64,000 nt of DNA, from contig JBAZXR010000001.1 of assembly GCA_041659765.1 (NCBI GenBank), positions 387,419 to 451,418 on the forward strand, read 5' to 3'. The DNA is from Patescibacteria group bacterium (GTDB lineage: Bacteria; Patescibacteriota; Patescibacteriia; UBA9934). The position numbers and the translations under genes are program-made. The notes under the pieces were generated by a model that did not search any database, was not told where the DNA came from, and was given only the letters and a program-made list of their open reading frames with translations. Positions 1 to 64,000 of the stretch are shown piece by piece (positions within the stretch are counted from its first letter, which is position 1; each line of letters opens with the position of its first letter).

Positions 1-165
1 CCCCGTCATAACGCTCGGCCAAGGCCAAACCATTCTTACTCGTCGTGGACTGGGTTCCCACGGTAATCATCCCTACGCCGTTCTTGAGCGACCGTTCGAC
101 AACCTCGTCCATATCATCCTTGAAGGCCTGGAAGTGAACGTGGCAATGCGTGTCGATGAATTTCA
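1..165 (-). CDS. TatD-family metal-dependent hydrolase, N-terminal fragment (gene continues beyond window start)
   Basis: Reverse-strand translation from the ATG at 165 gives MKFIDTHCHVHFQAFKDDMDEVVERSLKNGV..., the characteristic TatD N-terminus (IDTHCH metal-binding motif). The reading frame is open to the window edge. Confidence 0.55.
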
Positions 166-173
166 TAGTGTTC

Positions 174-653
174 CTACAGGACGTTCATCTTCACGAGCGC
201 ATTTATAGCATTGGACACGGTATACGACTGCACAAAAGCATTTCTAATATCACTCTGCGGGAAAAAGTTCACCGTAGCAAAGGCAATAGCTAAGGCCACC
301 ATACCAGCTTCGACCGCGCCAACCGCAAAGCCCAGGATGCTGTTCAACATGCTAATCCCGGGAATAATTGAAAGTACTTTGCGAGCCAGATCAAGCAGCG
401 TGATCACGAAGCCCATCAGCTTCGTCAAAACCAGGGTCACCAGCAAAAAGACGATAATAAACAGAACGGGGTTACCGCTGAAATGCCAGCCGCTCACGCT
501 TTCAAACCAGGCCACCCCCCAGGTGGCGATAACCACGGAAACTGCCAAGGCAATCAGACTGCCAGCCATCTTAACAAAGCCCTTGTGCCAGCCCTGAAGA
601 CAGAGAAGGAGTGCAAGAACTGCGAAAACAATGTCGACAAAGATTGGTTGCAT
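174..653 (-). CDS. CvpA-family (colicin V production) integral membrane protein
   Basis: 159 aa with four hydrophobic helices, and its length and topology are typical of CvpA. The opposite-strand ORF 211..597 is a shadow. Confidence 0.5.
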   Translation of the reverse strand: MQPIFVDIVFAVLALLLCLQGWHKGFVKMAGSLIALAVSVVIATWGVAWFESVSGWHFSGNPVLFIIVFLLVTLVLTKLMGFVITLLDLARKVLSIIPGISMLNSILGFAVGAVEAGMVALAIAFATVNFFPQSDIRNAFVQSYTVSNAINALVKMNVL

Positions 654-723
654 AGGGGGTCATTCTGAGGAGCTCCGAGCGACGAAGAATCTGAATGGTA
701 ACCAATCAGATCCTTCACTACGT

Positions 724-2178
724 TCAGGATGACTGAACATCCTCTCGTTTCGGGAACAGTGGCTCGCCATGAATGAGCTTCTCCGTATTATAACGCTTTA
801 GAATCTCTTCACTCGTGGCAGGGATGACCGGAGCCAAAGCACTTGCTACCCAGCGGATCATGGCCGCTAGTTCTGCCAGGGACTTCTTTGCTGCCTCTGC
901 ATCCATTTTGACGAGTCTGAAGGGAGCCTCGACGTCGATTTTGTGATTGGCCGAGTCGATGACTGTCCAAACGTGCTCGATGTACTGTTTGAAGTTGTAT
1001 TCAGCGAGCGAGGCGTCGAGCGACTTGTCGAGCCCCGCATGGTCGAATACTGCCTCACCAACTACTCCTTCAAAATACTTGTTCGCCATGGCGGCTACGC
1101 GGCCGGCCAGGTTCCCCAGGTTGTTGGCTAGCTCGTTATAGCGTTCTTCCATGCGCATTTCTGAATAGTCACCGTCCGTGCCGGTTGGCATTTCGCGTAA
1201 CAAGAAATAGCGGACAGCATCCGTGCCGTATTTCGCGACAAGGTCCTTTGGATTAATCACGTTGCCGAGCGACTTGCTCATCTTCTGTCCGTTTACCGTG
1301 ATGAACGAGTGAATGAAGATCTGCTTGCTCATTGGTAGGCCAGCCGAAAGCAGCATGCCCTGCCACATCGCACTCTGCTGTCTCAAGTTGTCGATTCCGG
1401 CTACCTGGACACCGGGCCAGAATTTCTCGAAGTCGCCCTTCTTTGGCCAGTCGAGAGTTGAAATATAGTTTACCAGCGCATCGAACCAGACGTACATGAC
1501 GTGTTCCTCGTCACCCGGCACCGCAATGCCCCACGGCATCTTTTCTTTAAGGCGCGAGATGCTGAAATCGTTCAAACCGCCTTTCACGAAGTTTTTAATC
1601 TCGTTGAACTTTTCGTTCGGGATAACGAAATCTGGGTGTGCGGCGTAATGGTCGAGAATCGCCTTCTCATACTTTGACCAGCGGAAGAAATAGTTTTCTT
1701 CATCACGAAGTTCTATCTCCATCTTCGGGTGAACCGGGCATTTGCCGTCGACGAGGTCCGAATCTGTCTTTTCGAGCTCGCAACCAACGCAATATTTGGT
1801 CTGGTACTGCTTCTTATAAATGTCACCTGACGCATCACCACGCTTCCAAAATTCCTGCGCGGCTTCGATGTGTTTCTGGTCAGTCGTGCGAATGAAATGC
1901 GTGTACGTTAAGTTGAGCTGATCGCGCAGCTCGTGAAACTTGGCCGCGTACTCATCGCAATAGGCCTTTGGGTCTACGCCGAGTTCAAGAGCTTTCTTGT
2001 AAATCTTCTGGCCGTGCTCATCAGTACCAGTATTAAAAATCACCTTATCACCTTTTGCTCGGTGATACCGTGCGATCATGTCCGCCTGGATGATCTCAAG
2101 CGCAAACCCAATATGCGGATCGGCGTTGACGTACGGAAGTGTGGTGGTGATGTAGTAGTTTGGCATAAGTGATGTCAA
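724..2178 (-). CDS. metG: methionyl-tRNA synthetase
   Basis: A class I aaRS: the N-terminal Y-I-T-T-T-L-P-Y-V-N-A-D-P-H-I-G resembles the HIGH region, a KMSKS motif is present as KMSKSLGN, and CxxC knuckles (CVGC, CPVH) are present. Confidence 0.9.
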   Translation of the reverse strand: MTSLMPNYYITTTLPYVNADPHIGFALEIIQADMIARYHRAKGDKVIFNTGTDEHGQKIYKKALELGVDPKAYCDEYAAKFHELRDQLNLTYTHFIRTTDQKHIEAAQEFWKRGDASGDIYKKQYQTKYCVGCELEKTDSDLVDGKCPVHPKMEIELRDEENYFFRWSKYEKAILDHYAAHPDFVIPNEKFNEIKNFVKGGLNDFSISRLKEKMPWGIAVPGDEEHVMYVWFDALVNYISTLDWPKKGDFEKFWPGVQVAGIDNLRQQSAMWQGMLLSAGLPMSKQIFIHSFITVNGQKMSKSLGNVINPKDLVAKYGTDAVRYFLLREMPTGTDGDYSEMRMEERYNELANNLGNLAGRVAAMANKYFEGVVGEAVFDHAGLDKSLDASLAEYNFKQYIEHVWTVIDSANHKIDVEAPFRLVKMDAEAAKKSLAELAAMIRWVASALAPVIPATSEEILKRYNTEKLIHGEPLFPKREDVQSS

Positions 2179-2222
2179 AGTTTGTCCAGGATATCTAGGA
2201 CAAACACGGAGTTCAAGTAGCT

Positions 2223-2918
2223 TTAACGCTTGCCAACCACAACCACGAACTCTCCCTTCATACTCGTCTCCTTCAGGGCTTTCAGTACCTCAACAGCTGT
2301 TCCACGATATATTGTCTCATGTAACTTGGTCAGCTCGCGGCAAACCACGAGGGGCTTAGGGCAAGAGCTGAGGGACTCGAGGGCTTTTTCGATCCGATGA
2401 GTTGCTTCGTAAAATACTTGTACGTGGTCAGCCTCAATGACTTCACGGAAGAAGGTCTCTCTCCCCTTCTTGTGTGGTGGGAAGCCAAGGAAAGTGAAAC
2501 GGTCGAGCGGGAATCCAGAAATCGATAGCGCGGCAATAATTGCACTCGCTCCGGGGATTGGCGTTACGGTAATTCCGTTCGCCACCGCGTCGGCCACGAG
2601 GAATCCACCAGGGTCTGAGATAGCCGGCGTTCCCGCATCTGTGACGAGCGCGATCTTCTTGCCCTCAAGGAGCATCTCGACTATGTGCTTGCGCTTGAGC
2701 GGGTCCGTGTGTTCGTGAAAACTCATCGTGCTCGGCGTAATCTTGAGATGCGCCAAGAGTCGGCTGGTGACTCGAGTGTCCTCGCACAACACAAGATCGA
2801 CAGAACCAAGGATCTCCTTCGCGCGCGCAGAAATATCACCGAGGTTACCAATCGGCGTGGCGACAATGAAGAGCCTGCCCTGAGCAGGGTCGAAGGGTTG
2901 GCCTTTAGAATCCGACAT
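2223..2918 (-). CDS. rsmI: 16S rRNA (cytidine1402-2'-O)-methyltransferase RsmI
   Basis: 231 aa with LFIVATPIGNLGDISARA...LVLCEDTRVTSRLL...LVTDAGTPAISDPG, the tetrapyrrole-methylase fold signature of RsmI. Confidence 0.8.
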   Translation of the reverse strand: MSDSKGQPFDPAQGRLFIVATPIGNLGDISARAKEILGSVDLVLCEDTRVTSRLLAHLKITPSTMSFHEHTDPLKRKHIVEMLLEGKKIALVTDAGTPAISDPGGFLVADAVANGITVTPIPGASAIIAALSISGFPLDRFTFLGFPPHKKGRETFFREVIEADHVQVFYEATHRIEKALESLSSCPKPLVVCRELTKLHETIYRGTAVEVLKALKETSMKGEFVVVVGKR

Positions 2919-4176
2919 TTATTTCAGTTGGCGCTGGCGTAGGCGCTGGTATGTTTGCCTGATCGAACATTTCATCGCCCAGGAGCTTGGCCGTTGGGAA
3001 ATGAGAAACATAAGCGAAAGCAAAGTAGCGGGCGCTCGGGAAAATCTCCGCCAGCTGTTTGCCTTTAAGCTTACCCTTAATGCAGAGTCCTTCCGGAGTC
3101 CAACGAGAATCTGTTTCTTTGTCCTTGGTCTCGCCATTTTCCTTAATAAAGGTCAAGGTCCGGTCACCAATAGTTCGGTTGAACAGATGAACTTGGTTGT
3201 GCTCGCTCACGAACGCCACGTAATCAGCCTGACCAAAACCTGCCTCGGCTGAAAAGTAGTTTGGCTCTTTAACGAATGACAAGAACTTGGCCGTTGCCCC
3301 CACGTGCGTCTCACCGAACTGAAAATCCTGCACCACATCTTTTGAACCTAGACGAGTATCGGTTTTGTTAACCGGGAAAAAAAGCGAGGTATTCTTTTCG
3401 TAGTTGCCGTAAGGATGACGGCGGTAGTCACGAACAAAACCAGTTTCCGTAGACAGAGCCTCCCCATTGGGATTGGCCTTCTTCCAGGCATCCCAGGTCA
3501 TAACAACGCTTGAGTAACGAGTGAGTGACGTGGCGTGATCATGACCAGCGACGAGCGCGCCTGAAGCCTGGTCCCACAAATTCGTAGTAGTTGAGTCGTA
3601 AAATACCGGACAGTTGTTATAAACTTGGCCGTTGTCGCCAAAGTTTCTAGTGACGCCGTCCTCAACTACGCGGTCATAGACCACCGCGCTGCCACACAAG
3701 GGCGAGTACGAAACGAGCAACTCCCTATTGCCGAACTTGTCATTCACTATCTGGTGCCAGCTTAAAATTTGAAAAGAGTAAAACCGGTGCTGACCGTCTA
3801 CTTCAACATCAAGACCTTCCACCGTGTCATCCAATACTTCATCCGCCGTAGCTACCGAGACATACACAGGAGCGTTCAGGGCCGGGATACCATCCTTCCC
3901 CATGCCGTTGTCATAAAGTTCATCCGGCGGCACAAAATAGTTAACCCCGTTCTTCATGACCGGCGTGGAGTACGTGCCGCCCGCCACATTCGGCCAGCGT
4001 CCGTCAGCCGGCATAATAGACAAACGCCAAGCACGTACCGAAACTAGAAGCACGAGGACAATCAAACCGACAATTAAGGGGAGAAATTTTTGCAGCTGTT
4101 TCTTCATAGGAATGCATACAGAGTAATGGGAACTGAGTAAAACGTAAAGTGGTAAAGTATTGAAGCCTGAAATCAC
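2905..4176 (-). CDS. DUF3179 domain protein with N-terminal membrane anchor
   Basis: GKDGIPALNAPVYV...SYSPLCGSAVVYDR...NLWDQASGALVAGHDHATSL...WDAWKKANPNGEAL matches the DUF3179 consensus. The likely true start is MKKQLQKFLPLIVG near 4104. Confidence 0.6.
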   Translation of the reverse strand: MISGFNTLPLYVLLSSHYSVCIPMKKQLQKFLPLIVGLIVLVLLVSVRAWRLSIMPADGRWPNVAGGTYSTPVMKNGVNYFVPPDELYDNGMGKDGIPALNAPVYVSVATADEVLDDTVEGLDVEVDGQHRFYSFQILSWHQIVNDKFGNRELLVSYSPLCGSAVVYDRVVEDGVTRNFGDNGQVYNNCPVFYDSTTTNLWDQASGALVAGHDHATSLTRYSSVVMTWDAWKKANPNGEALSTETGFVRDYRRHPYGNYEKNTSLFFPVNKTDTRLGSKDVVQDFQFGETHVGATAKFLSFVKEPNYFSAEAGFGQADYVAFVSEHNQVHLFNRTIGDRTLTFIKENGETKDKETDSRWTPEGLCIKGKLKGKQLAEIFPSARYFAFAYVSHFPTAKLLGDEMFDQANIPAPTPAPTEINVGF

Positions 4177-4225
4177 TCCGTAGGCTTTACGGTTTACCCA
4201 TTAATACTTTATACTTACACAACCT

Positions 4226-4750
4226 ATGATCTCCATCAACAAATCGGCTCCTAGTTTTGAAAATGTGACCTCGTATACAAAGGGCGAATTCACTAAAACA
4301 AGCCTCAAGGATTACCAAGGCGGCTGGCTTATCTTATTTTTCTACCCACGTGACTTCACTTTTATCTGCCCTACGGAAATTAAGGGCTTCCAGAAAATGG
4401 AGGCAGACTTTGCCAAACTCGGTGCAAAGGTGGTCGGCGCGTCCACGGACTCTGAGTGGAGCCATAAAAACTGGTTCGAGAAAGACTTGCCAGAAGTCAC
4501 CTATCCTATCCTGGCTGATACCACGCAACGCGTCTCCAGAGACTACGGTGTGCTGAACGAAGATGACGGCAGCGCTGACCGCGGGCTATTCATCATTGAT
4601 CCAGAAGGAATTGTGAAGTACGCAGTGATTTCTGCTGGCTCTGTAGGCCGCTCGGTTAAAGAAGTTCTGCGAGTACTCGAGGCACTTCAGTCCGGCGAGC
4701 TGTGTCCTGTAGAATGGGAACCTGGCGAGAAGACACTCGGAAAAGCATAA
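4226..4750 (+). CDS. peroxiredoxin (AhpC/TSA family, 2-Cys type)
   Basis: FTFICPTEI peroxidatic-Cys motif and a C-terminal resolving Cys (GELCPVEWEPGEKTL). Confidence 0.85.
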   Translation: MISINKSAPSFENVTSYTKGEFTKTSLKDYQGGWLILFFYPRDFTFICPTEIKGFQKMEADFAKLGAKVVGASTDSEWSHKNWFEKDLPEVTYPILADTTQRVSRDYGVLNEDDGSADRGLFIIDPEGIVKYAVISAGSVGRSVKEVLRVLEALQSGELCPVEWEPGEKTLGKA

Positions 4751-4765
4751 TTTAGCTAATACTGG

Positions 4766-4815
4766 CTATATAAACAGAGAAACGGCTTGACAATAGGCCG
4801 TTTTTTTGATATACT
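4766..4815 (+). promoter_or_regulatory. peroxiredoxin terminator hairpin overlapping a near-consensus sigma70 promoter (TTGACA-N17-TATACT)
   Basis: AACGGC-ttgacaatag-GCCGTTTTTTT hairpin at 4781-4807. TTGACA lies at 4787-4792 and TATACT at 4810-4815 with a 17-nt spacer. Confidence 0.6.
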
Positions 4816-4819
4816 AATT

Positions 4820-5425
4820 CTTGTCGAATGTGGCGGTACGTAGACCAAGAGGGGCCCTGCCTCAACTAGCGAACACGCACCACACGTTAGGCACCCAAGC
4901 CAGGACCGCGAACCCCACGACCCTAACCGGAATTGTGCCCTCTGAAATTATGGGGGTGTGCGGTAGGAGCAAGGTACGCTGTTGGGAACGGCGATCGGAA
5001 CCTGGTGATTCTCTGCCAGACCGAACCTCAGACAACGAGTTAATACCTCGGGTCAGAGGTCAGATGATGAGATAGCAACGGAGGGTTCAAAAGCGCGCAG
5101 TAATTCAAAAACGCGCAGGACCCAGTCCAACCGGTGCGAACCGTGCTGGCCGGCCAAACCGACCAACAAGGAAGAGGACTAGGAAGCCGATGGTGGACGA
5201 GAGGACGCTCTCGTTAGGAAGCATCAGGCAACCGAAATATAAAAAGGCCGTGGATCCACGCACAGGCCAACGCGCACAAAAAATTAAACGCGCGTCTTGA
5301 CTCGCTCGTTACGTCCTAGGGTGACTTTCCAAGTTCGCCACCGCTGAGCTCGCTCGGCGATGACGGCTCGTAACGATCGCTTGATCCCCCACTTGCAAAC
5401 GATGCAAGGAGGGGGATTTCGCTTT
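4820..5425 (+). ncRNA. ~600-nt non-coding transcript of unresolved class (weak RNase P RNA-like motifs)
   Basis: No ORF of 60 aa or more for ~700 nt. It is bracketed by a strong promoter (4787-4815) and an intrinsic terminator (5384-5428). Internal segments GAACCCCACGACC and GGTGTGCGGTAGGAGCAAGG resemble RNase P RNA conserved regions (GAAACCCACGACC; GGTGCGGTAAGAGC...GGAGCAAGG) in the right order, but no convincing P4 helix was found. Confidence 0.4.
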
Positions 5426-5428
5426 TTA
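5384..5428 (+). terminator. intrinsic terminator for the non-coding transcript
   Basis: CCCCCACTTGCAAACGATGCAAGGAGGGGGA stem followed by TTTCGCTTTTTATA. Confidence 0.6.
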
Positions 5429-5439
5429 TAGATACGAGA

Positions 5440-5518
5440 ATAAATAAAAATAGTGTTGACGAGAAATTGTTAGGAGGTAATCCGACTCCAATTTCGAGAC
5501 AACACTATTTTTATTTAT
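5440..5518. repeat. 19-bp perfect inverted repeat with a 41-nt spacer; probable bidirectional terminator overlapping the pepA stop
   Basis: ATAAATAAAAATAGTGTTG (5440-5458) and CAACACTATTTTTATTTAT (5500-5518) are exact reverse complements. The loop contains an AGGAGGT element. Confidence 0.55.
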
Positions 5519-7014
5519 TCGAGATTCTGAACGTACTTGACGAGCGTCCCGACTCCGAATCCTGTTCCGCCTTTTCCAACATACGTCGACAGTGGTCTCT
5601 CGGCAAAAGCGGGGCCGGCGATGTCTAAGTGAACCCACGGCGTGTTGTCCTCCACAAACTCGGCCAAGAACAAACCAGCTGTCAGAGCTCCCCCGTAACG
5701 CGAAGTTGAAATGTTACGTAGGTCCGCCACCTCAGACTTAACAAGTGAGGCGTAGCGCTCAAAGAGTGGGAGCTCCCAGGTGCGCTCCCCCGCCTCTTCA
5801 GATGCGTCCAGAACTTCTTTCATGAGCTTCTTGTCATTCCCCATAGCTCCGGCTACTTCCTCCCCCAGCGCAGCGACTACAGCACCAGTCAGCGTAGCGA
5901 GGTCGATCATCGCGTCCGGCTTCACTTCGCGCTGAATGTACGTCATCGCGTCAGCCAGCGTGAGGCGACCTTCTGCGTCCGTATTCAGTACCTCGATTGT
6001 TTTTCCGTTCATCGATTTAACGACGTCTCCAGGCTTAGTCGAGTGTCCGCTTGGCATGTTCTCAGTGGCAGCGATAACGCCGTGGATGTTTACGCGTGGT
6101 TTCAATCTGGAAAGCGTAGCAAAAAAACCAAGCACGGCCGCTGCTCCCGCCATATCGCACTTCATGGTCATCATGCCGTCAGCAGGCTTGAGTGAAAGGC
6201 CACCCGAATCGAACGTCACACCTTTCCCGACAACAGTTACAGTCTTCTTTGAGGGTCTCGGCGATTTGTAAATCAGATGAATAAACTTTGGCTCTTGCCC
6301 ACTGCCTTTTGCGACAGATAAGTAAGACCCCATCCCGAGCTTCTCACATTCTGCAGCCTCGAGAATTTTTACGTCGACCATCTCGTTTGAGGACTTGGCA
6401 ATTTCGATCGCTGCGTCTGCAAGGAGTGAAGGTGTCATATGTCCTCCCGGCGTGTTCACGAGGTCACGAGCTACAGTCAACCCGTCGCACAACGTCTCGG
6501 CGTGTTCCACTGCCTTCCGCATGGCCAGTAACTGCCCACGTTCTTCCGTCGCGACTACGAACAGGTCGAGATGTTTATTGCTCGCTTCCTTCTTATACGT
6601 GTCGAACGAGTAGTCGCTCAGAATCGCAGCCGTTGCTGCGGCCTCTGCAATGGCTGACTTCGACAACTCCTTAGGCAAAATCAAACCAACAGACTTCATG
6701 CCGTTTTTTCTGGCCATGCCTGTAGCCATCCCAACGGCTTCACGAATGGCCTGGAGATTTGATGACTTCTTCTCCCCCAACCCGATCACAAGAATTGCGT
6801 CCGCATTGCCACCAACCGGGAGTTGGAGCGAAACCGTCTCGTACAGCTTCCCCGCAAATCCTGTCCGCTCAACAGACACCATGAATCTATCGACAAGTTC
6901 CGCCGGAATCCCCTTCACGTTCTTAATGCTAAAAGTCTTCCCGCCAAACACCGGAATAACAATCAGGTTCGCCTGACATGTTCCCGCCGTAGCCTTGAGG
7001 ACGTTGATCTGCAT
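5515..7014 (-). CDS. pepA: leucyl aminopeptidase, M17 family
   Basis: NTDAEGRLTLADA M17 signature, VGKGVTFDSGG, 499 aa. Confidence 0.85.
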   Translation of the reverse strand: MQINVLKATAGTCQANLIVIPVFGGKTFSIKNVKGIPAELVDRFMVSVERTGFAGKLYETVSLQLPVGGNADAILVIGLGEKKSSNLQAIREAVGMATGMARKNGMKSVGLILPKELSKSAIAEAAATAAILSDYSFDTYKKEASNKHLDLFVVATEERGQLLAMRKAVEHAETLCDGLTVARDLVNTPGGHMTPSLLADAAIEIAKSSNEMVDVKILEAAECEKLGMGSYLSVAKGSGQEPKFIHLIYKSPRPSKKTVTVVGKGVTFDSGGLSLKPADGMMTMKCDMAGAAAVLGFFATLSRLKPRVNIHGVIAATENMPSGHSTKPGDVVKSMNGKTIEVLNTDAEGRLTLADAMTYIQREVKPDAMIDLATLTGAVVAALGEEVAGAMGNDKKLMKEVLDASEEAGERTWELPLFERYASLVKSEVADLRNISTSRYGGALTAGLFLAEFVEDNTPWVHLDIAGPAFAERPLSTYVGKGGTGFGVGTLVKYVQNLE

Positions 7015-7073
7015 ATAGTGTATTTTTCGCGCATTTTTGGAGATTAGTCAACCCTTGTGTCTCTCCTATCTTT

Positions 7074-7442
7074 ATGATAGTGTTTACGGTTACTTTGGAG
7101 GTCCCCATGCTCCCCTTTTCAGCGTTCGTGCTCTCTACGCTCATTGTGGTAACTGCCTTAATAGATTTCTTCCTGCCACGCTCCACCTGTTTCAGGGAGT
7201 ACGTCATTGCCATCCGGGTGGCACTCTTAGTTCTTTCCGTCTTTACCGTCGCCATAGGTGGTCTGACAAAGGAGCAGATATACTTCACCATATCCTACAG
7301 CGCCATTCTCGGCGGTAATCTGCTGAGCCTGGCAACCGGGATCTATAGCTGGGTGCAGCCCCACGAGAAGTCCGCGCCAAACGGAAGGAAGTCCGTACCA
7401 GACGGAAAAAATGTTTTCGAGCCTCCAGGCAGTGACTCGTGA
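7074..7442 (+). CDS. hypothetical small membrane protein
   Basis: 122 aa with three predicted TM helices and no recognisable family. Confidence 0.3.
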   Translation: MIVFTVTLEVPMLPFSAFVLSTLIVVTALIDFFLPRSTCFREYVIAIRVALLVLSVFTVAIGGLTKEQIYFTISYSAILGGNLLSLATGIYSWVQPHEKSAPNGRKSVPDGKNVFEPPGSDS

Positions 7443-7490
7443 GCCGGCAGAACCACGCTGCCGGCAATTATTTTTAAAATATGCTAAGGC

Positions 7491-7518
7491 TTGACGAAAA
7501 TTTGGGTTACTGTATAAT
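7491..7518 (+). promoter_or_regulatory. sigma70 promoter with extended -10 (TTGACG-N16-TGTATAAT)
   Basis: TTGACG at 7491-7496 and TG-TATAAT at 7511-7518, upstream of a small basic ORF. Confidence 0.5.
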
Positions 7519-7544
7519 CCCGGCCATATTATTGGGTCGATTTT

Positions 7545-7682
7545 ATGCCACAACGACAACACACATCCCGCAAGGACCAGAACGCTATGTTCGCTGTTAA
7601 GCGAAAGGAGGCTGAGTTCCGCCGCCGCAAGCAGAAGGCCCTCCGTCTTGGAAAGCTGGAAGCGAAAGCCAAAGCAAAGTAA
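7545..7682 (+). CDS. small highly basic protein (45 aa; alternative 31-aa start at 7587 has an AAGGA SD)
   Basis: MPQRQHTSRKDQNAMFAVKRKEAEFRRRKQKALRLGKLEAKAKAK. It has its own promoter and a downstream hairpin with T-run (7688-7726). It is below the ORF-track cutoff. Confidence 0.35.
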   Translation: MPQRQHTSRKDQNAMFAVKRKEAEFRRRKQKALRLGKLEAKAKAK

Positions 7683-7781
7683 AAATGAACCGCCTATAGA
7701 CGAAAGTCAGGGCGGTTTTACTTTTGTGCGTCTTTTCGCTAAGGTAACGCGAGTTCATTCAACCCGTACACGGAGGCAATC

Positions 7782-8279
7782 ATGGTTACGCTTCCGTACT
7801 TCACGGACGTCCATTTTGATCAGGTCATGCGCCAAGAACTGCAAATGACCAGACTGGCACTGGCCTCAGAACGAAACATCATCTTCCGAACCTTTCCCTG
7901 TCTCATGGGTAATGAGTCACGGCGCGTCCTCAGAGACAAACGCTACCGCTTTCTCTGCTGGTTCATAGCCATGTGCGAACACTGGAATACGTGCGTCACC
8001 CTATGTTCGGAACTTGATGACATGGTCCGAGCGGATCTACTAGCCGAGAACGAGGACATAATGGTGGTGGCTCACGCGGTGTTCCAGCTCGAGGCATTAA
8101 AGCAAGCAGTCAGTACGCAAATCACGCTGGCTGAGCATTTGACCAGCGAGTTCGGTCCGATGGGCACAGCTCCCGCGACAAAAGGACGCCACGTCCGGAC
8201 AACCCACGTCAAAGAGCTCGCCATGTCACTCGAGCGAACCGCCGCTCGACTCCGCAAATTGTATCCTCATGGACCGTAA
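7782..8279 (+). CDS. hypothetical protein
   Basis: 165-aa ORF with no family recognised. Confidence 0.3.
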   Translation: MVTLPYFTDVHFDQVMRQELQMTRLALASERNIIFRTFPCLMGNESRRVLRDKRYRFLCWFIAMCEHWNTCVTLCSELDDMVRADLLAENEDIMVVAHAVFQLEALKQAVSTQITLAEHLTSEFGPMGTAPATKGRHVRTTHVKELAMSLERTAARLRKLYPHGP

Positions 8280-8313
8280 TCCGCCTTCCCAGCGCATGGG
8301 TCTGGCGGATTTT

Positions 8314-9333
8314 TTATAGCGCCTCTTTCAACCACTGTCCGTTTTCGAAAACAACCGTACCGTCGATCAGCACCCGCGTGACATCAGCAAAAACATCAAC
8401 GTGGAACTTTGAGTGCTTGCGCGAGAATCCCTCTTTTGCATAAATTGCATGTTTGCCACCGAGGGAGAAATGCACACCGCATTTACGCTCGTAGGTTCCA
8501 ATATCTGGCACCGTTCGCTCTTTAGTGAAGGCTCGGTTCAAACTGAGACCGAGCTCACGCAGGATAGCAATCTCTTCACGCACCTCTTCAAGGACTGCAT
8601 CAAATTCCGGTGTTGAATTTCTCGTGTCGACCACAACGCCATGCTCGACGATAATTTCAATAGGTTCAGGGGGAATATTCGTAAAGAAATGACGATCGCC
8701 AAACGCGTGCAGCTTTACCGAACCATTCACGTTCTCTAAGTTTTTTGGTTCAGTAAACACCTCGCCGATTGGGAACATGCCGCCCCAGTTTTTCATGCCG
8801 GAATAATCCCCCACGTTTAGCTTGGCATCTTCGAATGGTCCCTCGTAGCGGAGCTCGCATCCAGGAGACTCCACAACAATTTCTTTTGCGCTATCAACCT
8901 TCGCCTTGAGCTTTGAACCGACGCCTCGATAATAGTCCTTGTCGTAATGAAGCGAGTCTACGTAAATGCCGACGGTCTCGTCCGTATCCATGCGCGCCAG
9001 GTGCGGGTGCTCGATGACTTTCAGACCCTTCTTAAAAAGTTCGACCCGAATACGAAATTCGTTCAGACGAAAACTTCCAGACTGAATGAGGACGACAAGG
9101 TCGCCGGACTCAAGCGCCATCAATGATTCAACGATCTCCGTCGCGCGAAGCTCGTCAAAAAGAATATGCTCGGCAGCTGGCAAGGCTGATTTGTAGGCTT
9201 CAACAAGTACCTGGCTGAGCGCACACCCCTCATCAAAAACAACAATGGCCCTGTGTGATACGTCGTGTTCGAAAACGTCCCGCACGATGCCGAGGACGTT
9301 CTCTGCAGCTCTTTGTTGGAGGTCTTTTTCCAT
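8314..9333 (-). CDS. aminopeptidase, probable M29 (aminopeptidase T/AmpS-like) family
   Basis: 339 aa with a C-terminal HFSLGG...HVDVF...IDGTVVFENGQW pattern resembling the M29 metal-binding region. This is a tentative call. Confidence 0.4.
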   Translation of the reverse strand: MEKDLQQRAAENVLGIVRDVFEHDVSHRAIVVFDEGCALSQVLVEAYKSALPAAEHILFDELRATEIVESLMALESGDLVVLIQSGSFRLNEFRIRVELFKKGLKVIEHPHLARMDTDETVGIYVDSLHYDKDYYRGVGSKLKAKVDSAKEIVVESPGCELRYEGPFEDAKLNVGDYSGMKNWGGMFPIGEVFTEPKNLENVNGSVKLHAFGDRHFFTNIPPEPIEIIVEHGVVVDTRNSTPEFDAVLEEVREEIAILRELGLSLNRAFTKERTVPDIGTYERKCGVHFSLGGKHAIYAKEGFSRKHSKFHVDVFADVTRVLIDGTVVFENGQWLKEAL

Positions 9334-9399
9334 AAGGGAGAAGTTTACGCGAAATCCAAGAAATGGCCAACTTCACCCCTTCGGTGTCGTAAAACACTT

Positions 9400-10284
9400 T
9401 TAGGGAAGCCTGATTATCAGCTTGGCGCTTTCCAGTCCTGCATCTACTAGCGTCAGATGATACGGGCCAACATCCGCATTTTTGACTGTCACAGTCCCTA
9501 GGCGAACCTGAGAATTCACCCCGTCCAGGATAGCCGTGAACTCAGGCGACAGCTCCCCCTGCCAAATGCATTGAACGTCAGCAGGGCAACGGGAATCATT
9601 CACCCGATCAAGAGTGAGGGACAAATGGCTGTCGATCACTTTCTTCACGCCCGTAGCAAACGTAAAGGTCGATGATTTAGGCTGGCTAACCTCGTCTACC
9701 CTGTCACCAGGCATGGGCAAGGAGACACCGTTGTTGGCGACTGGGGCGGCCGGATTTAGCAAAACGATTTCAACATTTAACACGGTAGCGAACGACACCC
9801 ACAAAAAATATGGAACGAGCAGACCAGCAGCTATTTTTGAAACCTTCAGGTTAGCAAAAATCAGCACCAGTACGGAGAATCCAAGGATGCCGGCCGTAAC
9901 AGCAGCGGCAGTCAGATCATGGAGGCTGAAAAACACAAAACTCCACAACACGTTCAAGAGGCCGTTGGTGACGTAGAGCGGACCGACCGATTTAAAGAAG
10001 TGTTTTCCGGCGGCGTTCCAAGAAAAGATTATCGAGGCAGCTAAAAGAGCGAAGAGGAGAGTCCAAACTAGTCCAATAATGTTCCCAGCTGGCGCGTACG
10101 ACGGAAGACGCAGGGTTTGATACCATGGCGCGAGGCCGGACATAGTGAAGGCGCTCCCCAGTCCGCTAACCGCACAAACAAAGACTACGGCAGCAAAAAC
10201 CCGAATCCCAATTTCATTTTTTGGCATACTTTCACAGTATACCGTTCCTATGGACACACGTCGCCTAAAATATGTGAACGACAT
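9400..10284 (-). CDS. TspO/MBR-like tryptophan-rich membrane protein with a C-terminal extra domain
   Basis: LAPWYQTLRLPSYAPAGNIIGLVWTLLFALLA fits the TspO N-terminal consensus (WY..L.KP...P.....VW..LY), and five TM helices are present. The ~110-aa C-terminal soluble extension is unusual. The start may instead be the internal MPKNE. Confidence 0.4.
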   Translation of the reverse strand: MSFTYFRRRVSIGTVYCESMPKNEIGIRVFAAVVFVCAVSGLGSAFTMSGLAPWYQTLRLPSYAPAGNIIGLVWTLLFALLAASIIFSWNAAGKHFFKSVGPLYVTNGLLNVLWSFVFFSLHDLTAAAVTAGILGFSVLVLIFANLKVSKIAAGLLVPYFLWVSFATVLNVEIVLLNPAAPVANNGVSLPMPGDRVDEVSQPKSSTFTFATGVKKVIDSHLSLTLDRVNDSRCPADVQCIWQGELSPEFTAILDGVNSQVRLGTVTVKNADVGPYHLTLVDAGLESAKLIIRLP

Positions 10285-11149
10285 CTCCCCCCTCTACCAA
10301 TCGGGGTCCTTACCGCCGTATGACGCTACCCGCTGGGCGTCTGAGGCGCAGATGAGCGTAGACGACATGGTTTATCGCCCAAACGGTTTTACGACCACAG
10401 TCTTCAGGAATCCGTTGTTTACGTGGAAACGGTCTTTTTCTACGGATAATAATCCGGTCCCTTCGTCATTTGCCAGTGCGGGGTTGATAACCCCGTCTTC
10501 TCGATCGTTGATCTTCATTGACGAATGGGTACCGGGGTTCGGTAACGATATTTCCAAACACGGTTATTCTTCTTTTGGCGCGCCGAGGAAGCATGCTATT
10601 GCCGAGGTTCCTCTTGAGGGCTTAGTTGAACAGAACTGGAGCACCAACGCCCGCCGACATCTCAAAACATTTCAAAAACAAACAGACGTCACTATTCGCC
10701 TAGGCACATACGATGAAATCAAACTGCCATATAAACTATCGAGCGTCCCGACCAACATGCGGGCCAGCATGTGCCACTTAGTTGACCGGCATCTGCAGGC
10801 GCATCCAGAAACCGTCGAGGTGCTTGTAGCTGAGTCTAAAACACACGGCATCGTGGCGGCCTTCGTCGCCGGTAATTGTACCGAAGCTTCGTCGAGTTTC
10901 TATCTCCTCGGCTTCTACTTATCGCCAGCCCGCGAGTCCCAGGCCATGACCGGTCTGATTCATCACTGGTTCGAGCGCACTCGATCAAGCGGGCTCAAGC
11001 TCTGCAACTTCGGCGACATCTGCGGACCCAACCCGCTCCCCCTCCAATCGGATCGAGGATACTCAATCTTCAAAACGCACTTTGGCGTGCGTCGAATTCA
11101 TTACCCGGGGAGCCATTGGAAGATTAAATTTTCTCCACCATGGTTTTAA
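10250..11149 (+). CDS. putative FemAB/BioF2-like GNAT-fold acyltransferase
   Basis: C-terminal HGIVAAFVAGNCTEASSSFYLLGFYLSPARESQAMTGLIHHWFERTRSSGLKLCNFGDI resembles Acetyltransf_6 (FemAB-like). The track ORF starts at 10145 and overlaps the divergent gene, so an internal start (MDTRR at 10250 or MSVDD at 10352) is more likely. Confidence 0.3.
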   Translation: MDTRRLKYVNDISPLYQSGSLPPYDATRWASEAQMSVDDMVYRPNGFTTTVFRNPLFTWKRSFSTDNNPVPSSFASAGLITPSSRSLIFIDEWVPGFGNDISKHGYSSFGAPRKHAIAEVPLEGLVEQNWSTNARRHLKTFQKQTDVTIRLGTYDEIKLPYKLSSVPTNMRASMCHLVDRHLQAHPETVEVLVAESKTHGIVAAFVAGNCTEASSSFYLLGFYLSPARESQAMTGLIHHWFERTRSSGLKLCNFGDICGPNPLPLQSDRGYSIFKTHFGVRRIHYPGSHWKIKFSPPWF

Positions 11150-11630
11150 GGGGCTTCAGCGTATAGCGCATCATTGCCTGAATAGCGGGCACGAAAAAGA
11201 AATTCAAAAAACCAAAACTCTGGACGGTTTCGTCTTCCATCGCCCACGTAAGTTTAGTTCCGCCACTCCCTGTTGGTTCAAGGGTAAAGGTAACCTTCGT
11301 AATTGAACGAGTCGGCGAGGGTCTACCCTTCCCGTAAGTTGAACCATACGGAACTTCCGTTCTAAACTCGAACAATGTTGGCTTGCTGTATCGTAGAATC
11401 TCGCCGTTATAACGCATGACTGCCTGGGTGTATTTGTGAGAGATGAGATCAATGAACTTTGTCCCAACCGGATTAGACTCGTCGAAGCCATTCGGAAATT
11501 CAGTACTAATTATGCTGTATATGCCGCCGAAGCTTTTCTGCATCCATACAGTCCGTTTAGCCGGGTCGGCCACGAATGGAAAAACTATCTCCGGGGCGGC
11601 TGCAATTTCGATCGAGGCTTGATAGTTCAT
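11124..11630 (-). CDS. SRPBCC (Bet v1-like/polyketide cyclase-like) superfamily protein
   Basis: 168 aa with the N-terminal IEIAAAPEIVFPFVADPAKRTVWM typical of SRPBCC/Polyketide_cyc2. Confidence 0.45.
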   Translation of the reverse strand: MNYQASIEIAAAPEIVFPFVADPAKRTVWMQKSFGGIYSIISTEFPNGFDESNPVGTKFIDLISHKYTQAVMRYNGEILRYSKPTLFEFRTEVPYGSTYGKGRPSPTRSITKVTFTLEPTGSGGTKLTWAMEDETVQSFGFLNFFFVPAIQAMMRYTLKPLKTMVEKI

Positions 11631-11676
11631 ACAAGTCTTAAAGTCGTCTAGCTCTTTAGATGTCGTTCTTGCATAC

Positions 11677-12078
11677 TTAAGAAAGATTCTGAGAAAGAAG
11701 CATCAGCAACGCCGCAGCCAGGGCGATGTTCTTTTGGAAATTCACCATGTTGGCCATGTGCGCCTGCGGATCAGTATCGGCCCAGAAGTTATGAAGTGTA
11801 ACGGCTGCAATCACCAAAAATGCGATCAACCCGCCATAAGAATAAGGCAGGTACATTTGGGTCATGATACCGACGCCGCCGAGCACGAGCAGGGCGCCAG
11901 TAATATAGACGCTAGCCAGGGCTGCGGGAAGTTTCTTACTCGCCACCCAACCGGCCATGTCCTTACCCTTGGCAAAGTGCATTAAACCAGAAAATGTGAA
12001 GTAGGCGCCCAAAAACACTTGTCCCACGAGAAAAAGGTTATTCATATGCAGATACGATAGCACGTAGCCTAGAAACAC
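11677..12078 (-). CDS. DoxX-family membrane protein
   Basis: 133 aa with four TM helices and a DoxX-like pattern (GQVFLGAYFTFSGLMHF...LLVLGGVGIM). Confidence 0.55.
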   Translation of the reverse strand: MFLGYVLSYLHMNNLFLVGQVFLGAYFTFSGLMHFAKGKDMAGWVASKKLPAALASVYITGALLVLGGVGIMTQMYLPYSYGGLIAFLVIAAVTLHNFWADTDPQAHMANMVNFQKNIALAAALLMLLSQNLS

Positions 12079-12117
12079 AAAACCGCCCTGGCCTAAGTCA
12101 AAGGGGCGGTTCGTGCC

Positions 12118-12771
12118 TTAGTTCGTAACGAGGGTCAGCTCACGATCAATGGCAACAAGCTCAGTGACTAGGTCTGAGATCAAACTCTCCTCCTCGCTAG
12201 CCTTTTTCTTTTCGGGAATAGCAACAAGTGCAACCAGAAAACAAAGCGCTGAAAGCAGAGTTCCCATAGCCGTTGCGTCCTGCGCCGCGGAAATGGTCGC
12301 CTTATGAGTAATGTTTGAAATCTCAATGGACACTGATTCTGGCAAAGCTATGCCCATATGCCCCTTTGCCCCGAGCGCGATATCCCAGGTTTGGGCGGCG
12401 AGGCGGCGTGAAAAATGCCCCTTATACATTTCGGGAATGACCTGGCTTTTCTGGACACCGACCGACAATTGTAAAGAGAGGGCGCTTACAAAAAATGCGG
12501 AAACAATGGCCAGGATGAGAGTCAACCCAAGAAGCACCAGCCATGACCGATAGATCCGCGGGAGGGACAAGCCTAGGAAAGCTCCAGAGAGCGCAAACAC
12601 CGGAACCAGATCAATGGCCGTCATATGCACGTCAAGGACATTCCACGCCACCAAAAAAGTAGCGCTCAAAAGAAAAAGGGCCACATGCACCATGCGTTCG
12701 CGAGAAATAGTGGGTAGAGACTGGGCATCCATAGAACGGGACAGCCTAGCCCAAAACACCAGAATTGTCAA
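12118..12771 (-). CDS. hypothetical polytopic membrane protein
   Basis: 217-aa hydrophobic ORF with no family recognised. Confidence 0.3.
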   Translation of the reverse strand: MTILVFWARLSRSMDAQSLPTISRERMVHVALFLLSATFLVAWNVLDVHMTAIDLVPVFALSGAFLGLSLPRIYRSWLVLLGLTLILAIVSAFFVSALSLQLSVGVQKSQVIPEMYKGHFSRRLAAQTWDIALGAKGHMGIALPESVSIEISNITHKATISAAQDATAMGTLLSALCFLVALVAIPEKKKASEEESLISDLVTELVAIDRELTLVTN

Positions 12772-12780
12772 ACTTTTACG

Positions 12781-14331
12781 CTAAAGCTGGGCAAGATTCA
12801 GCTCTTCGCCAAACCTAATCTGGCTGACAAAGTCCGGGGCGTGGGAAACCATAACAATCGTTCCCTCGTAGGCGTCTAGGGCTTTGGCGATAACTGGCAG
12901 ATGGCGGAAGTTGATGTGGTTGGTGGGCTCGTCCAAAATCAATAAACCAGGCTTCTGGATGACAAAACGCGCAAAACAGAGCAAGCCTTTCTGTCCTTCG
13001 GAAAGCGAACCAACTCTAGTGGCGAGGGCATCGCCGTTCAAAAGAAACATGGCGCCGGTTTTTCTGATAGTTTCGTTGTCTGGAACCGGCATCATCTCAG
13101 CCAACGAGTCATAGGCGGACTTGCCGAAGTCGAGGCCTGAAAAATCCTGACGGTAATAGCCAACGCGTACGTCCTTGGCAATCTTTGCTCCCTCGTCCTT
13201 GCCCTCGGCGAGCGTGCGCAAGAAAGTGCTCTTACCAATACCGTTTGGTCCGGAGATCAAAAGTTTCTGGCCCTTGCGCAAATAAACCTTCACCGGCTTA
13301 TCTTCCGGTTCGTGATTCTTAATGACCTTAATAGAAGAAATAGACAACACGTTATCACTCCACGGTTGTGCTGGAATCTGGAAAGCACGAATCGTCCGGT
13401 CATCTTTCTTCACGTCAACCATGTTCTCTTCTGCTTCTTCTACCTGGTCCTTCAGCTTGCTCGCGAGTTTGCGCATCTTTCCGCCTTTGTGCGCGAAGAA
13501 GTTTACCTTGTCTTTTCTATCTTGAATCTCTTTGAGCAGGCGAGCGTTCTTCATTTGCTCACGCTCAACACGCGCCGTGATTTGCACAACCACGTCAGCA
13601 TAGTTACCGTCGTACTTATCGACCTTCCCGGTGTACACATCAAGGTGCAACACGCCGTCAGTAAACGAGTTCAAAAAGTCTGCATCGTGGGAAATAACCA
13701 GCACCGTTTTTTCGTACATGATCAAAAACGCCGTCAGCTCGGCAATGCCGTCAGAGTCCAGGTTATTCGTCGGCTCATCGAGCAACAGAATGTCAGGTTC
13801 TTGGATAAGTGCGTAGGCGAGGAGCAAACGAGCCTGTTGTCCACCAGAGAATTCCTTGATGATCTTTTCGAGCGGTGCGACGAGGTTCACAACCGCGAGC
13901 ACGTCGGTGATTCTCTTGTCGAGGTCGTAATGCTTCTCTGTAAACGCCGAGGCAAAAAACTCCCGAACTGAAAAGCCGAGTTTCTCGAGTGGCATTACCT
14001 GGGTAGCAATCGCGATACTCGCGCCCTGTTTAATATGGATCTCGCCACGATCTGGCTTTAATGCACCGGTGAGCAATTTGAAAATGGTGCTCTTCCCCGC
14101 CCCGTTCTGGCCCATGACCGTCAGCTTGCTATTCTCACGTACCGAAAAATCGGCTTCGTCGAGGAGTGGGTTCTCCGCGTCGTAGCCAAACGTCACTCCC
14201 TGAAACCGAACAATGACATCTCCATGGTCCATAAAAGTGGCGGGATCATACACTAAAGGACTGAAAATAGCCAAATTTTGTTGACTAAAGCCAAAAAGAT
14301 GTTTATTCTGAAGTGGGGTAAAATCACTCAT
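12781..14331 (-). CDS. ABC-F family ATPase (tandem ABC domains, no TMD)
   Basis: Two Walker A motifs (GQNGAGKST; GPNGIGKST), two ABC signatures (LSGGQQARL; LSEGQKGLL) and an interdomain linker with KKDDR. Confidence 0.8.
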   Translation of the reverse strand: MSDFTPLQNKHLFGFSQQNLAIFSPLVYDPATFMDHGDVIVRFQGVTFGYDAENPLLDEADFSVRENSKLTVMGQNGAGKSTIFKLLTGALKPDRGEIHIKQGASIAIATQVMPLEKLGFSVREFFASAFTEKHYDLDKRITDVLAVVNLVAPLEKIIKEFSGGQQARLLLAYALIQEPDILLLDEPTNNLDSDGIAELTAFLIMYEKTVLVISHDADFLNSFTDGVLHLDVYTGKVDKYDGNYADVVVQITARVEREQMKNARLLKEIQDRKDKVNFFAHKGGKMRKLASKLKDQVEEAEENMVDVKKDDRTIRAFQIPAQPWSDNVLSISSIKVIKNHEPEDKPVKVYLRKGQKLLISGPNGIGKSTFLRTLAEGKDEGAKIAKDVRVGYYRQDFSGLDFGKSAYDSLAEMMPVPDNETIRKTGAMFLLNGDALATRVGSLSEGQKGLLCFARFVIQKPGLLILDEPTNHINFRHLPVIAKALDAYEGTIVMVSHAPDFVSQIRFGEELNLAQL

Positions 14332-14615
14332 TGGAGGCTGCGTGTCTCAGACTGAATCGGCTCAACAAGTACAAAGTCAACCGTCCATTTTCGACTGGAC
14401 TCTGACGGTGTGCATGCTCATCTCAACAGTTCTTATCTTCGCCATCGTGATGATATCGATCATCACGCCCCCGCTCATTCTCCTCAGTTGTCCGCTCGCT
14501 ACCTCTCATCTCGTTTGTCTCGTCATACTCCACTACAAGGGCGCAACTCGTTCCTAAAGTCGCCCCGCTCCGCGAAACACCTCGACCGAGGATCGCGTTA
14601 GCGGGGTGTTTCATT

Positions 14616-14912
14616 TTAGGCAGCCTGAAATACTCGGACTTGTTTTTCGATGGTCCTTGACCAACTCTCGCCGAGGATCTCGAGATCGTAGTGCGCCTGG
14701 AGGTTCATCCAAAATTCAGGACTATTGCCAAAATATTTTGCGAGTCGGAGAGCGGTGTCGGGACTGATGGCGCGATCGCCGTGGACAATCTCGTTAATGC
14801 GACGGGCAGGAACATTAATATCTTTGGCGAGCCGGTACTGGGTGAGCTCGAACGGAACCAAAAAGTCTTCAAGCAGGATCTCGCCGGGATGAATGGGTTT
14901 AAGTTTTTTCAT
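14616..14912 (-). CDS. higA: HigA antitoxin (XRE-family HTH)
   Basis: HPGEILLEDFL...RLAKDINVPARRINEIVHGDRAISPDTALRLAKYFGNSPEFWMNLQAHYDL is the canonical HigA sequence. Confidence 0.8.
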   Translation of the reverse strand: MKKLKPIHPGEILLEDFLVPFELTQYRLAKDINVPARRINEIVHGDRAISPDTALRLAKYFGNSPEFWMNLQAHYDLEILGESWSRTIEKQVRVFQAA

Positions 14913-14913
14913 A

Positions 14914-15198
14914 TTATTTGTGATAATCGATCAGACAGACTTCGTATGCATTTCCCTCTCTCCAGCTGAATCGGATTCGCCATTGATCGTTCACCCTGAT
15001 GCTGTACTTGTCCGAATCTTTCCCCTTTAACTTCTCAAGTCGATTGCCCGGCGGGACTTTGAGATCCTCGAGTTTTGCTGCGGCGTGAACGTGCAGAATT
15101 TTTCGCAGTGCAGCTCTCTGCAGCTCGACGGAGTATCTTCGCACGATCGTCCTCCGAAAAATATGCTCCGTGTCGGCGTCACCAAATGATCGGATCAT
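14914..15198 (-). CDS. higB: HigB toxin (RelE/ParE superfamily mRNA interferase)
   Basis: ...SIRVNDQWRIRFSWREGNAYEVCLIDYH is the HigB C-terminal signature. It sits immediately upstream of higA with a 1-nt gap (toxin-first order). Confidence 0.8.
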   Translation of the reverse strand: MIRSFGDADTEHIFRRTIVRRYSVELQRAALRKILHVHAAAKLEDLKVPPGNRLEKLKGKDSDKYSIRVNDQWRIRFSWREGNAYEVCLIDYHK

Positions 15199-15243
15199 AC
15201 AGCTGAATGATAACGTAATGCGTTATTAGTAGTCAAGGCTCTA

Positions 15244-16920
15244 CTAAAAATAGAACAACCTGGCCAACTTAATATCATCGTACGAGTACTTACGGTTCAG
15301 ATGTGTGAGTACCGGGCTCAGTTGCTGGGTTTTCAACTTTCGGAAAGCACCATGAATGTCAGCCAAAGCTTTCTCGTTCTTAAGGTGTTCCAGACCTGTC
15401 TTTGGCAAGCCGCCGAGCTCTTTCAATTTCTCGAGGTGCTCGATAATAGTTCCGGCCTTTCTCCCCCGCTCGGCCGCTACCTCGTCGATAGTTTTACCCT
15501 CGAGTAGAAGCGCGAGCGTTTGTTCGTAGCGCGGCTCCTTACTACGCTTAGTTGGCGTTAACGGGGCGGCGAGCATTTCAATGGGTGTGCGAGCAGTCAC
15601 CCGGCCTCCACAAGCGACAATAAAACCCTTTTGCTTGAGTTCGAGTTTTGACGCATCGGCGCTGCCATACTTCTCGCGCGCAATATCTGACTCCTCTCTA
15701 AACTGACCGTCTTGAACCAGGACATTCTGGTCGACCTCAAGCGCTCGTTCATTCAAACCGCCGAGGAACAAGCCGTCGAGGGTACGCACGCGCGACAGTG
15801 CAACATAACCTTGTCCGAAAGCAAACGCACCAGAAAGATCAACATACGCCGCGTCGAGCGACATCCCCTGACTCTTGTGTACGGTCATCGCCCAAGCTAG
15901 CCGAAGCGGGATTTGCGAAATCGCGGCGAGCGACCGCGACTCTCCCTCAATAGCCCAGCTGGCAGGCTTAGCCTCAATAGTTCTGCCTGACCGCGTCTTC
16001 ACGATCGGGAATCCCGTGTCTCTCGAAAATCCCTCTACCTCCCCCGTCGTACCGTTAACGTAACCATCGTCGAAGTTGTTGCGAGTGAACATAACTCGTG
16101 CGCCGACCTTCAAGTCGAGTCTCTCGGGCGACAAACAACCGCGTCGTAAAGCCTCGCACATTTTAGGATTTCCCATGTCTACCATCTTAAATGACTTCAC
16201 TTCGCCCGGGATCTTCGCGAGTTGCGCGGTGTTTATACGATCGACATCAGCATTGTGCGGGAACAGTTTCGTAATCTCCACGCCCGAGCCTACTGGCTGT
16301 TGGCGAGCGAGCAATCGCTCCCTATGTTCCTCGGGCACGCGCCCCGAACGCAAAGATGTCAGCACCTCCAAGAACGCCGGGTCTTCCTGGCGGTGTTGTT
16401 CGCTCAAATAGCAAATAATAGGCTTGGCGGAATGCCAGGCATCAGCCATGAATGAAAACTCAGCCGGTTCTTCGTCGTTCCGACTCACCGGTGGGAGCTG
16501 GAAGAAGTCACCAACGAAGATTACTTGCATTCCGCCAAACGGCGCGTGGTTCTCGCGGACTCCGCGCAGCACGGCGTCGACGAGCCCCAATATATTCGCG
16601 TCGAGCATGGACACCTCGTCAATAATCAAAACATGCATGTTGCGCATGCGCTTAGCCACTCGATCGTTCGTCCCGATCTCGCGAATGTCGTACTTACTGA
16701 GATCCTTCTTAATGCCGATCCCGCTCCACGAATGGATAGTCAACCCGCCAATATGGGTCGCCGCGATGCCGGTCGAAGCGGTAATGGCCGGTTCGACCCC
16801 GTGGGTACGCAAATAGTGCACATATTCGCGCACCGTATGGCTCTTGCCCGCGCCTGGCTCCCCCGTGAGGAAGACGTTGGCGCCCGTTTTCAGAATGGTC
16901 AAAGCTTCGGCTTGGGTCAT
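15244..16920 (-). CDS. PIF1/RecD-family ATP-dependent DNA helicase with C-terminal HTH
   Basis: Walker A LTGEPGAGKSHT, Walker B LIIDEVSMLD and helicase motifs (QLPPV; TVHKSQGMS). The C-terminal ~100 aa are HTH-like. Confidence 0.7.
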   Translation of the reverse strand: MTQAEALTILKTGANVFLTGEPGAGKSHTVREYVHYLRTHGVEPAITASTGIAATHIGGLTIHSWSGIGIKKDLSKYDIREIGTNDRVAKRMRNMHVLIIDEVSMLDANILGLVDAVLRGVRENHAPFGGMQVIFVGDFFQLPPVSRNDEEPAEFSFMADAWHSAKPIICYLSEQHRQEDPAFLEVLTSLRSGRVPEEHRERLLARQQPVGSGVEITKLFPHNADVDRINTAQLAKIPGEVKSFKMVDMGNPKMCEALRRGCLSPERLDLKVGARVMFTRNNFDDGYVNGTTGEVEGFSRDTGFPIVKTRSGRTIEAKPASWAIEGESRSLAAISQIPLRLAWAMTVHKSQGMSLDAAYVDLSGAFAFGQGYVALSRVRTLDGLFLGGLNERALEVDQNVLVQDGQFREESDIAREKYGSADASKLELKQKGFIVACGGRVTARTPIEMLAAPLTPTKRSKEPRYEQTLALLLEGKTIDEVAAERGRKAGTIIEHLEKLKELGGLPKTGLEHLKNEKALADIHGAFRKLKTQQLSPVLTHLNRKYSYDDIKLARLFYF

Positions 16921-17005
16921 AGTTGCGACATTCTACCACCCTCGGGCGTAGCCCTATCCCCTACGGGCGAGCCATGCTACCCTTTACCCACTAACTCTTT
17001 GTTAA

Positions 17006-17446
17006 TTGGTTATGACAAAGTCATTTTTGGCCAAGTTTGGACTAACGCTCGGCGCGATTGCCTTAGTAGGTGCCGGCTGTGCCGGCGGATCATCCGGTTC
17101 CCCAGCTGACGCCTTCAAAAAAGGTCTAGAGGAAGCAAATACGGCCAATGCAAACGTGCAGGTTACCTCCCCTAAAGCTAACGAAACCGTGACGACCGTC
17201 CCACTCCAGGTAACCGGAACAGGCGCCACGCCAGGAGCAGCGGTTTACGCGGGTTTGTATGAATTCGGTAATAAGAATGTGGAAGTCCAGGTCACGGCTG
17301 ACGACAAGGGTGCCTTTTACTTCAAAGAAATCTGGATGATGGGAGAACATGATCCAAAGATTGAACTGCGGGTAGGGGAAAAAGACGAGGCCGGCAATTT
17401 AATCAAGTTTACAAAAGTTCCGCTCACTTTCTCCGCCGGCAACTAA
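17006..17446 (+). CDS. secreted lipoprotein (paralog of 20748..21164)
   Basis: Signal peptide with lipobox LVGAGC. A shared VTSPKA...TVT...G...VY core with the 20748..21164 product. Confidence 0.45.
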   Translation: MVMTKSFLAKFGLTLGAIALVGAGCAGGSSGSPADAFKKGLEEANTANANVQVTSPKANETVTTVPLQVTGTGATPGAAVYAGLYEFGNKNVEVQVTADDKGAFYFKEIWMMGEHDPKIELRVGEKDEAGNLIKFTKVPLTFSAGN

Positions 17447-17458
17447 TACAAACCAAAA

Positions 17459-17488
17459 ACCATCGAGCTCGACTCGATGGTTTTTTTG
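17459..17488. terminator. bidirectional intrinsic terminator between the lipoprotein (+) and eno (-)
   Basis: AACCATCGAG-ctcga-CTCGATGGTT hairpin flanked by A-run and T7. Confidence 0.6.
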
Positions 17489-17491
17489 TTC

Positions 17492-19187
<1,696 letters not shown>

Positions 19188-19214
19188 AGCTAAAAAACTG
19201 AGTTATTATCGGTC

Positions 19215-19400
19215 TCACTGCTGAAGGATATCGGCATGCAATTCCTCCACCGATTGGTACGCCTTCCCATGCGCGAGAGCCTCATCAGCTTCCTTCATGA
19301 GCTGTCGCTGTTGTTTACTACTCAGGTTCATCGCGCTCAAGGTGCCGTCCTTGCAGGAGTAATAGCTGGAATGACTACTTTTGCAGATCGTGCATTTCAT
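19215..19400 (-). CDS. small zinc-finger protein, hypothetical
   Basis: 61 aa with MKCTICKSS...C at the N-terminus. Confidence 0.25.
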   Translation of the reverse strand: MKCTICKSSHSSYYSCKDGTLSAMNLSSKQQRQLMKEADEALAHGKAYQSVEELHADILQQ

Positions 19401-19406
19401 AAGTGA

Positions 19407-20735
19407 TTAGCTTTGGAGTTCTTTAATGTCCTCCCTATACTGCTCCGTCCGCGTCATAACTTGATCCCCGTAAAAACGGAATCGCGTGTTAGTCGAACCG
19501 CTGAAGTAGCGCATAGCCGCCGCCCACTCCCCCTCGTCACCACCGCCAGCTCCGTCGTTCATAAGCTTTAGAGCCGAAGCAACAAAAGCGTCACGAATAT
19601 CCCACGGGTCCGCCGCCTGGCCAGTGAGCTTAGTTACTTTAGATGAGTAGCCGACCCAGGTAGACGGAATGAACTGGGCCGGGCCCATGGCGCCACCCCA
19701 GCCAATCTGTCCGCCGGATTTGTCACGCATGGGGCAAGAGATGGGCGTGCCTTCGGGACTTCGGTCGAGGTCATCCATAATCGCCAAGAATGGCGTGTGG
19801 TCGCGCGTCGGCTTCATGACTACTTTCCAATTCTTGCTTGGCGGATCGCCCACACGATTACACGTGCCGACGTTTGAACCGAGATTTGATTCTTGGCTTA
19901 GTACCGATAGTAGGAAGGCCGGTTCAATTCCCGTTTGATCGCCAACCCACGTAGCAATCTTGACGGCCTCGCCAAAAGTGATGTGCGTATTCCCAGTATC
20001 GAGCAGTTCGTAAATACGGTTTCTAATGGCAGCGGCCTGCGCCTTATGATCGCCAAGCTCGGCCTGATATTCGGCTTCCTGTCCCTTCGTCTCCGTTAGG
20101 AGCGTCTTCTGTTCACCCACACTCATCCGCAAACTTACCTGTTGGAGGCCATGCAGAGCCTGCAACCTAGCCGCTTCTTCTTGTTCAAGCGCGTACTCAG
20201 ACTCCTGCTCGGCGAGCTTAACCGACGTCTCCTTCGCTCGAACAACCGCTCCCGACAAATCTCCGGTTAACTGCTGATATTCGTTAGCTGTATCTAAAAC
20301 ATCAAAAATATTCTTACTGGAAATAAACGTCAGTAGAAGATTTTTATTATCCGCCACGTGTAGTCGTCGAATAACTTGAGCTAGCTGGTCACGGAGAATT
20401 TCTCGCTGTTTCTCATTATCCTGAAGCGCGATCTGCGCGTCTTGCAAGCGGTTCTCAGCATCACTCAAGGTTACCTCGGTGGACTTGATCTGCAATTGCA
20501 ACAGCGCCTGTTGCTGTCCCAGCGCCTTAATCTTATTCGCGAGTGTCTTCGCCTGTCCCTGCGTCTTGGCGATCTCAGCCTTGTCCTCAGCAATTTGCCG
20601 TTCGATTTCTTTTAACTGCTGTTGAAGTGGTGTCAGCGTGTCATCGGCGTGAGTGATTGAGGAAACTCGAAAAGAGGTCACGACGAGGAGTGTGAGAAGA
20701 CCAATACCAAGTTTTCGATGACGACCGCTGTTCAC
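19407..20735 (-). CDS. secreted coiled-coil protein with C-terminal lytic transglycosylase (MltB/SLT_2-like) domain
   Basis: Signal peptide, then ~230 aa of heptad-rich Q/E/L sequence. The C-terminal GWGGAMGPAQFIPSTW matches the lytic transglycosylase GxMQFxPxTW motif. Confidence 0.5.
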   Translation of the reverse strand: MNSGRHRKLGIGLLTLLVVTSFRVSSITHADDTLTPLQQQLKEIERQIAEDKAEIAKTQGQAKTLANKIKALGQQQALLQLQIKSTEVTLSDAENRLQDAQIALQDNEKQREILRDQLAQVIRRLHVADNKNLLLTFISSKNIFDVLDTANEYQQLTGDLSGAVVRAKETSVKLAEQESEYALEQEEAARLQALHGLQQVSLRMSVGEQKTLLTETKGQEAEYQAELGDHKAQAAAIRNRIYELLDTGNTHITFGEAVKIATWVGDQTGIEPAFLLSVLSQESNLGSNVGTCNRVGDPPSKNWKVVMKPTRDHTPFLAIMDDLDRSPEGTPISCPMRDKSGGQIGWGGAMGPAQFIPSTWVGYSSKVTKLTGQAADPWDIRDAFVASALKLMNDGAGGGDEGEWAAAMRYFSGSTNTRFRFYGDQVMTRTEQYREDIKELQS

Positions 20736-20747
20736 TGCCCAATAATA

Positions 20748-21164
20748 CTACCGAGCAAGTTTAAGCGGAACCAAGAGCGTATTTACCCAATCGTAATTAT
20801 CGTCGACGTTATAAAATTCGAGTGTAAACGCACCATCGGGAACGCTCGTCATAATCGGGCTTGGCATAGTGAAATTCCCAGCCGCATCAGGATCTGCATA
20901 TGTCAGAGAGACTGGATTTTCACCCACCAGCACCGCGACATATACCGACTTACCAGCTGGAGCTTGGCCAGTAATAGTGTACTCGTCCGTAACCGTCGAA
21001 CCGGCCTTGGGCGAGGTGACACTGATGGTCGAAGTTGAGGCTAAATTAGTCGAGTCTGGCGCGGGAGTGCCCGGCGTCACTGAAGACGAAGTTGTGCAGC
21101 CTGCGCCCATGAGTGAAAGAACCGCCACCACGGACAAAACTCGGCCGACCAAAGACATGTGCAT
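20748..21164 (-). CDS. secreted lipoprotein (paralog of 17006..17446)
   Basis: Lipobox LMGAGC and the same core as the other paralog. Confidence 0.45.
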   Translation of the reverse strand: MHMSLVGRVLSVVAVLSLMGAGCTTSSSVTPGTPAPDSTNLASTSTISVTSPKAGSTVTDEYTITGQAPAGKSVYVAVLVGENPVSLTYADPDAAGNFTMPSPIMTSVPDGAFTLEFYNVDDNYDWVNTLLVPLKLAR

Positions 21165-21197
21165 AGGGGGAGAATTACTTACGGCCAGTATAACGCA

Positions 21198-22427
21198 TTA
21201 TTTTTTCTTTTTGGCCGATCTATCCTGAGCGATAATTTCTGTATAGAAAGCCTTCATCTGCTGGGCCATACGTTTGGTAGTAAAAACCTCCGCCGTCGCT
21301 CTGGCCTCTTGGGAAAGTCTTGTTCGCAAAGCGTTATCCTGCAAAAGTTGCTTAATCACTGTCTGAGCTTCTTTCGTGGAATGCACAATGTACCCGTTCT
21401 TCCCGTTCACAATGATCTCTGGCGCAACGCCAACCGCAAAGGTAACCGGCACCAGTCCACGAGACATCCCCTCGATCAAACTCAAGCTGAATCCCTCGTA
21501 CCGTGAAGAGATGAACAGCACGCTGCCAGACCAAGCATCAAGTAAAGCGGGAATCTGCTCTTTCAAGGTATTCAGCTGAAGGACCGTATTCTTAAAATGC
21601 GTTTCCATCCACGGGATCAGCGTCTTGCTATCAGTCATGCCGACGATCATCTTTGGCACACTCGGCAATTTGAGAAAGATATGTGCGAGACGGTCAAAAC
21701 CCTTCAGCTTCAGCGTAAACACATCGCCCCCTAAGCGACCAAGAAAAACCACCCCCGGCGTGGTCTCGCCAGTGTGTTTGTTCGGAAGAAACCAGTAATC
21801 TTCAATGGCATTATGAATGAGGCGGATGTGCTCCGTCTTAACCCCCATCTCTTGTAGCTCCTCGACCACCCCTTGCGACGTCGCGATAACTCCCTCAGCG
21901 CGTTTGGCGACATACTCCTCAATCTCCGCCACATCTCTGAGCGGCCGGCGAGTCTTCACGTTCAGTTCAGTGATCGCACCCTGTTTTCGCAACGCGTACC
22001 ACTGCTCACGAACCTCTCGTTCATCAGGATCTTTGGCTTGTGGAACCGCCTTCAAGAATCCGTAGGTAGTTGATCCAAAATGAGACACCACCGGAATAGA
22101 AAACGGCAACAGGGCAATCGGCGTATACGTGGTTCCTTGAATCAAATCACAATGCTTCAGGATGGTCCGATGTTTCTCGAGCAACGACTGAAAGAAAAAA
22201 ATGTTCTTCAGGCCTTTGAGGTGCACCGGAGCGTCCAACAAATTATCTCGCGGATAGAATTCTCGCACAGAGACCCCCAACGCCGAGAGGCTTTTACGGA
22301 TCAGGTCATTAATGTACCAAGCTCCGGTACCTACTTTTTTTCCGGAATGGATCAGGGCGATTCGCATAGAATGATAAGAAATGATACAGTGAAATTCAAT
22401 TTTCCCTATACTACCCGCTTTATGCAA
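21198..22427 (-). CDS. glycosyltransferase family 1 (GT4-type)
   Basis: C-terminal EGFSLSLIEGMSRGLVPV matches the GT4 E-x7-E region; 409 aa. Confidence 0.7.
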   Translation of the reverse strand: MHKAGSIGKIEFHCIISYHSMRIALIHSGKKVGTGAWYINDLIRKSLSALGVSVREFYPRDNLLDAPVHLKGLKNIFFFQSLLEKHRTILKHCDLIQGTTYTPIALLPFSIPVVSHFGSTTYGFLKAVPQAKDPDEREVREQWYALRKQGAITELNVKTRRPLRDVAEIEEYVAKRAEGVIATSQGVVEELQEMGVKTEHIRLIHNAIEDYWFLPNKHTGETTPGVVFLGRLGGDVFTLKLKGFDRLAHIFLKLPSVPKMIVGMTDSKTLIPWMETHFKNTVLQLNTLKEQIPALLDAWSGSVLFISSRYEGFSLSLIEGMSRGLVPVTFAVGVAPEIIVNGKNGYIVHSTKEAQTVIKQLLQDNALRTRLSQEARATAEVFTTKRMAQQMKAFYTEIIAQDRSAKKKK

Positions 22428-23765
22428 TTGATGAAAGGCTTCTCCCTTGATCTCTATCCGACGCCTGACCTCACCCGAGCCGCGCAGGCGATAGAATCAC
22501 AGCTCGCAAGCTACCGTCTACCACTCCCGCCACTCGCACAAACATGCGTCTTGACCATATTCGTACCCATGTTTAATGAAAGTCTCCGGCGTCTCAAAAC
22601 ACAACTCGACGCTTTTGCTAAGCAACAACTCCCCCGGGATATGTTCGAGGTTGTCTATCTCGTGAACAACGGCGAAGATGCATCTTCTGAGGTGCGCCAA
22701 GAAAACGCTCGGACCATGGATTATCTCCAAAGGTCTCCGCATGGCCTCCCTATTCGTCTTCTTGATCGCAGCTCACGGGGGCAAGAAATCCTGCACTGCA
22801 ACGTCGGCAAGGCCAGAAACTTTGGGCTCCACGCAATAGCCAAAAGGTATCTTGAACAAGAGCGGGATGGCGTCCTGGTGCATATTGACGCTGATACGTT
22901 CCCGGAAGATCCGACATATCTTCAGAAAGTCTATCGAGCCTTCCAAAAAACGCCATCGGCCATTGCGGCCTCAGGGGGGTTGCGTATGATTCTCGACATG
23001 GACAATCCTGATCCACAAAAAACTGCCTTCTTCAAAAAACATATCAGCGCGCTCCGAAACTTTGGAAAATGGTACCACCTCTCGCACGCCTTAAATGCCA
23101 CGGACGATAAACTTTCTCCCTGGATGACCCCAACGACCTTGTCTGGTCCTCATATGATCAGCCGGGTCGTGGCGAGTGTCTGCGCCGGAGGGATACCTGA
23201 CGCTTCGCTTGGCGAAGATGCGATGTTCGGTTTCAATCTGGAACAGTACGCAAAAAAGATTCATGGCGTCTTCTTGAGTAAACGAGATGTCTGGTTTTTA
23301 CGCATGGCCATCCGTGAGTCGACGCGCGCCGGCGCGTCATACGCCGAAGTGTTCCGAAATATTGCTGAACACAACGGCCGGCCGATCGTGCGCAATCCGC
23401 AGACTCCGCGGTACCAAGACTTCCTCAGGGACGAACTTCGACAACTCCAGCAGCAGCCCGAGAAACACGTGCAGGAACTGGCTCTCTTCTTTCACCTCCC
23501 CGAGGAACAGCTGACACGGCTTTCAGCGCAGCTCAAACGTAACGCGATCGATGAACTCATCCCGACACTGGAAATCTGGTTTAAAAAAGAACACCTCACA
23601 AACCAGGCAACATTTAACCTGCTTTTTAAAGCAAAATACAAATCCGAGTTCCCACTCACGCCGTACCGGCTTGCTTGGTTACGCACGCTTGTCTACGCGA
23701 ATCCAAAAAGAAAGGCCTACGCCAAAAACGCGATTAAATACTTCTCTAATTTTAAGGCCCGATAA
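22421..23765 (+). CDS. glycosyltransferase family 2 (GT-A fold)
   Basis: VLTIFVPMFNES...HIDADT DxD motif. The track ORF from 22080 overlaps the convergent GT4 gene. Start is more likely ATG 22421 (MQLMKGF), just downstream of a TATACT at ~22404. Confidence 0.55.
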
Positions 23766-23767
23766 AA

Positions 23768-23795
23768 CAAAAAACCGTCATTGCTGACGGTTCTC
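23768..23795. terminator. bidirectional terminator
   Basis: AAAAAACCGTCA-ttgc-TGACGGTT hairpin between convergent genes. Confidence 0.5.
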
Positions 23796-23804
23796 TGCGT
23801 TTCA

Positions 23805-24242
23805 TTATTCTTTGGAAACCGTGAGAGCCTTCAAGATTGCTTCAAGCTTGCTGTTCATGATGCGCATTTCTCCAAGTACTTCGGCCAGCTGACGATCATT
23901 GCTTGGGCGCTCTGGAGCGCGTTCAGCACGCTCTGGACGATCAAAGCTGCGGTCTGGTCCACGGTCAAAGCTGCGGTCAAATCCACGGTCACCACCGCGG
24001 TCATCGCGGAAGGAGCGCTTCTCTGGGTAAGCTGGACGATCATCCTGGTTTTCATCGCGTCTGAAACAGTCGCTACAGAAAACTGGCTTGCGACCATTCG
24101 GCTTGAATGGAACTTCGCAGGTCTTGTTACACGCGCTACAGACAGCCTCGTGCATCTCCATGGGGCGTGAATCACTGCCACCATAACTCTTCTTCTTATC
24201 CTTCCAACCACCGGCACTCTTGGCCTTAAAGCTATTAAACAT
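23805..24242 (-). CDS. CxxC-x17-CxxC zinc-ribbon protein with RD/RG-rich disordered centre
   Basis: CSACNKTCEVPFKPNGRKPVFCSDC followed by DRGGDRGFDRSFDRGPDRSFDRPERAER repeats. Confidence 0.45.
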   Translation of the reverse strand: MFNSFKAKSAGGWKDKKKSYGGSDSRPMEMHEAVCSACNKTCEVPFKPNGRKPVFCSDCFRRDENQDDRPAYPEKRSFRDDRGGDRGFDRSFDRGPDRSFDRPERAERAPERPSNDRQLAEVLGEMRIMNSKLEAILKALTVSKE

Positions 24243-24303
24243 AGGGGCTTGCGCTCATTGCTACTCGTTTCTTAAAGTGATTGGCGAATATTAGCGGAAA
24301 AAA

Positions 24304-25542
24304 TCATTCTTGGCAAGTGCTGACCCCAACCAGGCGTCCGGCAGCCCAAGAAGCCTGTAAATTGAACCCGCCGGTGTACCCGTCCACGTCCATGATCTCC
24401 CCCGCGAAATAGAGGCCCGGGCAGATTTTCGACTCCATGGTATTTGGATCAATTTCGTCTAGGCTGACTCCCCCAGCTGTTACGAACTCGTCGCCAGCTC
24501 CTCGCTGGATCACCGAAAGAGGAATTGCCTTCAGCCAAGAAAGCGCCTTATTAATTTCTTTCTTCGAAACCTGATTCGCGCGCTTTGAGGTCGAGATGTC
24601 GAGCTCGGCCACGATGATCTCGGCGAGAGACCTCGGGATCAGCAAACTCAACACGTTATCGAATTGTTTGTTGTAATTTTCTGTACAGATCGTTTCGAAT
24701 CTCACTCGCAGATCGTCGAGCGTCTCGTCCGAGAACAGGTCAATGGTGATCTCTAGTGGATTAGTCGCGTCGTACTTTTCAAATGCAACCAGCGAAGACA
24801 ACGCAAAGACCGCGGGACCGCTCACGCCTTTATGAGTAAACAAAAATGGTCCGGTAAAATGTGGTTTCTTGTCCCGCTTCGCCATAATCGTCGCCTTCTC
24901 GAATGACAGACCCGAAATCTTCGATGGCCAGGTCTCTTTTGTGAAGAACGCGTTCAAGCTCGGCGCGAGCGAAGTGATCGAGTGACCCAAAGACGCGGCG
25001 AAGGCGTAACCATCACCCGTCGAACCTGTTTGTCGATACGCCTGTCCGCCCGTGGTCAACACAAGTTTGTCGACAATAACGGGCGCGATCTGGTCTTTGG
25101 TATTCACGTAGAACTCGTCACCGCGTTTTTCGACGGACACCACGGACTTCTTCAGCATCACGTGGACCTTCGAGTCAGCAAACATCTGCTCAAACACGCC
25201 GACGATGTCATGGCCGTCGTCAGAAACAGGAAAAACTCGAAGGTCGTTCTGCGTCTTGAGTGGAACGCCGTGAGACTCGAACCACTCATACACGGCTTCC
25301 GGTGGAAACGCATACATGGCGTGGGTCAAAAACTTCCCCCCGCGCGGGTACTTAGTCAGCACAGTCTTCACGTCGAGGATGCCCGTCGTCACATTGCACC
25401 GCCCGCCTCCCGAGATGATCACTTTCTTTCCCAATCCATCGTTGCGATCCAACAGAAAAATCTCCGCCGAGGGGTCAGCCTCGTGGATAGTAGCGGCACA
25501 CATCATGCCCGCTGCTCCCCCGCCAATAATCGCGACGCGCAT
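24304..25542 (-). CDS. HI0933/BaiN-like FAD-dependent oxidoreductase
   Basis: MRVAIIGGGAAGMMCA...GGGRCNVT is the family hallmark. Confidence 0.7.
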   Translation of the reverse strand: MRVAIIGGGAAGMMCAATIHEADPSAEIFLLDRNDGLGKKVIISGGGRCNVTTGILDVKTVLTKYPRGGKFLTHAMYAFPPEAVYEWFESHGVPLKTQNDLRVFPVSDDGHDIVGVFEQMFADSKVHVMLKKSVVSVEKRGDEFYVNTKDQIAPVIVDKLVLTTGGQAYRQTGSTGDGYAFAASLGHSITSLAPSLNAFFTKETWPSKISGLSFEKATIMAKRDKKPHFTGPFLFTHKGVSGPAVFALSSLVAFEKYDATNPLEITIDLFSDETLDDLRVRFETICTENYNKQFDNVLSLLIPRSLAEIIVAELDISTSKRANQVSKKEINKALSWLKAIPLSVIQRGAGDEFVTAGGVSLDEIDPNTMESKICPGLYFAGEIMDVDGYTGGFNLQASWAAGRLVGVSTCQE

Positions 25543-25624
25543 ACGGCGCAGATGTTAGCAGAAATCTATTGCCAAAACAAATATGAACCAGCCTGCTATA
25601 CTGAAGTCATGAAGATCGCTACAA

Positions 25625-26596
25625 ATGTACAACGCGATGCCTTTGGCGGGATTACTATTTCTAATCTCGCTCTCTTTGAGCGGAAACATTCGAAAAAAAT
25701 GGGACGTCCTTATTGAAACAACTAAAAATATCTTGCGAAAAGAAGCACCAGATATTGTCCTTATTAACGGGACGTATTCTGCACCATGGATTCTGGCCCA
25801 AGCAGCCCAGGAGCTTGGCATTCCGATGGTTTTGCGTTACGCGGGCGTGCTGCAAAAAGAAGTTGGCAACAAGGGATATTTCGTCCGAAGGCGGTTGCTC
25901 ACCTACGAACAGTCAATAGTCTCAGCAGCCAATGCCATTATTTTTCCATCAACGTTATGTCGAAAAGTCGTTGAGCACGAAATTGTCCATCGGTCGGTAA
26001 AAAAAGGCATCGTCATTCCGAACCCCGTCTCGCATGTTGGGACGGTTCATCAAAAACACTCGCGAAAGGCGCGCTTCACCATGGCGGCGATTGGACGCTG
26101 GTCCGCCATCAAAAATTTCCAAGCCTTTCTAGCACTCCATGATGCCCTTCAGGAAGAACAATGGCCGCATCGGGCCATCATGGTGACCTCATTCTGGGAT
26201 GAACGGTTTGGGATCTCAGAAACCATCGAGCGAAAAGATCCGATGAATCAGGAAGACTTGCAAACATTCTATCAGTCACTTGATCTGCTAGTTGTCCCGT
26301 CGCATTTCGAAACGTTCTGTAATGTAGCGGCCGAGGCGTTAGTTCACGGCTGTTCTGTCTTAGTGTCAGAAAATATTGGGATTGCAGACGTACTTCGCAA
26401 GGCCGGACTTGATCGAATGGTCATCAAATCATTCGCAGACCCCGCCGTTGTGGTGGCTGCGGTCAAACGCCTGTCAAAAACAAAACTGAGCACTAAAGAA
26501 CACAAGCTAATTGTAAAACTCCTCGACCCTCAAGAAATTCATGAAGGGATCGTCCGAGTACTTAACCAGGTACTTGAAGGCGACTCGCTCGCGTAA
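25625..26596 (+). CDS. glycosyltransferase family 1 (GT4), N-terminus possibly split by a frameshift
   Basis: PDIVLINGTYSAPW...LVVPSHFETFCNVAAEALVHGCSVLVSE. An upstream overlapping frame from ATG 25609 (MKIATNV..AFGGI) looks like a GT4 N-terminus. The two frames meet at an A7 run at 25693-25699. Confidence 0.55.
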   Translation: MYNAMPLAGLLFLISLSLSGNIRKKWDVLIETTKNILRKEAPDIVLINGTYSAPWILAQAAQELGIPMVLRYAGVLQKEVGNKGYFVRRRLLTYEQSIVSAANAIIFPSTLCRKVVEHEIVHRSVKKGIVIPNPVSHVGTVHQKHSRKARFTMAAIGRWSAIKNFQAFLALHDALQEEQWPHRAIMVTSFWDERFGISETIERKDPMNQEDLQTFYQSLDLLVVPSHFETFCNVAAEALVHGCSVLVSENIGIADVLRKAGLDRMVIKSFADPAVVVAAVKRLSKTKLSTKEHKLIVKLLDPQEIHEGIVRVLNQVLEGDSLA

Positions 26597-26604
26597 CCTC
26601 TTTG

Positions 26605-27312
26605 TTATTTCTTTTCGCTCCAAGGTATCAGTGTGTTTCCAATGTCCAGAACAATTTTGTTCTCTGACTTGGCAATTTCTGGTCCGATAATTTTTCCTCC
26701 AGGACCCGCACTAAATAAAACCAGTTGCATTCCCGAGTGGAGAGCAGCTGCAACAGCCTCGTCATTATCTTCCCAACTATTCTTTGGAAAACCGGCAAAT
26801 CGTACAGGCTTCGAAAATGAATAGTGGGTATTAAAATTATCGACAATCTGTTGGTAATCTCGATGCATAATAAATACGCCATCGCTCGCCTCAATCAGCG
26901 TCTGGACCATCTCCTTCGACCAATCATTCACAAAGAAATTATCAAAATAGTACGGACGAGGTTTAAAGAAATTATATAAATAATACTGCGGAAATGAGAT
27001 ACCAGAAATTGATGGTGCAAAATATGTACAGTTATTGCCAGCGATTTCAATCTTTTTCTGCGGGTCGCTGACCGATATCCCCTCCACACCGAGTCTCACA
27101 TTCCAATTGTCACTTGCTTTGTTAAAAGTGGTAAATGGTTTATTTATATCCGCCTCCAATATTTTTCGTTCGCCATCCCCCATCCGCACCACAGATAGGC
27201 TTTCCTTGTTTAGAATCGCACATCCCACAAGTGCATACAGGGATTTTGGGCTCAAGGTCTTGAGACAGATCTCCCTTTCAAGGTCAGTCAATTTTTTAAT
27301 CGAGAAGATCAT
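26605..27312 (-). CDS. putative GT-D type glycosyltransferase (DUF1792-like)
   Basis: VVRMGDGER resembles the RFGDGE motif, and the C-terminal LVLFSAGPGGKIIG resembles the family. This is a tentative call. Confidence 0.35.
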   Translation of the reverse strand: MIFSIKKLTDLEREICLKTLSPKSLYALVGCAILNKESLSVVRMGDGERKILEADINKPFTTFNKASDNWNVRLGVEGISVSDPQKKIEIAGNNCTYFAPSISGISFPQYYLYNFFKPRPYYFDNFFVNDWSKEMVQTLIEASDGVFIMHRDYQQIVDNFNTHYSFSKPVRFAGFPKNSWEDNDEAVAAALHSGMQLVLFSAGPGGKIIGPEIAKSENKIVLDIGNTLIPWSEKK

Positions 27313-27328
27313 AAAAGTTATTGATATT

Positions 27329-30300
27329 TCAACGAGCCGAAGAGCGCCATCTGTCTAAGCAGGCTAATCCTTCACCAGGCAAAGAATCAGTGTAGCCGTC
27401 AATGCCCATTCCGTCACTTGGATACGTCACTGCTTTTCTTGCGGTAAGTGAATTGTAGTCACTCGCAGTAGAAATTTCCTTCCCAAGTGTGTACCCATCA
27501 AAATTAACGACGTCAATGATGGTTTTATTCCAATTCTTTCCGTAAAGAGCCGAGGCCAGTTCTTCGCTCACTATCCAACGGAGCACCGAGCCTTTTTCAA
27601 TCGCGTAGACTTTTGAATCTTCTGGCCGCTTGATCATGAGCACTCCCGGAGCAAAGGACACATCCGCGCCACGCCCAAGTTTACTGAAAAGCTCCTGGTC
27701 AACAATCGCAAGATCCCCGTAATCACAATACCAGGTGAAAAAAATGCGTTCTCTTGGAAAAGGATGAGCCAGTCCATCGGCACCGATGTAGTAGACCGCT
27801 TGGTTACCCTTGACCTTTAGCAGGGCATGCATCGGAATTCCCAGCTGTTTCAGACCTTCCAAACCTGGCTTGATCCCTTCTCCCGGTACAACATCAAACG
27901 ATTGCTCTTCAATTGAAATGGTGACCTGTGCATCGTCCTGTACAGGCAAACCTTTTGCTATTCCCGTAACTAGCCCCTTATTCGTGGTCGTTTCTGTAAT
28001 CATATCCATGCATGAATAAACCCAAATCTCATCCGGATCTAGCTTTCCATCATTATCAACGTCTCCTGATGCGTACGAAACTGGCTCACAATAATCATCG
28101 GTCACCTCAACATCTGTTATATGAACCGTGCCGGGGTTAGAAACCTTATAGGTAAAGGTGGCCTGTCCGCCGGTAGAGGGCAGGAACGTGGGGATAGCTG
28201 ACTTATCCAGAGAGATGCCAATACTTACTCCTAATTCCATAACTGGCACATACAATTCCGCCGTATCTGTTATTTGGCGGCCACTGTGTTCCGCGGTCAC
28301 GGTCGCGATATTGAACGTACTCTTATCAAGGACCGTAGAGCATGAATATTTCCAAACTTCGGCTAAGCCAAGGGTACCGTCACCGTCTGTATCTCCTCCG
28401 CTAAATGTCACCGGCCAACATGTGTCATCAGTCACCCGAATGTTATATAAAACAGTGTTCCCGCTGTTAAATACCTTATAGCCGTATATCACTGGCAGTC
28501 CCACAGAAGACAGCGTCGGAGGCACGGTGTCTTTTGTGAGCCGGATAGAGGCAATCTGAACATTCAGGAAACCGGCTTGTTGCGGAGAAGAGACGGAAAA
28601 AGGACTGACTGCCAACACATTGCTGTCATTATCAGCTGCGTCGCTGACCGTAATCGTGCAATTGTTATACGAACCGACGGTTAAGGTTGAAAAAGTAATG
28701 GTATTGTCACCTGCGGTTGCGTTCACAGTTACGCTCGTACAGCCACCGCCGTACGTAATCACGCCCGCTGAAGTGGAGTTAAATACGTATGACGGCGTAG
28801 TATCAATGGTGGGCGTATAAACAGGTGTAACTTCAAAGAGAAAAGGGGCGACGGTATCAATCTCAATATTTTTATTAGCTCCAAGCGAACCCGTAGCTCC
28901 AGGAATCGGTAAAGTGAGCAAAGCTGAATTACCGGCCTGATCTTCAATACTTCCACCATCATAGGTGAGTGCCGAAGAGTTCAGGTAGTCAAGGCGAGAC
29001 GCCGAGTCGCCTGAACTAACGGTGTAATTAAAAGTTAAAATGGAAGAATTAGAACCGCTCACATAGATGGCATGAGCATTGATCGAGCCGGTTTCAAGAG
29101 TGATTCTCGGCAAACCGGAAGCAATCACCACCTCATCAAAGGCGACTTGAATTGGAATAACCGCCCCTACACCGTAGATGCCATTGGCTACCGATGAAGT
29201 TACATTAATCACCAGCGGGATAGACGTGTTCACTGTAAACGGAGTGACCGCCAAGGCCACGTTTTCGTTACCTGCAGTATCTCTGACTTTAACAGTACAG
29301 TTATTGTGAAGGCCGTCTGCTAGGGTATTAAAAGTAATGAGATTTGACCCAGAAACAGCGGAGGTCATACCGCTCGAACAGTCACCACCAAAAATAATCG
29401 TACCCGCCTCACTAGAATTGAACGTATAGGCTGGCGTCGGATCATTCGTAAAGGTGTCAACGGGGGTGGTTTCTGACAACGTAGGTGTGATTGAATCAAT
29501 GAGGAGCGCCGAAGTTGCACTTAATGAACCAATTCCCCCGGGAGATGGCAAAACAAGGTCAGCGTTATTACCCGCTAGATCCATGATTGTCCCACCGCCA
29601 AGAGACAACGCTGACACGCTTGCGTAATCAAGATCCGATGCCAGCATATCCGCGCCAACAGTAAAGCGGAAAAGGAGTTCGTGATCACCGGAACCGCTGA
29701 CGTATGTAGCAACGGCCGCGACCGGCGCAGTGTTTAAGGTCAGTTCGGGCGTGTTGGTCACCACCACCGTCTCGCTCCAATGTACGAGCAAAGTAATTAC
29801 CGAACCGGCCGCATAGGCGCCATTCGCGGTCACACTAAACACATCATTCACAAACGGCGCCGTAGTATCAGCCGTCGTTGGCACGATAACTAAAGCCTTG
29901 TTCGCACCAAGTGATCCTGCAGCGCCTGGCGCTGGCAGCGTCAAAACAGCCGGATCAGCGGCGGCGTCTTTAATTGTGCCTCCATTCAAGGTTAGCGAAG
30001 TAGTAGCTAAATAATCTAGGTCTAAACTTGCATTTCCAGTCTGAACGTAATAATCGAAGGTTAGAGTGTCCGTACCATTTCCTGCTTCGTACAGGGCGTA
30101 CTCATCCGTGTCGCCCGTTTCAAGCTGGAGCCTGGGTCTATTTGTAACATACACCGTTTCGTTGAAGGTAATGGTAATCGGAATCGCGGCGCCTGGTGCA
30201 TATTCCCCATTGGGGCTAGATGAGGTGACATTCATAACAGACGGCGGGGTGGTATCTACCTCGAACGTAGAAACAACCAGCAAAGCACTCGGATTTCCTG

Positions 30301-32449
30301 CCGAATCCGTTACCGTAATACGACAATTGTCATGTACGCCGTCGGCCAAGGTGTTAAACGTGACCGTGGTGTTCCCCGCGTTGGCGGATGTATTAGCGCT
30401 TGAACAATCGCCCAAATATGAGATGGTGCCAGACTCAGTAGAGAAGAATGTGTAATCCGGCGTCACGTCAAGAGTTTCAACCGGAACCGGCGTCGTTTCC
30501 GAGAGCACGGGCGCATCAGTATCGACCGTAAAAGCACTGACCGCCAAGAGGTTGCTCTGGTTAGTCGCCGCGTCTGTTAGTCTAATCGTACAGTTGTTAT
30601 GCAAACCCTGTCCTAGGGAATTAAAGGTAATGGTATTAGTACCTACCACCGCATCACTAGTTGAACTTGCACAATCACCTGTATAAGCGATTGTGCCTAC
30701 TTCGTCCGAACTAAATGAATAATCAGGGGTGATGTCTGAAGTAGCTGTGGGCACCGGAGTCACTTCCGCGATAGTCGGCGCCGTCACATCAATAGTGAAG
30801 GCGGAGACAGCTAAAATCGCGCTAATGTTACCAGCCGTATCAGTAACTCGAATCGTGCAATTAGTGTGCGAACCGGCTCCGAGCGTATTAAACGAAATAG
30901 CGTTAGACCCGGCCACCGCGGTTGTAATGCTGCTCGAACAGTCTCCACCGTAGGCAATAGAACCAGCCTCGTTTGAAGTAAACGTATAAGCTGGCGTAGT
31001 GTCATTAGTTGGGCTAGATACCGGAACACTTTCTGTTAGAGTCGGCACCGCAGTATCTATCACCTGACTGGCAGCGTTCAGGAGGGCTCCGTCAGTTGGT
31101 CCGTCGTTAGTTGAGGCTACAAACACGCCAACATCGCCGTTTTGGCTGACTACCAAGTCCCCGCCAGCGTCTGAGTACACCGGTAGCAAAAAGGTTAAAA
31201 GAGAATTGTTGGTTGGCGTACCGGCAATGTCCGTTGTCACGTAAAGCCGCAAGCCTCCAGCTGGAATTGTGTCCGTCAGCGAGCCGAGGCGCCATTCTTG
31301 ATTATTGGTCGAGTTAACCGTCATGGTGCCGAGAACTACATCCTGAGCGTTCTGGAAACCGGCTGTAGTTCCATTCTCCTTCCACACTTTTACGGCAGCA
31401 ATATCCGTGGCGTTAACTGCTCCGCCGTTATTTCTGACGCCCAAGCCCCGCAATTGATCCGCCTGAATATCAAGTACACTATTTGGCGCAGCGCCGCCAG
31501 CCGTACCCTGATCCACCACGATACTCCGGGTTGAATCTATCGGCGACGAACCCGTGTACCCGCAACCCTGCGTACCTGCTCCAGCCCCATCACAGTCAGC
31601 GGCAAAGTTCACCAACGCGTTCCCAGCCACCAGACCGGCCAACGAATACACGTTATCGTCAGCAGTTGAAGAATAGGTTAGTTCGCCCGCAAAGTTTTCA
31701 ATAAAAATATCTTCACCGTTATCATAAGCAGCATCACCGTCACCACCCATGGCCACGGAAGTAGCGAAAGCCCAAGCATTGGTGACTTCAGTAGCGGCGG
31801 CTGTAGCAGAAGTACCTAAAATGTAAGTGCCGTTGTCACTCCCGGCGTTGCCACAGTTACCGTCCGTATCAATCCTAACAGCCGTTGGAGCCGTCAGACT
31901 GTTCGTGCAAACAGCCCGCCCTCCCTGAGCGATGTTATTGCCCATGGCCACCAGAGCCCCGCCAATATCAATTGAGGCGCTGACCGTGCCAATGCCGGTC
32001 GTAGTAGAACCATCGCCGTCCACTAGCGTATCAGCGGCGGAGGTGTAGACACTGTCCGCATCGAGATCACGCACAACCTGTTCGGTTCCCTGGAACCCGC
32101 CCGTACCATCCTCTTTATAACCAACACCGTTCACCGAGCCAAGGGCTGTAAAAATAGACAAAACGTTCCCTTGAAAGAACGTAGCCGAGCCAGCCTTCTT
32201 TACAATATCCGCGGTGTACGCCGTTCCGTTCCACGCGTCAGGTATCCCAACATCGAGCACCAAAATATTCGTCGCGTTGGCCTTGGCTCTGGCCGCCGGG
32301 GCGCCGTTATTTGTGTAATGCGTCAGCAGTGCTGCGACCGCTATTTCCGTTCTGTGAAGTCTTGAGCTTAGAACGAGCGCGATCGTCGAACCGCCAATCA
32401 ACGTCACAGCCAGAAGCATTACTGCACGGGTCTGTTTATGCATAAACAT
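27329..32449 (-). CDS. giant (1706 aa) membrane-anchored cell-surface protein with tandem Ig-like repeats and C-terminal DUF11-like domains
   Basis: N-terminal signal anchor. There are at least 7 copies of a ~95-aa unit (TP.YTF.S.E.G.I.Y.GDCSS.......G.N.ITFNTL..G.H.NCTI.VTD.AGN.S..LAVS.FT.D) alternating with a second ~120-aa unit. The C-terminus has DUF11-like LTKDTVPPT...VTDDTCWP and VSNPGTVHITDVEVTDDYCEP. Confidence 0.6.
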   Translation of the reverse strand: MFMHKQTRAVMLLAVTLIGGSTIALVLSSRLHRTEIAVAALLTHYTNNGAPAARAKANATNILVLDVGIPDAWNGTAYTADIVKKAGSATFFQGNVLSIFTALGSVNGVGYKEDGTGGFQGTEQVVRDLDADSVYTSAADTLVDGDGSTTTGIGTVSASIDIGGALVAMGNNIAQGGRAVCTNSLTAPTAVRIDTDGNCGNAGSDNGTYILGTSATAAATEVTNAWAFATSVAMGGDGDAAYDNGEDIFIENFAGELTYSSTADDNVYSLAGLVAGNALVNFAADCDGAGAGTQGCGYTGSSPIDSTRSIVVDQGTAGGAAPNSVLDIQADQLRGLGVRNNGGAVNATDIAAVKVWKENGTTAGFQNAQDVVLGTMTVNSTNNQEWRLGSLTDTIPAGGLRLYVTTDIAGTPTNNSLLTFLLPVYSDAGGDLVVSQNGDVGVFVASTNDGPTDGALLNAASQVIDTAVPTLTESVPVSSPTNDTTPAYTFTSNEAGSIAYGGDCSSSITTAVAGSNAISFNTLGAGSHTNCTIRVTDTAGNISAILAVSAFTIDVTAPTIAEVTPVPTATSDITPDYSFSSDEVGTIAYTGDCASSTSDAVVGTNTITFNSLGQGLHNNCTIRLTDAATNQSNLLAVSAFTVDTDAPVLSETTPVPVETLDVTPDYTFFSTESGTISYLGDCSSANTSANAGNTTVTFNTLADGVHDNCRITVTDSAGNPSALLVVSTFEVDTTPPSVMNVTSSSPNGEYAPGAAIPITITFNETVYVTNRPRLQLETGDTDEYALYEAGNGTDTLTFDYYVQTGNASLDLDYLATTSLTLNGGTIKDAAADPAVLTLPAPGAAGSLGANKALVIVPTTADTTAPFVNDVFSVTANGAYAAGSVITLLVHWSETVVVTNTPELTLNTAPVAAVATYVSGSGDHELLFRFTVGADMLASDLDYASVSALSLGGGTIMDLAGNNADLVLPSPGGIGSLSATSALLIDSITPTLSETTPVDTFTNDPTPAYTFNSSEAGTIIFGGDCSSGMTSAVSGSNLITFNTLADGLHNNCTVKVRDTAGNENVALAVTPFTVNTSIPLVINVTSSVANGIYGVGAVIPIQVAFDEVVIASGLPRITLETGSINAHAIYVSGSNSSILTFNYTVSSGDSASRLDYLNSSALTYDGGSIEDQAGNSALLTLPIPGATGSLGANKNIEIDTVAPFLFEVTPVYTPTIDTTPSYVFNSTSAGVITYGGGCTSVTVNATAGDNTITFSTLTVGSYNNCTITVSDAADNDSNVLAVSPFSVSSPQQAGFLNVQIASIRLTKDTVPPTLSSVGLPVIYGYKVFNSGNTVLYNIRVTDDTCWPVTFSGGDTDGDGTLGLAEVWKYSCSTVLDKSTFNIATVTAEHSGRQITDTAELYVPVMELGVSIGISLDKSAIPTFLPSTGGQATFTYKVSNPGTVHITDVEVTDDYCEPVSYASGDVDNDGKLDPDEIWVYSCMDMITETTTNKGLVTGIAKGLPVQDDAQVTISIEEQSFDVVPGEGIKPGLEGLKQLGIPMHALLKVKGNQAVYYIGADGLAHPFPRERIFFTWYCDYGDLAIVDQELFSKLGRGADVSFAPGVLMIKRPEDSKVYAIEKGSVLRWIVSEELASALYGKNWNKTIIDVVNFDGYTLGKEISTASDYNSLTARKAVTYPSDGMGIDGYTDSLPGEGLACLDRWRSSAR
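28500..31100. repeat. in-frame tandem coding repeats within the giant surface protein gene
   Basis: Repeated nucleotide and peptide units are visible across ~2.6 kb. Confidence 0.6.
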
Positions 32450-32498
32450 TTAGTAGATTACGCTGAGTATAGCAGTTTTTGCACTACAAAAAAACATA

Positions 32499-32530
32499 CC
32501 CCCCTTTGGGAGGGTATGTAAAAAACTGCT
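32499..32530 (-). terminator. intrinsic terminator of the small PLDc_N gene
   Basis: On the minus strand: ACATACCCTCCC-aaagg-GGGGTATGT followed by TTTTTTTG. Confidence 0.5.
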
Positions 32531-32565
32531 TGGCTACCCCAAGTAGAACCATGGAAGTATGCGTC

Positions 32566-32745
32566 TTACTTTCCGCGCCCTAGGAAGTAATAGATCAGCA
32601 GACCGACAAGCGGGAAAAGCAGAATGAGCAAGGTCCAAAGTAACTTTGTAACCATGTCCTTTGAACTCTTGAAGATTTCGATGATCACGACAATGTCGAG
32701 GATCAAAATGATCAAACCAATCAACCCACCGAAGCGAAAGTCCAT
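32566..32745 (-). CDS. PLDc_N-family small membrane protein (59 aa), missed by the ORF track
   Basis: MDFRFGGLIGLIILILDIVVIIEIFKSSKDMVTKLLWTLLILLFPLVGLLIYYFLGRGK matches the PLDc_N consensus (LLW.L.IL..P..G...Y...GR). The 105-aa track ORF in another frame is rejected. Confidence 0.5.
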   Translation of the reverse strand: MDFRFGGLIGLIILILDIVVIIEIFKSSKDMVTKLLWTLLILLFPLVGLLIYYFLGRGK

Positions 32746-32792
32746 AGAAATAGATAATGGATACTGAATACAAAGAGTATACGCTATTCCCG

Positions 32793-33851
32793 TTACGGTG
32801 CGGATACCGTAAACGGAACACGACCCAACACCTGCCCTCGCTCTGTTTCAATACTCACCCGCCATCTGCCCGGAGCGAGATTCGACTTATACGTATAGCC
32901 CCGGTAGCCAGCGCTTCTCCCTCCTACCATGGGAAATGACAGCCGGCTTTGTGTGACCCATTTTCGCTCATCTGCATCATAGAATTGCCACTCATGGTAG
33001 ATCACCGTGCTCAAATTCGTAGGGGCAAAGATGGCCGTGTAGGCATACACTCTGCCGGCTGAACCTGCCCTAATTTTCTGACCAGGTATAAGACTGGCGA
33101 GCAATGATTCTGGTTGTCCAACGAGCTCGTACCCACCGTTCCGAACCACAATGTCTTCATACATTCCCGCATCTCTGATAGAAAGCGGTATGGGAGGAAT
33201 AATATTCAAAAAGTAGAGCGCGTTCATGCTGATGAAGACGGCCGCTACAGCAAAAAGAATTTGTGTGCGCTGCTTCCGAATGTGGGGAGTAAAGTATGCG
33301 AGCACAAGGGTAAACAAGACTACAAAGAGCACGCCCGTAACTCCTGCGGATACAAACGTCCAGGCGCTCAGTGAAGTGAAGACAAACGGAAACAACAGCG
33401 TAAAATAGGAGAAGACAATAAACGCGTAGACGCCCACCTGGACTTTTGGCAAGAGATAAAAGTGCCGGAAGACTTCGTTTGAAGCCATGAGAAGCACAAT
33501 GAGGATCATGATCGGCCAGCTCGCAGAAACAGACCCGCTGAACCAGTAGAAAAGCAACGAGGAGCTTAACAGCGAACCAAAACTGATCTGCAAAAGAAAC
33601 GGCATCCCTGCACGAAGATATTTCAAGATGATGTTTTGAGGCACCGTCTGCCTTCCGTCATAGATGTTGCTATACATGATGGCAAAACCGGAAAACAAGG
33701 CGTGGGCGCCAAGGAGAAGAAATGTGCTATTTATCTGGAGGGCGCGGAAGGTAACAATGTCAACCAAGAAACCGAACAAGAGCAGGCTCGGGATCAGCAC
33801 CCGTTCATACTTCTCGTAAAAAGCGCGCAATTGTTTATCGAGTCTGGCCAT
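32793..33851 (-). CDS. polytopic membrane protein with C-terminal soluble beta-rich domain, hypothetical
   Basis: About 8 TM helices followed by a ~120-aa hydrophilic C-terminus. Confidence 0.35.
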   Translation of the reverse strand: MARLDKQLRAFYEKYERVLIPSLLLFGFLVDIVTFRALQINSTFLLLGAHALFSGFAIMYSNIYDGRQTVPQNIILKYLRAGMPFLLQISFGSLLSSSLLFYWFSGSVSASWPIMILIVLLMASNEVFRHFYLLPKVQVGVYAFIVFSYFTLLFPFVFTSLSAWTFVSAGVTGVLFVVLFTLVLAYFTPHIRKQRTQILFAVAAVFISMNALYFLNIIPPIPLSIRDAGMYEDIVVRNGGYELVGQPESLLASLIPGQKIRAGSAGRVYAYTAIFAPTNLSTVIYHEWQFYDADERKWVTQSRLSFPMVGGRSAGYRGYTYKSNLAPGRWRVSIETERGQVLGRVPFTVSAP

Positions 33852-33960
33852 GCACCGTTAGTTGGTTCGCGATACCTCCTTGCCGACACTATATGCCGGG
33901 AGGAAACCTTCGGGAAGGTCACGCACCGGCTAGTCGCACTGTAGCACTAAATTAATTAGA

Positions 33961-35847
33961 TTAATCAAGCGGTTTGCAAACAGGTGAGTTGGCCACTAAC
34001 AAGGTAGTGGTCAGTCCGTAACCATAAGCCCAGCTCGCTTTGAGCTTGGTGGCGCGCGTCATTGGCAGATCACTCATGCTTGATGGCCAAGTGAAGGGGA
34101 GCTTTCCAGTGAATGGTTCATCGCCGAACAAGACATCGGCTAAACCCTGGCCCTCTGTGCCGGGCAGCCAAGCCATGACCAATGAATCCCAGTTCCCTAC
34201 CTGATCAGCGATGATCATTGGTCTGCCGCCGAGTAAAATAACCACTACTTTATCGGCTTTTTCTTTTACTCGAAGGATAATATCTAGATCGTGCTGGTCG
34301 AGATGTAGGTCTGCGCGATCCCCCACTCCCTCCGCGTATGGTTTCTCGCCAACAACTACAATCGCCACCGAAGCATGAGCCTTAAAATATCCGTCAGCGG
34401 AAAAGTCCACGACCGTGCTAGGCGAAACGGTGGCTCTGACAGCTTCAAGGATGGTGGTACCGGGCGTGATCTCGCCCAGACCACCCTGCCAGGTCATGGT
34501 CCAACCACCAGATTGCATACCAATGTCATCCGCCCCCGCCCCGGCCACCAGAATGAGCGGAGTAGTCTTAGGCAGCGGCAAGAGGTTATCCTCATTCTTA
34601 AGGAGTACAGCCGACTGCGATACTGCCTGACGAGCCAGTTCGCGGTGAGCGAGCGAGCCAATAGCACCTACGTCAGGTAGGACGTACTCGTCACTGTCAA
34701 AGTAACCCTTCTCAAACTTTACCCGGAGAATTCTACTGACCGCGTCATCAACTCTCGACTCGGCCACTTCTTTGCTGTCCACGGCTAACGTAAGTTCGTG
34801 AATAAAAACTTCCGGCTCTTTCGACAGCATCACCATGTCCAAACCGGCGTTCACCGAGCGGACAATATTCGCGTGGTAATCCGGTCCCAAGCTTTTCAAC
34901 CCATCCCAATCGGAAACTACAAAACCCGTAAAACCCAGCTCGGTCTTCAATATGTCTGTCAGGAGGTGCTGGTCAATGTGAATCTTTGTTAACCGCCAAG
35001 AATTAAGTGACACCATGACGGTTTTAGCCCCAGCCTGAAGAGCCGCCTTAAAAGGTGGCAAATAGACTTTTTTAAGTTCTGTCTCAGAAATCTCCGAACC
35101 TCCCTGGTCAATCGCATATTGCTCGTGCCCAGAAGTTCCCCACACGGCTGCCCCAGCACTCACGTAATGCTTAGCCGTAGCAAGTACGCCCTCAGCTTGC
35201 AAACCCTTTATATAAGCGGCACCGAGCTGGCCTACCAGTTCAGTATTCTCAGAGAAACCCTCATATGTTCTTCCCCAGCGATAATCCTGCGGAACCTCCA
35301 GCGCCGGTGCAAAATCCCAAAAAATACCGGTAGCGGCTAATTCCTGAGCGGTGGCCGCGCCAATTCTTTCTACCAGTTCTGGGTTACGCGTGGCACCGAG
35401 TCCGATATTATGCGGAAAAATAGTTGCGCCGTAGACATTGCCATGGCCATGCACGGCGTCAATGCCGTACAACAACGGAATATGCCAACGCGACGTGACC
35501 CGCGAAGATTCGTAGCTCTCTACCATGGTCCGCCACGCGTCGGACGTGTTGACCGTCGGGACAGCCCCGCCGCCTGATAAAACTGCCCCCAGCTGAAGCT
35601 GGCTAACCTGTTCCGGTGATACAGAGCGAATATCAGCCATGGTCATCTGGCCAATCTTCTCCGTAAGCGACATCCGTCCGACTAAATCCTGAACACGTTT
35701 TTCCACGGACAGCGCCTGATCTTCATAAGGCAAGCTTGCTGATTGTGGCATAACTGGTTGATTAACAAAATCATCGGCCGCCCAAAGTGGTGGGGCCAGC
35801 AATAACACGATGAAAAAGATAATTAGCGGCTTAATCCAGATCATCAA
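33961..35847 (-). CDS. glycoside hydrolase family 3 (BglX/NagZ-like), secreted
   Basis: Signal peptide, N-terminal GH3 domain with KHYVSAGAAVWG and FVVSDWDGL (catalytic Asp region), and a GH3 C-terminal domain. Confidence 0.75.
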   Translation of the reverse strand: MMIWIKPLIIFFIVLLLAPPLWAADDFVNQPVMPQSASLPYEDQALSVEKRVQDLVGRMSLTEKIGQMTMADIRSVSPEQVSQLQLGAVLSGGGAVPTVNTSDAWRTMVESYESSRVTSRWHIPLLYGIDAVHGHGNVYGATIFPHNIGLGATRNPELVERIGAATAQELAATGIFWDFAPALEVPQDYRWGRTYEGFSENTELVGQLGAAYIKGLQAEGVLATAKHYVSAGAAVWGTSGHEQYAIDQGGSEISETELKKVYLPPFKAALQAGAKTVMVSLNSWRLTKIHIDQHLLTDILKTELGFTGFVVSDWDGLKSLGPDYHANIVRSVNAGLDMVMLSKEPEVFIHELTLAVDSKEVAESRVDDAVSRILRVKFEKGYFDSDEYVLPDVGAIGSLAHRELARQAVSQSAVLLKNEDNLLPLPKTTPLILVAGAGADDIGMQSGGWTMTWQGGLGEITPGTTILEAVRATVSPSTVVDFSADGYFKAHASVAIVVVGEKPYAEGVGDRADLHLDQHDLDIILRVKEKADKVVVILLGGRPMIIADQVGNWDSLVMAWLPGTEGQGLADVLFGDEPFTGKLPFTWPSSMSDLPMTRATKLKASWAYGYGLTTTLLVANSPVCKPLD

Positions 35848-35893
35848 GTCAATGTAGCTGACTCACCTGGAATGTCAACTAATTTTTTGCGTA

Positions 35894-36469
35894 TTATTTT
35901 ACTTTTACTGCCCGTTCAACCTCCTGCCAAATTTCATTTCTATTCTTGGCCGAATCGACAGAATGTTCGATAACCTTTACGCCAGGATATTTTTCGGCGA
36001 GCGCGTCGTGCAGCTTAGTCACTTCGAGCCTCTTCAACTGATCCATCTTATTCGCAATGAGCACAAACGGAATCTTATTTGCTTGCAGCCAGCCGAGCAT
36101 TTCTGCGTCAAGCGCACTCAAAGGAATTCTCGCATCGATAATTAAAAGAACGAGCTTTAAGTGCGGTGACTCCTTTAAATAGTCCAGGATCATGTCCGCA
36201 AAGGCTTCACGCTGTTGGAGCGATTTTCGAGCATACCCGTAGCCCGGCAGATCGACAAGGAAGAACTTCTCGTTAATCTCGTACATGTTAATCGTCTGCG
36301 TTCTGCCCGGTTGCGAAGACACGCGTGCGAGGTTCTTTCTGCTCGTCAGATGGTTAATCATGGAGGACTTCCCCACATTCGACCTTCCCACCATGGCCAC
36401 ATGCGGCTTCTTCTCCTTTGGTAGTCCATCGAGTGAAACAGCGCTTGAGTGATAGGTGGCGGAGATCAT
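35894..36469 (-). CDS. engB: ribosome biogenesis GTPase EngB/YsxC
   Basis: VAMVGRSNVGKSSMIN G1 motif, LVDLPGYGYA G3 motif and NKMDQL G4 motif. The start is probably MISAT (36469) rather than the 36514 of the track. Confidence 0.75.
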   Translation of the reverse strand: MISATYHSSAVSLDGLPKEKKPHVAMVGRSNVGKSSMINHLTSRKNLARVSSQPGRTQTINMYEINEKFFLVDLPGYGYARKSLQQREAFADMILDYLKESPHLKLVLLIIDARIPLSALDAEMLGWLQANKIPFVLIANKMDQLKRLEVTKLHDALAEKYPGVKVIEHSVDSAKNRNEIWQEVERAVKVK

Positions 36470-36506
36470 ATTTTGTCTAAAGTGTAGCCCAAAAGACAAA
36501 ATTGAA

Positions 36507-36992
36507 CTACTCAATGATCGTAGTGTTCGTCAGTTTTAGTCGAATTCCGGCGAGGTCTGGCTGGGATACATCATTACCTCGGAGATCAAGAAGACGGAGA
36601 TTACTTAACTGACCGAGCTCGTTGGGCAGGCCAGTCAGCTGATTATTAGACAGGTCAAGTGCTTCCAGTTTTGACAGCTGACCAATTTCCGACGGCACAC
36701 CGGTCATCTGATTCCTACTAGCATTCAGCAAGCGCAGATTTTTCAGCTGACCGATTTGTGACGGCAAAGCACCGGTCAACGAGTTGTTAGAAAGGTTGAG
36801 TTCGGTCAGATCTCCCCGATCAAAGATATTGCCTGGAACAGCCGTTAGCCCGGTCCCACTTAAATCCATCTTGGTCGATAACATTCCAGATTCGGCAAAG
36901 TTATTAACTTTAGAAGCCAACTCATTACTAGCGCACCCAGCCCCAAGCAAGACAACTCCCATAACCAAGCTAAGTGCAAAAGGCAGCTTCAT
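36507..36992 (-). CDS. leucine-rich repeat lipoprotein
   Basis: Lipobox LLGAGCAS, then five ~23-aa LRRs (LxxLxLSNNQLTGLPxEIGQLSNLRxLDL). Confidence 0.65.
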   Translation of the reverse strand: MKLPFALSLVMGVVLLGAGCASNELASKVNNFAESGMLSTKMDLSGTGLTAVPGNIFDRGDLTELNLSNNSLTGALPSQIGQLKNLRLLNASRNQMTGVPSEIGQLSKLEALDLSNNQLTGLPNELGQLSNLRLLDLRGNDVSQPDLAGIRLKLTNTTIIE

Positions 36993-37085
36993 AGAACTTC
37001 ACGCTACCACGAATATTCGATTGTGACGATCGATTGACAAAACCACTCTCAACCGCTATGCTTTTATGTTCCTTGGAGGTACACC

Positions 37086-37460
37086 GTGAGTTTGCAACGA
37101 TTCATCATTCACTTCCCCGAGCCGAACGACGGCAAGGGTCCGGACACACTGGAATACATTTCGGTCGATTCCGAGTCCGATGTCAGTGCGGAGACCGTGC
37201 TCAATATGCTCTCGGGTCTCCATCTCGGCTGGTCAGATCCCGCGGTACGTGTGGTCAAAGAAACAAAGGAGATGGTGCCGACGCTCGAAGAGTTCGTCAC
37301 CGCCCGCCTGGAACACATCATCAAGAGGCTGGACCGTACTCCTGAGGGATTCGTCAAGGAGTCAAAGGGACACCGCACAACCCGGCTCAGAGAGAAGCGC
37401 GACGCCGAGGCTCTGCTCAAGCACAAACTCGTTGAGATCAAGCGTCTGACCGGCAAGTGA
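37086..37460 (+). CDS. hypothetical protein
   Basis: 124-aa ORF with no family recognised. Confidence 0.3.
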   Translation: MSLQRFIIHFPEPNDGKGPDTLEYISVDSESDVSAETVLNMLSGLHLGWSDPAVRVVKETKEMVPTLEEFVTARLEHIIKRLDRTPEGFVKESKGHRTTRLREKRDAEALLKHKLVEIKRLTGK

Positions 37461-37576
37461 CCCCTCCGTCAATACCCCGTTGATTGTCCGCCCACCGGCA
37501 CGATCAGCGGGTGATTTTTTTCCAGTAAAAAAAGAGCAAAATATCTTCGCTCTTTTCTCTTATTGATTCGCCTAAC

Positions 37577-37726
37577 CTACACCGGGCTTTGACCCTTAAT
37601 TAGTCTAATGAGAACCACGATCACCGCAATCACGAGGAGAATGTGAATGAATCCACCGAGCGTGTTTGCGCTGACAACACCCAGTAGCCAGAGAATGATG
37701 AGGATAACGGCGATGGTCCACAACAT
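37577..37726 (-). CDS. lmo0937-family small membrane protein (49 aa), missed by the ORF track
   Basis: MLWTIAVILIILWLLGVVSANTLGGFIHILLVIAVIVVLIRLIKGQSPV is a close match to the lmo0937 family pattern (MLWTI..IL..LWLLG...GG.IHILLVIA). Confidence 0.5.
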   Translation of the reverse strand: MLWTIAVILIILWLLGVVSANTLGGFIHILLVIAVIVVLIRLIKGQSPV

Positions 37727-37729
37727 AGG

Positions 37730-38056
37730 TTAGGCTTTATGGTCGGCTTTATATTCTGCCTCCATCTCGTGCCACTTGGCTTGGAGCGTGTGCACGAGTG
37801 AGTTTCTGGCGTCAATGACGAGCGCCTTGTCCTTGGCGTATTCGTCTACTACCTTTTCCACCAACTCATTGTACTTATCCTGCGTCACGTCCTCGAGCTC
37901 ATGAAGCGCCTTGGTCAGATGCTTAGCAATGGACTTCAAATCTTTTTGTAAATCTTCACTGAGGTCTTTACCCTCTTTAGTCATGGCAAAACCAATCGCT
38001 GCGCCCGCGGTCAAAATACCGCCCAAGATGAGTCCTTTCTTAAAAATATTTTTCAT
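37730..38056 (-). CDS. YtxH-domain protein
   Basis: KGLILGGILTAGAAIGFAMTKEGKDLSEDL N-terminus typical of YtxH, with a helical remainder. Confidence 0.5.
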   Translation of the reverse strand: MKNIFKKGLILGGILTAGAAIGFAMTKEGKDLSEDLQKDLKSIAKHLTKALHELEDVTQDKYNELVEKVVDEYAKDKALVIDARNSLVHTLQAKWHEMEAEYKADHKA

Positions 38057-38059
38057 ATC

Positions 38060-38335
38060 TTAAACTCTACCACACATTTTCTCCTTTTCTTTCTTTGTCA
38101 ATCTCTTCACCTCCGCTTCTCGAACCCTCGCCGCAGTCGCGGATTTCATCTTCTTCGAATACGCCAACACTACAGGCCCAAACGCCCGTGTGTACTTCGC
38201 GCCCTTACCGGCGTTGTGAACCAAAACACGAGCAGCCACGTCTGTGGTGATGCCCGTGTAAAGGCTGCCGTTCTTGCAGCGGACGATGTAGAGGAACCAC
38301 GCAGGAATATGGTGTGCGTTATGACCGTTCGACAA
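38060..38335 (-). CDS. GIY-YIG nuclease family protein (UPF0213/YhbQ-like)
   Basis: WFLYIVRCKNGSLYTGITTDVAARVLVHNAGKGAKYTR...PVVLAY is the GIY-YIG motif set. Confidence 0.7.
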   Translation of the reverse strand: MSNGHNAHHIPAWFLYIVRCKNGSLYTGITTDVAARVLVHNAGKGAKYTRAFGPVVLAYSKKMKSATAARVREAEVKRLTKKEKEKMCGRV

Positions 38336-38774
38336 TTTCCTTCAGCTTTGCCAATGCCTTTGGCCAAGTGTCATTGAACATTTCTGCAAGTTCCGAAGCA
38401 CCTTCAAGATCGACGGCGACTTCCGTGCCGCTATCAACGGTAGTGAATGTGTAGTTTTCAAATGCGTTTGCCCACTTCTTTACCTCATCGCTCGTCGTAT
38501 CTTCCACACCATTTTTATACAGCCCATAGTGGTGCAGAGAAATAAACTCATACGGTTTGTTCTCTACAACTTCCGCCACCATTCCGCCTTCTACGCCGTC
38601 TCTTGGATCAGGGCCAAGGAAGAGCATCTTGGATCCCTTGCTCCAGTCACCCTTGAAATACGATCCCGCGTTAAAGGCTGCGGTCCACTCTCGATAGCTC
38701 TGGTCTTCAAGCATGGTGCTCCATACTTTTTCTTTTGGAGCGTTGATAACAACGGTGTAGTGCAATTTTTCCAT
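38319..38774 (-). CDS. SRPBCC/AHSA1-like (activator of Hsp90 ATPase homolog) domain protein
   Basis: Sequence features IINAPKEKVWSTM...WT and length typical of the AHSA1 domain. Confidence 0.5.
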   Translation of the reverse strand: MEKLHYTVVINAPKEKVWSTMLEDQSYREWTAAFNAGSYFKGDWSKGSKMLFLGPDPRDGVEGGMVAEVVENKPYEFISLHHYGLYKNGVEDTTSDEVKKWANAFENYTFTTVDSGTEVAVDLEGASELAEMFNDTWPKALAKLKEIVERS

Positions 38775-38783
38775 AAAATATAT

Positions 38784-39113
38784 TTAAAGTTTCGCCATTG
38801 ATACTGCGAATTCTTCGTCCGTAGCCTGTTCTCCGTCAAGCTCGGCAAAATGATGTGCTTGCCAGTACGGAAGTTCACTCATGTTCTTTCTCGTCAAACG
38901 TTCTGCGAGTGATCGATCTCCCCCGGCAACCGCGTCCAAGAAGAACAACACGCCGCCTTCGAATATCTCTTCGGCCGGCTTGATCTGACCCTCGACCGAA
39001 TCAAACTTACACACCGGCCCATCCGGTGATTCGAATCCCATATCGCCCGCATGTGCTCCCTCCAGTGGCATTCCGCACGTGATACATGATTTCATATGGG
39101 GATAGATTACCAT
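38784..39113 (-). CDS. zinc-ribbon hypothetical protein
   Basis: CITCGMP...C N-terminus; 109 aa. Confidence 0.3.
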   Translation of the reverse strand: MVIYPHMKSCITCGMPLEGAHAGDMGFESPDGPVCKFDSVEGQIKPAEEIFEGGVLFFLDAVAGGDRSLAERLTRKNMSELPYWQAHHFAELDGEQATDEEFAVSMAKL

Positions 39114-39169
39114 CTGCGCCTAACCTCGACAATACAAAAATCCCAGCGTTGCAGCTGGGATTTTGATTC

Positions 39170-39961
39170 TTAGTAGCTCGTCTCGCACTTGGCGAAATCG
39201 AGATCGCTAGTAGAATAGGTATCGTGTTCCCAGTTCTTCAGCACGGCTACGAGCTTTGAGACATCGTTTGATGTACACGTTCGCGTCACCTCAACGGAAC
39301 CCGCGATCATTGATTCGACATATCGTTGCATCATTTCTACTGCTGCGGCTCTCGCGATCTCCTGAGGAGTCTTCCCTGCGGCCACCTGCGCTTCATATGC
39401 ACCGCGCTCTTCAGGCGTCAGGGTATTCAGTTCTTCTTCTGTCAAAGGAAGTGCGCCGGCAATTTGCTCCTGAACGGCGTTAGGAACAACCCCGCTCGCA
39501 ACGAGTTTATCAAACCAGTCCGCGCCGAAAACAACTTTCATACCAGTCGTCTCTGTAGCGAACGTATACGACTTTCCGTCGCTCGACATACGGAAATCCA
39601 TCGTCGACGCATGCCACATGCTGACGCCAGGCATGAGCTGTCTGAGGCCTTCTCCCCAAAAGTGCGCATTTTTCTTTGCAGAAACTGCATTATAGAAACA
39701 CGGAACATTGTGGTCGCAATTCACCACATTGGGAACAGCGATCGGAGTAAGGAGGGGCACGGCTTTTTCCGGTTCGATTGCCGTCTCTTCTTTTTCAACT
39801 TCCGTTGCCTCCACCGGAGCTTCAGCTTCGACAGACACCTCAGCGACAGGCATCGAGACTTCAGTTTGAGCTTCAGAACGAGGCTGCAGAGCAAAGGCCA
39901 CCCCTCCCCCAATCAGGGAAAGCCCCAAAACCGCAAGCAGGATAGACAGTTTAGTATTCAT
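39170..39961 (-). CDS. secreted hypothetical protein
   Basis: Signal peptide and an E/A/V-rich linker, with no family recognised. Confidence 0.35.
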   Translation of the reverse strand: MNTKLSILLAVLGLSLIGGGVAFALQPRSEAQTEVSMPVAEVSVEAEAPVEATEVEKEETAIEPEKAVPLLTPIAVPNVVNCDHNVPCFYNAVSAKKNAHFWGEGLRQLMPGVSMWHASTMDFRMSSDGKSYTFATETTGMKVVFGADWFDKLVASGVVPNAVQEQIAGALPLTEEELNTLTPEERGAYEAQVAAGKTPQEIARAAAVEMMQRYVESMIAGSVEVTRTCTSNDVSKLVAVLKNWEHDTYSTSDLDFAKCETSY

Positions 39962-40089
39962 ATATGGAACCTATATTAGCGGAAAAATGAGGAAAAGTCA
40001 AGGAAAAACCGAAGGCGAAAACATTGACTTTCCTTGAAAATCTCGTTACAGTGCCCCGTTACGCATTTCCCGTTACCAGGAGTGACAAA

Positions 40090-40386
40090 ATGGCCACGAC
40101 CATCAAGAAACTCAAGCCCAAGGGCGGGTTCGAAATCAATGACAAGCGGTTCAAGATCCCGGTCCACGTCACGTCCACCTGCCCGCACTGCGGCAAAAGC
40201 GTGAAGAAGAAACTGGATGAAACCGATGGGGAGAGCTACCTCAGCTTCCCGAAGATAGGAGTGCCGATCGATCTCAACTTCTGGCATTACTTCGAGGGCA
40301 ACAAGCACGCCGAGGCCGACGACCACGAGTGGACCGTCAGGGTCATCCTGGATTTCACGCTCACACTCACACCGGAACAGAAGTGA
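40090..40386 (+). CDS. hypothetical CxxC protein
   Basis: The likely start is MATTIKKLKPKGG, and a TCPHCGK motif is present. The terminator hairpin at 40394-40418 follows. Confidence 0.3.
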   Translation: MATTIKKLKPKGGFEINDKRFKIPVHVTSTCPHCGKSVKKKLDETDGESYLSFPKIGVPIDLNFWHYFEGNKHAEADDHEWTVRVILDFTLTLTPEQK

Positions 40387-40416
40387 CTTATTGGACCGCT
40401 CGCAAGGGCGGTTTTT

Positions 40417-41457
40417 TTATTGGTACTGAATAAACGACGGCTGGGGTGTGAGTTTGAGAATCTCGGCCGGGGTCATCAGGCGGGAGCCGGCGTAGCGGGT
40501 GTCATTGCGATAAAATAACTTGAAGCCGGTAAATTGGACTGGATAGAGATGAATAAACGCATGGTACGTTGCCCGCTTCGCAGCCGGATAGCCCCAGCCG
40601 TCCATATCCATAACAAATTGTACTTCGGGTAGTGGTGTGATCTTATCCGAGTTTGTCACCATGGCTTTTGTGTAGCGATGAACGACGAGGACCTTAGGCG
40701 GGAGATTATTTTCTTTGACGAGTCCGGCCAAGTAGTCGGCAATAGCGTTGAGTTCTACAGCGTCGACGGTTCCTACGCGCGTGCCTGGCCGGCTGCCGGA
40801 TTTCTTCATGGCAAATTCTGGATCAATCGCCAGGTGCACGTTCGGCAAAGACAAGTATGGTTCGAGTTCTTTCACTTCGGTCATGACCTCAGACAACCCC
40901 GCTTGCACTTCAAGAATGACGATGCCGTCAACTTGATCAGCCATGGTAATTGCCTTTTGGATTTGCGAATCTGGCATGCGCCAGCGATATTTTCCGTCGG
41001 CACCAGGAGCTCGTTGCGCAGTGACGGCGATGTAGTCGATTGCTGGAACAACGGGCGTCGTTGGATCCGCTGTCTTCCAGGCTTCGACCTCGATCTTCAA
41101 ACGTCTGATCACTTCGTCAGTCGAATACTGACCAAGCACGCCCATCCCTTTTGAATAAAAATTGCCGTAGTACGCCACAATGCGATTGAATGGCAAGAGC
41201 GCATCAACATTCGGATACACCGCCTTGGCCGGCCACAACCCCGGCTCCTCGTCCTCTTTCAAATGTGCGAGCTCTCGAAGCTTCAAATTATACGCGGCCG
41301 TTCCTTCGGCGGTTAGCTCAGCCCCAACAACGCGTTCCGGTAATAAAAAAGACCAGATCATTACCAACGTAAACGCTGATACAAAAATCGCCCCGGACGC
41401 TTGTAGAACCCCTCTCTTCAGCATAGCCAAACGAGTATAACAAAATTTAAGCCTCAA
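40417..41457 (-). CDS. membrane-anchored putative TIM-barrel glycoside-hydrolase-like protein (DUF4015/GHL-like)
   Basis: N-terminal anchor; NVHLAIDPEF and VVHRYT motifs. This is a weak family call. Confidence 0.3.
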   Translation of the reverse strand: MRLKFCYTRLAMLKRGVLQASGAIFVSAFTLVMIWSFLLPERVVGAELTAEGTAAYNLKLRELAHLKEDEEPGLWPAKAVYPNVDALLPFNRIVAYYGNFYSKGMGVLGQYSTDEVIRRLKIEVEAWKTADPTTPVVPAIDYIAVTAQRAPGADGKYRWRMPDSQIQKAITMADQVDGIVILEVQAGLSEVMTEVKELEPYLSLPNVHLAIDPEFAMKKSGSRPGTRVGTVDAVELNAIADYLAGLVKENNLPPKVLVVHRYTKAMVTNSDKITPLPEVQFVMDMDGWGYPAAKRATYHAFIHLYPVQFTGFKLFYRNDTRYAGSRLMTPAEILKLTPQPSFIQYQ

Positions 41458-41507
41458 TGATGAAATAGTAGCTTTTGTTAAATATTGAGAGTACGCTTTC
41501 GCCTATT

Positions 41508-42761
41508 ATGATTTTCACCAAACACATCAAACTCCTGGCCCCAGCCGGCAGCTACGAATCTTTACAGGCAGCTATTAAAGCCGGTGCGCACGCTGTTTAC
41601 TTCGGCGTTACGCAGCTGAATATGCGGGCGGTGGCGGCAGCTAACTTTGATCTGAATGATTTAGCGGAAATCGCCCGTATTTGTCATGAAGCCGGCATCG
41701 AGGCCCATCTGACAATGAATACTATTCTTTATGAGCACGATCAAGTCCTCATGAAGAAAATCCTCGACGCGGCCAAAGCCAGCAACGTCGACGCCATCAT
41801 CGCTAATGATATCTCGGCCATACTATATGCCAGAAGCATTGGCTTGAATGTTCATATTTCAACCATGCAATCCATTTCAAATTATGATTCGGTAAAATAC
41901 TTTGCGCAGTTTGCGGATGTGATCGTGCTCGCTCGCGAAGTCACCATCCCAATGATGAAACGCATTCACGAGCAGATTGTCGAAAATGATTTGCGAGGCC
42001 CCAAAGGTGAAATCATCCAGCTTGAAGTCTTTGCCCACGGCGCGCTCTGTATTGCGGTCAGCGGACAGTGTTTTATGTCCCTTTATAATGACAACTCCAG
42101 CGCCTGCCGCGGGGCCTGCCGCCAAGAATGCCGACGCGAATATCAGATAATCGACAAAGAATCGGGTCACGAAATGACTTTGAGAAACAATTACGTCATG
42201 AGTCCAACCGACTTGTGTACTATTGATATCCTGGATCAATTGGTCGATGCCGGAGTCACAGTTTTGAAATTCGAGGGCCGGGGTCGTCCGCCAGAATATG
42301 TAGACACGGTCATATCAACCTACAAAGAAGCCTTACAAGCTGTCGAGGACGGAACATACGCCAAAGAAAAGTTCCCCGGCTGGCTCGCCAAGCTAGGCGA
42401 GGTCTACAACCGCAAATTCAGCACTGGCTATTATCTCGGTAGACAAGGCGGCTTCTGGACAGAGACCAGCAGCAATCAAGCCACCGAAGAACGCGTATTC
42501 GTGGGTAAAATTACAAAATATTTTGCTCAGCCTAAAGTAGCTGAGGTGATTCTTGAGGCAAGCGACTTAAAAATCGGAGAAAAAATAATCATCACCGGCA
42601 AAACTACCGGCCTAGTTCGCGCCACCGTTACGGAAATGCGCGATGAACAAACACAGCCAATTGAAACTGCCCACAAACAAATCATCACCCTACCGATTGA
42701 CTCAATCGTCCGCACGAATGACAAACTCTACAAACTCATTCCACGAGCTGATTTTGTTTAG
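41508..42761 (+). CDS. peptidase U32 family protein
   Basis: MIFTKHIKLLAPAGSYESLQAAIKAGAHAVYFG matches the U32 N-terminus, and a conserved Cys cluster (CRGACRQEC) is present. Confidence 0.75.
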   Translation: MIFTKHIKLLAPAGSYESLQAAIKAGAHAVYFGVTQLNMRAVAAANFDLNDLAEIARICHEAGIEAHLTMNTILYEHDQVLMKKILDAAKASNVDAIIANDISAILYARSIGLNVHISTMQSISNYDSVKYFAQFADVIVLAREVTIPMMKRIHEQIVENDLRGPKGEIIQLEVFAHGALCIAVSGQCFMSLYNDNSSACRGACRQECRREYQIIDKESGHEMTLRNNYVMSPTDLCTIDILDQLVDAGVTVLKFEGRGRPPEYVDTVISTYKEALQAVEDGTYAKEKFPGWLAKLGEVYNRKFSTGYYLGRQGGFWTETSSNQATEERVFVGKITKYFAQPKVAEVILEASDLKIGEKIIITGKTTGLVRATVTEMRDEQTQPIETAHKQIITLPIDSIVRTNDKLYKLIPRADFV

Positions 42762-42762
42762 T

Positions 42763-42999
42763 ATGAAATTCTTCACCATTACCCATGAGCGGGCCGACTG
42801 CATAGGCTGCGGCTCATGCGAATATGAAGCACCTCAAACCTGGGAGCTTGATCCAACCAATGGCCTATCAAGACTTAAAGGAGGAACAGAGAAGGGCAAA
42901 TACACTACCGTTGAAATAGACGAAATGGATCTGGCCGCCAATCAACGAGCCTGCGATAGCTGTCCGATGAGAATTATCTCCATCCAAGAAAAAAAGTAG
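42763..42999 (+). CDS. small 4Fe-4S ferredoxin-like protein
   Basis: MKFFTITHERADCIGCGSCEYEAP...CDSCP. The track ORF 42643.. is an upstream extension overlapping the U32 gene. Confidence 0.5.
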   Translation: MKFFTITHERADCIGCGSCEYEAPQTWELDPTNGLSRLKGGTEKGKYTTVEIDEMDLAANQRACDSCPMRIISIQEKK

Positions 43000-43003
43000 C
43001 TAC

Positions 43004-43036
43004 AAAAAACCCCAGCAAATCCGCTGGGGTTTTTTG
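43004..43036. terminator. bidirectional intrinsic terminator
   Basis: AAAAAACCCCAGC-aaatcc-GCTGGGGTTTTTT. Confidence 0.65.
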
Positions 43037-43053
43037 GTTCAATCCGCGATCAC

Positions 43054-43449
43054 TTAGTAAGTGGACAATGAAACGTTGATGGTGGTTTCGCCACCTACAG
43101 AGAAAATGCTGATGGGCATGGACTGATTGCCCTTCTCCCAAACTGCCGCGACGCTCTTCTCTTTTCGTTCTGCAGTGTTCTTCCAACCGGCTGCCGTTAA
43201 CTGTTCTGAGTACCAGGCATACACCACTTCCTTACTGTCCGAGGTAGTCATGTCTAATGAATCAGCTGAAGCGTCATCAACCTTACCGTTCGCGTATACC
43301 GGAATCGCCTTTGGAAAATCCGCTGGCAAAGAGATACCCTTATCAGCTACCGCTGAACTTCCCGACGTTGATGTGGAAGCACCTCCCGCGCAACCTGCGC
43401 CCAAAAGCACCATAGCCAAGGCTGGAGCAAGCAAAGCGAACTTTTTCAT
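43054..43449 (-). CDS. secreted lipoprotein, hypothetical
   Basis: MKKFALLAPALAMVLLGAGCAGG lipobox. Confidence 0.4.
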   Translation of the reverse strand: MKKFALLAPALAMVLLGAGCAGGASTSTSGSSAVADKGISLPADFPKAIPVYANGKVDDASADSLDMTTSDSKEVVYAWYSEQLTAAGWKNTAERKEKSVAAVWEKGNQSMPISIFSVGGETTINVSLSTY

Positions 43450-43531
43450 AGCAAGCGAATAATAGTCAGACTTCACCTAGAGTAGCGAAACCGGTCTGAA
43501 GATGCAAAACAAAAGTCCCCACCTCACTCTT

Positions 43532-43927
43532 CTATGCTTCAGTGGTCTTTCCATCGAAATGCTCCGTGTCCGCTTCTGCCTCGGCTTTGGTCTTATGAAT
43601 GACGCCGTCACGATGATGCGGTGGCATGTAGAGCGTATAGAGTTTCATGGCATCAGAGCCGCTATTGATAATATTGTGTCTGGCTCCGGCGGGAACAATA
43701 ATTACGCTCCCGTCAGTAATGTCATGTGCAACGCCGTCCAAGACCGCTTTGCCGGCCCCCTTCTCCACCCGCAAAAACTGATCAACATCATGCACCTCTT
43801 CGCCAATTTCTTCTGCTGGCAAAAGCGACATGAGGACGAGCTGGCTGTTCTTATCCGTGTACAACACTTTTCTAAAGTTATCATTCTCGAGCGACAACCT
43901 TTCAATATTTGCTACGTATCCTTGCAT
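43532..43927 (-). CDS. cupin-domain protein
   Basis: GEEVHDVDQFLRVEKGAGKAVLDG...IIVPAGARHNIIN is the cupin two-motif pattern. Confidence 0.65.
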   Translation of the reverse strand: MQGYVANIERLSLENDNFRKVLYTDKNSQLVLMSLLPAEEIGEEVHDVDQFLRVEKGAGKAVLDGVAHDITDGSVIIVPAGARHNIINSGSDAMKLYTLYMPPHHRDGVIHKTKAEAEADTEHFDGKTTEA

Positions 43928-43945
43928 AGATATCCGTTTACTATT

Positions 43946-44254
43946 TTATCTTTTAGATCGTTTATCAAGCACCCACTTCACCGATGGACTGACTGCCTTA
44001 TCCGTACGGTGAGGGCAGCCAATCCAGCAGCACGGTCGTCGCTTCCCCTCTTTCAGTTCGGTCACCGTTCTTTTGACGTGATCTTTTCTTGTCTCTTCCT
44101 GTTTGACAAAGGTCACCCAACAAATCCATTCGTTGCGCGCAAGGGGCGTAATATCTTCCCAAGCCGCTAGCGCCTTTTTGTCAGCCATGAGCGCCTTCCC
44201 GAGATCGGGCGGCATCAGATGAACCGTACCAACAGGTAGTGTGTCTTTTTTCAT
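43946..44254 (-). CDS. YdeI/OmpD-associated (OmdA) family protein
   Basis: ITPLARNEWICWV...KRRPCCWIGCPHR. Confidence 0.55.
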   Translation of the reverse strand: MKKDTLPVGTVHLMPPDLGKALMADKKALAAWEDITPLARNEWICWVTFVKQEETRKDHVKRTVTELKEGKRRPCCWIGCPHRTDKAVSPSVKWVLDKRSKR

Positions 44255-44396
44255 AGGCTTCCATGCGCCTCACCTCCCGCTACGACTCGATTACATCACG
44301 CTTAATACGGTAACAGCAATCATCATACAGCCGAGCGCCCCACCAGCCATAAAAAAGCCACGAAAATAGCTAGATCGCTAGTAATTTATTGACAAA

Positions 44397-45407
44397 ATGG
44401 CCCAGATCCGCTACAAATCCCTGTTGTTCTTTCAGAAAAATCAAGTAATTTTGGAGGTTCCATTGGAAACTGCAATCGTCAATCGTCCTGAGGTTACCGC
44501 CATTACCTCATTCCGCCGGACCGGCGTCCTGATGTTCGAGCTCGAGATGTTCCGTCCCAACGGCGAGAACATCATCGCGCAGACGCACGCGTTTGCCATC
44601 TTGCAGAAATACTTCGAGGCCTCAGCGACCGACCAGCAGGTAGTCACGTTGCCCGTCGCCTTGAAAAAGGCACGCATCGGCCCGCTGGAAATAGATGGCG
44701 GCTATCAGGGCTTTCCAGCGAAGCTCTTGGTTCCTACACAGGCCCTCGCCACTCCAATCGCGTCGGGCTGTCTCCTGCAGAAGGCTCAGGAGACGGTGAA
44801 CCATCCGATCGTGAAGGCTCTGTCTGGAGAGATGCCCTACCAGGGCGAGCGGTACGACATGCACATCACCGGCTCTGACCGGAAAGGTGTGCTCATCGTG
44901 CGCGCCTCCCAAATCAATCTTGGCGACATAGGTGCACAGAGGCCGACGGTGAGAATCTACGCCCTGGACCCAAAGTGGAAGGGCGAAGAACCCTATCTGC
45001 GCGTTACAGGTCCGCCCGGCGATACATTCGCGCGTTCCGGTGCTTGCACGCATTTGCGCGAGCAAGTGAAGCGCGCAGAACGGGTGGCTGCGGAGATCAC
45101 GGAAGCTTTCCGCACCATGACCCCGGAAAATCCACCCCAGTTGCCGGACGACGTGAAGCGCGACCTCGACCTCCTCGGCGAACACGCACTCGACAACTGG
45201 TGCGAGGGAGCCGTCAAAGGGGATGCAAACGCGGTTCGGCAGTTAGCGGGCAAAGCCTGCTCCATCAGAGTGAGAATCCTGATGCGAGAAAAAATCAGCA
45301 ACGGTTCAGACTTCACGTCTGGATTCCCACTGATCAGTCCCGGCATTTGTATCCTCCCTCTCAACATGGCGAAAACGCTACTCGAACTCTGCGACGCCAG
45401 CCGGTAG
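44397..45407 (+). CDS. hypothetical protein (GC-elevated block)
   Basis: 336 aa with no family recognised. GC is visibly higher (~60%) than the baseline. A terminator hairpin GCGCCCACTGTATACAGTGGGCGC+TTTT lies at 45423-45458. Confidence 0.3.
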   Translation: MAQIRYKSLLFFQKNQVILEVPLETAIVNRPEVTAITSFRRTGVLMFELEMFRPNGENIIAQTHAFAILQKYFEASATDQQVVTLPVALKKARIGPLEIDGGYQGFPAKLLVPTQALATPIASGCLLQKAQETVNHPIVKALSGEMPYQGERYDMHITGSDRKGVLIVRASQINLGDIGAQRPTVRIYALDPKWKGEEPYLRVTGPPGDTFARSGACTHLREQVKRAERVAAEITEAFRTMTPENPPQLPDDVKRDLDLLGEHALDNWCEGAVKGDANAVRQLAGKACSIRVRILMREKISNGSDFTSGFPLISPGICILPLNMAKTLLELCDASR

Positions 45408-45542
45408 ACGTCGACCTTCCGCCACGAGCGCCCACTGTATACAGTGGGCGCTTTTACATTCCCTAAAAAATAAGACCCCAGCATTACTGCTGAGGCCGTA
45501 GGGGTGGTCCCGACGCACCGCGAGGCGCGCCGAGATCAGTGG

Positions 45543-46523
45543 CTAGTAACGGATGTTGCGGATACTGACGCGCTGCACGCCTTCGTTCTGCAGAACGATA
45601 CCCGCCTCGGTGTTCATCAGCATCTCCGCTGGCAACAGGTAGCCCGAATGGCCTGGGGTGAGCAGGGAGTCGTGGAAGTCGGTCATGACCTTCTGGAGCC
45701 GGCCTTCGTAGTCGATGGCCAGGCCGGGCACCACTTCGGCGGTCTTGTGGTCGTGGTCGTACACGGTGGCCTGCGCCATCATCATGTCCAGAGCCACTTC
45801 ACCGCACTCGAATCGGACACGGCACCACTCCGGGTACACATGTTCCTTCAGACGACGGGTGCCGCGGAAACGGAAGGTGATCCCGTCATCGCGCCGGCCC
45901 ACCGCGTCGTAGTGATCGAACCCGTCCTGGAGTTTCCAGGCCTCGAAACTTTGAATGCCGAACAGGGCATTCATCAGATCGACCTCGTGGTTGATGTGGT
46001 CGAGCAGGAGGCTGCGGGTGTGCTTCCAGGCGTTCGACGGCGCGTGGTAGGAGAAATCGAAGTCGAAGCTGACCACCTTGCCAAACCGCTCTAGGAACCC
46101 GGGCTTGTCCGGCTGCGAACCCAAGCCGTCTTGCAACCAGCAGATCGGTCTATCGAACCGGCGCGGGTGGCAGGACGTGAGGATAAGCCGCTTCTTCTCA
46201 GCCAGGTCGAACGCGGCTTCCAGCTGAGCGAGATCCTGACCAGGGACCATGAGCGGCTTCTCGCAGAAGACGTGCTTCCCCGCCACGAGCGCGCTCTCGA
46301 TCTGCCCCAGATGGTACTCATCCGGAGAACAGATCATCACGGCGACGATCTCCTTGTCGGCCAGGAGCTCTGCGAGCGAGGCGTATTTCTTGTTGCTCTC
46401 GATCATCTCCATGGCCTTGGGATCCGGGTCCCAAACGCCGTGAGTGGTGAAGTCATCCAGGTAGTTCTTGGCATGATGTTCCGCGTGCGTACCGCAACCG
46501 ATAATTCCCATCAAACGTGACAT
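45543..46523 (-). CDS. Gfo/Idh/MocA-family NAD(P)-dependent oxidoreductase
   Basis: GIIGCGTHAEHH Rossmann N-terminus and the EKPL motif (FCEKPLMVPG). Confidence 0.75.
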   Translation of the reverse strand: MSRLMGIIGCGTHAEHHAKNYLDDFTTHGVWDPDPKAMEMIESNKKYASLAELLADKEIVAVMICSPDEYHLGQIESALVAGKHVFCEKPLMVPGQDLAQLEAAFDLAEKKRLILTSCHPRRFDRPICWLQDGLGSQPDKPGFLERFGKVVSFDFDFSYHAPSNAWKHTRSLLLDHINHEVDLMNALFGIQSFEAWKLQDGFDHYDAVGRRDDGITFRFRGTRRLKEHVYPEWCRVRFECGEVALDMMMAQATVYDHDHKTAEVVPGLAIDYEGRLQKVMTDFHDSLLTPGHSGYLLPAEMLMNTEAGIVLQNEGVQRVSIRNIRY

Positions 46524-46719
46524 TGTTGTAGCCCTCCGTAAAATTAATGCGGCCTAATGTTAGCAAAAAAATACAAAAAAGTCAAGCAAAAAAACAAAGA
46601 ACCGACACCATTGCTGATGTCAGTTCCATGTGGCTCCCTAGATTATCTTTTTACCGAACTGGGGAGTATCTACGCCGAAGTGAAGATCGGCATGGATAAG
46701 ATGCGAGCAAATTGTGAAT

Positions 46720-46962
46720 TTATCCGATTGCCATCCCAACAATTTGCAAAATAAAACCTAAAGCAAATAGTAAGAATGCAAAGATTCCCAATCGGCGATC
46801 TTTTAGATGTTTTTTCTGCGTATAGTTGCCGTCTACATCCATTTGCGTAATAAAGTCGTCATCGACATTCCTCTTGGTGATTAGGAACGGATATATAGCC
46901 ACAATTGATGCAACCGTATTAAAGATCAACCCCGAGATAATTACACCGTTACTTAATGTCAT
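46720..46962 (-). CDS. small two-TM membrane protein, third gene of the AT-rich island operon
   Basis: 80 aa, lying 5 nt downstream of the preceding gene. Confidence 0.35.
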   Translation of the reverse strand: MTLSNGVIISGLIFNTVASIVAIYPFLITKRNVDDDFITQMDVDGNYTQKKHLKDRRLGIFAFLLFALGFILQIVGMAIG

Positions 46963-46967
46963 ATCTG

Positions 46968-47915
46968 CTAAAATAAACGTTCTAATCTTTCGGGTATCAA
47001 TACTTCCTCAAGATCCCCACCATCATTCCGTTTGTAGAAAAACAATTTTGCCAAATTCAAATTTTGATCCTGCAATTTTACTGCATCTTCCTGTTCAAGG
47101 CGATCTCCAACAACGATCACTACCAATCTCTTTATACCAAATATTGCAAGCTTCTCTTTGAATCTAGCGAGAATAAACCTTAACGCTTCATAATTTTTTG
47201 AAGTGAAATATCGAATTTCGATTGCGGTGGGTTTACCAAGTTTCTTAGAATAGAGAAGACCGTCTAGAATAAGATCCTTTTTTCCTTCCATTGTCAGTTT
47301 AACTTGGGATTTATATTTTTCACCATATCTCTCAATAAGCCTCGTCTGAAGAATCGTCTCAATTCTCGAAGCTTTTTCATACCGATCAACATTCTTTTGA
47401 TCTAGAGTGGCAGCGTCTTGTTTGTTGCTTAGTGCATTAGCGGATGTTTTTGAAGAAACCTCAACTTTCTTAGTTTTTGGCTCTGTCTCGATCATTTCCT
47501 GAATTGTTTTTTTCTTTGCTTCAGCATCAGTGGCACTTGATTCGACTACGGCGGCATTTATTCCATCTGATCCCACGTGAGTCATTCTATTTTTAATGAA
47601 GTGATCTATGGCATCGTGATGTCGCCATAGGATGATGAGAGCAATGAAAAGTATTGAAGCAGACCAAGAGGTTAAAATTATTTTGAGATATTCGTCGATA
47701 ACAAATAAAATTGTCTCCACACCAAATTGAACTTTGAATAAAGCGACTATTAATGAGATCGTAAACGCCAAAAGCAAACCATAAGGAAGCGCTACCTTAC
47801 AAAGAAGGTAAAATACCTTCGCAATAATCGTTCCACAGCTTTTTAAAAAGCCGAGGGTGTAATACCAAATCTTTCTAAAAATATTTTTCGTAAAAAGCAA
47901 GAGTCGTTTGACCAT
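46968..47915 (-). CDS. membrane-anchored protein (3-4 N-terminal TM helices plus ~170-aa C-terminal soluble domain), partner of the GHKL ATPase
   Basis: Its start codon lies 1 nt after the stop of the upstream 660-aa gene. The C-terminal domain has a D-x12-E-I-R segment (LILDGLLYSKKLGKPTAIEIRYF) that could be a degenerate PD-(D/E)xK-like core. Confidence 0.45.
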   Translation of the reverse strand: MVKRLLLFTKNIFRKIWYYTLGFLKSCGTIIAKVFYLLCKVALPYGLLLAFTISLIVALFKVQFGVETILFVIDEYLKIILTSWSASILFIALIILWRHHDAIDHFIKNRMTHVGSDGINAAVVESSATDAEAKKKTIQEMIETEPKTKKVEVSSKTSANALSNKQDAATLDQKNVDRYEKASRIETILQTRLIERYGEKYKSQVKLTMEGKKDLILDGLLYSKKLGKPTAIEIRYFTSKNYEALRFILARFKEKLAIFGIKRLVVIVVGDRLEQEDAVKLQDQNLNLAKLFFYKRNDGGDLEEVLIPERLERLF

Positions 47916-47916
47916 A

Positions 47917-49899
47917 TCAAACTAAATTAACACTTGCTTCAGTGACGATTTCTTCAGGAGAAGCGAAGTCCTTGGCTATCAAATTTTGATCGATTTGTAA
48001 TTTGTCTTGGATAAACTGATGTCTGAGTTTTGCGGCGGTCAAAACCTCGCTCCATGTTCGAACGTAAATTTTATAGTTTCCTTTATTGAAAACTAAGCCC
48101 TTATTTTTCTCGCCATGATTTTTATTATTTTCAATCTCATCTTCTATATAACTATCCATGCGGTTGCCCACAAGAATAAATTCCCAATGCATATTTGAGG
48201 CATTGAAATCAGCAACCGACAAAATTACACTCATGTATTTTTTGACCTGAGATAACTCTTCCTCACCCAAGATTACAGATGGTCTCTTTAATTCAACGAC
48301 AATATTTTCAATTGTACTTATTGTTTTATTTTGCCTGCACAAGAAAAGATCCATTTCCTTATTTTTGTCCCTATGCTTAATAGAAATCGTTTCTATCTCC
48401 CCACCAAGATGCTCATGATAATTAGCGAGTGCTTTTTCAAATTTTTGTTCGGTGGATGCTAATAGATGGTATTGCTCTCCAAAAATCCAATAATTTAGAT
48501 CAAGAAATTTTTGGAGATGATCACGTTCGTTTGCATTAAAAGAAGTTTTGAAAACTAAATCATTCAACTGATCAAGAGCAATGAAACGCTCTTTGATCAA
48601 ACGCGTGGCATGAATAATATTTGATAGATGCGTCACCTTAAGTAACTCGCACAATTCATCAATATCTTCTGAATCCAATTCAAGTACAGCCTTGAGAATC
48701 TCAAATATCTTTTCTTTCTCTCCCGATTCCAACAATACATTTAATAGTCCAACCAACGTCTTCTTCTCCTCGATGGAAGAAGTGGAGAAAATCTTTGGTT
48801 GAACTTGATACAGTCCTTTGATTACTTCTTCAAGCTCATTCTTTTTAACAAGATCCCATTGGTCTGTACCAAATTTCGGAATAATCCCTTTGCTCTCATA
48901 TTCCTCAATCAACTGTTTCGCGTAGTTAGCCAAAAATGGCTTACGTTTTTTTCTTAAAAACTGAGTTAATTCTTTTTCTAAAAACTTAAATTCTGCGTCA
49001 GATTTAGAGTGACCGAAAAGAGTGCGATCTTCTTCCCCAGAACCGCCCTCGGCATTAAACTCATCGAAATAATCGCTCTTAATGTAGACGCTATGATAAA
49101 AGCTATCGCCTTTGTTATTTAATTTTGTTGTCTCTTTCCAGATCTCATCATCTTTTGAATTAACAAGGTAATAGCGGGAATACTCGTCGTGAAGTTGCCT
49201 ACTCCAACGAACAAAATTAATTTCAAACTCTGTATTTGATGCAGGATAAATAAATTTTGTTGAAGCTTGCTCTCCAATTATTGAAGCGTAGTCGAGTGGC
49301 TTGCCGTTGATAAGAACGGCGAATCCTCGTTTTTTGTTTAATTCCAAAAACCAGCCGAATTCAGCTTTTAAATATGCTTCTACCTTATCCTGAAACATCG
49401 TAAACGTGAGGGAGTTTACAGAGTCGAAGGTAACGGTAGTCCCAGTATTTTTTTCAGCAGACTTCTTAGGGGTCGAAGAGTTGGTCTCGTAGTGGTTTAA
49501 CTTTTGAGATTCGATGGTGATGTCGTATTCAAATACCTCGTCTTTGTTTTTAAATCTTGTAGTCCATACAGCCCTCTCTGAAAAAGTAAAAAAGGTAAGG
49601 CGACCAATCCCGTTTCTTCCGTGCGTTAAGGACTTGTTCCTGGAAGGACTTTTAGCCATTTTTTCGGATTGAAAAAACGGTCTAAATTTTTGATCAAGAA
49701 GGCTTTTATCGATACCGCTTCCATTGTCGGAAATACTCAGGCTTCGAATCCCACCAAGACCCTCCACGTCCACATCTATTCTGACATCCGTTGCGCCAGC
49801 ATCGAAGCCATTCCAAATAAATTCAGCAAAAGCTTCTTCGGCGGTGTATTTACGTAAGATTTGCTTTATCCCTCTTTCGTTCACTTCAATGATTGCCAT
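47917..49899 (-). CDS. GHKL-superfamily (MutL/MORC-like HATPase_c) ATPase with C-terminal PD-(D/E)xK-like region
   Basis: Bergerat-fold motifs are present in order: N-box EFIWNGFDAGA (ExxxNxxDA), G1 ISDNGSGI (DxGxG), G2 GRNGIGRL (GxxGxG) and G3 NTGTTVTF. The C-terminal MDLFL...IVVELKRP fits a D...ExK nuclease core. The region is AT-rich. Confidence 0.6.
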   Translation of the reverse strand: MAIIEVNERGIKQILRKYTAEEAFAEFIWNGFDAGATDVRIDVDVEGLGGIRSLSISDNGSGIDKSLLDQKFRPFFQSEKMAKSPSRNKSLTHGRNGIGRLTFFTFSERAVWTTRFKNKDEVFEYDITIESQKLNHYETNSSTPKKSAEKNTGTTVTFDSVNSLTFTMFQDKVEAYLKAEFGWFLELNKKRGFAVLINGKPLDYASIIGEQASTKFIYPASNTEFEINFVRWSRQLHDEYSRYYLVNSKDDEIWKETTKLNNKGDSFYHSVYIKSDYFDEFNAEGGSGEEDRTLFGHSKSDAEFKFLEKELTQFLRKKRKPFLANYAKQLIEEYESKGIIPKFGTDQWDLVKKNELEEVIKGLYQVQPKIFSTSSIEEKKTLVGLLNVLLESGEKEKIFEILKAVLELDSEDIDELCELLKVTHLSNIIHATRLIKERFIALDQLNDLVFKTSFNANERDHLQKFLDLNYWIFGEQYHLLASTEQKFEKALANYHEHLGGEIETISIKHRDKNKEMDLFLCRQNKTISTIENIVVELKRPSVILGEEELSQVKKYMSVILSVADFNASNMHWEFILVGNRMDSYIEDEIENNKNHGEKNKGLVFNKGNYKIYVRTWSEVLTAAKLRHQFIQDKLQIDQNLIAKDFASPEEIVTEASVNLV

Positions 49900-50038
49900 A
49901 AGCTTATACCGATTCTATCAGTTTAAGCAGACTTAGCAACCGACTCTCGTAGTACAAAAACGTATTGAATTTATGGCTTAATTAATGCCTCCATTCCGTC
50001 AACAAGTTTCACTTCAAATTTGCTCAATCCAAGGAGCA

Positions 50039-50358
50039 ATGGATCCCGTAGCGTACGCCAGCGAGGTTCAGAGGCTTGAGGGGGAGCTTCAGGAAGTCGA
50101 AAAGAATCTCATAGCCACAAAGGAAACAGCCGAAGAAATGCTTAACACCATTTTAGAGTTTTCCGAACTCGTAAAAATGGCTAGCATCACATATAAATAC
50201 GCGAATCCTCGTGAACGTCACAATCTTCTCACGCAAGCGTTTACCGAACTCAGATTAGCGAACGATGACTTTACATACGATCCAAAAGAGGGCTTTTTAA
50301 AGCTTTTTCAGCGACACGATAAAAAGAAAACACACCTTGATGAACAAGATGTGGTTTC
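50039..50358 (+). CDS. hypothetical ORF that runs without a stop into the tRNA-Asn gene (possible island-border remnant)
   Basis: AAGGAG RBS 8 nt upstream of ATG 50039. The frame stays open through the tRNA, with a stop only at ~50420, so the true C-terminus is uncertain. Confidence 0.25.
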
Positions 50359-50361
50359 TGG

Positions 50362-50433
50362 CTCGGGGGGTGGGGCTCGAACCCACGACCCAAGGATTAA
50401 CAGTCCTTTGCTCTGCCACTGAGCTACCCCCGA
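50362..50433 (-). tRNA. tRNA-Asn (anticodon GTT), CCA encoded (to 50359)
   Basis: Minus-strand sequence TCGGGGGTAGCTCAGTGGCAGAGCAAAGGACTGTTAATCCTTGGGTCGTGGGTTCGAGCCCCACCCCCCGAGCCA. It has a 7-bp acceptor stem, GCTC/GAGC D-stem, anticodon loop CTGTTAA and T-loop TTCGAGC. Confidence 0.85.
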
Positions 50434-50479
50434 ATATTAGGCTATTTCAACAATAACCCGTCGGTAGTATAAAGAGCGT

Positions 50480-50860
50480 ATGCAAAAAAGGCAAGTAAAT
50501 GAATTGCGTACTGTTTTTGGAGTTTTGGCCATCATCAGCCTTCTTTTTGGACTTCTCATCTTTTTCTTTGTCCACAGCGGTTTTCTCCGTAACTACGGCG
50601 GTGATGTGGTGGCGGTTACTTTCCTGTATTCGCTGCTTAGACTCACCCTTAGCCCAAAACCAAAAACCGCGGCGGGCATGGTGTTTGCCGTGGCGGTGTT
50701 CATTGAAGTTCTTCAGGCGCTCGTCAGCCTCCCCCATTCAACCGTAACAACTTTAACGCTCGGGAGTACGTTTGATCCCCTGGACCTGCTCGCCTATTTC
50801 CTGACCGTACTTGCGCTCTACTTGCTCGACAACGGTTTGCGCGCTTCTCTTGCAAAGTGA
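50480..50860 (+). CDS. small membrane protein, possibly DUF2809 family
   Basis: 126 aa with four TM helices and an RNYGGDVVAVTFLYSLL motif. Confidence 0.35.
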   Translation: MQKRQVNELRTVFGVLAIISLLFGLLIFFFVHSGFLRNYGGDVVAVTFLYSLLRLTLSPKPKTAAGMVFAVAVFIEVLQALVSLPHSTVTTLTLGSTFDPLDLLAYFLTVLALYLLDNGLRASLAK

Positions 50861-50910
50861 ACCAGAGGCGCTCGAATGGTCTGATGTTTTGTTATACTCC
50901 GTTGGAACGT

Positions 50911-51369
50911 ATGAACAAAAAAATACTGCTTGCGATTATCAACATCGTCGGGCTATGCATTGTCATCGCCGCAGTCACCATTGGGCTTGTCAATCACAAC
51001 CAATGGATGGGACCCGTACTCATTGGTCTTGGCATCCTTTGCCTGCTAAGCCTCGTGCCATTTAAAGTAAAGGTCACATCCGCAGGCCCGGATATTCTTT
51101 TTGGAATCATCGATAACGGTATATTGGCCATCATGGCGATTTTTGGTGGTCATTTTGGTGGAATTGCGGGCGCGGTCCTAGGTGGAGTTGTGGGAAACGC
51201 CATTACTGACGGCATCGCGGGTATTTTTGAAGGATACATCGCGGAAAAGTTCGACTCTCAGGACCTTTCAAGTCATCGAACGCTGCTCAAATCAGCTGTA
51301 GGAAAAATGGCGGGATGCCTTCTGAGCGCCGGAGCCGTGCTGGTTGTTGCAGAAGTATTCGGCTGGTAA
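50911..51369 (+). CDS. hypothetical membrane protein with Gly-zipper helices
   Basis: The likely start is MNKKILLAI. GxxxG repeats occur (GGIAGAVLGGVVGNAITDGIAGI). Confidence 0.3.
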   Translation: MNKKILLAIINIVGLCIVIAAVTIGLVNHNQWMGPVLIGLGILCLLSLVPFKVKVTSAGPDILFGIIDNGILAIMAIFGGHFGGIAGAVLGGVVGNAITDGIAGIFEGYIAEKFDSQDLSSHRTLLKSAVGKMAGCLLSAGAVLVVAEVFGW

Positions 51370-51396
51370 TTCGTCAAAAACACAACCAAGAAACCT

Positions 51397-51693
51397 ATGC
51401 GCCCTCCTTTTCTCGGGCTTATGAATAATCAGCGCCATAAACACGCCATTGACTACGTAGCCGATGTGAATAGCGGTGTTTCCGCCGTAGCCCTTTTACC
51501 GCAACTCATTACGGTCTTGGGACACAAAAGTACTGTAGGACTCTCGCCGCTAACATTTTTCTTGATTGCGCTCAATAGTTCCGTATGGTTTGCGTATGGA
51601 ATCCATCGTCATGCACCCCCGCTCATTATTTCATCCTCGCTAAACGCGCTTGTGTCGATCGTAATTTTAGGCGCCATGTACATCTGGGCATAA
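51397..51693 (+). CDS. SemiSWEET/PQ-loop family transporter
   Basis: LLPQLITVLGHKSTVGLSPLTFFLIALNSSVWFAYGI matches the PQ-loop motif of bacterial SemiSWEETs; 98 aa with three TM helices. Confidence 0.5.
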   Translation: MRPPFLGLMNNQRHKHAIDYVADVNSGVSAVALLPQLITVLGHKSTVGLSPLTFFLIALNSSVWFAYGIHRHAPPLIISSSLNALVSIVILGAMYIWA

Positions 51694-51712
51694 TGCGAAA
51701 GCCGATGACGCA

Positions 51713-52135
51713 CTATTCACTCTTACGTGGCTTGCGCTTTTCTTCCTCGGCCGCGGAGTTATGAGTGTCCTTCGGCATGCGCTCCTGGTTAGCAATAGCG
51801 TCCTTCATTAAGCTCTTTTTATCTGCCTCAGTCATCGGTCTCAAGGGTTCGACGTACCTGGGAATAGGTTTAGGGGTAACAATTTTTGCCGGCGAAGGTT
51901 TCGATTCCTTGATTGTCGTTTGCTTCATCGCTTCTTTCACTTTCTCGAGTAGCACCGCCCCATCATGCTTTCTGTAGGCCGGGAAGGAATTAATGGCCAG
52001 ATAAATACGACGGTTCAAATCAGCCCACGGTTTTTGTTTTGGGTCTTTAGGAAACTTTTCCGCCTCCTTGGCAATGTTTTCAAGCTCTGTCTTTGAATAC
52101 GTCGGCCCGCTTCGGCCGTGCTCTGGGGTAGACAT
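51713..52135 (-). CDS. hypothetical lysine-rich protein
   Basis: 140-aa ORF with no family recognised. Confidence 0.3.
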   Translation of the reverse strand: MSTPEHGRSGPTYSKTELENIAKEAEKFPKDPKQKPWADLNRRIYLAINSFPAYRKHDGAVLLEKVKEAMKQTTIKESKPSPAKIVTPKPIPRYVEPLRPMTEADKKSLMKDAIANQERMPKDTHNSAAEEEKRKPRKSE

Positions 52136-52142
52136 AAAAATA

Positions 52143-52646
52143 TTAGTTTACGGATTTGATTTCAATTTTCGCCAGCCCGTTTCCAATATGTTTATCATAC
52201 ACGTCTCCCGCGCTATGGCCCAAGAGCGCCGCCCCAAGCGGACTGGAACGAGAAATCTTGCCTAATCCGGGAGCTGTTTCTAAGGAGCCAAGAATGGTGA
52301 CGGTGAGGGGCGAGCCATTCAACAGCAATGAGATGGTTGAACCCACGTGCACTTTGCCGTCAGCTGTCCCTTGTTCGATCACCCGCGCATTGGTGATACG
52401 GTCTTTCAAATTTTCTATTCTGCCGTCCATTGACCGGAGCGTAGATTTAGCCACGTGATACCCAAAATTTTCCGAGCGGTCCCCCATCTCAGCGAGTCTC
52501 TGAACTTCGAGCAGCTGTTTCGGACGCTCGGTTTTAACCAGACGATCGAGAGTTCGTTTCATGCTGTCGAGCGCAGTCTGCGTCACGAACCGATCCGGTT
52601 CCTCAACCTTCTTCAATGTTTCCGAACGCCGAGTAGGGACTCTCAT
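52143..52646 (-). CDS. greA: transcription elongation factor GreA
   Basis: GDRSENFGYHVAKSTLRSMDGRIENLKDRITNARVI is the GreA N-terminal coiled-coil signature, and a C-terminal FKBP-like domain is present. Confidence 0.8.
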   Translation of the reverse strand: MRVPTRRSETLKKVEEPDRFVTQTALDSMKRTLDRLVKTERPKQLLEVQRLAEMGDRSENFGYHVAKSTLRSMDGRIENLKDRITNARVIEQGTADGKVHVGSTISLLLNGSPLTVTILGSLETAPGLGKISRSSPLGAALLGHSAGDVYDKHIGNGLAKIEIKSVN

Positions 52647-52647
52647 A

Positions 52648-53853
52648 CTAAAAAGTAACGCGAATACCAGACAGCGTGACGCCGGACTTCACCACGGTAA
52701 ATGGAGTTTTCAAGCCGTGCTGCGGGGCGTGTTCGATGACGGATGATTCAAGAAACAGAGCATTCCGTTCATCTGTATCCTCGGCGAGCTTCGACGCAAT
52801 GTTCACGGGCGAGCCGGCGATTTGTTCTTTGCCCTGTCCCATGTCGAACAGCAAGACCTCGCCCGACACAACCGCAATATTACAGGTCAGTTCGGCCTCC
52901 TGTGCAGTGGCGTGAAGCGCGATTGATAAATCGACAGCTTCACTAGAGCTCTCGAGCGTAATAATCATGAGCGAGCCGTTCGCGCTGACCAAGTTTGCGC
53001 TGTATTTACGCAGTACCTCATTCATGAGCGAATTCGTAGCTACGCCTTGGGCTAGCTGGTCCAAGAGTAAAGGTTCGTGTCCGTGGAACACCCGAACAAG
53101 CACCACGGTTCGAGCAATCAATCGTTCTTTCTCAAGAGCAGCGATCGCCTCTGGATTAGTTGCATCGAGTTTACGGAGGGCGTCGGCGAATCCTGAATCA
53201 AATGGGGCCGGGAACACCACATCGTCGCCCTTGGCTACCGGCGAAATATCCGCCACGTTTTCTAATACAAAAAATTCCGCGCGCTCTTTGTCAACCTTAA
53301 ATGTATCGCCAATTGCTTTCTTTACTTCGGCCGATATCATGACCTCCCCCGCCTTGGATTCTTCTTCTGTTACCTGCTCGACGGCATCGGCGTCTGCTCC
53401 GTATAATCCACCGCCAATCTCGTAAGAAAGTCCGACGTGAATACCGAGTCCGACTTTGACGGTGCAGCGTGCCGCTTCTTTCTGGAGGGCGAGCATCTGG
53501 CCCACCACCGTGGCCGCTGGAATACTTTCTGGATAGAACATCTGCGTGTTGTCCGCAATCCAAATACCAATCGGCTTCCCGCCAATGGCCTTGCCGTAAG
53601 CATGAATCAGTTCTTTCGGCTCGCTCACTAGCTTCATCACTTCGATCAGCGATTTATTCATCGAAAGTTTTGAAAGACCGGCTGAATCTGAAGAAACAAT
53701 TATCCCTTCTCTTTTGTATGGAGCGAGCAACTTCTCGTGGGTTTCTGGAGTGCCGTCACTTTTGACCCACTCCTCAATTAAATCAACGGGAATCTCGCCT
53801 GCAATGTCTTGCGACAGATCAGCGAAAACTGACTGAAAATGCTTATTTTGCAT
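52648..53853 (-). CDS. tandem class III nucleotidyl-cyclase-homology (CHD)-like domain protein
   Basis: The first half has IIVSSDSAGLSKL, GGKPIGIWIADNTQMF and KVGLGIHVGLSYEIGGGLYG. The second half has VVLVRVFHG and CNIAVVSGEVLLFDMGQGKEQIAGSPVNIASKLAE, where GxxVNxAxRLE is the CHD hallmark. The metal-binding Asp residues are not conserved in the second half. Confidence 0.4.
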   Translation of the reverse strand: MQNKHFQSVFADLSQDIAGEIPVDLIEEWVKSDGTPETHEKLLAPYKREGIIVSSDSAGLSKLSMNKSLIEVMKLVSEPKELIHAYGKAIGGKPIGIWIADNTQMFYPESIPAATVVGQMLALQKEAARCTVKVGLGIHVGLSYEIGGGLYGADADAVEQVTEEESKAGEVMISAEVKKAIGDTFKVDKERAEFFVLENVADISPVAKGDDVVFPAPFDSGFADALRKLDATNPEAIAALEKERLIARTVVLVRVFHGHEPLLLDQLAQGVATNSLMNEVLRKYSANLVSANGSLMIITLESSSEAVDLSIALHATAQEAELTCNIAVVSGEVLLFDMGQGKEQIAGSPVNIASKLAEDTDERNALFLESSVIEHAPQHGLKTPFTVVKSGVTLSGIRVTF

Positions 53854-53936
53854 ACGGCCATCAGATTAGCATAAAAAAAGAGCGGGCGCCCATGGACCGT
53901 GAAGTCCAAGGGCACCCGCGTGAGAGAGCTGACTGC

Positions 53937-56513
53937 CTACTTGACGCTGCCGCCGTAGCGCTTGCCGGTACCGTCCGCGACATAGGTGATGTCACCCGTG
54001 TTCTGGCTGACGGTGTACCCGCCGGTCGGACCGGTGGCGCTCAGGATGTGGCCGCCGTGCACGTTGCTGGCACACCAGTCGGCGTCGTTGTTCAGCCAGC
54101 ACTGGATGGACAACGTGTCGTTGCGCATGGTGGTCAGCTGCACGGTCACCACGGACCCGCTGCGGATGGCCGTGGAAACCACCGCGCCCGTATTGACGTT
54201 CTTCACCTCGAAGTTGTTGAGGGTCATGCCCGTCGCCGCGGCGTCGAGCGTGAACGTCCAGGTGTTCGTGGTCCGGCCAGTCGAGCTCGTACCGTCCTGC
54301 CCGTTGCAGTCCTGATCGTGGCCGTCGACCGAGAGGTCGAGGGCGCCAGGGTACGTGTCGCTCCGGGTGTCATCGCAGTCACCCGAGGCCGCCACGTAGC
54401 CGGCCGGCTGGGAAGCCTGCGCGACCGAGACGAGCGGGTTGCCGAACTTGTCGCTGTCACCGTCCTTGTACCAGGTGTTCGTGGACGGCAGCGAACAGAC
54501 CAAGTCCCCGCCCGAGCAATCGTCGTCCACGGCATTGCCGCAGACCTCCACCGCTCCCGGCTTCACGGCGGCATTGCCGTCGTTGCAGTCGGTCTTGTCC
54601 GTCACGTAGCCCACGGGCTGGGAAGCCTGCAGGAGGGTGACGAGCGGGTTGCCGAACTTGTCAGCGTCCTTGTCTTCATACCAGGAGACCGCGCAGACCG
54701 CGTCACCGCCCGAGCAGTCCTCATCCAGGTTGTTGCCACAGGTGTCCGTGGCCCCGGGGAACTGGAGCGGGTTGCTGTCGTTGCAGTCATCCACGAGCAC
54801 GGTGCTCGCCGCCTCGTTGGCGTCCAGACAGTCCAGATCCGTACTGATGATCGCGGTGGACTGGTTGGCCACGGACCGGTGCTTGTCGTTGTCGCCGTCC
54901 AGGTAGCACGACTCGAGCGAGTCGCAGTTCTGGTCCACGCCGTCACCGGCCTGTTCGATCGCACCGGGGTGGATCATGGCCCTGATGTCGTCGCAGTCGG
55001 TGGCGGGGTCCGTGGCCTTCGCCTCGAACGGATCCGCGCAGCTGACGTTGGCGCTGCCGATCGGCAGGTTCAGGCTCGTGCGGAACGTGTCGTCATCGAG
55101 GTCAATGTAGCAGACCTCCGTCCCCGTGCAGTCCTCGTCGATCTCGTTGCCGATGATCTCAGACGCCAGCGGATGGACCGTGGCCTTCGTGTCGTCGCAG
55201 TCGGTCGAGAGCGCCACGTAGCCCGCGGGGGCCACATTGACGTTCACGGTGGTCGGCTGCGACAGGTTTCCGTACCCATCCACGTCCGCGTCCTTGTAGA
55301 ACGTGAACGTGCTGGTCGAGCACACGTTGCCTTCGTCGATTCCGCTGACGCAGTTGTTGTCCTGCGCGTCGCAGATCTCCACCGCCCCAGGCTTCACGGC
55401 GGAATTGCCGTCGTTGCAGTCCGTGGCACTGGCCACGTACCCAGCCGGCTGGCCAACCTGCACGGTGAACACGAGCGCGTTCCCGAACAGATCGCCGTCC
55501 TTGTCCTGGTACCAGGTGGTGCCATTCACGCACACGTTCCCTTCGTCGATTCCGCTCACGCAGTTGTTGTCCTGCGCGTCGCACACCTCGGTCGCGCCGG
55601 GCTTCACGGCGGAATTGCCGTCGTTGCAGTCCGTCGAGTTGTTCACGTAGCCCGCGGGGGCAACGTTCACATTGACCGTGGTCGGCGACGAGAGGTTCCC
55701 GAAGCCGTCCGTGTCCACGTCCTTCCAGAACGTGTAGGTGTTGCTCGAGGGGCCGTCCTTGCCGTCGCAGTTCTGGTCCACGCCATCGACCGTGGGGTCG
55801 GGGGCGTTCGGATTCACCGCCGCATTCGCGTCGTTGCAATCCGTGTTGTTGGCCACGAACCCGACAGCCGGAACGGCGCTCGTACCGCCGGCGGAATTGC
55901 CGAAGGTGTCGCCGTCCCCGTCCTTGGAGTACACCACGCTGCCCTTGTCGGAGGTCAGCGTGTTGCAGTCATCGTCGAGGCCGTTGTTCAGCACCTCCGC
56001 GCGGTCCACGTTGATGGCCGCGTTCGCGTCATCACACTCGCCGGCGGGCTCGGAGAAGTAGGCTTCCCCGCTGCTCTCGCAGTCACCGTCGGGCGAGGTG
56101 AAGAACGTCTCCAGCCGGTGACCGTCGTTGTCACCGTCCGTCCAGCACTTGACGGAGTTCGCGTTCGGCTCGTCCACCTGCAAGTTGCAGTTGTCGTCGT
56201 AGCCGTTCTGCTGCTCCTGCGCGCTCGGGAAGATGGCGCTATCCGCGTCATCGCAGTCGCCGATCCGCTTGGACTTGCCAGCGGGCACGACCGTGACGCA
56301 CGTCGGAGTCTCCATGGCCCCCCAGCCGTCACCGTCTTCATCGTCCGTCACCGGCGATTCCGTAAGGGTACAGTACGCGTGGCGGGCGGCGTCGTTCGGA
56401 TCCGCCTCGTGCACCGTGGCCCCGCTGTCAAGAGCGGTGTCCTCGGTCAGGTCCTGGTTGTCACACGCGCCGATGGAAAGGAAGCCCATGAGCACGAACA
56501 GTCGATTCTTCAT
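53937..56513 (-). CDS. secreted Cys/Asp-rich repeat protein (MopE-like putative metal-binding repeats), in a GC-rich island
   Basis: Signal/lipobox MKNRLFVLMGFLSIGAC. There are at least 12 copies of a ~45-aa unit (GYV...TDCNDGNSAVKPGA.E.CD.QDNNC.SGIDEG). It is 858 aa, GC is ~65-70% by eye, and a large antisense shadow ORF exists. Confidence 0.55.
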   Translation of the reverse strand: MKNRLFVLMGFLSIGACDNQDLTEDTALDSGATVHEADPNDAARHAYCTLTESPVTDDEDGDGWGAMETPTCVTVVPAGKSKRIGDCDDADSAIFPSAQEQQNGYDDNCNLQVDEPNANSVKCWTDGDNDGHRLETFFTSPDGDCESSGEAYFSEPAGECDDANAAINVDRAEVLNNGLDDDCNTLTSDKGSVVYSKDGDGDTFGNSAGGTSAVPAVGFVANNTDCNDANAAVNPNAPDPTVDGVDQNCDGKDGPSSNTYTFWKDVDTDGFGNLSSPTTVNVNVAPAGYVNNSTDCNDGNSAVKPGATEVCDAQDNNCVSGIDEGNVCVNGTTWYQDKDGDLFGNALVFTVQVGQPAGYVASATDCNDGNSAVKPGAVEICDAQDNNCVSGIDEGNVCSTSTFTFYKDADVDGYGNLSQPTTVNVNVAPAGYVALSTDCDDTKATVHPLASEIIGNEIDEDCTGTEVCYIDLDDDTFRTSLNLPIGSANVSCADPFEAKATDPATDCDDIRAMIHPGAIEQAGDGVDQNCDSLESCYLDGDNDKHRSVANQSTAIISTDLDCLDANEAASTVLVDDCNDSNPLQFPGATDTCGNNLDEDCSGGDAVCAVSWYEDKDADKFGNPLVTLLQASQPVGYVTDKTDCNDGNAAVKPGAVEVCGNAVDDDCSGGDLVCSLPSTNTWYKDGDSDKFGNPLVSVAQASQPAGYVAASGDCDDTRSDTYPGALDLSVDGHDQDCNGQDGTSSTGRTTNTWTFTLDAAATGMTLNNFEVKNVNTGAVVSTAIRSGSVVTVQLTTMRNDTLSIQCWLNNDADWCASNVHGGHILSATGPTGGYTVSQNTGDITYVADGTGKRYGGSVK

Positions 56514-56708
56514 CTCTACCTCCTGGCTGGTTAGCCGTTACACTGTCTTCTCGAACTCACACACTAATGAAAGAAGTCCCCAAATGCGTTCGATGGAACA
56601 TTTGAGGAACGGGTGACCTTATAGAATTTACTGACTATTGTCAAAAGATTCGGCTTCGATCAGCGAAAAATGCACACAAGGCGTTGATTAGTGGCTATTA
56701 TTAGCAAA

Positions 56709-56745
56709 AAAAAGACGGCCCATACCCTAAGGCTGGTGCCGTTTT
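56709..56745 (-). terminator. intrinsic terminator of the small Cys-rich paralog
   Basis: On the minus strand: ACGGCACCAGCCTTAGGGTATGGGCCGT followed by CTTTTTTTTGC. Confidence 0.45.
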
Positions 56746-56764
56746 GTTCGATGAGAAGCTGATA

Positions 56765-57190
56765 TCAACGATTCGCGTCCTGACCGTCGCAATCCTGATC
56801 GTGGCCGTCGACCGAGAGGTCAGGGGCTCCAGGATACGTATCGCTTCGAGCGTCATCGCAATCACCGGAGACCACGACGAAACCCGGAGGGGCCACGTTC
56901 GTCTTCGTCATCCGCCACCGCGCTGCACTCCCGTACCTATCGCTGTCACCGTCGCGGTACCAGGTAAACGTACCCGGGCCGCACATGTCATCCTCGTCTA
57001 CGAGTCCGTCGCAGTCGTTGTCGATCCCATCACATGACTCGACGATAGTCTTGCAAACAACCGGCTGATCACGCGTGGTGACGGACTGCTTGAATTGCCC
57101 AATTCGGATCCCGATCGCGGTAAGGAGGAGGCACAGCGAGAGCACAAGGACGATTGCCCCACACCGACCACGCGATTCGAACATATTCAT
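56765..57190 (-). CDS. small secreted Cys/Asp-rich repeat protein, paralog of the C-terminal repeats of the 858-aa protein
   Basis: Signal peptide; CDGIDNDCDGLVDEDD and GDCDDARSDTYPGAPDLSVDGHDQDCDGQD are near-identical to units in the 858-aa protein. Confidence 0.5.
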   Translation of the reverse strand: MNMFESRGRCGAIVLVLSLCLLLTAIGIRIGQFKQSVTTRDQPVVCKTIVESCDGIDNDCDGLVDEDDMCGPGTFTWYRDGDSDRYGSAARWRMTKTNVAPPGFVVVSGDCDDARSDTYPGAPDLSVDGHDQDCDGQDANR

Positions 57191-57303
57191 GAAACCCCCA
57201 AAATGGTCGTCTTCTGCCCGGAATGGGTGGATGACGAACGGGAAAGGTTAGCAAAATTATGTGAAATTGTCAACCAAAATGGTGCTAAAGCTGGCTAAAA
57301 CTT

Positions 57304-57335
57304 TGACAATTTACGGTTTGCCCTATATACTTCCG
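57304..57335 (+). promoter_or_regulatory. sigma70 promoter upstream of typA (TTGACA-N17-TATATA/TATACT)
   Basis: TTGACAATTTACGGTTTGCCCTATATACT. Confidence 0.5.
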
Positions 57336-57342
57336 CCCACTT

Positions 57343-59154
57343 ATGGAATTCCGAAATATTGCAATTATTGCTCACGTTGACCACGGTAAGACCACGCTTG
57401 TGGACGCCATGCTCAAGCAATCCGGTACGTTCAATGAACGTGACGTGATTGAGAATTGTGTCATGGATAGTAACGAGCTTGAACGCGAGCGCGGCATTAC
57501 CATTTATGCCAAGAACACCGCCATTGTGGTGGATGGCATTAAGATCAACATTGTTGATACCCCAGGCCACGCTGACTTCGGCTCTGAAGTAGAACGCGTG
57601 CTCCGTATGGTGGACTCGGTGCTGTTGCTGGTGGACGCCTACGAAGGCCCGATGCCGCAGACAAAGTTTGTGCTCCGCAAGTCGCTCGCCCTCGGTCTTA
57701 AGCCGATTGTGGTGATTAACAAGATCGACAAGCCAACGGCTCGCCCAGACTGGGTGCTGAACCAGATTTTCGATTTGTTCGTCGAGCTCGGCGCCACGGA
57801 TGCCCAGCTTGATTTCAAGCACATCTACTCTATTGGACGCGATGGCATAGCTAAGATGGAGCTGACGGACGAGAGCAAGGATCTTCGCCCGCTGTTCGAT
57901 TTGATTTTGAAGACTGTTCCCCCAGCTAAGAGTGAAACTGAAAAGCCGATGCTCATGCAGGTAGCGAACCTTAAATACGATAACTACGTTGGTCGTATTG
58001 CGGTTGGTCGAATTGTTGAGGGTATTGTAAAGATGAACTCGACCGTTACCGTTATTAAACAGGACGGCACGCGCTACACCGGCAAGATCACGAAGCTTTA
58101 CACCCACCAGGGTTTGACGAAGGTAGAAGTGAACGAAGCTGTGGCTGGCGACATTGTGCAGGTGGCCGGTTTCCCGGACATTTACGTAGGCGAAACGATC
58201 GCCGAGTCTCCTGATGCTGAAGCTTTGCCGACTCTCGCTATCGACGGCCCGACCTTGACCATGAACTTCATGCCGAACTCTTCCCCGTTTGCGGGACGAG
58301 AAGGCTCGCTTGTTACTTCTCGCCAGATTCGCGAGCGTTTGGAACGCGAGCTTGAAATCAACGTTGGACTCCAGGTTGCTTTCCCGGAAAGCGATGGTGA
58401 GTTCCGTGTTTCTGGCCGCGGTGAAATGCACCTGGCAATTTTGATCGAACAGATGCGCCGCGAAGGCTTTGAGCTCCAGGTGTCCCAGCCGCAAGTAATC
58501 ATGAAGACGGAAAATGGCGTGAAGATGGAACCCATGGAATCGGTAGTGATTGACGTACCGGATGAGTACGCCGGCTCAGTGATTGAAAAGCTCGGCAAGC
58601 GTAAGGGTGACATGACGAACATGATGAGCGAAAACGGTTCAACCCGTTTGGAGTACACCATGCCAACCCGCGGTATTCTTGGCTTCCGCACGGAGTTCAT
58701 GACGATTACCAAGGGCCAAGGTACGTTCTCCCACATTTTCTCCGGCTATGCTCCGCATAAGGGCGAAATCACCCGCCGCACTTCCGGCTCCATCATCTCC
58801 GGTGAAACCGGTAAGACCACACCGTACGCTCTCGCTATGGTCCAGGAACGCGGTGCCATGTTCGTGGCTCCTGGTACGGAAATTTACGAGGGCATGGTGA
58901 TTGGCGAAAGCGCCAAGGAAACCATGACCGTGAACGCGGTCAAGGAAAAGCAGCTGACCAACATGCGTGCCTCTTCCGCTGACCATATCGTCGTGATTAC
59001 TCCAGCGATCGACATGAACTTGGAACGTGCTCTCGAATACATCGACTCCGATGAATACGTGGAAGTCACGCCACAGAACGTCCGCATGCGCAAGAAGTAC
59101 CTGACCGAAACAGAACGCAAGCGCTCGGGTAGATCCAACGCGAATGATGTTTAA
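57343..59154 (+). CDS. typA: translational GTPase TypA/BipA
   Basis: [28 protein letters not shown]. It has an EF-G-like domain architecture and is 603 aa. A terminator hairpin CCCTCCG-cacattga-CGGAGGG+T7 lies at 59157-59197. Confidence 0.9.
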
Positions 59155-59250
59155 ATAAAAAGACCCTCCGCACATTGACGGAGGGCTCTTTTTTTGCTAG
59201 CCTTACATGTCTCCTTATGGAGATTCCTTCACAATCACCCAGGAGTTTTC

Positions 59251-60594
59251 ATGGAAAAGTCAGCTAGGAATATCATAACCTTTAGAGGTGAATTCCCTGA
59301 TTCTCTGCTCGTTCCCGCCAAGATGATCGCCGACGCGTTAGCTCCGTACGACGCCCTCACTGATGCGTTTGAACAGCCGGGTGACACAATCGCCCTGTTC
59401 GAACTACTTGATCTAGAAGGTTGTTTCACCGAAGAGCTCATCCGCCACATCCCCGCTGGCGCCAGTCTGCTCAACGAATACTCCGTCAGCCAAATCAAGG
59501 TCTGTAGGTCGCTGCGCGAACACCGCCGGTATCTCCAGCGACTCAACAACTCGCTGAAACGCATCATGCGCGAGCTTAAGGCAAACGGCTTTCCGATCAC
59601 GTGCATACTGCTGAACGAGATGATCGCGACCATGGATCATCAGGATCTCGGGACACAAATTCAGTCCATGGGACTAATGGCCACCAAAACAGCTCGGCAT
59701 GAGAGCAGCGTGGCTTACAAGATCCCACCCGGCGACGTTATTCGGTCAAACCGCGACTTCGCCTGGTACGAAATCGCCGAGGCAGCCAGCCGAACGCCTC
59801 AAAACAAGTTCAAGACCATCATCGGAATGAAAACCGTACGGGACATGATGAAAACGGTCGACCTCCTGTTTCTGAAACGCAAGGCCGTCTCTATGAAGTA
59901 TCGGTTCGCTGTTGGACTCAACGTTCCACATCTCACTTTCTGCTTCATGGCGAGCAATCACTTGCTCAGCGTCTGCAAGCTCGCAGCCATAGACATCAAG
60001 ACCAAAACAATCGTGGCCGACGCGGAAGTTGCCAGGGACAACGGCGAAATCACCTTCGCCGGATGCAATTTTCTGTCTGTCGCCACAGCCTTTCAAGTGT
60101 TCAACGCCAAGCGCGGGTATATGTTTTTGCGCGACATCGTGTCAGCGAACCTATACGCGTTACTCACTGAGGGCCAGATCCAGGAACGCGAATACATTAC
60201 AGAGACCGAAACGGGACCAAACGTGCCTGCAGATGTGCCTATCGCCGTAACCGGCGTCCTCGAAAACGCACAGCAGGCAGAACAGACGGTCGGAACCTCA
60301 ACCGCGGATGTGACTGAGCGGTTGTCCGAGGAAACACCACCAGAGGTCTGTGTTCCCTCGCCCACGGTGGTGGGCAAAGGACGGTTCGGCTACCGCAACA
60401 TCCTCGCCACGCTGTTCCGGTTCGGAGTGACTATAGAAAAAGGGGGCCGACACGTGAAACTAAGGTTCGGGGATAAAACCACCCCATTCCTGAACCGGCA
60501 TCAGAAAGAAGATCCAGTTCACAACAGACTAAACCTGTTCCGTGCTCTGGAGGCTCTCGGCATTCCGAAAGACCAGTTCGTCAGCTCACTGTAA
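59251..60594 (+). CDS. hypothetical protein with C-terminal HicA/YcfA-like domain
   Basis: The likely start is MEKSARN. The C-terminal EKGGRHVKLRFGDKTTPFLNRHQKEDPVHNRLNLFRALEALGI resembles the HicA toxin fold (G.H..L.....T..VP.H....L..G.L..IL..LGI). Confidence 0.35.
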   Translation: MEKSARNIITFRGEFPDSLLVPAKMIADALAPYDALTDAFEQPGDTIALFELLDLEGCFTEELIRHIPAGASLLNEYSVSQIKVCRSLREHRRYLQRLNNSLKRIMRELKANGFPITCILLNEMIATMDHQDLGTQIQSMGLMATKTARHESSVAYKIPPGDVIRSNRDFAWYEIAEAASRTPQNKFKTIIGMKTVRDMMKTVDLLFLKRKAVSMKYRFAVGLNVPHLTFCFMASNHLLSVCKLAAIDIKTKTIVADAEVARDNGEITFAGCNFLSVATAFQVFNAKRGYMFLRDIVSANLYALLTEGQIQEREYITETETGPNVPADVPIAVTGVLENAQQAEQTVGTSTADVTERLSEETPPEVCVPSPTVVGKGRFGYRNILATLFRFGVTIEKGGRHVKLRFGDKTTPFLNRHQKEDPVHNRLNLFRALEALGIPKDQFVSSL

Positions 60595-60604
60595 CAACGT
60601 AAAA

Positions 60605-60650
60605 GGCCGTCCGGACGCAAGTCTGGACGGCCTCATTCTTTTTAATAATC
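60605..60650. terminator. bidirectional terminator between the HicA-like protein gene and rpoD
   Basis: GGCCGTCCGGAC-gcaagt-CTGGACGGCC with T-runs on both sides. Confidence 0.6.
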
Positions 60651-61916
60651 CCTCAGCTTCTGAATAATTTCCTTCTGCTGAATCTTCTCAAGGGCCTTCG
60701 CCTCAATCTGACGAATGCGTTCGCGGGTGACGTCGAATTCGCGACCCACTTCTTCGAGCGTATGGGACACGCCGTCTTCCAGGCCGAAACGCATTTCAAG
60801 GATCTTCTGTTCGCGGGGCGTGAGGTCACGCATGGCCTCGAGCACGTAGTCCTTAAGGAGCTGGCGGGCAGCGGCTTTGTCTGGGGACAGATTCTTCACG
60901 TCAACCACGAAGTCGCCGAGCGTAGAATCATCGTCATCATCACCTACCGAAGTATCAAGCGAAACAGTTTCCTGGGAGATTTTTTGGATGTGCTGAACCT
61001 TCTCAAGCGCGAGCCCCATTTCTGCGGCCAGTTCTTCGAGCAATGGTTCACGGCCAAGATCCTGAATGAGGCGGCGCTCAACCTGTTTGTAGCGGTTGAT
61101 CGTCTCCACCATGTGAACCGGAATACGAATGGTCCTAGATTGGTCGGCCAGCGCGCGGGTAATGGCCTGGCGAATCCACCACGTGGCGTACGTAGAGAAC
61201 TTGTAGCCTTTGCGGTACTCGAACTTTTTAACAGCTCGAAACAAGCCGACGTTACCTTCCTGAATCAAATCGAGAAGTGACAATTGCTTGCCGACGAACT
61301 TCTTGGCAATAGAAACCACAAGACGCAGGTTCGCCTCAATCAAACGACGCTCTGCTTCTTTCTCGTTGCGTTCTTTGCGCTTGGCGAGGGCGACTTCTTC
61401 TTCGGCGTTCAAGAGTGGAATCTTGCCGATCTCGCGCAAGTACATCTGAATAGAATCCTGCGTCAGCTCGGACGAGAGGACGCTGTCAGACTTCTTATCT
61501 ACCGTCATGCGCAGCTTCTCGTACACGTCGTCACGGCTCTTGCCGCCGCCGAGCAATCCGCCCTGCATTTCTACGAAGTGCAAACCTTTCTTTTCGAGAC
61601 GATCAAGAAACTCGTCGAACAATTCGAGATGATCCTCAATGTAATTAAAAGCAAACATCACTTCACTTTCCGTCACGAAGCCGCGGGTCATGCCACGCTC
61701 TACCAGACGAGCCATAGCCTCTTCTGTAGGCGGCGGGCTCTTTTTGTCAACAATGAGCTTCACTGGCGGCTGTTTAGCGCCGTCCTTAAAAACCTTAGAA
61801 GATTTCTGAACTTTCTTAAGGCTTGCTACCGGCTTTCTAGCTGGCGAGCTCTTGCCCTTCACTGCCGGCTTCTTAACCACTGGCTTTTTAAAAACAACTG
61901 ACTGTTTCTTCGCCAT
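60642..61916 (-). CDS. rpoD: RNA polymerase sigma-70 factor RpoD
   Basis: Region 2 to region 4 are conserved ([29 protein letters not shown]; region 4 [26 protein letters not shown]). The start is probably MAKKQ at 61916. Confidence 0.85.
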
Positions 61917-61941
61917 AAAAAAAGACCGCGAGCCCGTGAAG

Positions 61942-63825
61942 TTATTCGCGGGGGTGCAGTAGAAGAGCAAAATCATCCATGAGCGCGGTCAAGCGGGCGT
62001 GATCTCCGGAAATTTCAGCTTCCCGAATTTCTGCCTCAAGTGCCTTCCGGCGGGACTTTTCTCGCTCGTCCTTAAAGAGAATAAGATGGCGGTCTACCTC
62101 GGCACGCACGTCTTTTGGCGGCAGACGGGCAAGCATCTCGTCAATCTTGAGTGCGAGGGCATCGAGCAGTTTGAGCAGCTCAGGTGCGTTCACACTCTCG
62201 AGATGTGCGCGTAGTCGTGTAAAAAGCGATTGCTTTTGGGGTGCGGCACTCAGTTCCGTTTGCGCGGAATTATATACCAGGTCCATATGAGTGTAAAGCG
62301 ACTTCCACGGATCCCGCAAAACCTCTGTGGGAACACGAGAAAGAATCTCCCCCGCCGCTTTCTCGTACTTGAAGCAAACGCCGAGGAGAAAGACGGCGGC
62401 TTGAGTAGGTTTGTCGAGATCTGGAGAGAAAGAAGGTTGCGGAGGTTGTGCAGGTTGAGCAGGTTTTGGAGTCTGACTTGCCTGAGCTTTGTCGGGGAAC
62501 GTCTTCACAACTTTATACCCCTGAGCCATGGTTCGTAAAACGTCGACGCTCACGTGCGTGGCGTCTGACAGGCGCATCAAATACAAGTGTCGTTCATCTT
62601 CTCGAGTAAGCCCCGCCACTTGTGGCAGAAGTTCGTCAACCAATCGACGGCGAGCCTCCACGCTTACGTCCTGCTTTTCATTGAATACTCGAAGGGTCTT
62701 TTCGAAATAATACTCAACAATCTCAATAGAGTGCGCCGCAATCTTTTGCCAGAGCTCGGGGTCTTTTCGGACAACATCATCTGGGTCCTTCCCGGCTCCT
62801 TCAGGAATCACGAGACAACGAATTGATACGTCGAGCGTCGGTTCTTTCTTCTGCAGTTCAAGCGCGAGGGCGAACACACGCTTGGCAGCGGCGAATCCGG
62901 CGGCGTCGTCATCAAGACAAAAAACCAAACGCTTTGTGTAACGGAAAAGCGTCCGGAGCTGCGTCTCGGTGAGGGCCGTGCCCGAACTCGCCACAACGTT
63001 TTCGACTCCCGCCATGTGGGACGCGATCACGTCCAGGTTTCCTTCAACAATAATTACTTCGCCCGCTTTTCGAATCCCCGACTTCGCCAAATGCAAACCA
63101 TAAAGGACAGCTCCCTTGTGATAAATGGGCGTTTCTGGAGAGTTGATGTATTTCGCTTCGTCCGGCAATCCTCCAGGCAATATGCGCGCTGTGAAGCCGA
63201 CCACGCGACCATTCGCGTCGGACAATGGAACCATCAAACGACTACGGAATCTGTCGATGAGTCCGGAACCGTTCTTACGACGATGACAAAGTCCACTTTC
63301 AACAAGCGCTCCCTCGGCAAATCCTTTCTTCTGCAAATGAAGCGCGAGGGCGTCCCAATCGTTCGTAGACGTGCCGAGACGAAATTTGATTTGCAGTGCT
63401 GGCGGAAATTTTCGCGTCAACAAATAATTGCGGGCAATTCCCGTGAGCGATGACGCGGCGAGGACGCCTTCGTAAAACTTCGTCGCCTCCTCATGAATTT
63501 TATAGATGACGTCTGCTCGATTGGCCTCGGCGGTCGGCTTGTACTCGGGAAGTTCTATGCCCGCGCGCTTGGCGAGCATTTTTAAGGCTTCGATAAAATT
63601 GAGTCCTTCCATCTCCATGACAAAAGAAAATACGTCTCCGCCTTTGTCACAGCCGAAGCATTTGAAAATCTGTCGCTCCCGAGAAACGTGAAAACTCGGC
63701 GAGCGCTCAGCATGAAACGGACACAGGCCCTTAAAAGCGCCCGAGCCCGCAGGCTTGAGCGTCACATACTCGGCAATCACTTCCGCAATATCGAGCTTTT
63801 GCTTGATCTCCTCTTTGGCGTCCAT
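61942..63825 (-). CDS. dnaG: DNA primase DnaG
   Basis: CHC2 zinc finger [13 protein letters not shown]...CFGC and TOPRIM motifs ([14 protein letters not shown]). The dnaG-rpoD order is conserved. Confidence 0.85.
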
Positions 63826-63834
63826 GGCGTCATC

Positions 63835-64000
63835 CTAGTCTATCGCACCTTCCTCCCGCAACCGCTCCTGTTTACGCTTTTCCCCGCCATTGTATGCTAC
63901 CTCTTTATAGGTCAAAACAGACCCTCGTGGGATCTGTTTGACGACTGCGTGGACTTTTTCAGAAAAGGTCATGAACTTATTTGCGGCCGAAAAATTTGGC
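63835..64000 (-). CDS. MGMT/Ogt-family DNA-binding domain-like protein, short or partial
   Basis: ...KVHAVVKQIPRGSVLTYKEVAYNGGEKRKQERLREEGAID* has the HTH (V..V..IP.G.V.TY..VA) and the C-terminal GG..K..LL..EG pattern of the alkyltransferase family, with no PCHRV active-site segment. The start is unclear (ATG at 63972, or upstream beyond the window). Confidence 0.25.
   Translation of the reverse strand, partial: PNFSAANKFMTFSEKVHAVVKQIPRGSVLTYKEVAYNGGEKRKQERLREEGAID

Follow-up and report, generated by a model that had tools for sequence, protein, structure and literature searches.

Within the window, the 64-kb stretch of Patescibacteria DNA analyzed here, a whole promoter-to-terminator unit (about 4756–5431, + strand) between the conserved, convergent genes for peroxiredoxin (Prx) and PepA is a recent, lineage-specific insertion. 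This is the most informative fact about the unit and had been overlooked in the initial annotation. The unit belongs to no described RNA class. We favor, at somewhat less than an even chance, the explanation that the lineage gained this self-contained transcription unit recently and that it specifies an orphan non-coding RNA (ncRNA) of ~605 nt without a described family. That the unit would be transcribed and would yield a stable, functional RNA is our inference.

The Prx-PepA spacer is 765 nt long at this locus and 0–155 nt long in L002, L003, L004, L005/L006, L008, L010, L012 and the P0008 contig, compared relatives whose PepA proteins are 91–61% identical and in which the same convergent Prx/PepA order is kept. 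The limits of the insertion (4756–5431, ~675 bp, ends ±25 nt) were set by aligning the locus to the empty sites of L002, L003, L004 and L005, and these alignments are only marginal (p ~0.04). Both insert junctions were matched at 100% identity in L001, an independent Logan assembly. The insertion extends from the Prx stop codon to an ancestral bidirectional terminator common to Prx and PepA (T0; 5438–5520), which lies outside of it and marks the original spacer. T0, an inverted repeat with 32-nt arms (fold −37.2 kcal/mol, z −10.6), is conserved in L002 and L004, where it is located directly 3′ of the Prx stop codon. PepA (5515–7014) is convergent to the unit, with T0 in between, and the downstream + strand is free of any gene, in line with the earlier statement that nothing follows for which the transcript could serve as a leader. 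The spacer with the insert exceeds every other non-coding gap in the window, and the genome is gene-dense and measures 0.9 Mb. The flank on the other side of PepA is likewise variable among close relatives. The long PepA-Prx spacers of distant Uhrbacteria were considered as counterparts and rejected; they carry glutaredoxin-like or 2Fe-2S ferredoxin-like ORFs and are unrelated.

The left part of the insert carries a terminator (T1; 4775–4808, + strand) composed of an A-tract, a 15-bp hairpin and a T-tract (fold −18 kcal/mol, z −7.4), which is missing from the relatives, came with the insertion and is the new terminator of Prx. The −35 box of a sigma-70-type promoter is located in the apex of this hairpin, just as the initial annotation had placed the promoter across the Prx terminator. 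This promoter (4787–4815, + strand) consists of TTGACA (4787–4792), a 17-nt spacer and TATACT (4810–4815), with a TG (4807–4808) one base ahead of the −10 box, and its consensus score of 11/12 agrees with its previous description as near-consensus. Four sites scoring at least 11/12 exist in the 64 kb, compared to 0.78 expected in shuffled sequences; among them, the TG extension is found at 4787 alone, and the site at 57303 also has the 17-nt spacing. Other genes of this genome show the same promoter consensus. At the opposite end of the insert and co-oriented with the promoter, the unit's intrinsic terminator (T2; 5383–5427, + strand) lies just ahead of T0, with a stem at 5383–5418 followed by UUUCGCUUUUU (fold −22.4 kcal/mol, z −5.2). 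A simple consensus scan overlooked T2 because its stem is bulged; the strong 3′ terminator noted before is nevertheless real. Each of T1, T2 and T0 is a highly significant hairpin with a U-tract.

From this arrangement we delineated a possible course of events. About 675 bp of foreign DNA would have entered the short convergent Prx/PepA spacer just upstream of T0. T1, carried in by the insert, would now end Prx transcription and at the same time shield the new promoter, a near-consensus promoter of host type that the insert would have supplied with its −35 box in the T1 apex, together with its own strong terminator T2. Because promoter, T1 and T2 are all part of the insert, host RNA polymerase would be expected to produce a discrete, insulated + strand RNA from ~4822 to ~5427. 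This predicted primary transcript of ~605 nt (4822–5427) is deduced from the promoter and terminator geometry, with a start 6–7 nt past the −10 box.

The clean pattern of filled and empty sites would also be expected from a mobile element that is non-autonomous, be it a MITE-like one or an IS200/IS605-type derivative, that was mobilized in trans and whose end hairpins and outward signals served transposition or insulation. The length of ~675 bp is near the size of IS200, the left end has a terminator hairpin as in IS200, a 14-nt inverted repeat of 86% identity exists near the ends (4769–4782 / 5417–5430), and the unit lies between the copies of a weak, imperfect direct repeat (TATAAACAGAGAA / TATAGATACGAGAA). 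The inverted repeat, however, is made up of the T1 A-tract and the T2 U-tract and is of low complexity, the target-site duplication is unconvincing, and the end hairpins T1 and T2 are unrelated in sequence. Moreover, there is one copy in the window and none in 1.39 Mb of relatives, and neither Y1, TnpB nor any other transposase remnant was found with Pfam, PHROGs or protein searches at E ≤ 1. We therefore regard a mobile element as improbable.

The protein-coding potential of the unit was assessed in all frames. The initial annotation had stated that no ORF of 60 or more amino acids exists, which is incorrect: the ORF list contains an overlooked ORF of 84 amino acids with a TTG start codon (4821–5075, + strand), and the frame from 4818 to 5297 is open but for a single stop. 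The few stops in this frame follow from the T-poor composition, and with a codon log-odds of −0.10, compared to a mean of 0.37 and a minimum of 0.06 for real genes, the 84-aa ORF does not appear to be coding. All frames of the unit have negative codon log-odds, under the minimum of the real-gene windows. An exact look-up of 10 ORFs of the region in a collection of 15 billion proteins found none of them present, an 880-aa chimeric six-frame query gave no match at E ≤ 1 against 5.8 billion proteins, and Pfam and PHROGs yielded nothing significant for the six-frame stretches. The non-coding reading of the unit is thus supported in silico, as no frame has the codon usage of the genome and the six-frame searches were empty. 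A pseudogene or hidden protein gene was rejected on the basis of the protein, Pfam and PHROGs searches together with the codon-usage test.

The transcript could instead be the mRNA of a very small protein, for which, besides the 84-aa ORF, two candidates were identified. The first is an ORF of 13 codons (MWRYVDQEGPCLN; 4828–4869, + strand), whose ATG at 4828 is 12 nt past the −10 box, the usual −10-to-start distance in this genome; approximately one-third of the window genes have a −10-like hexamer 6–12 nt before their start and few have a Shine-Dalgarno sequence. The second is an ORF for a basic protein of 36 amino acids (5190–5300, + strand) with AGGAAG 4 nt ahead. The frame with one stop only (4818–5297) would also fit such an mRNA. 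Against it, the codon log-odds are −0.46, −0.17 and −0.10 for the 13-codon, 36-aa and 84-aa ORFs, respectively, none of the candidates has a homolog or a Pfam or PHROG match, the scarcity of stops is accounted for by the T-poor composition, and the untranslated portion of the transcript would exceed 500 nt. We consider a small-protein mRNA very unlikely. A type I toxin-antitoxin system was rejected since the + strand has no hydrophobic ORF; the sole partly hydrophobic ORF (5105–5263, − strand) lacks a promoter-like site upstream.

The initial annotation had pointed out two short RNase P-like strings and suggested a divergent RNase P RNA as one possibility. These strings are present (4910–4922 and 4955–4974), but the RNase P identity does not hold, as there is neither Rfam support nor a P4 helix. 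Within them, AACCCCACGACC (4911–4922) and GUGCGGUAGGAGC (4958–4970) resemble conserved regions of the E. coli M1 RNA, although matches of such length to M1 RNA are near chance by a rough count for these sizes. We used Rfam 15 and also ran parts of the unit of 279–371 nt alone. No RNase P match was obtained for the whole window at the gathering score, and at E ≤ 10 neither RNase P nor any other family was supported for 4600–5600, 4822–5100 and 5060–5430, which yielded mere noise (the T0 hairpin attracted plant miRNA models, and a C/D-box model from archaea appeared with E ~1–3). Hence, the cmscan-type check that had been proposed along with the initial annotation returned no ordinary rnpB or any other family at E ≤ 10. 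Searching for the universally conserved P4 strands (GAGGAAAGUCCGGGC and ACAGAAnnCGGCUUA) with up to 3 mismatches found none inside 4822–5428, and their window-wide counts correspond to chance. Likenesses to 23S rRNA and M1 RNA were dismissed as chance-level for sequences this long, and neither the LSU nor the RNase P model of Rfam supports them.

A housekeeping RNA that has diverged strongly, for instance an RNase P RNA with insertions, which the M1-like AACCCCACGACC and GUGCGGUAGGAGC might suggest at near-chance expectation, is effectively refuted, with a negligible probability left. There is no Rfam match at E ≤ 10 even for the parts of 279–371 nt, the P4 strands are missing, and the segment bearing the M1-like strings is without excess folding stability. 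Furthermore, the unit is lacking at the orthologous site in every relative examined, and an essential housekeeping RNA should persist at the locus in close relatives.

No covariance-model match was found for OLE, ROOL, GOLLD, HEARO, raiA and all further Rfam 15 families. The earlier conclusion that no tmRNA is encoded was upheld by ARAGORN, whose sole match in the window was a tRNA-Asn (50359–50433), and the Rfam tmRNA model was also negative. Class C group II introns without an ORF insert next to terminators, and we therefore considered an intron of this class beside the terminator, in − strand orientation; it was dropped because the Intron_gpII and group-II-D1D4 models gave no match on either strand at E ≤ 10.

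The predicted transcript is T-poor (A.27, C.27, G.29, T.17), the + strand being A-rich with an AT skew of up to 0.34, and the GC content of the insert is slightly higher than that of the window (~0.56 vs 0.51). The label of a large structured RNA, one of the classes originally suggested, is not demonstrated by folding: the first 264 nt at the 5′ end gain no stability over shuffled sequence (z +0.6), and excess folding stability is limited to the middle part (5086–5300; z −3.0 vs shuffles). In this part, the stability may result from DNA palindromes instead of RNA structure, because the − strand matches or exceeds it (z −4.2).

Four CGCGC blocks form two pairs, each with an exact spacing of 18 nt, giving twin hairpins; together with the stability of 5086–5300, they suggest more internal order than chance would give, in favor of the ncRNA reading. 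Hairpin HA (5093–5116, + strand) has a GCGCG stem and a 14-nt A-rich loop (CAGUAAUUCAAAAA) and lies within an 18-nt tandem repeat (TTCAAAAGCGCGCAG / TTCAAAAACGCGCAG); its near-twin HB (5270–5295, + strand) has an ACGCGC stem and likewise a 14-nt A-rich loop (ACAAAAAAUUAAAC). Alternatively, the blocks form two long-range helices around 5117–5270, as in the centroid structure. Between HA and HB, there is a hairpin CCGGUGCG-AAC-CGUGCUGG (5131–5149, + strand), which is strand-specific because of its three G-U pairs, followed by an AGGA-rich segment (5165–5222, + strand) with an 8-bp hairpin (5196–5215) between two copies of UAGGAAGC (5180 and 5215), and a hairpin GGCCGUG...CAC.GGCC with the palindrome CGTGGATCCACG (5246–5268, + strand; −11.1 kcal/mol, z −2.9). 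Toward the 3′ end, a three-way-junction domain (5303–5379, + strand) with the closing strands CGCUCGUUACG / CGUAACGAUCG gives a weak signal (z −1.5). In the unit, AGGA occurs 8 times vs 2.9 expected, AGGAAG 3 times vs 0.24 expected and AACGCGC 3 times vs 0.12 expected, enrichments that are modest after allowing for multiple testing.

If the unit encodes an ncRNA, its functional part would probably be the hairpin-rich region 5086–5382. This region combines the GC-clamped hairpins HA and HB, nearly identical and each with an A-rich loop of 14 nt, with a central hairpin that has single-stranded, AGGA-rich linkers on its sides. Such a layout would be less suited to catalysis than to protein binding or titration or to trans pairing.

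We searched for relatives of the unit in several ways. None was found by blastn against phages and plasmids, by translated-seed scans of viral contigs, GTDB genomes and JGI metagenomes, or by sequence-only models, structure models and nhmmer in 1.2–1.4 Mb of related loci; the collection scans were built on exact seeds, which relatives under ~85% identity would escape. Scanning viral sequences for the twin-hairpin motif returned 57 hits, all due to chance, and two weak hits in L069 and L083 are located in coding or GC-rich DNA. In 80 related genomes, the 10 kb on either side of PepA contained no copy, and neither did 1.39 Mb of Uhrbacteria-like DNA, leaving one copy in the 64-kb window and none in the 145 fetched loci. 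The lack of any homolog in these searches, and with it of covariation and of signs of selection, speaks against an ncRNA gene. A functional RNA class should recur in related genomes, and its absence in 1.39 Mb therefore counts against an ncRNA gene.

A decaying remnant of foreign DNA is a serious rival to the ncRNA gene, one that we judge possible if on balance doubtful. According to this explanation, foreign or mobile DNA without a function came to rest, through illegitimate recombination or natural transformation, in a convergent spacer that tolerates it; its promoter and terminators are relics of an earlier context, and any RNA produced would be idle. This is consistent with an orphan of a single lineage without a homolog in the collections searched, with a 5′ half lacking excess structure, with a neighborhood that is variable also beyond PepA, and with a GC content of ~0.56 slightly above the 0.51 of the window. 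However, a random fragment is unlikely to start with a terminator and an 11/12 promoter with an extended −10 box and to finish with a strong co-oriented terminator, so that the two span the whole insert. In addition, a decayed protein gene is not traceable in any frame, and a gene-dense genome of 0.9 Mb should purge useless DNA, of which this would be the largest non-coding gap in the window.

To our knowledge, CPR/Patescibacteria have tiny, gene-dense genomes, and their regulatory and structural RNAs are almost wholly uncharted; the literature that we searched contained no description of large ncRNAs from this group. If the unit is expressed and functional, it would show that CPR organisms acquire ready-made insulated ncRNA genes horizontally, and it would be a concrete 600-nt CPR RNA for experimental study. 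Should it be no more than a decaying fragment, it neatly illustrates how foreign DNA settles in convergent-gene spacers with the neighbors undisturbed. In the most far-reaching reading, which we think unlikely, the unit would be the first example of a new class of large (~600 nt) ncRNA genes in Patescibacteria (CPR) that spread horizontally and are self-insulated. Its twin GC-clamped hairpins, whose A-rich loops contain AAUU, and its AGGA-rich linkers would then constitute a protein-binding or self-associating module. As a single orphan example without comparative support, the unit is of limited wider value at present.

Comparison with known systems shows partial similarities. IS200 elements are ~0.7 kb long, have a terminator-like hairpin at the left end that blocks read-in transcription, and have no true terminal inverted repeats. 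The unit shares the approximate size, the left-end terminator hairpin, the apparent lack of true terminal inverted repeats and the apparent lack of a clear target duplication, but unlike IS200/IS605 elements it has no Y1 transposase ORF or remnant, its end hairpins are mutually unrelated and no second copy was detected. With rnpB it has in common two motifs of 12–13 nt in the same order, resembling conserved stretches of the specificity domain in the E. coli M1 sequence; it differs in being longer, in lacking a model match and a P4 helix, in not being conserved at the locus and in that the respective segment is not stably folded.

Similar to CsrB/RsmZ, an AGGA/GGA cluster lies between or beside short hairpins (5117–5222) and a terminator hairpin is located at the 3′ end. 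In contrast to these RNAs, the enrichment is modest (8 vs 2.9 expected) and the GGA motifs are mostly in linkers and not in hairpin loops. The Rfam CsrB/Rsm models did not match the unit. The idea of a CsrA sponge is unsupported, with no CsrA gene in the window or the loci.

OLE, ROOL, GOLLD and raiA are large ornate bacterial RNAs (PMC5737381, PMC12286853). The unit falls into the ~600-nt size class of OLE and ROOL and, like the large ornate RNAs, is apparently non-coding and possibly associated with mobile DNA. Hypothetically, the self-complementary AAUU in the twin A-rich loops could mediate loop-loop contacts. These classes, however, are defined by many homologs with covariation and their models do not match the unit, half of its RNA is without excess predicted structure, and tRNA or prophage surroundings are absent.

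Finally, the unit resembles strain-specific ('island-encoded') bacterial sRNA or ncRNA genes, which stand alone between a promoter and a terminator within intergenic DNA gained by horizontal transfer. It is several times longer (~605 nt) than a typical trans-acting sRNA, no target complementarity was found within the window, and neither an Hfq nor a CsrA gene was seen in the window and the fetched loci (CsrA by tblastn). Nevertheless, like island-encoded sRNA genes, the unit is equipped with a sigma-70-type promoter and an intrinsic terminator of its own, lies in a convergent-gene spacer, is missing from close relatives and carries no coding signal.

The element lies in a patescibacterial (CPR) genome close to Candidatus Uhrbacteria, the top matches among GTDB representatives being Uhrbacteria-like MAGs. 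It is flanked on the left by Prx (4226-4750, + strand), which encodes a peroxiredoxin, and on the right by the convergent leucyl aminopeptidase gene PepA (5515-7014, - strand). We fetched the same locus from relatives with PepA identities of 91, 89, 84, 73, 72, 70 and 61%. All of them retain the convergent pair together with the neighbors DUF3179, TP_methylase and MetRS, and the spacer between PepA and Prx is just 0-155 nt long. At two fetched loci (L002 and L004), a bidirectional terminator, here called T0, immediately follows the Prx stop codon. In the window, ~675 additional bases (~4756-5431) separate this stop codon from T0 (5438-5520; -37 kcal/mol). The empty spacer and the position of T0 in the relatives imply that the left terminator hairpin (T1), the promoter, the ~600-nt body and the 3′ terminator (T2) arrived together, an event that the comparison of these loci places on the terminal branch leading to the window genome. 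Both junctions are 100% identical in an independent Logan assembly of the locus (L001); thus, the insert is not a MAG assembly artefact.

Such an insert might also be a MITE- or IS200-like non-autonomous element, which we consider improbable. A convincing target duplication was looked for at both junctions and none was found, and the sole “terminal inverted repeat” pairs the A-tract of T1 with the T2 U-tract.

More distant Uhrbacteria have PepA-Prx spacers of 300-550 nt (L014, L035, L039, L041-L046, L050, L051, L056-L061, L064, L067, L068). These code for a glutaredoxin-like protein (motif YSTPTCPYCK...GQMGVPV), a 2Fe-2S thioredoxin-like ferredoxin, or both, forming with Prx a small redox gene cluster that was lost by the window's clade. 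We rejected these spacers as counterparts, their ORFs being unrelated to the element. Many loci (L011, which equals L002; L017, L018, L021, L022 and others) come from records titled “uncultured Gammaproteobacteria bacterium”. They hold the conserved PepA/Prx/DUF3179 neighborhood, and since their nearest PepA relatives are Uhrbacteria/Patescibacteria MAGs, this taxonomy is probably wrong.

The other flank of PepA (7015-8313) is also variable among close relatives. In the window it contains three small + strand ORFs, all lacking a Pfam match: a membrane-like one of 122 aa (7074-7442), a very basic one of 45 aa (7545-7682) between a promoter scoring 11/12 (at 7491) and a terminator hairpin (~7688-7729), and one of 165 aa (7782-8279). 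Its counterpart holds only a 30-aa ORF in L002, four ORFs in L003 and one of 218 aa in L004. Elsewhere in the window, a large gene rich in ~210-nt repeat units (53892-57000; families D1-D12) is open on both strands (53892-56534, +, 880 aa; 53937-56513, -, 858 aa), making the coding strand ambiguous from ORFs alone. A 1706-aa ORF (27329-32449, -) with internal repeats of ~267 nt (family D5) probably encodes a giant surface or repeat protein.

The insert carries its own transcription signals. As proposed in the initial annotation, a near-consensus promoter, TTGACA-17-TATACT (4787-4815, +), is present; its score is 11/12, and a TG precedes the -10 box by one base. Scores of at least 11/12 are found at four sites of the 64 kb, where shuffles predict 0.78. 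Of the four, only the element promoter has the TG extension; one other, at 57303, also has the optimal 17-nt spacing. Other window genes also use this consensus. The -35 box lies in the apex of T1 (4775-4808, +), a 15-bp hairpin between an A-tract and a T-tract (-18 kcal/mol, z -7.4), which is predicted to end Prx transcription now. The strong terminator expected ~600 nt downstream was likewise found: T2 (5383-5418, +; -22.4 kcal/mol, z -5.2), a hairpin followed by UUUCGCUUUUU, ~605 nt past the promoter. A simple consensus scan overlooks it because its stem is bulged. The much larger T0 lies 3′ of T2.

The element appears to be non-coding. Contrary to the earlier statement that it lacks ORFs of 60 aa or more, the ORF listing contains an 84-aa TTG ORF (4821-5075, +), and one frame across 4818-5297 is open but for one stop, owing to the scarcity of T (A.27, C.27, G.29, T.17). 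Measured against the codon usage of 27 long window genes, however, every frame scores negative (-0.10 to -0.71), whereas 85-codon windows of real genes average +0.37 with a minimum of +0.06. None of ten ORFs from the region occurs among ~15 billion predicted proteins, including the annotation of the window genome itself. An 880-aa chimeric query of all six-frame open stretches matched nothing at E<=1 in 5.8 billion proteins, and Pfam and PHROGs searches gave nothing significant. We see a slim chance that the unit is instead a micro-protein mRNA. An ATG at 4828 lies exactly 12 nt past the -10 box, and it opens only 13 codons with a poor codon score. Among window genes generally, most lack a Shine-Dalgarno sequence, and in about one third a -10-like hexamer precedes the start codon by only 6-12 nt (examples: gene starts 4226, 15244-16920 (-), 39170-39961 (-), 47917-49899 (-) and 57343), which points to an organism whose mRNAs are leaderless or have very short leaders.

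The element is also outside known RNA families. At gathering score, the sole cmscan match of the window to all 4227 Rfam 15 families is a tRNA-Asn elsewhere, and ARAGORN agrees with the first reading in finding no tmRNA. Searched at E<=10 as 1 kb and as two halves, the region gave nothing meaningful: apart from miRNA models matching the hairpin of T0, only a C/D-box model appeared, at E ~1-3. The initial annotation had suggested a divergent RNase P RNA, and this Rfam search as the check. Its two RNase P-like strings are present (4910-4922 and 4955-4974); as short matches they are near chance expectation at such sequence lengths. We regard this identity as very improbable indeed: no RNase P model matches at E<=10, the universal P4 strands, whose pairing partners the initial annotation could not find, are absent from the element, and the orthologous site is empty in every relative, where an essential RNA would not be lacking.

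No relative of the element was found by blastn (word size 11) in 50,697 phage and 72,556 plasmid records, nor by seed-and-confirm scans of IMG/VR (24 seeds), GTDB species representatives (6 seeds) and JGI metagenome contigs (10 seeds). The scan seeds were element translations turned into degenerate DNA; the scans require ~16-18 exact bases, so that homologs below ~85% identity are missed, and the collections exclude the window's own genome. Sequence-only models of both halves, a structure model of 5086-5300 and, as a separate search, nhmmer, all run against 1.2-1.4 Mb around PepA from 80 related genomes, found none either; two weak matches (a coding region in L069 and GC-rich actinobacterial DNA) were taken as chance. 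A further non-coding stretch of this clade, an ORF-free gap of ~660 nt that adjoins a tRNA gene of one related MAG (L067, 2891-3551), has no Rfam match at gathering score and no similarity to the element.

Folding stability beyond shuffles is uneven along the putative RNA (4822-5428; z -2.3 on the + and -3.2 on the - strand). The 5′ part (4822-5085) has z +0.6 on both strands, the middle (5086-5300) -3.0 and -4.2, and the 3′ domain (5296-5382) -1.4 and -2.1. As the - strand is equally stable, RNA structure and DNA palindromes are inseparable from one sequence. The middle is predicted as a row of + strand hairpins. At its ends lie near-twins, HA (5093-5116) and HB (5270-5295), with all-GC stems of 5-6 bp and 14-nt A-rich loops containing AAUU; between them are a G-U-containing hairpin (5131-5149), an 8-bp hairpin (5196-5215) with a copy of UAGGAAGC on either side, and, 3′ of the latter, a palindromic hairpin (5246-5268). 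HA and HB are built from four CGCGC blocks, two pairs each spaced by exactly 18 nt, and AACGCGC is found 3 times where 0.12 would be expected. A scan of IMG/VR for the twin-hairpin consensus gave 57 single matches, about the chance number, none homologous. The four blocks can alternatively form two long-range helices around 5117-5270, mutually exclusive with HA and HB, with facing 14-nt A-rich strands; the MFE and centroid structures differ in this fold. The dual fold could be a switch or a mere consequence of self-complementary repeats. AGGA is locally in excess (8 against 2.9 expected), and the hairpin-plus-AGGA layout suggests protein binding or titration over catalysis. No CsrA or Hfq gene was seen in the window or the fetched loci.

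Our best, though tentative, reading is that the element was acquired recently and is an insulated, stand-alone gene whose product is an orphan non-coding RNA, a unit that would be transcribed and functional. The main rival, that foreign or mobile DNA was left behind here with no function, is in our view less likely. It would fit the unstructured 5′ half and the failure of any search to find relatives, but a promoter and a terminator that share one orientation and span the insert from end to end are an unlikely coincidence in a gene-dense 0.9-Mb genome. We rate the element as a single-example orphan intergenic ncRNA unit. It seems quite unlikely to be the founding member of a new class of large ncRNA genes that are mobile; if true, this would merit considerably more attention. 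No reports of large ncRNAs in CPR were found in the literature. In size, the element recalls OLE and ROOL (PMC5737381, PMC12286853), yet no membership test run placed it in a known class; in how it works, it would be like the strain-specific “island” ncRNA genes.

Follow-up and report, generated by a model that had tools for sequence, protein, structure and literature searches.

The locus examined here raises the question of whether three tightly packed genes, lying in AT-rich DNA close to a tRNA-Asn gene of a Patescibacteria genome, constitute an undescribed anti-phage system, as the first-pass annotation of the 64,000-nucleotide stretch of DNA analysed (the window) had proposed. No other 3.8-kb stretch of the window has a GC as low as that of the block, 0.377, which falls approximately 3.6 sd below the mean (0.508, sd 0.036); GC runs at 0.34-0.40 over 46.5-49.7 kb, compared with 0.60 in the left flank and approximately 0.49 in the right. 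The three genes, designated A, B and C in order of transcription, share this deviant composition (GC 0.36-0.37) and form the tight minus-strand operon originally described, with spacers of 1 nt between A and B and 5 nt between B and C. The features of the locus, in window coordinates, are as follows:

46598..46627, minus strand: terminator-like hairpin, 13-bp stem followed by TTGTTTTTTT, from a consensus scan
46720..46962, minus strand: gene C, 80 aa, orphan predicted 2-TM protein, from two hydrophobic segments
46968..47915, minus strand: gene B, 315 aa, TM-anchored PD-(D/E)xK-fold protein, from sequence and fold evidence
47917..49899, minus strand: gene A, 660 aa, GHKL-type Shedu / paraMORC3-like ATPase-nuclease, from domain and homology evidence
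49912..49939, minus strand: promoter-like site, TTGCTA-16-TAGAAT with TG, upstream of gene A, a consensus match only from a consensus scan
50036..50422, plus strand: what remains of a large serine recombinase, its C-terminal 128 codons, from BLASTP
50331..50353, minus strand: terminator-like hairpin and T-run immediately after the tRNA, a consensus match only from a consensus scan
50359..50433, minus strand: tRNA-Asn(GTT), the integration-site anchor, from ARAGORN and Rfam RF00005 (70.5 bits)

The hairpin downstream of the operon starts 93 nt past gene C, with GC climbing to 0.6 directly leftward, and probably marks both the end of the operon and the left edge of the cassette. The promoter-like site falls within cassette-specific sequence, and the number of such sites in the region does not exceed shuffle expectation. 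On the right, a plus-strand ORF (49985-50422) is recombinase-derived from approximately 50036 onward, matching residues 436-563 of an intact 563-aa recombinase in the syntenic relative L088 (58% identity, E 2e-49), a protein that carries Resolvase (1.3e-16) and Recombinase (1.8e-14) domains; all that is left of the site-specific recombinase here is this C-terminal remnant, the final ~20 codons of which are antisense to the 3' half of the tRNA. As the similarity to relatives breaks at approximately 50033, the AT-rich cassette proper ends short of the tRNA-Asn, at ~50.03 kb, and spans ~46.55-50.03 kb. Of the island originally placed at the 3' end of the tRNA, the 3.8 kb at 37.7% GC therefore stand and the junction with the tRNA does not, and the statement that no integrase is present has to be withdrawn given the recombinase remnant abutting the tRNA. 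L088 is syntenic across 59154-50036 of the window and possesses the tRNA-Asn and the intact recombinase without A, B or C, and both L088 and L085 keep the tRNA-Asn, the same neighbour and the sequence of the hairpin at 50331..50353. The original view that the block arrived by horizontal transfer, as cargo at an integration site associated with a tRNA, is supported. A search of 46300-50600 for a second copy of the tRNA 3' end, in direct orientation at the far boundary, found none. Serine recombinases use short, dissimilar att sites, and the missing repeat is what would be expected of such an enzyme and of a decayed element.

Gene A is the largest of the three, and its domains run from a GHKL ATPase with a middle domain through a helical linker to a Shedu-like PD-(D/E)xK nuclease, which substantiates the GHKL motifs and C-terminal nuclease segment first read from the sequence:

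49030..49899, minus strand: gene A residues 1-290, GHKL ATPase and Hsp90/MORC-like middle (S5/transducer-type) domain
48040..48492, minus strand: gene A residues ~470-620, PD-(D/E)xK nuclease domain (E475, D517, E536xK538, Q551)

The N-terminus matches Pfam HATPase_c_3 (5e-17) and is followed by the middle domain (S5/transducer, 'N24', Hsp90-middle-like), while the C-terminal RE-fold domain carries an E-D-ExK motif and is structurally like SduA, with other RE-fold enzymes scoring similarly against it (R.BspD6I 9.2, NucS 9.1). None of 20 homologues departs from the GHKL residues E26/N30/D33, D58xGxG62, G94..G97xG99 and G153-T154 or from the nuclease residues E475, D517, E536xK538 and Q551, and the GHKL motifs are retained even in phage and Salmonella homologues of 23-24% identity. 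Weak N-terminal matches to MutL and histidine-kinase ATP-binding domains would fit a housekeeping or signalling complex, in which a repair ATPase of the MutL type or a histidine kinase operates with membrane partners, but the MutL equivalog TIGR00585 reaches 27.5 bits where its cut-off demands 180, covering residues 26-76 only, matches in the PDB are confined to ~50-60 residues of the Bergerat fold, and a MutL C-terminal domain is missing. Similarly, gene A has no HisKA/DHp or receiver domain, its ATP-binding domain is N-terminal, its histidine-kinase equivalog matches fall well short of the required scores and the operon contains no response regulator. These profile scores and missing domains, along with a patchy distribution that extends to plasmids and phages, the absence of A, B and C from L088 and a GC 13 points under the genome average, refute the housekeeping reading, to which we attach virtually no credence. 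Unlike Hsp90, MORC and MutL proteins, gene A lacks the Hsp90 C-terminal dimerisation domain, the MutL C-terminal endonuclease and the CW/coiled-coil MORC modules, and carries a PD-(D/E)xK nuclease.

Judged by its sequence, gene A is instead a distant relative of a described single-gene anti-phage nuclease (GHKL-type Shedu / paraMORC3 / VcSduA-like). VcSduA, a GHKL-type Shedu (type I-D) from Vibrio cholerae VSP-II(WASA), was shown experimentally in 2025 to defend against phages as a single gene (Adams et al., Nat Microbiol 2025, PMC12137116); it protects E. coli when expressed alone, the protection is non-abortive, and both E27A and K557A abolish it (PMC12137116). The view of gene A as a GHKL ATPase fused to a PD-(D/E)xK nuclease of a defence-type family is supported. 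Comparison by hhalign of gene A with four full-length relatives of VcSduA, the identity to VcSduA being 61% for one of the four, returned 97% probability (E 1.1e-10) over 521 colinear columns at ~20% identity and aligned D517 and E536xK538 with D526 and E554xK556 of the relatives (equivalent to VcSduA K557), whereas the N-terminal 399 aa of VcSduA alone gave a probability of only 51%. Both proteins are single polypeptides of ~660-680 aa with N-terminal GHKL motifs I-IV (motif I Glu 26 in A, 27 in VcSduA), a middle clamp-like domain, a helical linker and a C-terminal D...ExK nuclease (catalytic Lys 538 in A, 557 in VcSduA), and both kinds are stand-alone, mobile and sometimes found within type I R-M loci. 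They differ in motif I, which reads AEYIWNGFDA in gene A and FEAVxNSIxS in VcSduA, and in that gene A resides in a Patescibacteria MAG and is followed by two extra co-oriented genes.

The same architecture was described as paraMORC3, a GHKL+S5 protein with an E-D-ExK RE-fold domain that is often stand-alone and is prevalent in Proteobacteria and Bacteroidetes (Iyer, Abhiman and Aravind 2008, PMC2292703). Compared by description only, gene A likewise combines GHKL, an S5-type domain and a C-terminal RE-fold endonuclease with E-D-ExK, and both kinds are widely and sporadically spread, many members standing alone and others lying in R-M neighbourhoods; members of the gene A subfamily are frequent in Patescibacteria, Firmicutes, Chloroflexi, Cyanobacteria and archaea too. 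As GHKL+N24 Shedu variants have already been catalogued as well (10.1101/2023.08.10.552793), the description of the system as new does not survive. Canonical Shedu SduA (B. cereus 8ti8/8ti9; E. coli 8ps4) has an N-terminal Whirly/sPC4 or NRF domain where gene A has a GHKL ATPase, and it is a homotetramer built through its nuclease domain and activated by N-terminal sensing, whereas VcSduA was modelled as a dimer, its authors finding no well-supported tetramer model (PMC12137116). The search with PADLOC, suggested at the outset, gave only a marginal SduA match for gene A (E 0.028), and Pfam SduA_C matches 3 of 12 gene A homologues at sub-threshold level (best E 0.0014). All four VcSduA relatives likewise fail the DUF4263/SduA_C profile, and this criterion is therefore insensitive for the GHKL-Shedu branch. 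Five genera that carry the gene A family (Paraflavitalea, Anthocerotibacter, Dehalococcoides, Paenibacillus and Deinococcus) have no occurrence in the published 543-hit VcSduA table, coverage being established for Paraflavitalea alone of the five, as P. soli is present in that paper's database (with a WonAB hit). Their absence is an indirect sign that the published VcSduA MacSyFinder profile/HMM does not pick up the gene A family, which is therefore set apart as a subfamily of its own, and the function of gene A is thus extrapolated over a deep split.

Gene A homologues form more than 1000 full-length clusters at 39-55% identity and occur in at least 543 GTDB species of bacteria and archaea, in 46 plasmid records and in 2 Pasteurella phages; PHROG 6203 matches gene A over its full length (4.7e-73), and in phage Pmp14 the homologue is an insert in the tail module. 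No conserved neighbour was found across 80 loci, no homologue of B or C lies within 6 kb of the gene A homologue at any of these loci (tblastn), and, reciprocally, none of nine inspected gene B contexts contains a gene A homologue. A tightly coupled downstream gene is present in only 2 of 76 gene A loci, and a same-strand gene within 200 bp downstream with a TM-like segment in 7 of 76. By its genomic neighbourhoods, gene A is a self-contained module without a conserved partner, and the claim of a conserved three-gene system fails. A lineage-specific system, with A as sensor or first effector and B and C as membrane effector, anchor or regulator, would fit the coupling seen in this lineage (1-nt and 5-nt spacers on one strand, a single promoter-like site upstream and a single terminator-like site downstream), the common deviant GC and the defence-like fold of B and its defence-like neighbours elsewhere; in that event B and C might, for example, hold A where DNA enters the cell or bring about abortive damage to the membrane. 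We consider it unlikely given the lack of co-occurrence elsewhere, the homologues of A that lack an analogous downstream membrane partner, the single-gene activity of the validated relative VcSduA, the Arg that replaces the usual catalytic Lys in the B of the window, and a gene C without any homologue.

Type I R-M operons enclose the gene A homologue in approximately 10% of the 80 inspected loci, as hsdR-A-hsdS operons, with HsdS (9 loci), HsdR-type (7) and HsdM (3) proteins as immediate neighbours; other neighbours include recombinases, HipA, AbiEii-like AAA, PIN and NERD proteins. On a Phaeobacter plasmid the homologue follows a type ISP R-M enzyme, and a close VcSduA relative on a V. fluvialis plasmid comes after hsdM-hsdS. 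Such arrangements keep alive the original paraMORC proposal (Iyer et al. 2008, PMC2292703), that of an accessory ATPase-nuclease requiring an R-M partner, here encoded elsewhere, for self/non-self discrimination. This too we regard as rather improbable, since some 90% of the loci have no R-M neighbour, stand-alone paraMORC3 without linked R-M was noted in the same work (PMC2292703), VcSduA alone protects E. coli and the cassette contains no R-M gene.

We propose that the block is likely a cassette in a decayed serine-recombinase-type element 3' of tRNA-Asn, the core of which is gene A, a stand-alone GHKL-Shedu/paraMORC3 anti-phage nuclease, with B and C as passengers. As the large gene is a relative of a described single-gene nuclease and B and C are unrelated passengers, the locus does not amount to a novel three-gene system. 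How gene A would work can be inferred from its analogy to VcSduA, Shedu and GHKL enzymes. Its N-terminal GHKL module would dimerise on ATP and, with the Hsp90/MORC-like middle domain, clamp a ligand that may be nucleic acid or protein. Binding and hydrolysis of ATP would then gate the C-terminal PD-(D/E)xK nuclease via the long helical linker, allowing it to cut invading DNA directly without killing the host. The gating by ATP, the choice of DNA as target, the nature of the trigger and any activity in this Patescibacteria host are inferred as well. The folds, the intact catalytic residues, the full-length colinear homology to VcSduA relatives, the stand-alone and mobile spread and the embedding in R-M operons are observed features of gene A and its family.

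On this reading, genes B and C are co-transcribed passengers and not obligate partners of A. Gene C has the two hydrophobic segments of the 2-TM protein first described, with no family match and no tblastn match in any fetched locus. In gene B the anticipated soluble C-terminal domain was found, with 2-3 hydrophobic segments in place of the 3-4 TM helices expected; next to the N-terminal helices lies a conserved juxtamembrane HHDAIDHFIKNRMT motif, and a low-complexity linker connects this to the C-terminal PD-(D/E)xK-fold domain (E186, D218, E233-I-R235). The fold has the alpha-beta-beta-beta-alpha-beta core and the canonical Glu, Asp and E-x-K/R of Card1/Can2, Cas4, CdiA-CT toxins and type II REases, though unlike these gene B is membrane-anchored at its N-terminus and lacks a CARF or other sensor domain. 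The family is rare, counting 6 close homologues and, in a set of 1.84 billion proteins, ~125 representatives, and has no model in Pfam, PADLOC or NCBIfam. It is conceivable, though of low probability, that gene B represents an undescribed family of membrane-anchored PD-(D/E)xK nucleases; such a protein could on its own provide defence or exclusion by attacking DNA at the membrane, independently of other genes, or could in this lineage, along with C, have become the membrane partner of a GHKL-Shedu nuclease. Elsewhere the family recurs in small-genome bacteria 3' of tRNA genes and beside R-M/GmrSD genes, its contexts including CfrBI R-M, GmrSD/HNH with an EcoRI methylase, SLFN_AlbA_2 and a position directly past tRNA-Glu.

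We propose that gene A, which encodes a 660-aa GHKL ATPase-nuclease, is best explained as an ATP-gated DNA nuclease acting alone, and that genes B and C are most simply regarded as passengers of the same cassette, co-transcribed with A. ATP would drive dimerisation of the GHKL module and clamp-like middle domain of A, this dimerisation would control a Shedu-type PD-(D/E)xK nuclease through a helical linker, and the nuclease would cut invading DNA. The data show the folds, the preserved catalytic residues, the homology and how the gene behaves across genomes; how A is gated, what it cuts, what triggers it and that it is active in this host are inferred.

All three genes lie downstream of the 3′ end of a tRNA-Asn, with spacers of 1 nt (A/B) and 5 nt (B/C), in the following arrangement.

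Features of the tRNA-Asn locus, in order of transcription
50359-50433, minus strand: tRNA-Asn(GTT) (ARAGORN and Rfam)
50353-50331, minus strand: terminator-like hairpin after the tRNA (consensus match only)
49939-49912, minus strand: promoter-like site (consensus match only)
49899..47917, minus strand: gene A, 660 aa (ORF)
47915..46968, minus strand: gene B, 315 aa (ORF)
46962..46720, minus strand: gene C, 80 aa (ORF)
46627-46598, minus strand: terminator-like hairpin after gene C (consensus match only)

The promoter-like site and hairpins plausibly bracket a single A-B-C transcription unit, the scan having returned consensus matches in numbers not above shuffle expectation, and the tRNA was the sole Rfam match between 44 and 52 kb. 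GC content falls to 0.34-0.40 across 46.5-49.7 kb, against 0.60 in the left flank (a GFO/IDH/MocA oxidoreductase) and about 0.49 in the right, and the block is the lowest-GC 3.8-kb stretch of the window (0.377 versus a mean of 0.508, sd 0.036). The first-pass annotation was thus largely right in what it observed, namely an AT-rich block 3′ of tRNA-Asn carrying a tightly packed minus-strand trio.

Its reading of A as a GHKL ATPase with a C-terminal D...ExK nuclease is likewise borne out. Residues 18-144 match Pfam HATPase_c_3 (5e-17), with weaker matches to HSDR_N_2 (residues 485-562) and PADLOC SduA, and both the GHKL motifs (E26/N30/D33, D58xGxG62, G94..G97xG99 and G153-T154) and the nuclease pattern E475-D517-E536xK538-Q551 are invariant in 20 homologues of 43-55% identity, as well as in Pasteurella phage and Salmonella plasmid homologues only 23-24% identical. 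The AF2 model (pLDDT 80.8) places the GHKL and middle domains at 1-290, a long helical linker at 300-470 and an alpha/beta nuclease domain at 475-615, and all of its top 50 Foldseek matches are Hsp90/TRAP1 N+M domains. A housekeeping role as a MutL or histidine kinase is refuted, the PDB matches of the full-length profile being confined to GHKL motifs I-II of MutL/Mlh1; the nuclease-domain profile had no PDB sequence match.

This architecture has been described before. The paraMORC3 family combines GHKL and S5 domains with a C-terminal RE-fold domain bearing an E-D-ExK motif, and is sporadically distributed and often stand-alone (Iyer, Abhiman, Aravind 2008, PMC2292703), and Gu et al. list Shedu homologues with HATPase_c_3 and an Hsp90-middle-like 'N24' domain. 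VcSduA of Vibrio cholerae has the same order of GHKL, middle and nuclease domains, and, as a single gene, defends E. coli from T1-like phages and V. cholerae from phage X29; the defence is non-abortive, the E27A and K557A mutants lack it, and homologues occur in about 1.2% of genomes (Adams et al. 2025, PMC12137116). When the profile of A was compared with four full-length plasmid-encoded VcSduA relatives, including one that shares 61% identity with VcSduA, the match was colinear over 521 columns (probability 97%, E 1.1e-10, 20% identity) and paired D517 with D526, E536xK538 with E554xK556 and Q551 with Q574; A is therefore a genuine but distant VcSduA homologue. For the N-terminal 399 aa of VcSduA, alignment with the A profile was limited to motifs II-IV (probability 51%). 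On these alignments the A family and VcSduA are sister subfamilies of the paraMORC3/GHKL-Shedu kind. As the VcSduA relatives do not reach Pfam SduA_C either, the marginal DUF4263 score of A is no argument against membership. A reading of the island as defence-type is reasonable, but the claim that the system is undescribed fails, its key gene belonging to a described and experimentally validated kind.

The A subfamily is large and deep-branching. Matching clusters number more than 1000, of which the top 120 are full-length, and their sources include the Patescibacteria MAG of the window itself (897-kb contig), Bacteroidota, Firmicutes, Cyanobacteria and Chloroflexi, among others. Relatives were found in at least 543 GTDB species representatives, archaea and many CPR bacteria included, on 46 plasmid records and in 2 Pasteurella phages, annotated only as 'ATP-binding protein' or hypothetical, and PHROG 6203 (unknown function) matches A at full length (4.7e-73). 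None of five genera carrying A-family genes is in the VcSduA hit table (from the bioRxiv version of Adams et al., giving the first 500 aa per protein), and for one of the five, Paraflavitalea soli, presence in the database behind that table is demonstrated. Current VcSduA-based models thus apparently miss the A subfamily, and the prevalence of GHKL-Shedu/paraMORC3 defence would be underestimated.

A reading of A, B and C as a lineage-specific three-part system is disfavoured by a total lack of co-occurrence elsewhere: no B or C homologue lies within 6 kb of A in any of 80 fetched loci, and A is beside B homologues in 0 of 9 other contexts. The grouping is incidental. When the 140 nearest neighbours were clustered and scanned against Pfam and PADLOC, no universal partner emerged, a tightly coupled downstream gene is present in only 2 of 76 loci, and a same-strand gene within 200 bp downstream with a TM-like segment in 7 of 76; an analogous membrane partner was sought downstream of the A homologues and not found. 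Type I R-M subunits are the most frequent neighbours (HsdS at 9 loci, HsdR-type at 7, HsdM at 3), usually in the order hsdR-A-hsdS, with serine recombinases, HipA, AbiEii-like AAA, PIN and NERD proteins also present. About a tenth of A members lie inside type I R-M operons, which bears on self/non-self discrimination by these nucleases and could make A an R-M-dependent accessory; this too is disfavoured, as about 90% of A loci are without R-M and VcSduA is autonomous. Distribution and contexts together are, as far as genomic sequence can indicate, the signature of a mobile, self-contained defence gene. The main value of the analysis is that a false lead is cleared, the 'three-gene system' being a divergent member of a validated single-gene family with two hitch-hikers; residual interest lies in the size and divergence of the A subfamily and in the uncharacterised B family.

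Several loci show individual arrangements. The order hsdR-A-hsdS, with gaps of 14-35 nt, is found mostly in Bacteroidota (L014, L018, L019, L021, L036, L059 and L065, at about 3200-9400), and a Saccharibacteria MAG (L008) has hsdM-A-hsdS. On Phaeobacter inhibens plasmid pP88_e (L093, 2929-4917) an A-type gene and the end of a gene for a type ISP restriction/modification enzyme overlap, and the strain carries both GHKL-nuclease subfamilies on different plasmids (pP88_e, and NZ_CP010727.1 in the VcSduA list). The temperate Pasteurella phage Pmp14 (L091, 3932-5890) encodes a 652-aa A homologue, annotated hypothetical, which looks like an insertion with tail genes on one side and the tape-measure gene on the other. 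On Vibrio fluvialis plasmid NZ_AP028130.1 (L094, 1-4953) the VcSduA relative of 61% identity comes immediately after hsdM, hsdS and a gene whose annotation reads 'Shedu immune nuclease family protein', placing two Shedu-type nucleases in tandem inside a type I R-M locus.

Gene B represents a rare, unannotated family. A word-indexed search gave only 6 homologues, and an exhaustive profile search of 1.84 billion proteins gave 125 representatives, 14 below 1e-30; Pfam, PADLOC, NCBIfam and PHROGs hold no usable family for B, and no Pfam or PADLOC family covers the homologues. Two to three N-terminal hydrophobic helices are followed by an invariant juxtamembrane motif, HHDAIDHFIKNRMT..G..G, a low-complexity linker and a C-terminal domain with invariant E186, D218-G219 and E233-I-(K/R)235-Y, modelled by AF2 (pLDDT about 80-85) as an alpha-beta-beta-beta-alpha-beta RE-fold core. 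B may be an independent membrane-associated nuclease-fold module, and is cheap to test. Residue 235 of the window protein (47212-47214) is Arg (EIR), shared with one other homologue (P0126), where most have EIK with a putative catalytic Lys. B-family genes adjoin an N6_N4 MTase and RE_CfrBI (CfrBI-type R-M) in L001 and are convergent with a GmrSD_N/HNH protein and an EcoRI-type methylase in L100 (148-3473), from which B tends to sit in small defence clusters; in L087 the neighbour is SLFN_AlbA_2. A second tRNA-adjacent location follows tRNA-Glu(TTC), itself preceded by tRNA-Ser(CGA), with B starting 16 nt (L086, 5913-6879) or about 190 nt (L098, 4735-5861) downstream. No homology was found among the neighbours of B in the nine contexts. 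Gene C has two hydrophobic segments, no detectable homologue and no usable family in Pfam, PADLOC, NCBIfam or PHROGs.

The island had been thought to lack an integrase, and here the annotation must be corrected. A plus-strand 145-aa ORF (49985-50422), without a usable family in the same four databases, overlaps tRNA-Asn. Scanning metagenomes with a conserved 401-aa right-flank protein identified L088, which is syntenic with window 59154-50036, shares the tRNA-Asn and carries beside it an intact large serine recombinase of 563 aa with Resolvase (1.3e-16) and Recombinase (1.8e-14) domains, of which the ORF corresponds to residues 436-563 (58% identity, E 2e-49). The one close homologue of the ORF, in L085, likewise overlaps a tRNA-Asn (75% nucleotide identity over 412 nt, flanks unrelated), and similarity to both loci ends at about 50033. 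The AT-rich cassette (about 46.55-50.03 kb) thus sits in place of the N-terminal ~435 codons of the recombinase, and the integrative element is decayed and probably immobile. A, B and C are all absent from L088, in agreement with an island at this locus. A search of the left cassette boundary for an att-like repeat, in direct orientation, of the tRNA 3′ end found none; a tRNA-derived repeat is not expected for serine recombinases. In L003, a B homologue and a recombinase C-terminus that shares homology with the remnant are about 550 bp apart. A weak tblastn match of the ORF to an alpha/beta hydrolase in L042 was spurious.

The recombinase ORF ends inside tRNA-Asn on the opposite strand (window 50359-50422; L088 13401-15092; L085 32-430), its last ~20 codons (..SGSGGGARTHDPxINSPLLCH) lying antisense to the tRNA 3′ half. 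As this overlap is kept in three unrelated contigs, the attachment site is probably within the recombinase's own coding sequence.

A second compositional anomaly, a GC-rich block (44397-46523, 0.58-0.62) containing a 336-aa ORF without family and the GFO/IDH/MocA oxidoreductase, adjoins the cassette on the left, and successive insertions may have carried the variable region at this tRNA out to about 44.3 kb. Finally, about 2.6 kb at 53892-56534 (0.65 GC, internal repeats) has a long open frame on each strand (880 and 858 aa), and its many staggered tblastx matches to L088 7400-9500 suggest that it probably encodes a repeat-rich protein conserved in that relative.

Follow-up and report, generated by a model that had tools for sequence, protein, structure and literature searches.

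The stretch of DNA analysed here (64 kb, in the following the window) originates from Candidatus Uhrbacteria (Patescibacteria/CPR) with a genome of about 51% GC: its typA is 94-96% identical to those of Ca. Uhrbacteria and Patescibacteria MAGs, and its mean GC is ~0.51. The locus under study is a chromosomal resident and no fresh island; it is flanked by a weakly cyclase-like gene and typA and contains two genes on the minus strand, coding for a lipoprotein of 858 aa and a protein of 141 aa (Table 1). These constitute two separate transcription units with a terminator each; the hairpins claimed in the initial annotation are present after both genes, followed by U-runs. The candidate promoter of the 858-aa gene was recognised by eye, on weak evidence; a consensus promoter scanner, which demands a spacer of 16-18 nt, did not report it. 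Elsewhere in the window, further compositionally odd genes adjoin a tRNA-Asn.

Table 1. Features of the locus, with positions counted from the first nucleotide of the window
Feature	Position	Strand	Basis and remarks
858-aa MopE-repeat lipoprotein CDS	53937..56513	-	stop codon 53937-53939; ORF list, PF11617, codon table
Predicted signal peptide and lipobox, MKNRLFVLMGFLSIGA followed by C17	56463..56513	-	read from translation
Repeat region, aa 86-742, 11 DC[DN]D-type PF11617 motifs	54288..56258	-	direct repeats, module parse, alignment
C-terminal non-repeat domain of ~115 aa, predicted beta-sandwich	53940..54287	-	GC3 0.93; WTFTLD...QCWL..DWCASN.HGGHI.SATGP...RYGGSVK
Terminator-like hairpin and U-run, 3' of 858-aa gene	53873..53919	-	RNA fold dG -33.9 kcal/mol, z -6.2
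5' region of 858-aa gene	56519..56644	-	Shine-Dalgarno AGGAGG 56519-56524
Candidate promoter of 858-aa gene	TTGACA 56639-56644, 15-nt spacer, TATAAG 56618-56623	-	by eye; weak evidence
141-aa paralog CDS	56765..57190	-	ORF list, PF11617, codon table
Unit of 141-aa gene common to last module of 858-aa gene (54288-54473)	56774..56962	-	DNA identity 80-83%
Terminator-like hairpin and U-run, 3' of 141-aa gene	56706..56742	-	RNA fold dG -15.5 kcal/mol, z -2.7
880-aa antisense shadow ORF, no gene	53892..56534	+	GC1 0.894 mirrors sense GC3

On the plus strand, a frame of 880 codons is unbroken across the whole locus, and equivalent antisense ORFs exist in two related assemblies (L005 and L099). The initial annotation had considered that this frame might be the expressed one and the minus-strand ORF its shadow; the reverse was found, the plus-strand frame being an in-register shadow. 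The minus frame possesses PF11617 matches at E 1e-72 and a lipobox, is preceded by a Shine-Dalgarno sequence and followed by a terminator, and has homologs in the thousands, whereas the plus frame is an Arg/Val/Ala/Gly low-complexity sequence for which a Pfam search returned no family. It is open because the sense gene contains no TTA, CTA, or TCA codons; as every A-ending codon is depleted in the sense gene, beyond these three, its openness goes back to a general loss of A-ending codons and not to a specific avoidance of TTA, CTA, and TCA. The plus-strand ORF as the gene in place of the minus-strand ORF is refuted by PF11617, lipobox, and Shine-Dalgarno sequence, and the probability that it is expressed at all, alone or together with the minus ORF, is practically nil.

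The 858-aa lipoprotein and its 141-aa paralog

The MopE type of the repeats, as proposed in the initial annotation, is borne out by the PF11617 profile, which matches the 858-aa protein in 10 stretches (239.9 bits with a cut-off of 27, E 1.4e-72) and the 141-aa protein in two (46.9 bits, E 3.2e-12). The N-terminus of the 858-aa protein, MKNRLFVLMGFLSIGAC, bears a lipobox as read from the translation, and the elements of a lipoprotein signal (PROSITE PS51257-type pattern) are found in K2 and R4, the uncharged VLMGFL, and S-I-G-A-C17. A lipobox is also present in the related assemblies L001 (SLSAC), L002 (FMSAC), L005 (LMGSC), and L099 (LLAAC), and in the homologs P0121, P0122, P0124, and P0127. 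Among the ORFs scanned, which covered the 64-kb window alone, neither lgt nor lspA was seen. The 141-aa protein begins with a hydrophobic helix and contains two PF11617 motifs, such that the description of the pair as a lipoprotein plus a small paralog holds.

Concerning the repeat region, direct repeats and module parse reveal 10-11 modules of ~70 aa (~210 nt) instead of the at least 12 copies of a ~45-aa unit reported before. Each module consists of an acidic-loop segment (WYxDxDxDGxG) followed by the PF11617 Cys/Asp motif, 10-11 of which are found in the 858-aa protein, and the direct-repeat families are spaced at 198-225 nt. DNA identity between modules ranges from 55 to 91%, and TRF found no tandem array in the region. 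In an alignment of 40 modules from the 858-aa protein and its homologs, D6, D8, D10, and G13 are invariant, and so are D34, C35, D37, P44, G45, D54, and C57, which represent the Cys/Asp/Pro-Gly skeleton of PF11617. The AF2 model of one module is loop-rich (pLDDT 90.7), and no PDB neighbour whatever was found for it.

While homologs of the 858-aa protein number in the thousands, with an ortholog (P0001) 64% identical over the full length, the C-terminal domain is confined to about seven clusters. Six of these begin with a lipobox signal peptide, whereas the seventh (P0123, 161 aa) possesses merely a hydrophobic N-terminal helix.

The 141-aa protein has a counterpart at the same position in L001, which is also 141 aa long and just 40% identical. 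Near-identical copies of two units had been claimed for the two proteins of the window; one unit pair is indeed nearly identical (27/30 residues in the quoted 30-aa pair, with DNA 80-83% identical over ~109 nt), but this concerns just one unit of the 141-aa protein. Of the proposed duplication after acquisition, what stands is that the two genes exchanged one unit within the lineage, but not the acquisition from a high-GC donor. Judged from its sequence, the 141-aa gene is a short, presumably membrane-anchored paralog which exchanged one unit with the 858-aa gene. Within the latter, modules 5 and 6 exhibit 91% DNA identity to each other as compared to 81-84% to their orthologs, and in L001 modules 6 and 15 share 93% identity.

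Codon composition and its persistence

The coding sequences of the two genes have a GC of 0.65 (858 aa) and 0.59 (141 aa) versus ~0.51 in the window, such that the locus is GC-rich as initially described and high GC is not a uniform property of its surroundings. It does not, however, form a continuous island of 3.3 kb: the spacers 56514-56764 and 57191-57342 have 0.44 GC, and GC3 reaches only 0.68 in the 141-aa gene. In the 858-aa gene, GC3 amounts to 0.898 with 12/858 codons ending in A, versus 0.43-0.66 in typical genes of the window. The excess is purely synonymous, ends at the start and stop codons, and extends over the signal/N-terminal part (0.82), the repeats (0.90), and the non-repeat head (0.93). 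Spacers range from 0.42 to 0.59 GC, including those that separate a pair of GC3-rich genes in L170, L167, and L171.

The high GC3 is not tied to the repeats. It amounts to 0.94 in P0121 (0.93 in its non-repeat N-domain), to 0.98 in P0127, which lacks any MopE module, to 0.86-0.91 in the partner lipoproteins of ~175 aa, and to 0.90-0.98 in lipoproteins with the same C-terminal domain and few or no MopE modules; MopE genes of Bacteroidota exhibit a host-like GC3 of 0.33-0.43. At 4-fold sites of the MopE gene, T has a share of 0.08 and G of 0.46. TypA and RpoD avoid A, too, yet their T at these sites is 0.27-0.28, and enolase (GC3 0.61) and AhpC (0.55) correspond to the background. Judged on these four genes, the pattern looks unlike ordinary translational selection, yet an expression-linked codon bias may still lie behind it.

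MopE lipoprotein genes are situated at the typA-adjacent locus in three related Uhrbacteria assemblies, with the orders dnaG-rpoD-typA-141aa-271aa-867aa in L001, c401-MopE-typA in L005, and greA-c401-MopE-typA in L099, and a gene of the same class (GC3 0.88) is found in L002 on a short contig without typA. The five MopE genes have a GC3 of 0.90, 0.93, 0.88, 0.86, and 0.86, as compared to 0.42-0.64 in neighbouring genes. In L006 (typA 95%) the gene is missing from the typA-adjacent site, and the MopE proteins of L005 and L099 possess a different head domain (~33-35% identity); turnover does therefore happen at the locus.

Persistence of the bias was examined in one close pair, the window and L001, by pairwise counts without an outgroup at 4-fold sites of conserved residues, to which misaligned paralogous modules may add noise; TypA, RpoD, DnaG, and c401 served as housekeeping reference. 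G<->C differences are similar in the MopE gene (0.268) and the housekeeping genes (0.225; Fisher p 0.24), whereas P(W|S) amounts to 0.074 in the former and to 0.267 in the latter (p 5e-20), i.e., GC-to-AT differences are 3.6-fold fewer in the MopE gene. Under the S/W process of the housekeeping genes, a gene that started out with the maximal GC3 of 1.0 would by now be expected at 0.83 +/- 0.02, with S<->W differences at 74 +/- 7 sites; a GC3 of 0.90 with 35 such sites, as seen here, was reached in 0/20,000 simulations. Neutral amelioration of a once-foreign gene is thus rejected in 20,000/20,000 simulations, while an ancient foreign origin of the 858-aa gene may still apply. Synteny, parity of G<->C differences, the few GC-to-AT differences, and an excess ending at the coding sequence together argue for a bias that has been maintained in place.

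Explanations of the high GC3

The initial annotation regarded the composition as the sign of a transfer from a high-GC donor, with duplication following acquisition; in its full form, this would be a recent island (e.g., from Myxococcota) that is not yet ameliorated. Codon usage with GC3 0.90 and near-zero A-ending codons does resemble that of genomes with ~68-70% GC and deviates from the 0.43-0.66 of typical window genes, many of the top family matches are from Myxococcota, and the odd genes beside the tRNA-Asn would fit the same picture. Such a recent import is nevertheless highly improbable, given that related assemblies carry the gene at the same locus with an equally high GC3 (0.86-0.93), that its G<->C synonymous divergence matches that of the flanks while its GC-to-AT differences are too few for neutral amelioration as simulated, and that the foreign composition does not extend into the flanking non-coding DNA, where the spacers are host-like. 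Neither an integrase nor a tRNA was found at the borders of the locus (the sole tRNA found lies at 50359-50433), the repeat search yielded only intragenic families and no border direct repeats, and identity to the best match from outside the family does not exceed 39-41%. Alternatively, alleles from a GC-rich gene pool might repeatedly replace the resident copy via recombination in the conserved flanks. Each copy would then have a fresh appearance, and the older paralogs (141 aa, 271 aa, 179 aa) would be what is left after amelioration. This would agree with the different head classes of L005 and L099 and the window despite 94-96% identity in typA, with the missing gene in L006, with GC-rich and host-like paralogs adjoining each other (858 aa and 141 aa; in L170 175 aa with 0.91 and 179 aa with 0.56), and with the existence of high-GC Uhrbacteria carrying MopE genes (L084), and it would imitate maintenance if the divergence among donors chanced to equal that among hosts. 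We consider it unlikely: the equal G<->C divergence of MopE and housekeeping genes between the window and L001 would then be a coincidence, GC3 values of 0.94-0.98 exceed those of known high-GC Uhrbacteria MopE genes (0.82-0.87), and neighbouring GC-rich genes are separated by host-like spacers. Furthermore, 10 of the 13 synonymous differences in the unit shared by both genes are G/C in the 858-aa and A/T in the 141-aa gene, with none in the reverse direction (binomial p 0.002), which argues that the 858-aa gene has been resident all that time without decay.

GC-biased gene conversion, which has been proposed for bacteria (PMC4450053), might raise GC3 through frequent recombination, whether the partners are repeats and paralogs or different strains with a diversifying surface-protein locus. 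Lineage-specific conversions are indeed found (modules 5 and 6 of the 858-aa gene, modules 6 and 15 in L001, and the exchange between the 858-aa and 141-aa genes), and, as shown by an unchanged G<->C rate, the bias discriminates G/C from A/T rather than one codon from another. The effect, however, is reportedly just a few GC3 points in bacteria (Fig. 1 of the study proposing it), as opposed to ~30 points here; GC3 is as high in the non-repeat head, the signal peptide, and family members without repeats, the exchanging paralog remains host-like (0.68 in the 141-aa gene), the edges at the ends of the coding sequence are sharp with host-like spacers beyond, and the repeat-rich MopE genes of Bacteroidota exhibit no excess, all of which makes this explanation quite unlikely.

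The account that we hold to be probable as a whole is that of a resident gene for a lipid-anchored adhesin with a stalk of calcium- and disulfide-stiffened modules, whose high GC3 is maintained in vertical descent. The high GC would then stem from a bias in codon choice that is limited to the coding sequence, rather than from fresh import. GC3 of ~0.9 would be actively held, and the most likely cause would be selection that acts on the coding sequence or on its mRNA. A small number of lipoprotein genes of the lineage have this codon pattern in common. We further suggest, as a tentative possibility, that this Uhrbacteria lineage reserves a codon usage of its own for a few surface lipoprotein genes, which are held at a GC3 of at least 0.9 by selection acting on coding sequences only and indifferent to G versus C. 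Such a class would include the MopE lipoproteins at the typA locus, whichever of the two head classes they belong to, along with the relatives with the class-A C-terminal head and the partner lipoproteins of ~175 aa. If this is true, a minimal-genome symbiont would control or protect these particular mRNAs at a level that has so far gone unrecognised, for which translation gated by a tRNA or by its modification, resistance to an endoribonuclease that targets A/U, and structure-dependent mRNA stability are candidates.

Presumed function and comparison with known systems

The surface or contact role claimed in the initial annotation appears likely from the sequence features. The signal peptide would anchor the 858-aa protein to the membrane by lipid, calcium and disulfides would stiffen the ~11 modules into a stalk, and this would keep the rare beta-sandwich head at the far end, off the membrane, where it might bind a partner surface (e.g., host cell, glycan, or matrix) as an adhesin. 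Calcium binding and the adhesin role are suggested by the architecture and by motif resemblance, the DxDxDG pattern being a calcium-type motif.

The metal-binding reading, by contrast, has its sole basis in the Pfam family name, Cu-binding_MopE, and is unsupported as regards copper. According to it, the 858-aa protein would bind or scavenge copper at the surface like MopE of Methylococcus capsulatus. One motif aligns to residues 15-57 of MopE* (2VOV_A, E 2e-4), and IMAC data suggest that weak Cu(II) binding is partly due to the 24 N-terminal residues of MopE* (PMC3423442). Cu(I), however, is bound with high affinity by His132, His203, and kynurenine, which lie outside the motif (PMC3423442). 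In a PDB search with the 858-aa protein, only these residues 15-57 matched one unit; the remainder of MopE*, with the folded domain and its His/His/kynurenine site, gave no match. The invariant residues of the modules are Asp, Cys, Gly, and Pro, whereas His (9) and Met (6) are scarce and unconserved in them, and DxDxDG points to the calcium type; a copper function is therefore very unlikely. Both MopE/MopE* (PDB 2VOV/2VOW/2VOX) and, as predicted, the 858-aa protein are surface-associated or secreted, and Ca2+ stabilises MopE* in solution (PMC3423442). MopE possesses a single copy of the motif, near the N-terminus of MopE*, instead of 10-11, and its copper site and folded domain are without counterpart here; since the first 46 residues of MopE*, including the motif region, are invisible in the crystal (PMC3423442), the structures are not comparable.

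The organization of the 858-aa protein is shared with the PF11617 'MopE-related proteins' of Myxococcota, Bacteroidota, and others, which contain many tandem copies of the same 30-aa motif (DC[ND]D...PGA.E.CDG.DNDC) and are likewise secreted or at the surface. Despite this similarity, there are several differences: the anchor is that of a lipoprotein and not a T9SS domain or another sorting domain, the Cys before QP of the consensus is missing from many modules, whose fourth Cys is a different one, the C-terminal head is rare, the gene resides in a CPR bacterium with a small genome, and the extreme maintained GC3 is missing in members from Bacteroidota. A literature search found no member of the PF11617 repeat class with a tested function. 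Calcium-rigidified repetitive adhesins (giant ones of the RTX type, e.g., SiiE or the ice-binding MpIBP) and DxDxDG/thrombospondin-type-3 repeats provide a comparison in the way of working only, no homology in sequence or fold being demonstrated; in contrast to RTX-type adhesins, the 858-aa protein is much smaller, has predicted disulfides in addition, and possesses an N-terminal lipid anchor instead of T1SS retention. The PE_PGRS genes ('polymorphic GC-rich sequences') of Mycobacterium tuberculosis offer an analogy in composition: they, too, are repetitive, code for surface-exposed, calcium-motif proteins, have a GC above that of the genome, and undergo frequent conversion. Their excess, however, is mostly due to Gly-Ala codon content in a genome of already 65% GC, whereas that of the 858-aa gene is purely synonymous (GC3 0.90 versus ~0.56), includes non-repeat domains, and occurs in a genome of 51% GC.

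Gene organization and protein anatomy

The initial annotation had described two genes as one strongly GC-rich island. Against a window mean of ~0.51 GC both genes are indeed GC-rich (see table), but the excess drops at the CDS ends and the upstream spacer has only 0.44 GC, such that the island is not continuous. Its call of MopE-type repeats was right, as a PF11617 profile search recognizes both proteins, whereas the proposed unit of ~45 aa in at least 12 copies has to be corrected: The DNA of the 858-aa gene has a repeat period of ~210 nt, and the unit therefore comprises ~70 aa, with 11 motif starts in the protein.

Coordinates and composition of the features discussed (L, related loci in other assemblies; c401, gene of a weakly cyclase-like 401-aa protein)
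Feature	Sequence	Position (strand)	Composition	Remarks
858-aa MopE-repeat lipoprotein	window	53937-56513 (-)	GC 0.65	PF11617, E 1.4e-72, 10 stretches
141-aa paralog	window	56765-57190 (-)	GC 0.59	PF11617, E 3.2e-12, 2 stretches
c401	window	52648-53853 (-)
466-aa ORF	window	59194-60594 (+)		no Pfam family; between typA and rpoD
1706-aa protein	window	27329-32449 (-)	GC3 0.49	DUF7507, E-set-like
Compositional mosaic	window	44397-50433
GC-rich gene	window	44397-45407	GC3 0.70	no Pfam match
GC-rich oxidoreductase gene	window	45543-46523	GC3 0.81	GFO_IDH_MocA
AT-rich block	window	46968-49899	GC ~0.36, GC3 0.34-0.37	HATPase_c_3 + HSDR_N_2 protein
tRNA-Asn	window	50359-50433		only tRNA of the window
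typA locus	L001 (JGI 3300064746)		MopE GC3 0.93, neighbours 0.53-0.63	dnaG-rpoD-typA-141aa MopE-271aa MopE-867aa MopE-msrA-c401
msrA (PF01625)	L001	12683-13222
MopE gene	L002 (short contig)		MopE GC3 0.88, neighbours 0.52	864-aa same-class protein adjoining msrA
msrA (PF01625)	L002	3224-3652
typA locus	L005 (typA 96%)		MopE GC3 0.86, neighbours 0.42-0.54	c401-MopE (661 aa)-typA
Second-class MopE lipoprotein	L005	7814-9799
typA locus	L099 (typA 94%)		MopE GC3 0.86, neighbours 0.42-0.64	greA-c401-MopE (865 aa)-typA
Second-class MopE lipoprotein	L099	7099-9696
Second GC3-rich cluster	L170 (JGI 3300064746, sample of L001)	1-3577	GC3 0.89, 0.94, 0.91	partial 405-aa Pro/Ala-rich protein; lipoprotein P0121; ~175-aa Gly/Asn-rich lipoprotein
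PF11617-motif genes	L086 (Chitinophagaceae MAG)	1-12982	host-like GC3	7 consecutive genes

On the minus strand, the large gene is followed by c401 and then GreA, whereas TypA, the 466-aa ORF, RpoD and DnaG lie on the opposite side of the MopE genes. Each MopE gene has a minus-strand terminator consisting of a hairpin and a U-run (dG -33.9, z -6.2; dG -15.5, z -2.7); both were missed by the promoter/terminator scanner because their loops exceed 8 nt, and were confirmed by RNA folding. The large gene is a monocistronic unit with a strong Shine-Dalgarno sequence (AGGAGG), a promoter-like TTGACA/TATAAG (spotted by eye) upstream and its own terminator. The NCBIfam scan yielded no family for the 858-aa protein, the 141-aa protein or c401, exact-sequence look-ups gave no match for the 858-aa protein and TypA, and the tRNA was the sole Rfam match in the window.

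The 858-aa protein begins with MKNRLFVLMGFLSIGA followed by C, a lipoprotein signal with lipobox. A module comprises, in this order, W-Y-x-D-x-D-x-D-G-x-G, a brief variable part closing with P-x-G-Y-V, and the PF11617 motif, here D-C-[ND]-D-x6-P-G-A-x-E-x-C-D-x-x-D-N-[ND]-C. Among 40 modules of this protein and its homologs, D6, D8, D10, G13, D34, C35, D37, P44, G45, D54 and C57 are invariant. TRF reported no tandem array in the large gene because the units are too diverged. The non-repeat C-terminal domain (~115 aa, hereafter head) is rare, being found in ~7 clusters by an exhaustive HMMER search over 1.84 billion cluster representatives; six of these open with a lipobox signal peptide, whereas P0123 (161 aa) possesses only a hydrophobic N-terminal helix. 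A word-indexed protein search with the 118-aa C-terminal domain gave no match, although P0001, the ortholog from L001, which this search does recover from the full-length query, has the domain at 66% identity and is recovered by HMMER (E 4.5e-43). Scanning metagenomes with an alignment of the C-terminal domain gave 62 pattern matches, none of them confirmed. The large protein is thus predicted to be lipid-anchored, multi-modular and Cys/Asp-rich, with a distal head modelled as a beta-sandwich. With its rare head it has a new architecture within a known, functionally uncharacterised repeat family; as a protein it is ordinary in kind. In the 141-aa protein the N-terminal helix is hydrophobic and a canonical lipobox is lacking; it is probably a short, membrane-tethered paralog.

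The minus-strand ORF is the gene, as initially proposed: It matches PF11617, whereas the Pfam scan found no family for the 880-aa ORF on the plus strand. The latter is rejected as a gene, being an in-register shadow of the 858-aa CDS; its GC1 (0.894) equals the GC3 (GC at third codon positions) of the sense gene, and its frame is open only because the sense gene lacks TTA, CTA and TCA codons.

Residency at typA and persistence of the third-position bias

TypA of the window is 94-96% identical to that of Candidatus Uhrbacteria and Patescibacteria MAGs, and MopE genes lie next to typA in related assemblies as well, so that the locus is old in the clade. L006 (typA 95%) possesses no MopE gene at this site. 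The identical junctions in independent assemblies speak against a chimeric assembly. The 867-aa protein of L001 aligns with the 858-aa protein over its full length at 64% identity, whereas the lipoproteins of L005 and L099 share a head that differs from that of the window. With two head classes at the typA site, heads have been exchanged at one chromosomal position between genomes with TypA identities of 94-96%, and the locus is variable in both head domain and paralog content. The second-class C-terminal domain comprises ~150 aa (CPTGQ...) and is 34% identical between the two loci.

Concerning the neighbours, msrA (peptide-methionine sulfoxide reductase) is situated directly 3' of the large MopE gene in L001 and L002 and is not the next gene in the window. 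For c401, no Pfam family was found either, and its match to the mycobacterial class III cyclase Ma1120 is marginal (E 0.006); since in L005 and L099 it adjoins the MopE gene, with a single gene in between in L001, a functional link may exist. The 466-aa ORF is lacking in the syntenic locus of L001, where typA abuts rpoD; in L004 a 49%-identical counterpart follows typA.

In the large gene, GC1 (0.59) and GC2 (0.47) are unremarkable, whereas GC3 reaches 0.90 and is uniform over the gene's length (signal/N-terminal part 0.82, repeats 0.90, non-repeat head 0.93). The persistence of this bias was assessed by comparing the window with L001 at those 4-fold sites where the residue is conserved, with TypA, RpoD, DnaG and c401 as housekeeping genes. 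The proportion of G<->C differences among sites with G or C (S) in both genomes is similar in the MopE gene and the housekeeping genes (0.268 vs 0.225; Fisher p 0.24), whereas the probability that a G/C site is A/T (W) in the other genome amounts to 0.074 vs 0.267 (p 5e-20). Judged by GC-neutral changes, the MopE gene and its flanks are thus equal in age, yet GC-to-AT differences are 3.6-fold too few. When the housekeeping two-state S/W process was applied to the MopE gene in 20,000 simulations, even an ancestral GC3 of 1.0 led to a present value of 0.83 +/- 0.02, and S/W-discordant sites numbered 74 +/- 7; no run arrived at what is observed, a GC3 of 0.90 in both genomes with 35 discordant sites. 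The protein itself evolves fast, MopE identity being 64-67% where TypA, RpoD and DnaG are 94-96% identical (window vs L001).

An exchange within the window lineage provides an internal control. Here the C-terminal unit encoded by the 141-aa gene and the final module of the 858-aa gene (81% identical in protein, 80-83% in DNA) resemble each other more closely than either resembles its L001 counterpart; among their 13 synonymous differences, ten pair G/C in the large gene with A/T in the small one, with no case of the reverse (p 0.002), which points in the same direction as a maintained GC3.

The transfer from a high-GC donor suggested initially is therefore unsupported as stated, given the MopE genes at typA in related assemblies, a clock equal to that of the flanks and the failure of amelioration to reproduce the observed values. 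Compositional outliers are routinely taken as horizontal transfer; what looks like a textbook GC island is here a resident gene, whose synonymous sites are at an equilibrium of their own, ~30 GC3 points above the genome and with edges at the start and stop codons. In contrast, the compositional mosaic beside tRNA-Asn, in which two GC-rich genes are followed by an AT-rich block encoding a defence-like protein, resembles a true integration hot spot.

Candidate causes of the codon bias

The bias is not intrinsic to the MopE repeats, since MopE genes on Flavobacteriales and Chitinophagaceae contigs are host-like (GC3 0.33-0.43). Several of the genes in the L086 series are overlapping or fragmented, and the last encodes a T9SS-sorted protein. 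Relatives with the window-type head and only 0-3 MopE modules reach GC3 values of 0.90-0.98, large non-repeat N-domains included (0.93 in that of P0121; 0.98 in P0127, which has no module), and a conserved partner lipoprotein of ~175 aa, encoded downstream of three head-sharing relatives (P0121, P0122 and P0124), has 0.86-0.91. Further GC3-rich clusters exist in L167 and L171. In L170, spacers of 0.52-0.54 GC separate the three adjacent GC3-rich genes; the nine genes that come next have GC3 values of 0.43-0.73 (eight at 0.64 or less), and the first of these nine, at a host-like 0.56, encodes a 179-aa lipoprotein-like protein (N-terminal ...GWGC).

GC-biased conversion would raise GC3, and intragenic conversion is seen: Modules 5 and 6 of the window are 91% identical in DNA, compared with 81-84% to their orthologs, and modules 6 and 15 of L001 are 93% identical. 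As a sole cause, repeat-driven conversion was dropped because non-repeat domains and repeat-free relatives are biased equally; GC-biased conversion in general explains neither the non-repeat domains nor the host-like paralogs and the sharp CDS boundaries, and in bacteria the effect reportedly amounts to a few GC3 points only. An expression gradient is not obvious either, enolase (GC3 0.61) and AhpC (0.55) being at background, and at 4-fold sites TypA and RpoD avoid A yet retain T (0.27-0.28), compared with T 0.08 and G 0.46 in the MopE gene. Selection for an open antisense frame was discarded, as every A-ending codon is depleted, beyond TTA, CTA and TCA (12 of 858 codons end in A; AAA 0/24, CAA 0/25). 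The presumed surface protein of 1706 aa has an ordinary GC3, so the regime is not general to large surface-protein genes of this genome. The favoured cause is therefore selection, which would act on the coding sequence or on its mRNA and would distinguish G/C from A/T without regard to codon identity. If selection is responsible, the constraint that it places on synonymous sites would be unusually strong and specific to one gene class, and this in a bacterium whose genome is tiny. This persistent, CDS-delimited regime, common to a small set of lipoprotein genes, is the unexpected part of the locus, and no description of it was found in the papers searched.

Metal label and presumed role

By HMM score and residue skeleton, the 858-aa protein can be assigned to PF11617, labelled Cu-binding_MopE ("putative metal-binding motif") in Pfam; it does not belong to the MopE copper-protein family proper, because it has no match to the copper-site domain. 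The invariant D-x-D-x-D-G and a second acidic cluster resemble calcium-type motifs, of which DxDxDG is a well-known class. In the sole solved relative, MopE* (2VOV), one unit matches chain residues 15-57. The crystal does not show the first 46 residues of MopE*; His132, His203 and a kynurenine in another part of the protein form the high-affinity Cu(I) site, and calcium stabilises MopE* in solution (PMC3423442). With the motif region unseen and the Cu(I) site elsewhere, the Pfam name is no evidence of copper binding here and should not be carried over as function; the metal-binding reading of the initial annotation, which rested on this label, is unproven. In the literature searched, neither PF11617 repeat arrays nor such proteins in Patescibacteria were the subject of a functional study.

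Outside the cell, bound calcium and disulfide bonds may stiffen the modules into a stalk whose head would bind a partner surface or glycan, and the protein could thereby serve attachment. Calcium-rigidified repetitive adhesins would be closest in their presumed way of working, a likeness that does not extend to demonstrated homology. The host group is known for episymbiotic lifestyles; within this uncultivated lineage of episymbiont type, the product of the large MopE gene is a candidate for a protein of contact or adhesion. The rarity of the head and its swapping between close genomes are compatible with a role in host or surface recognition.
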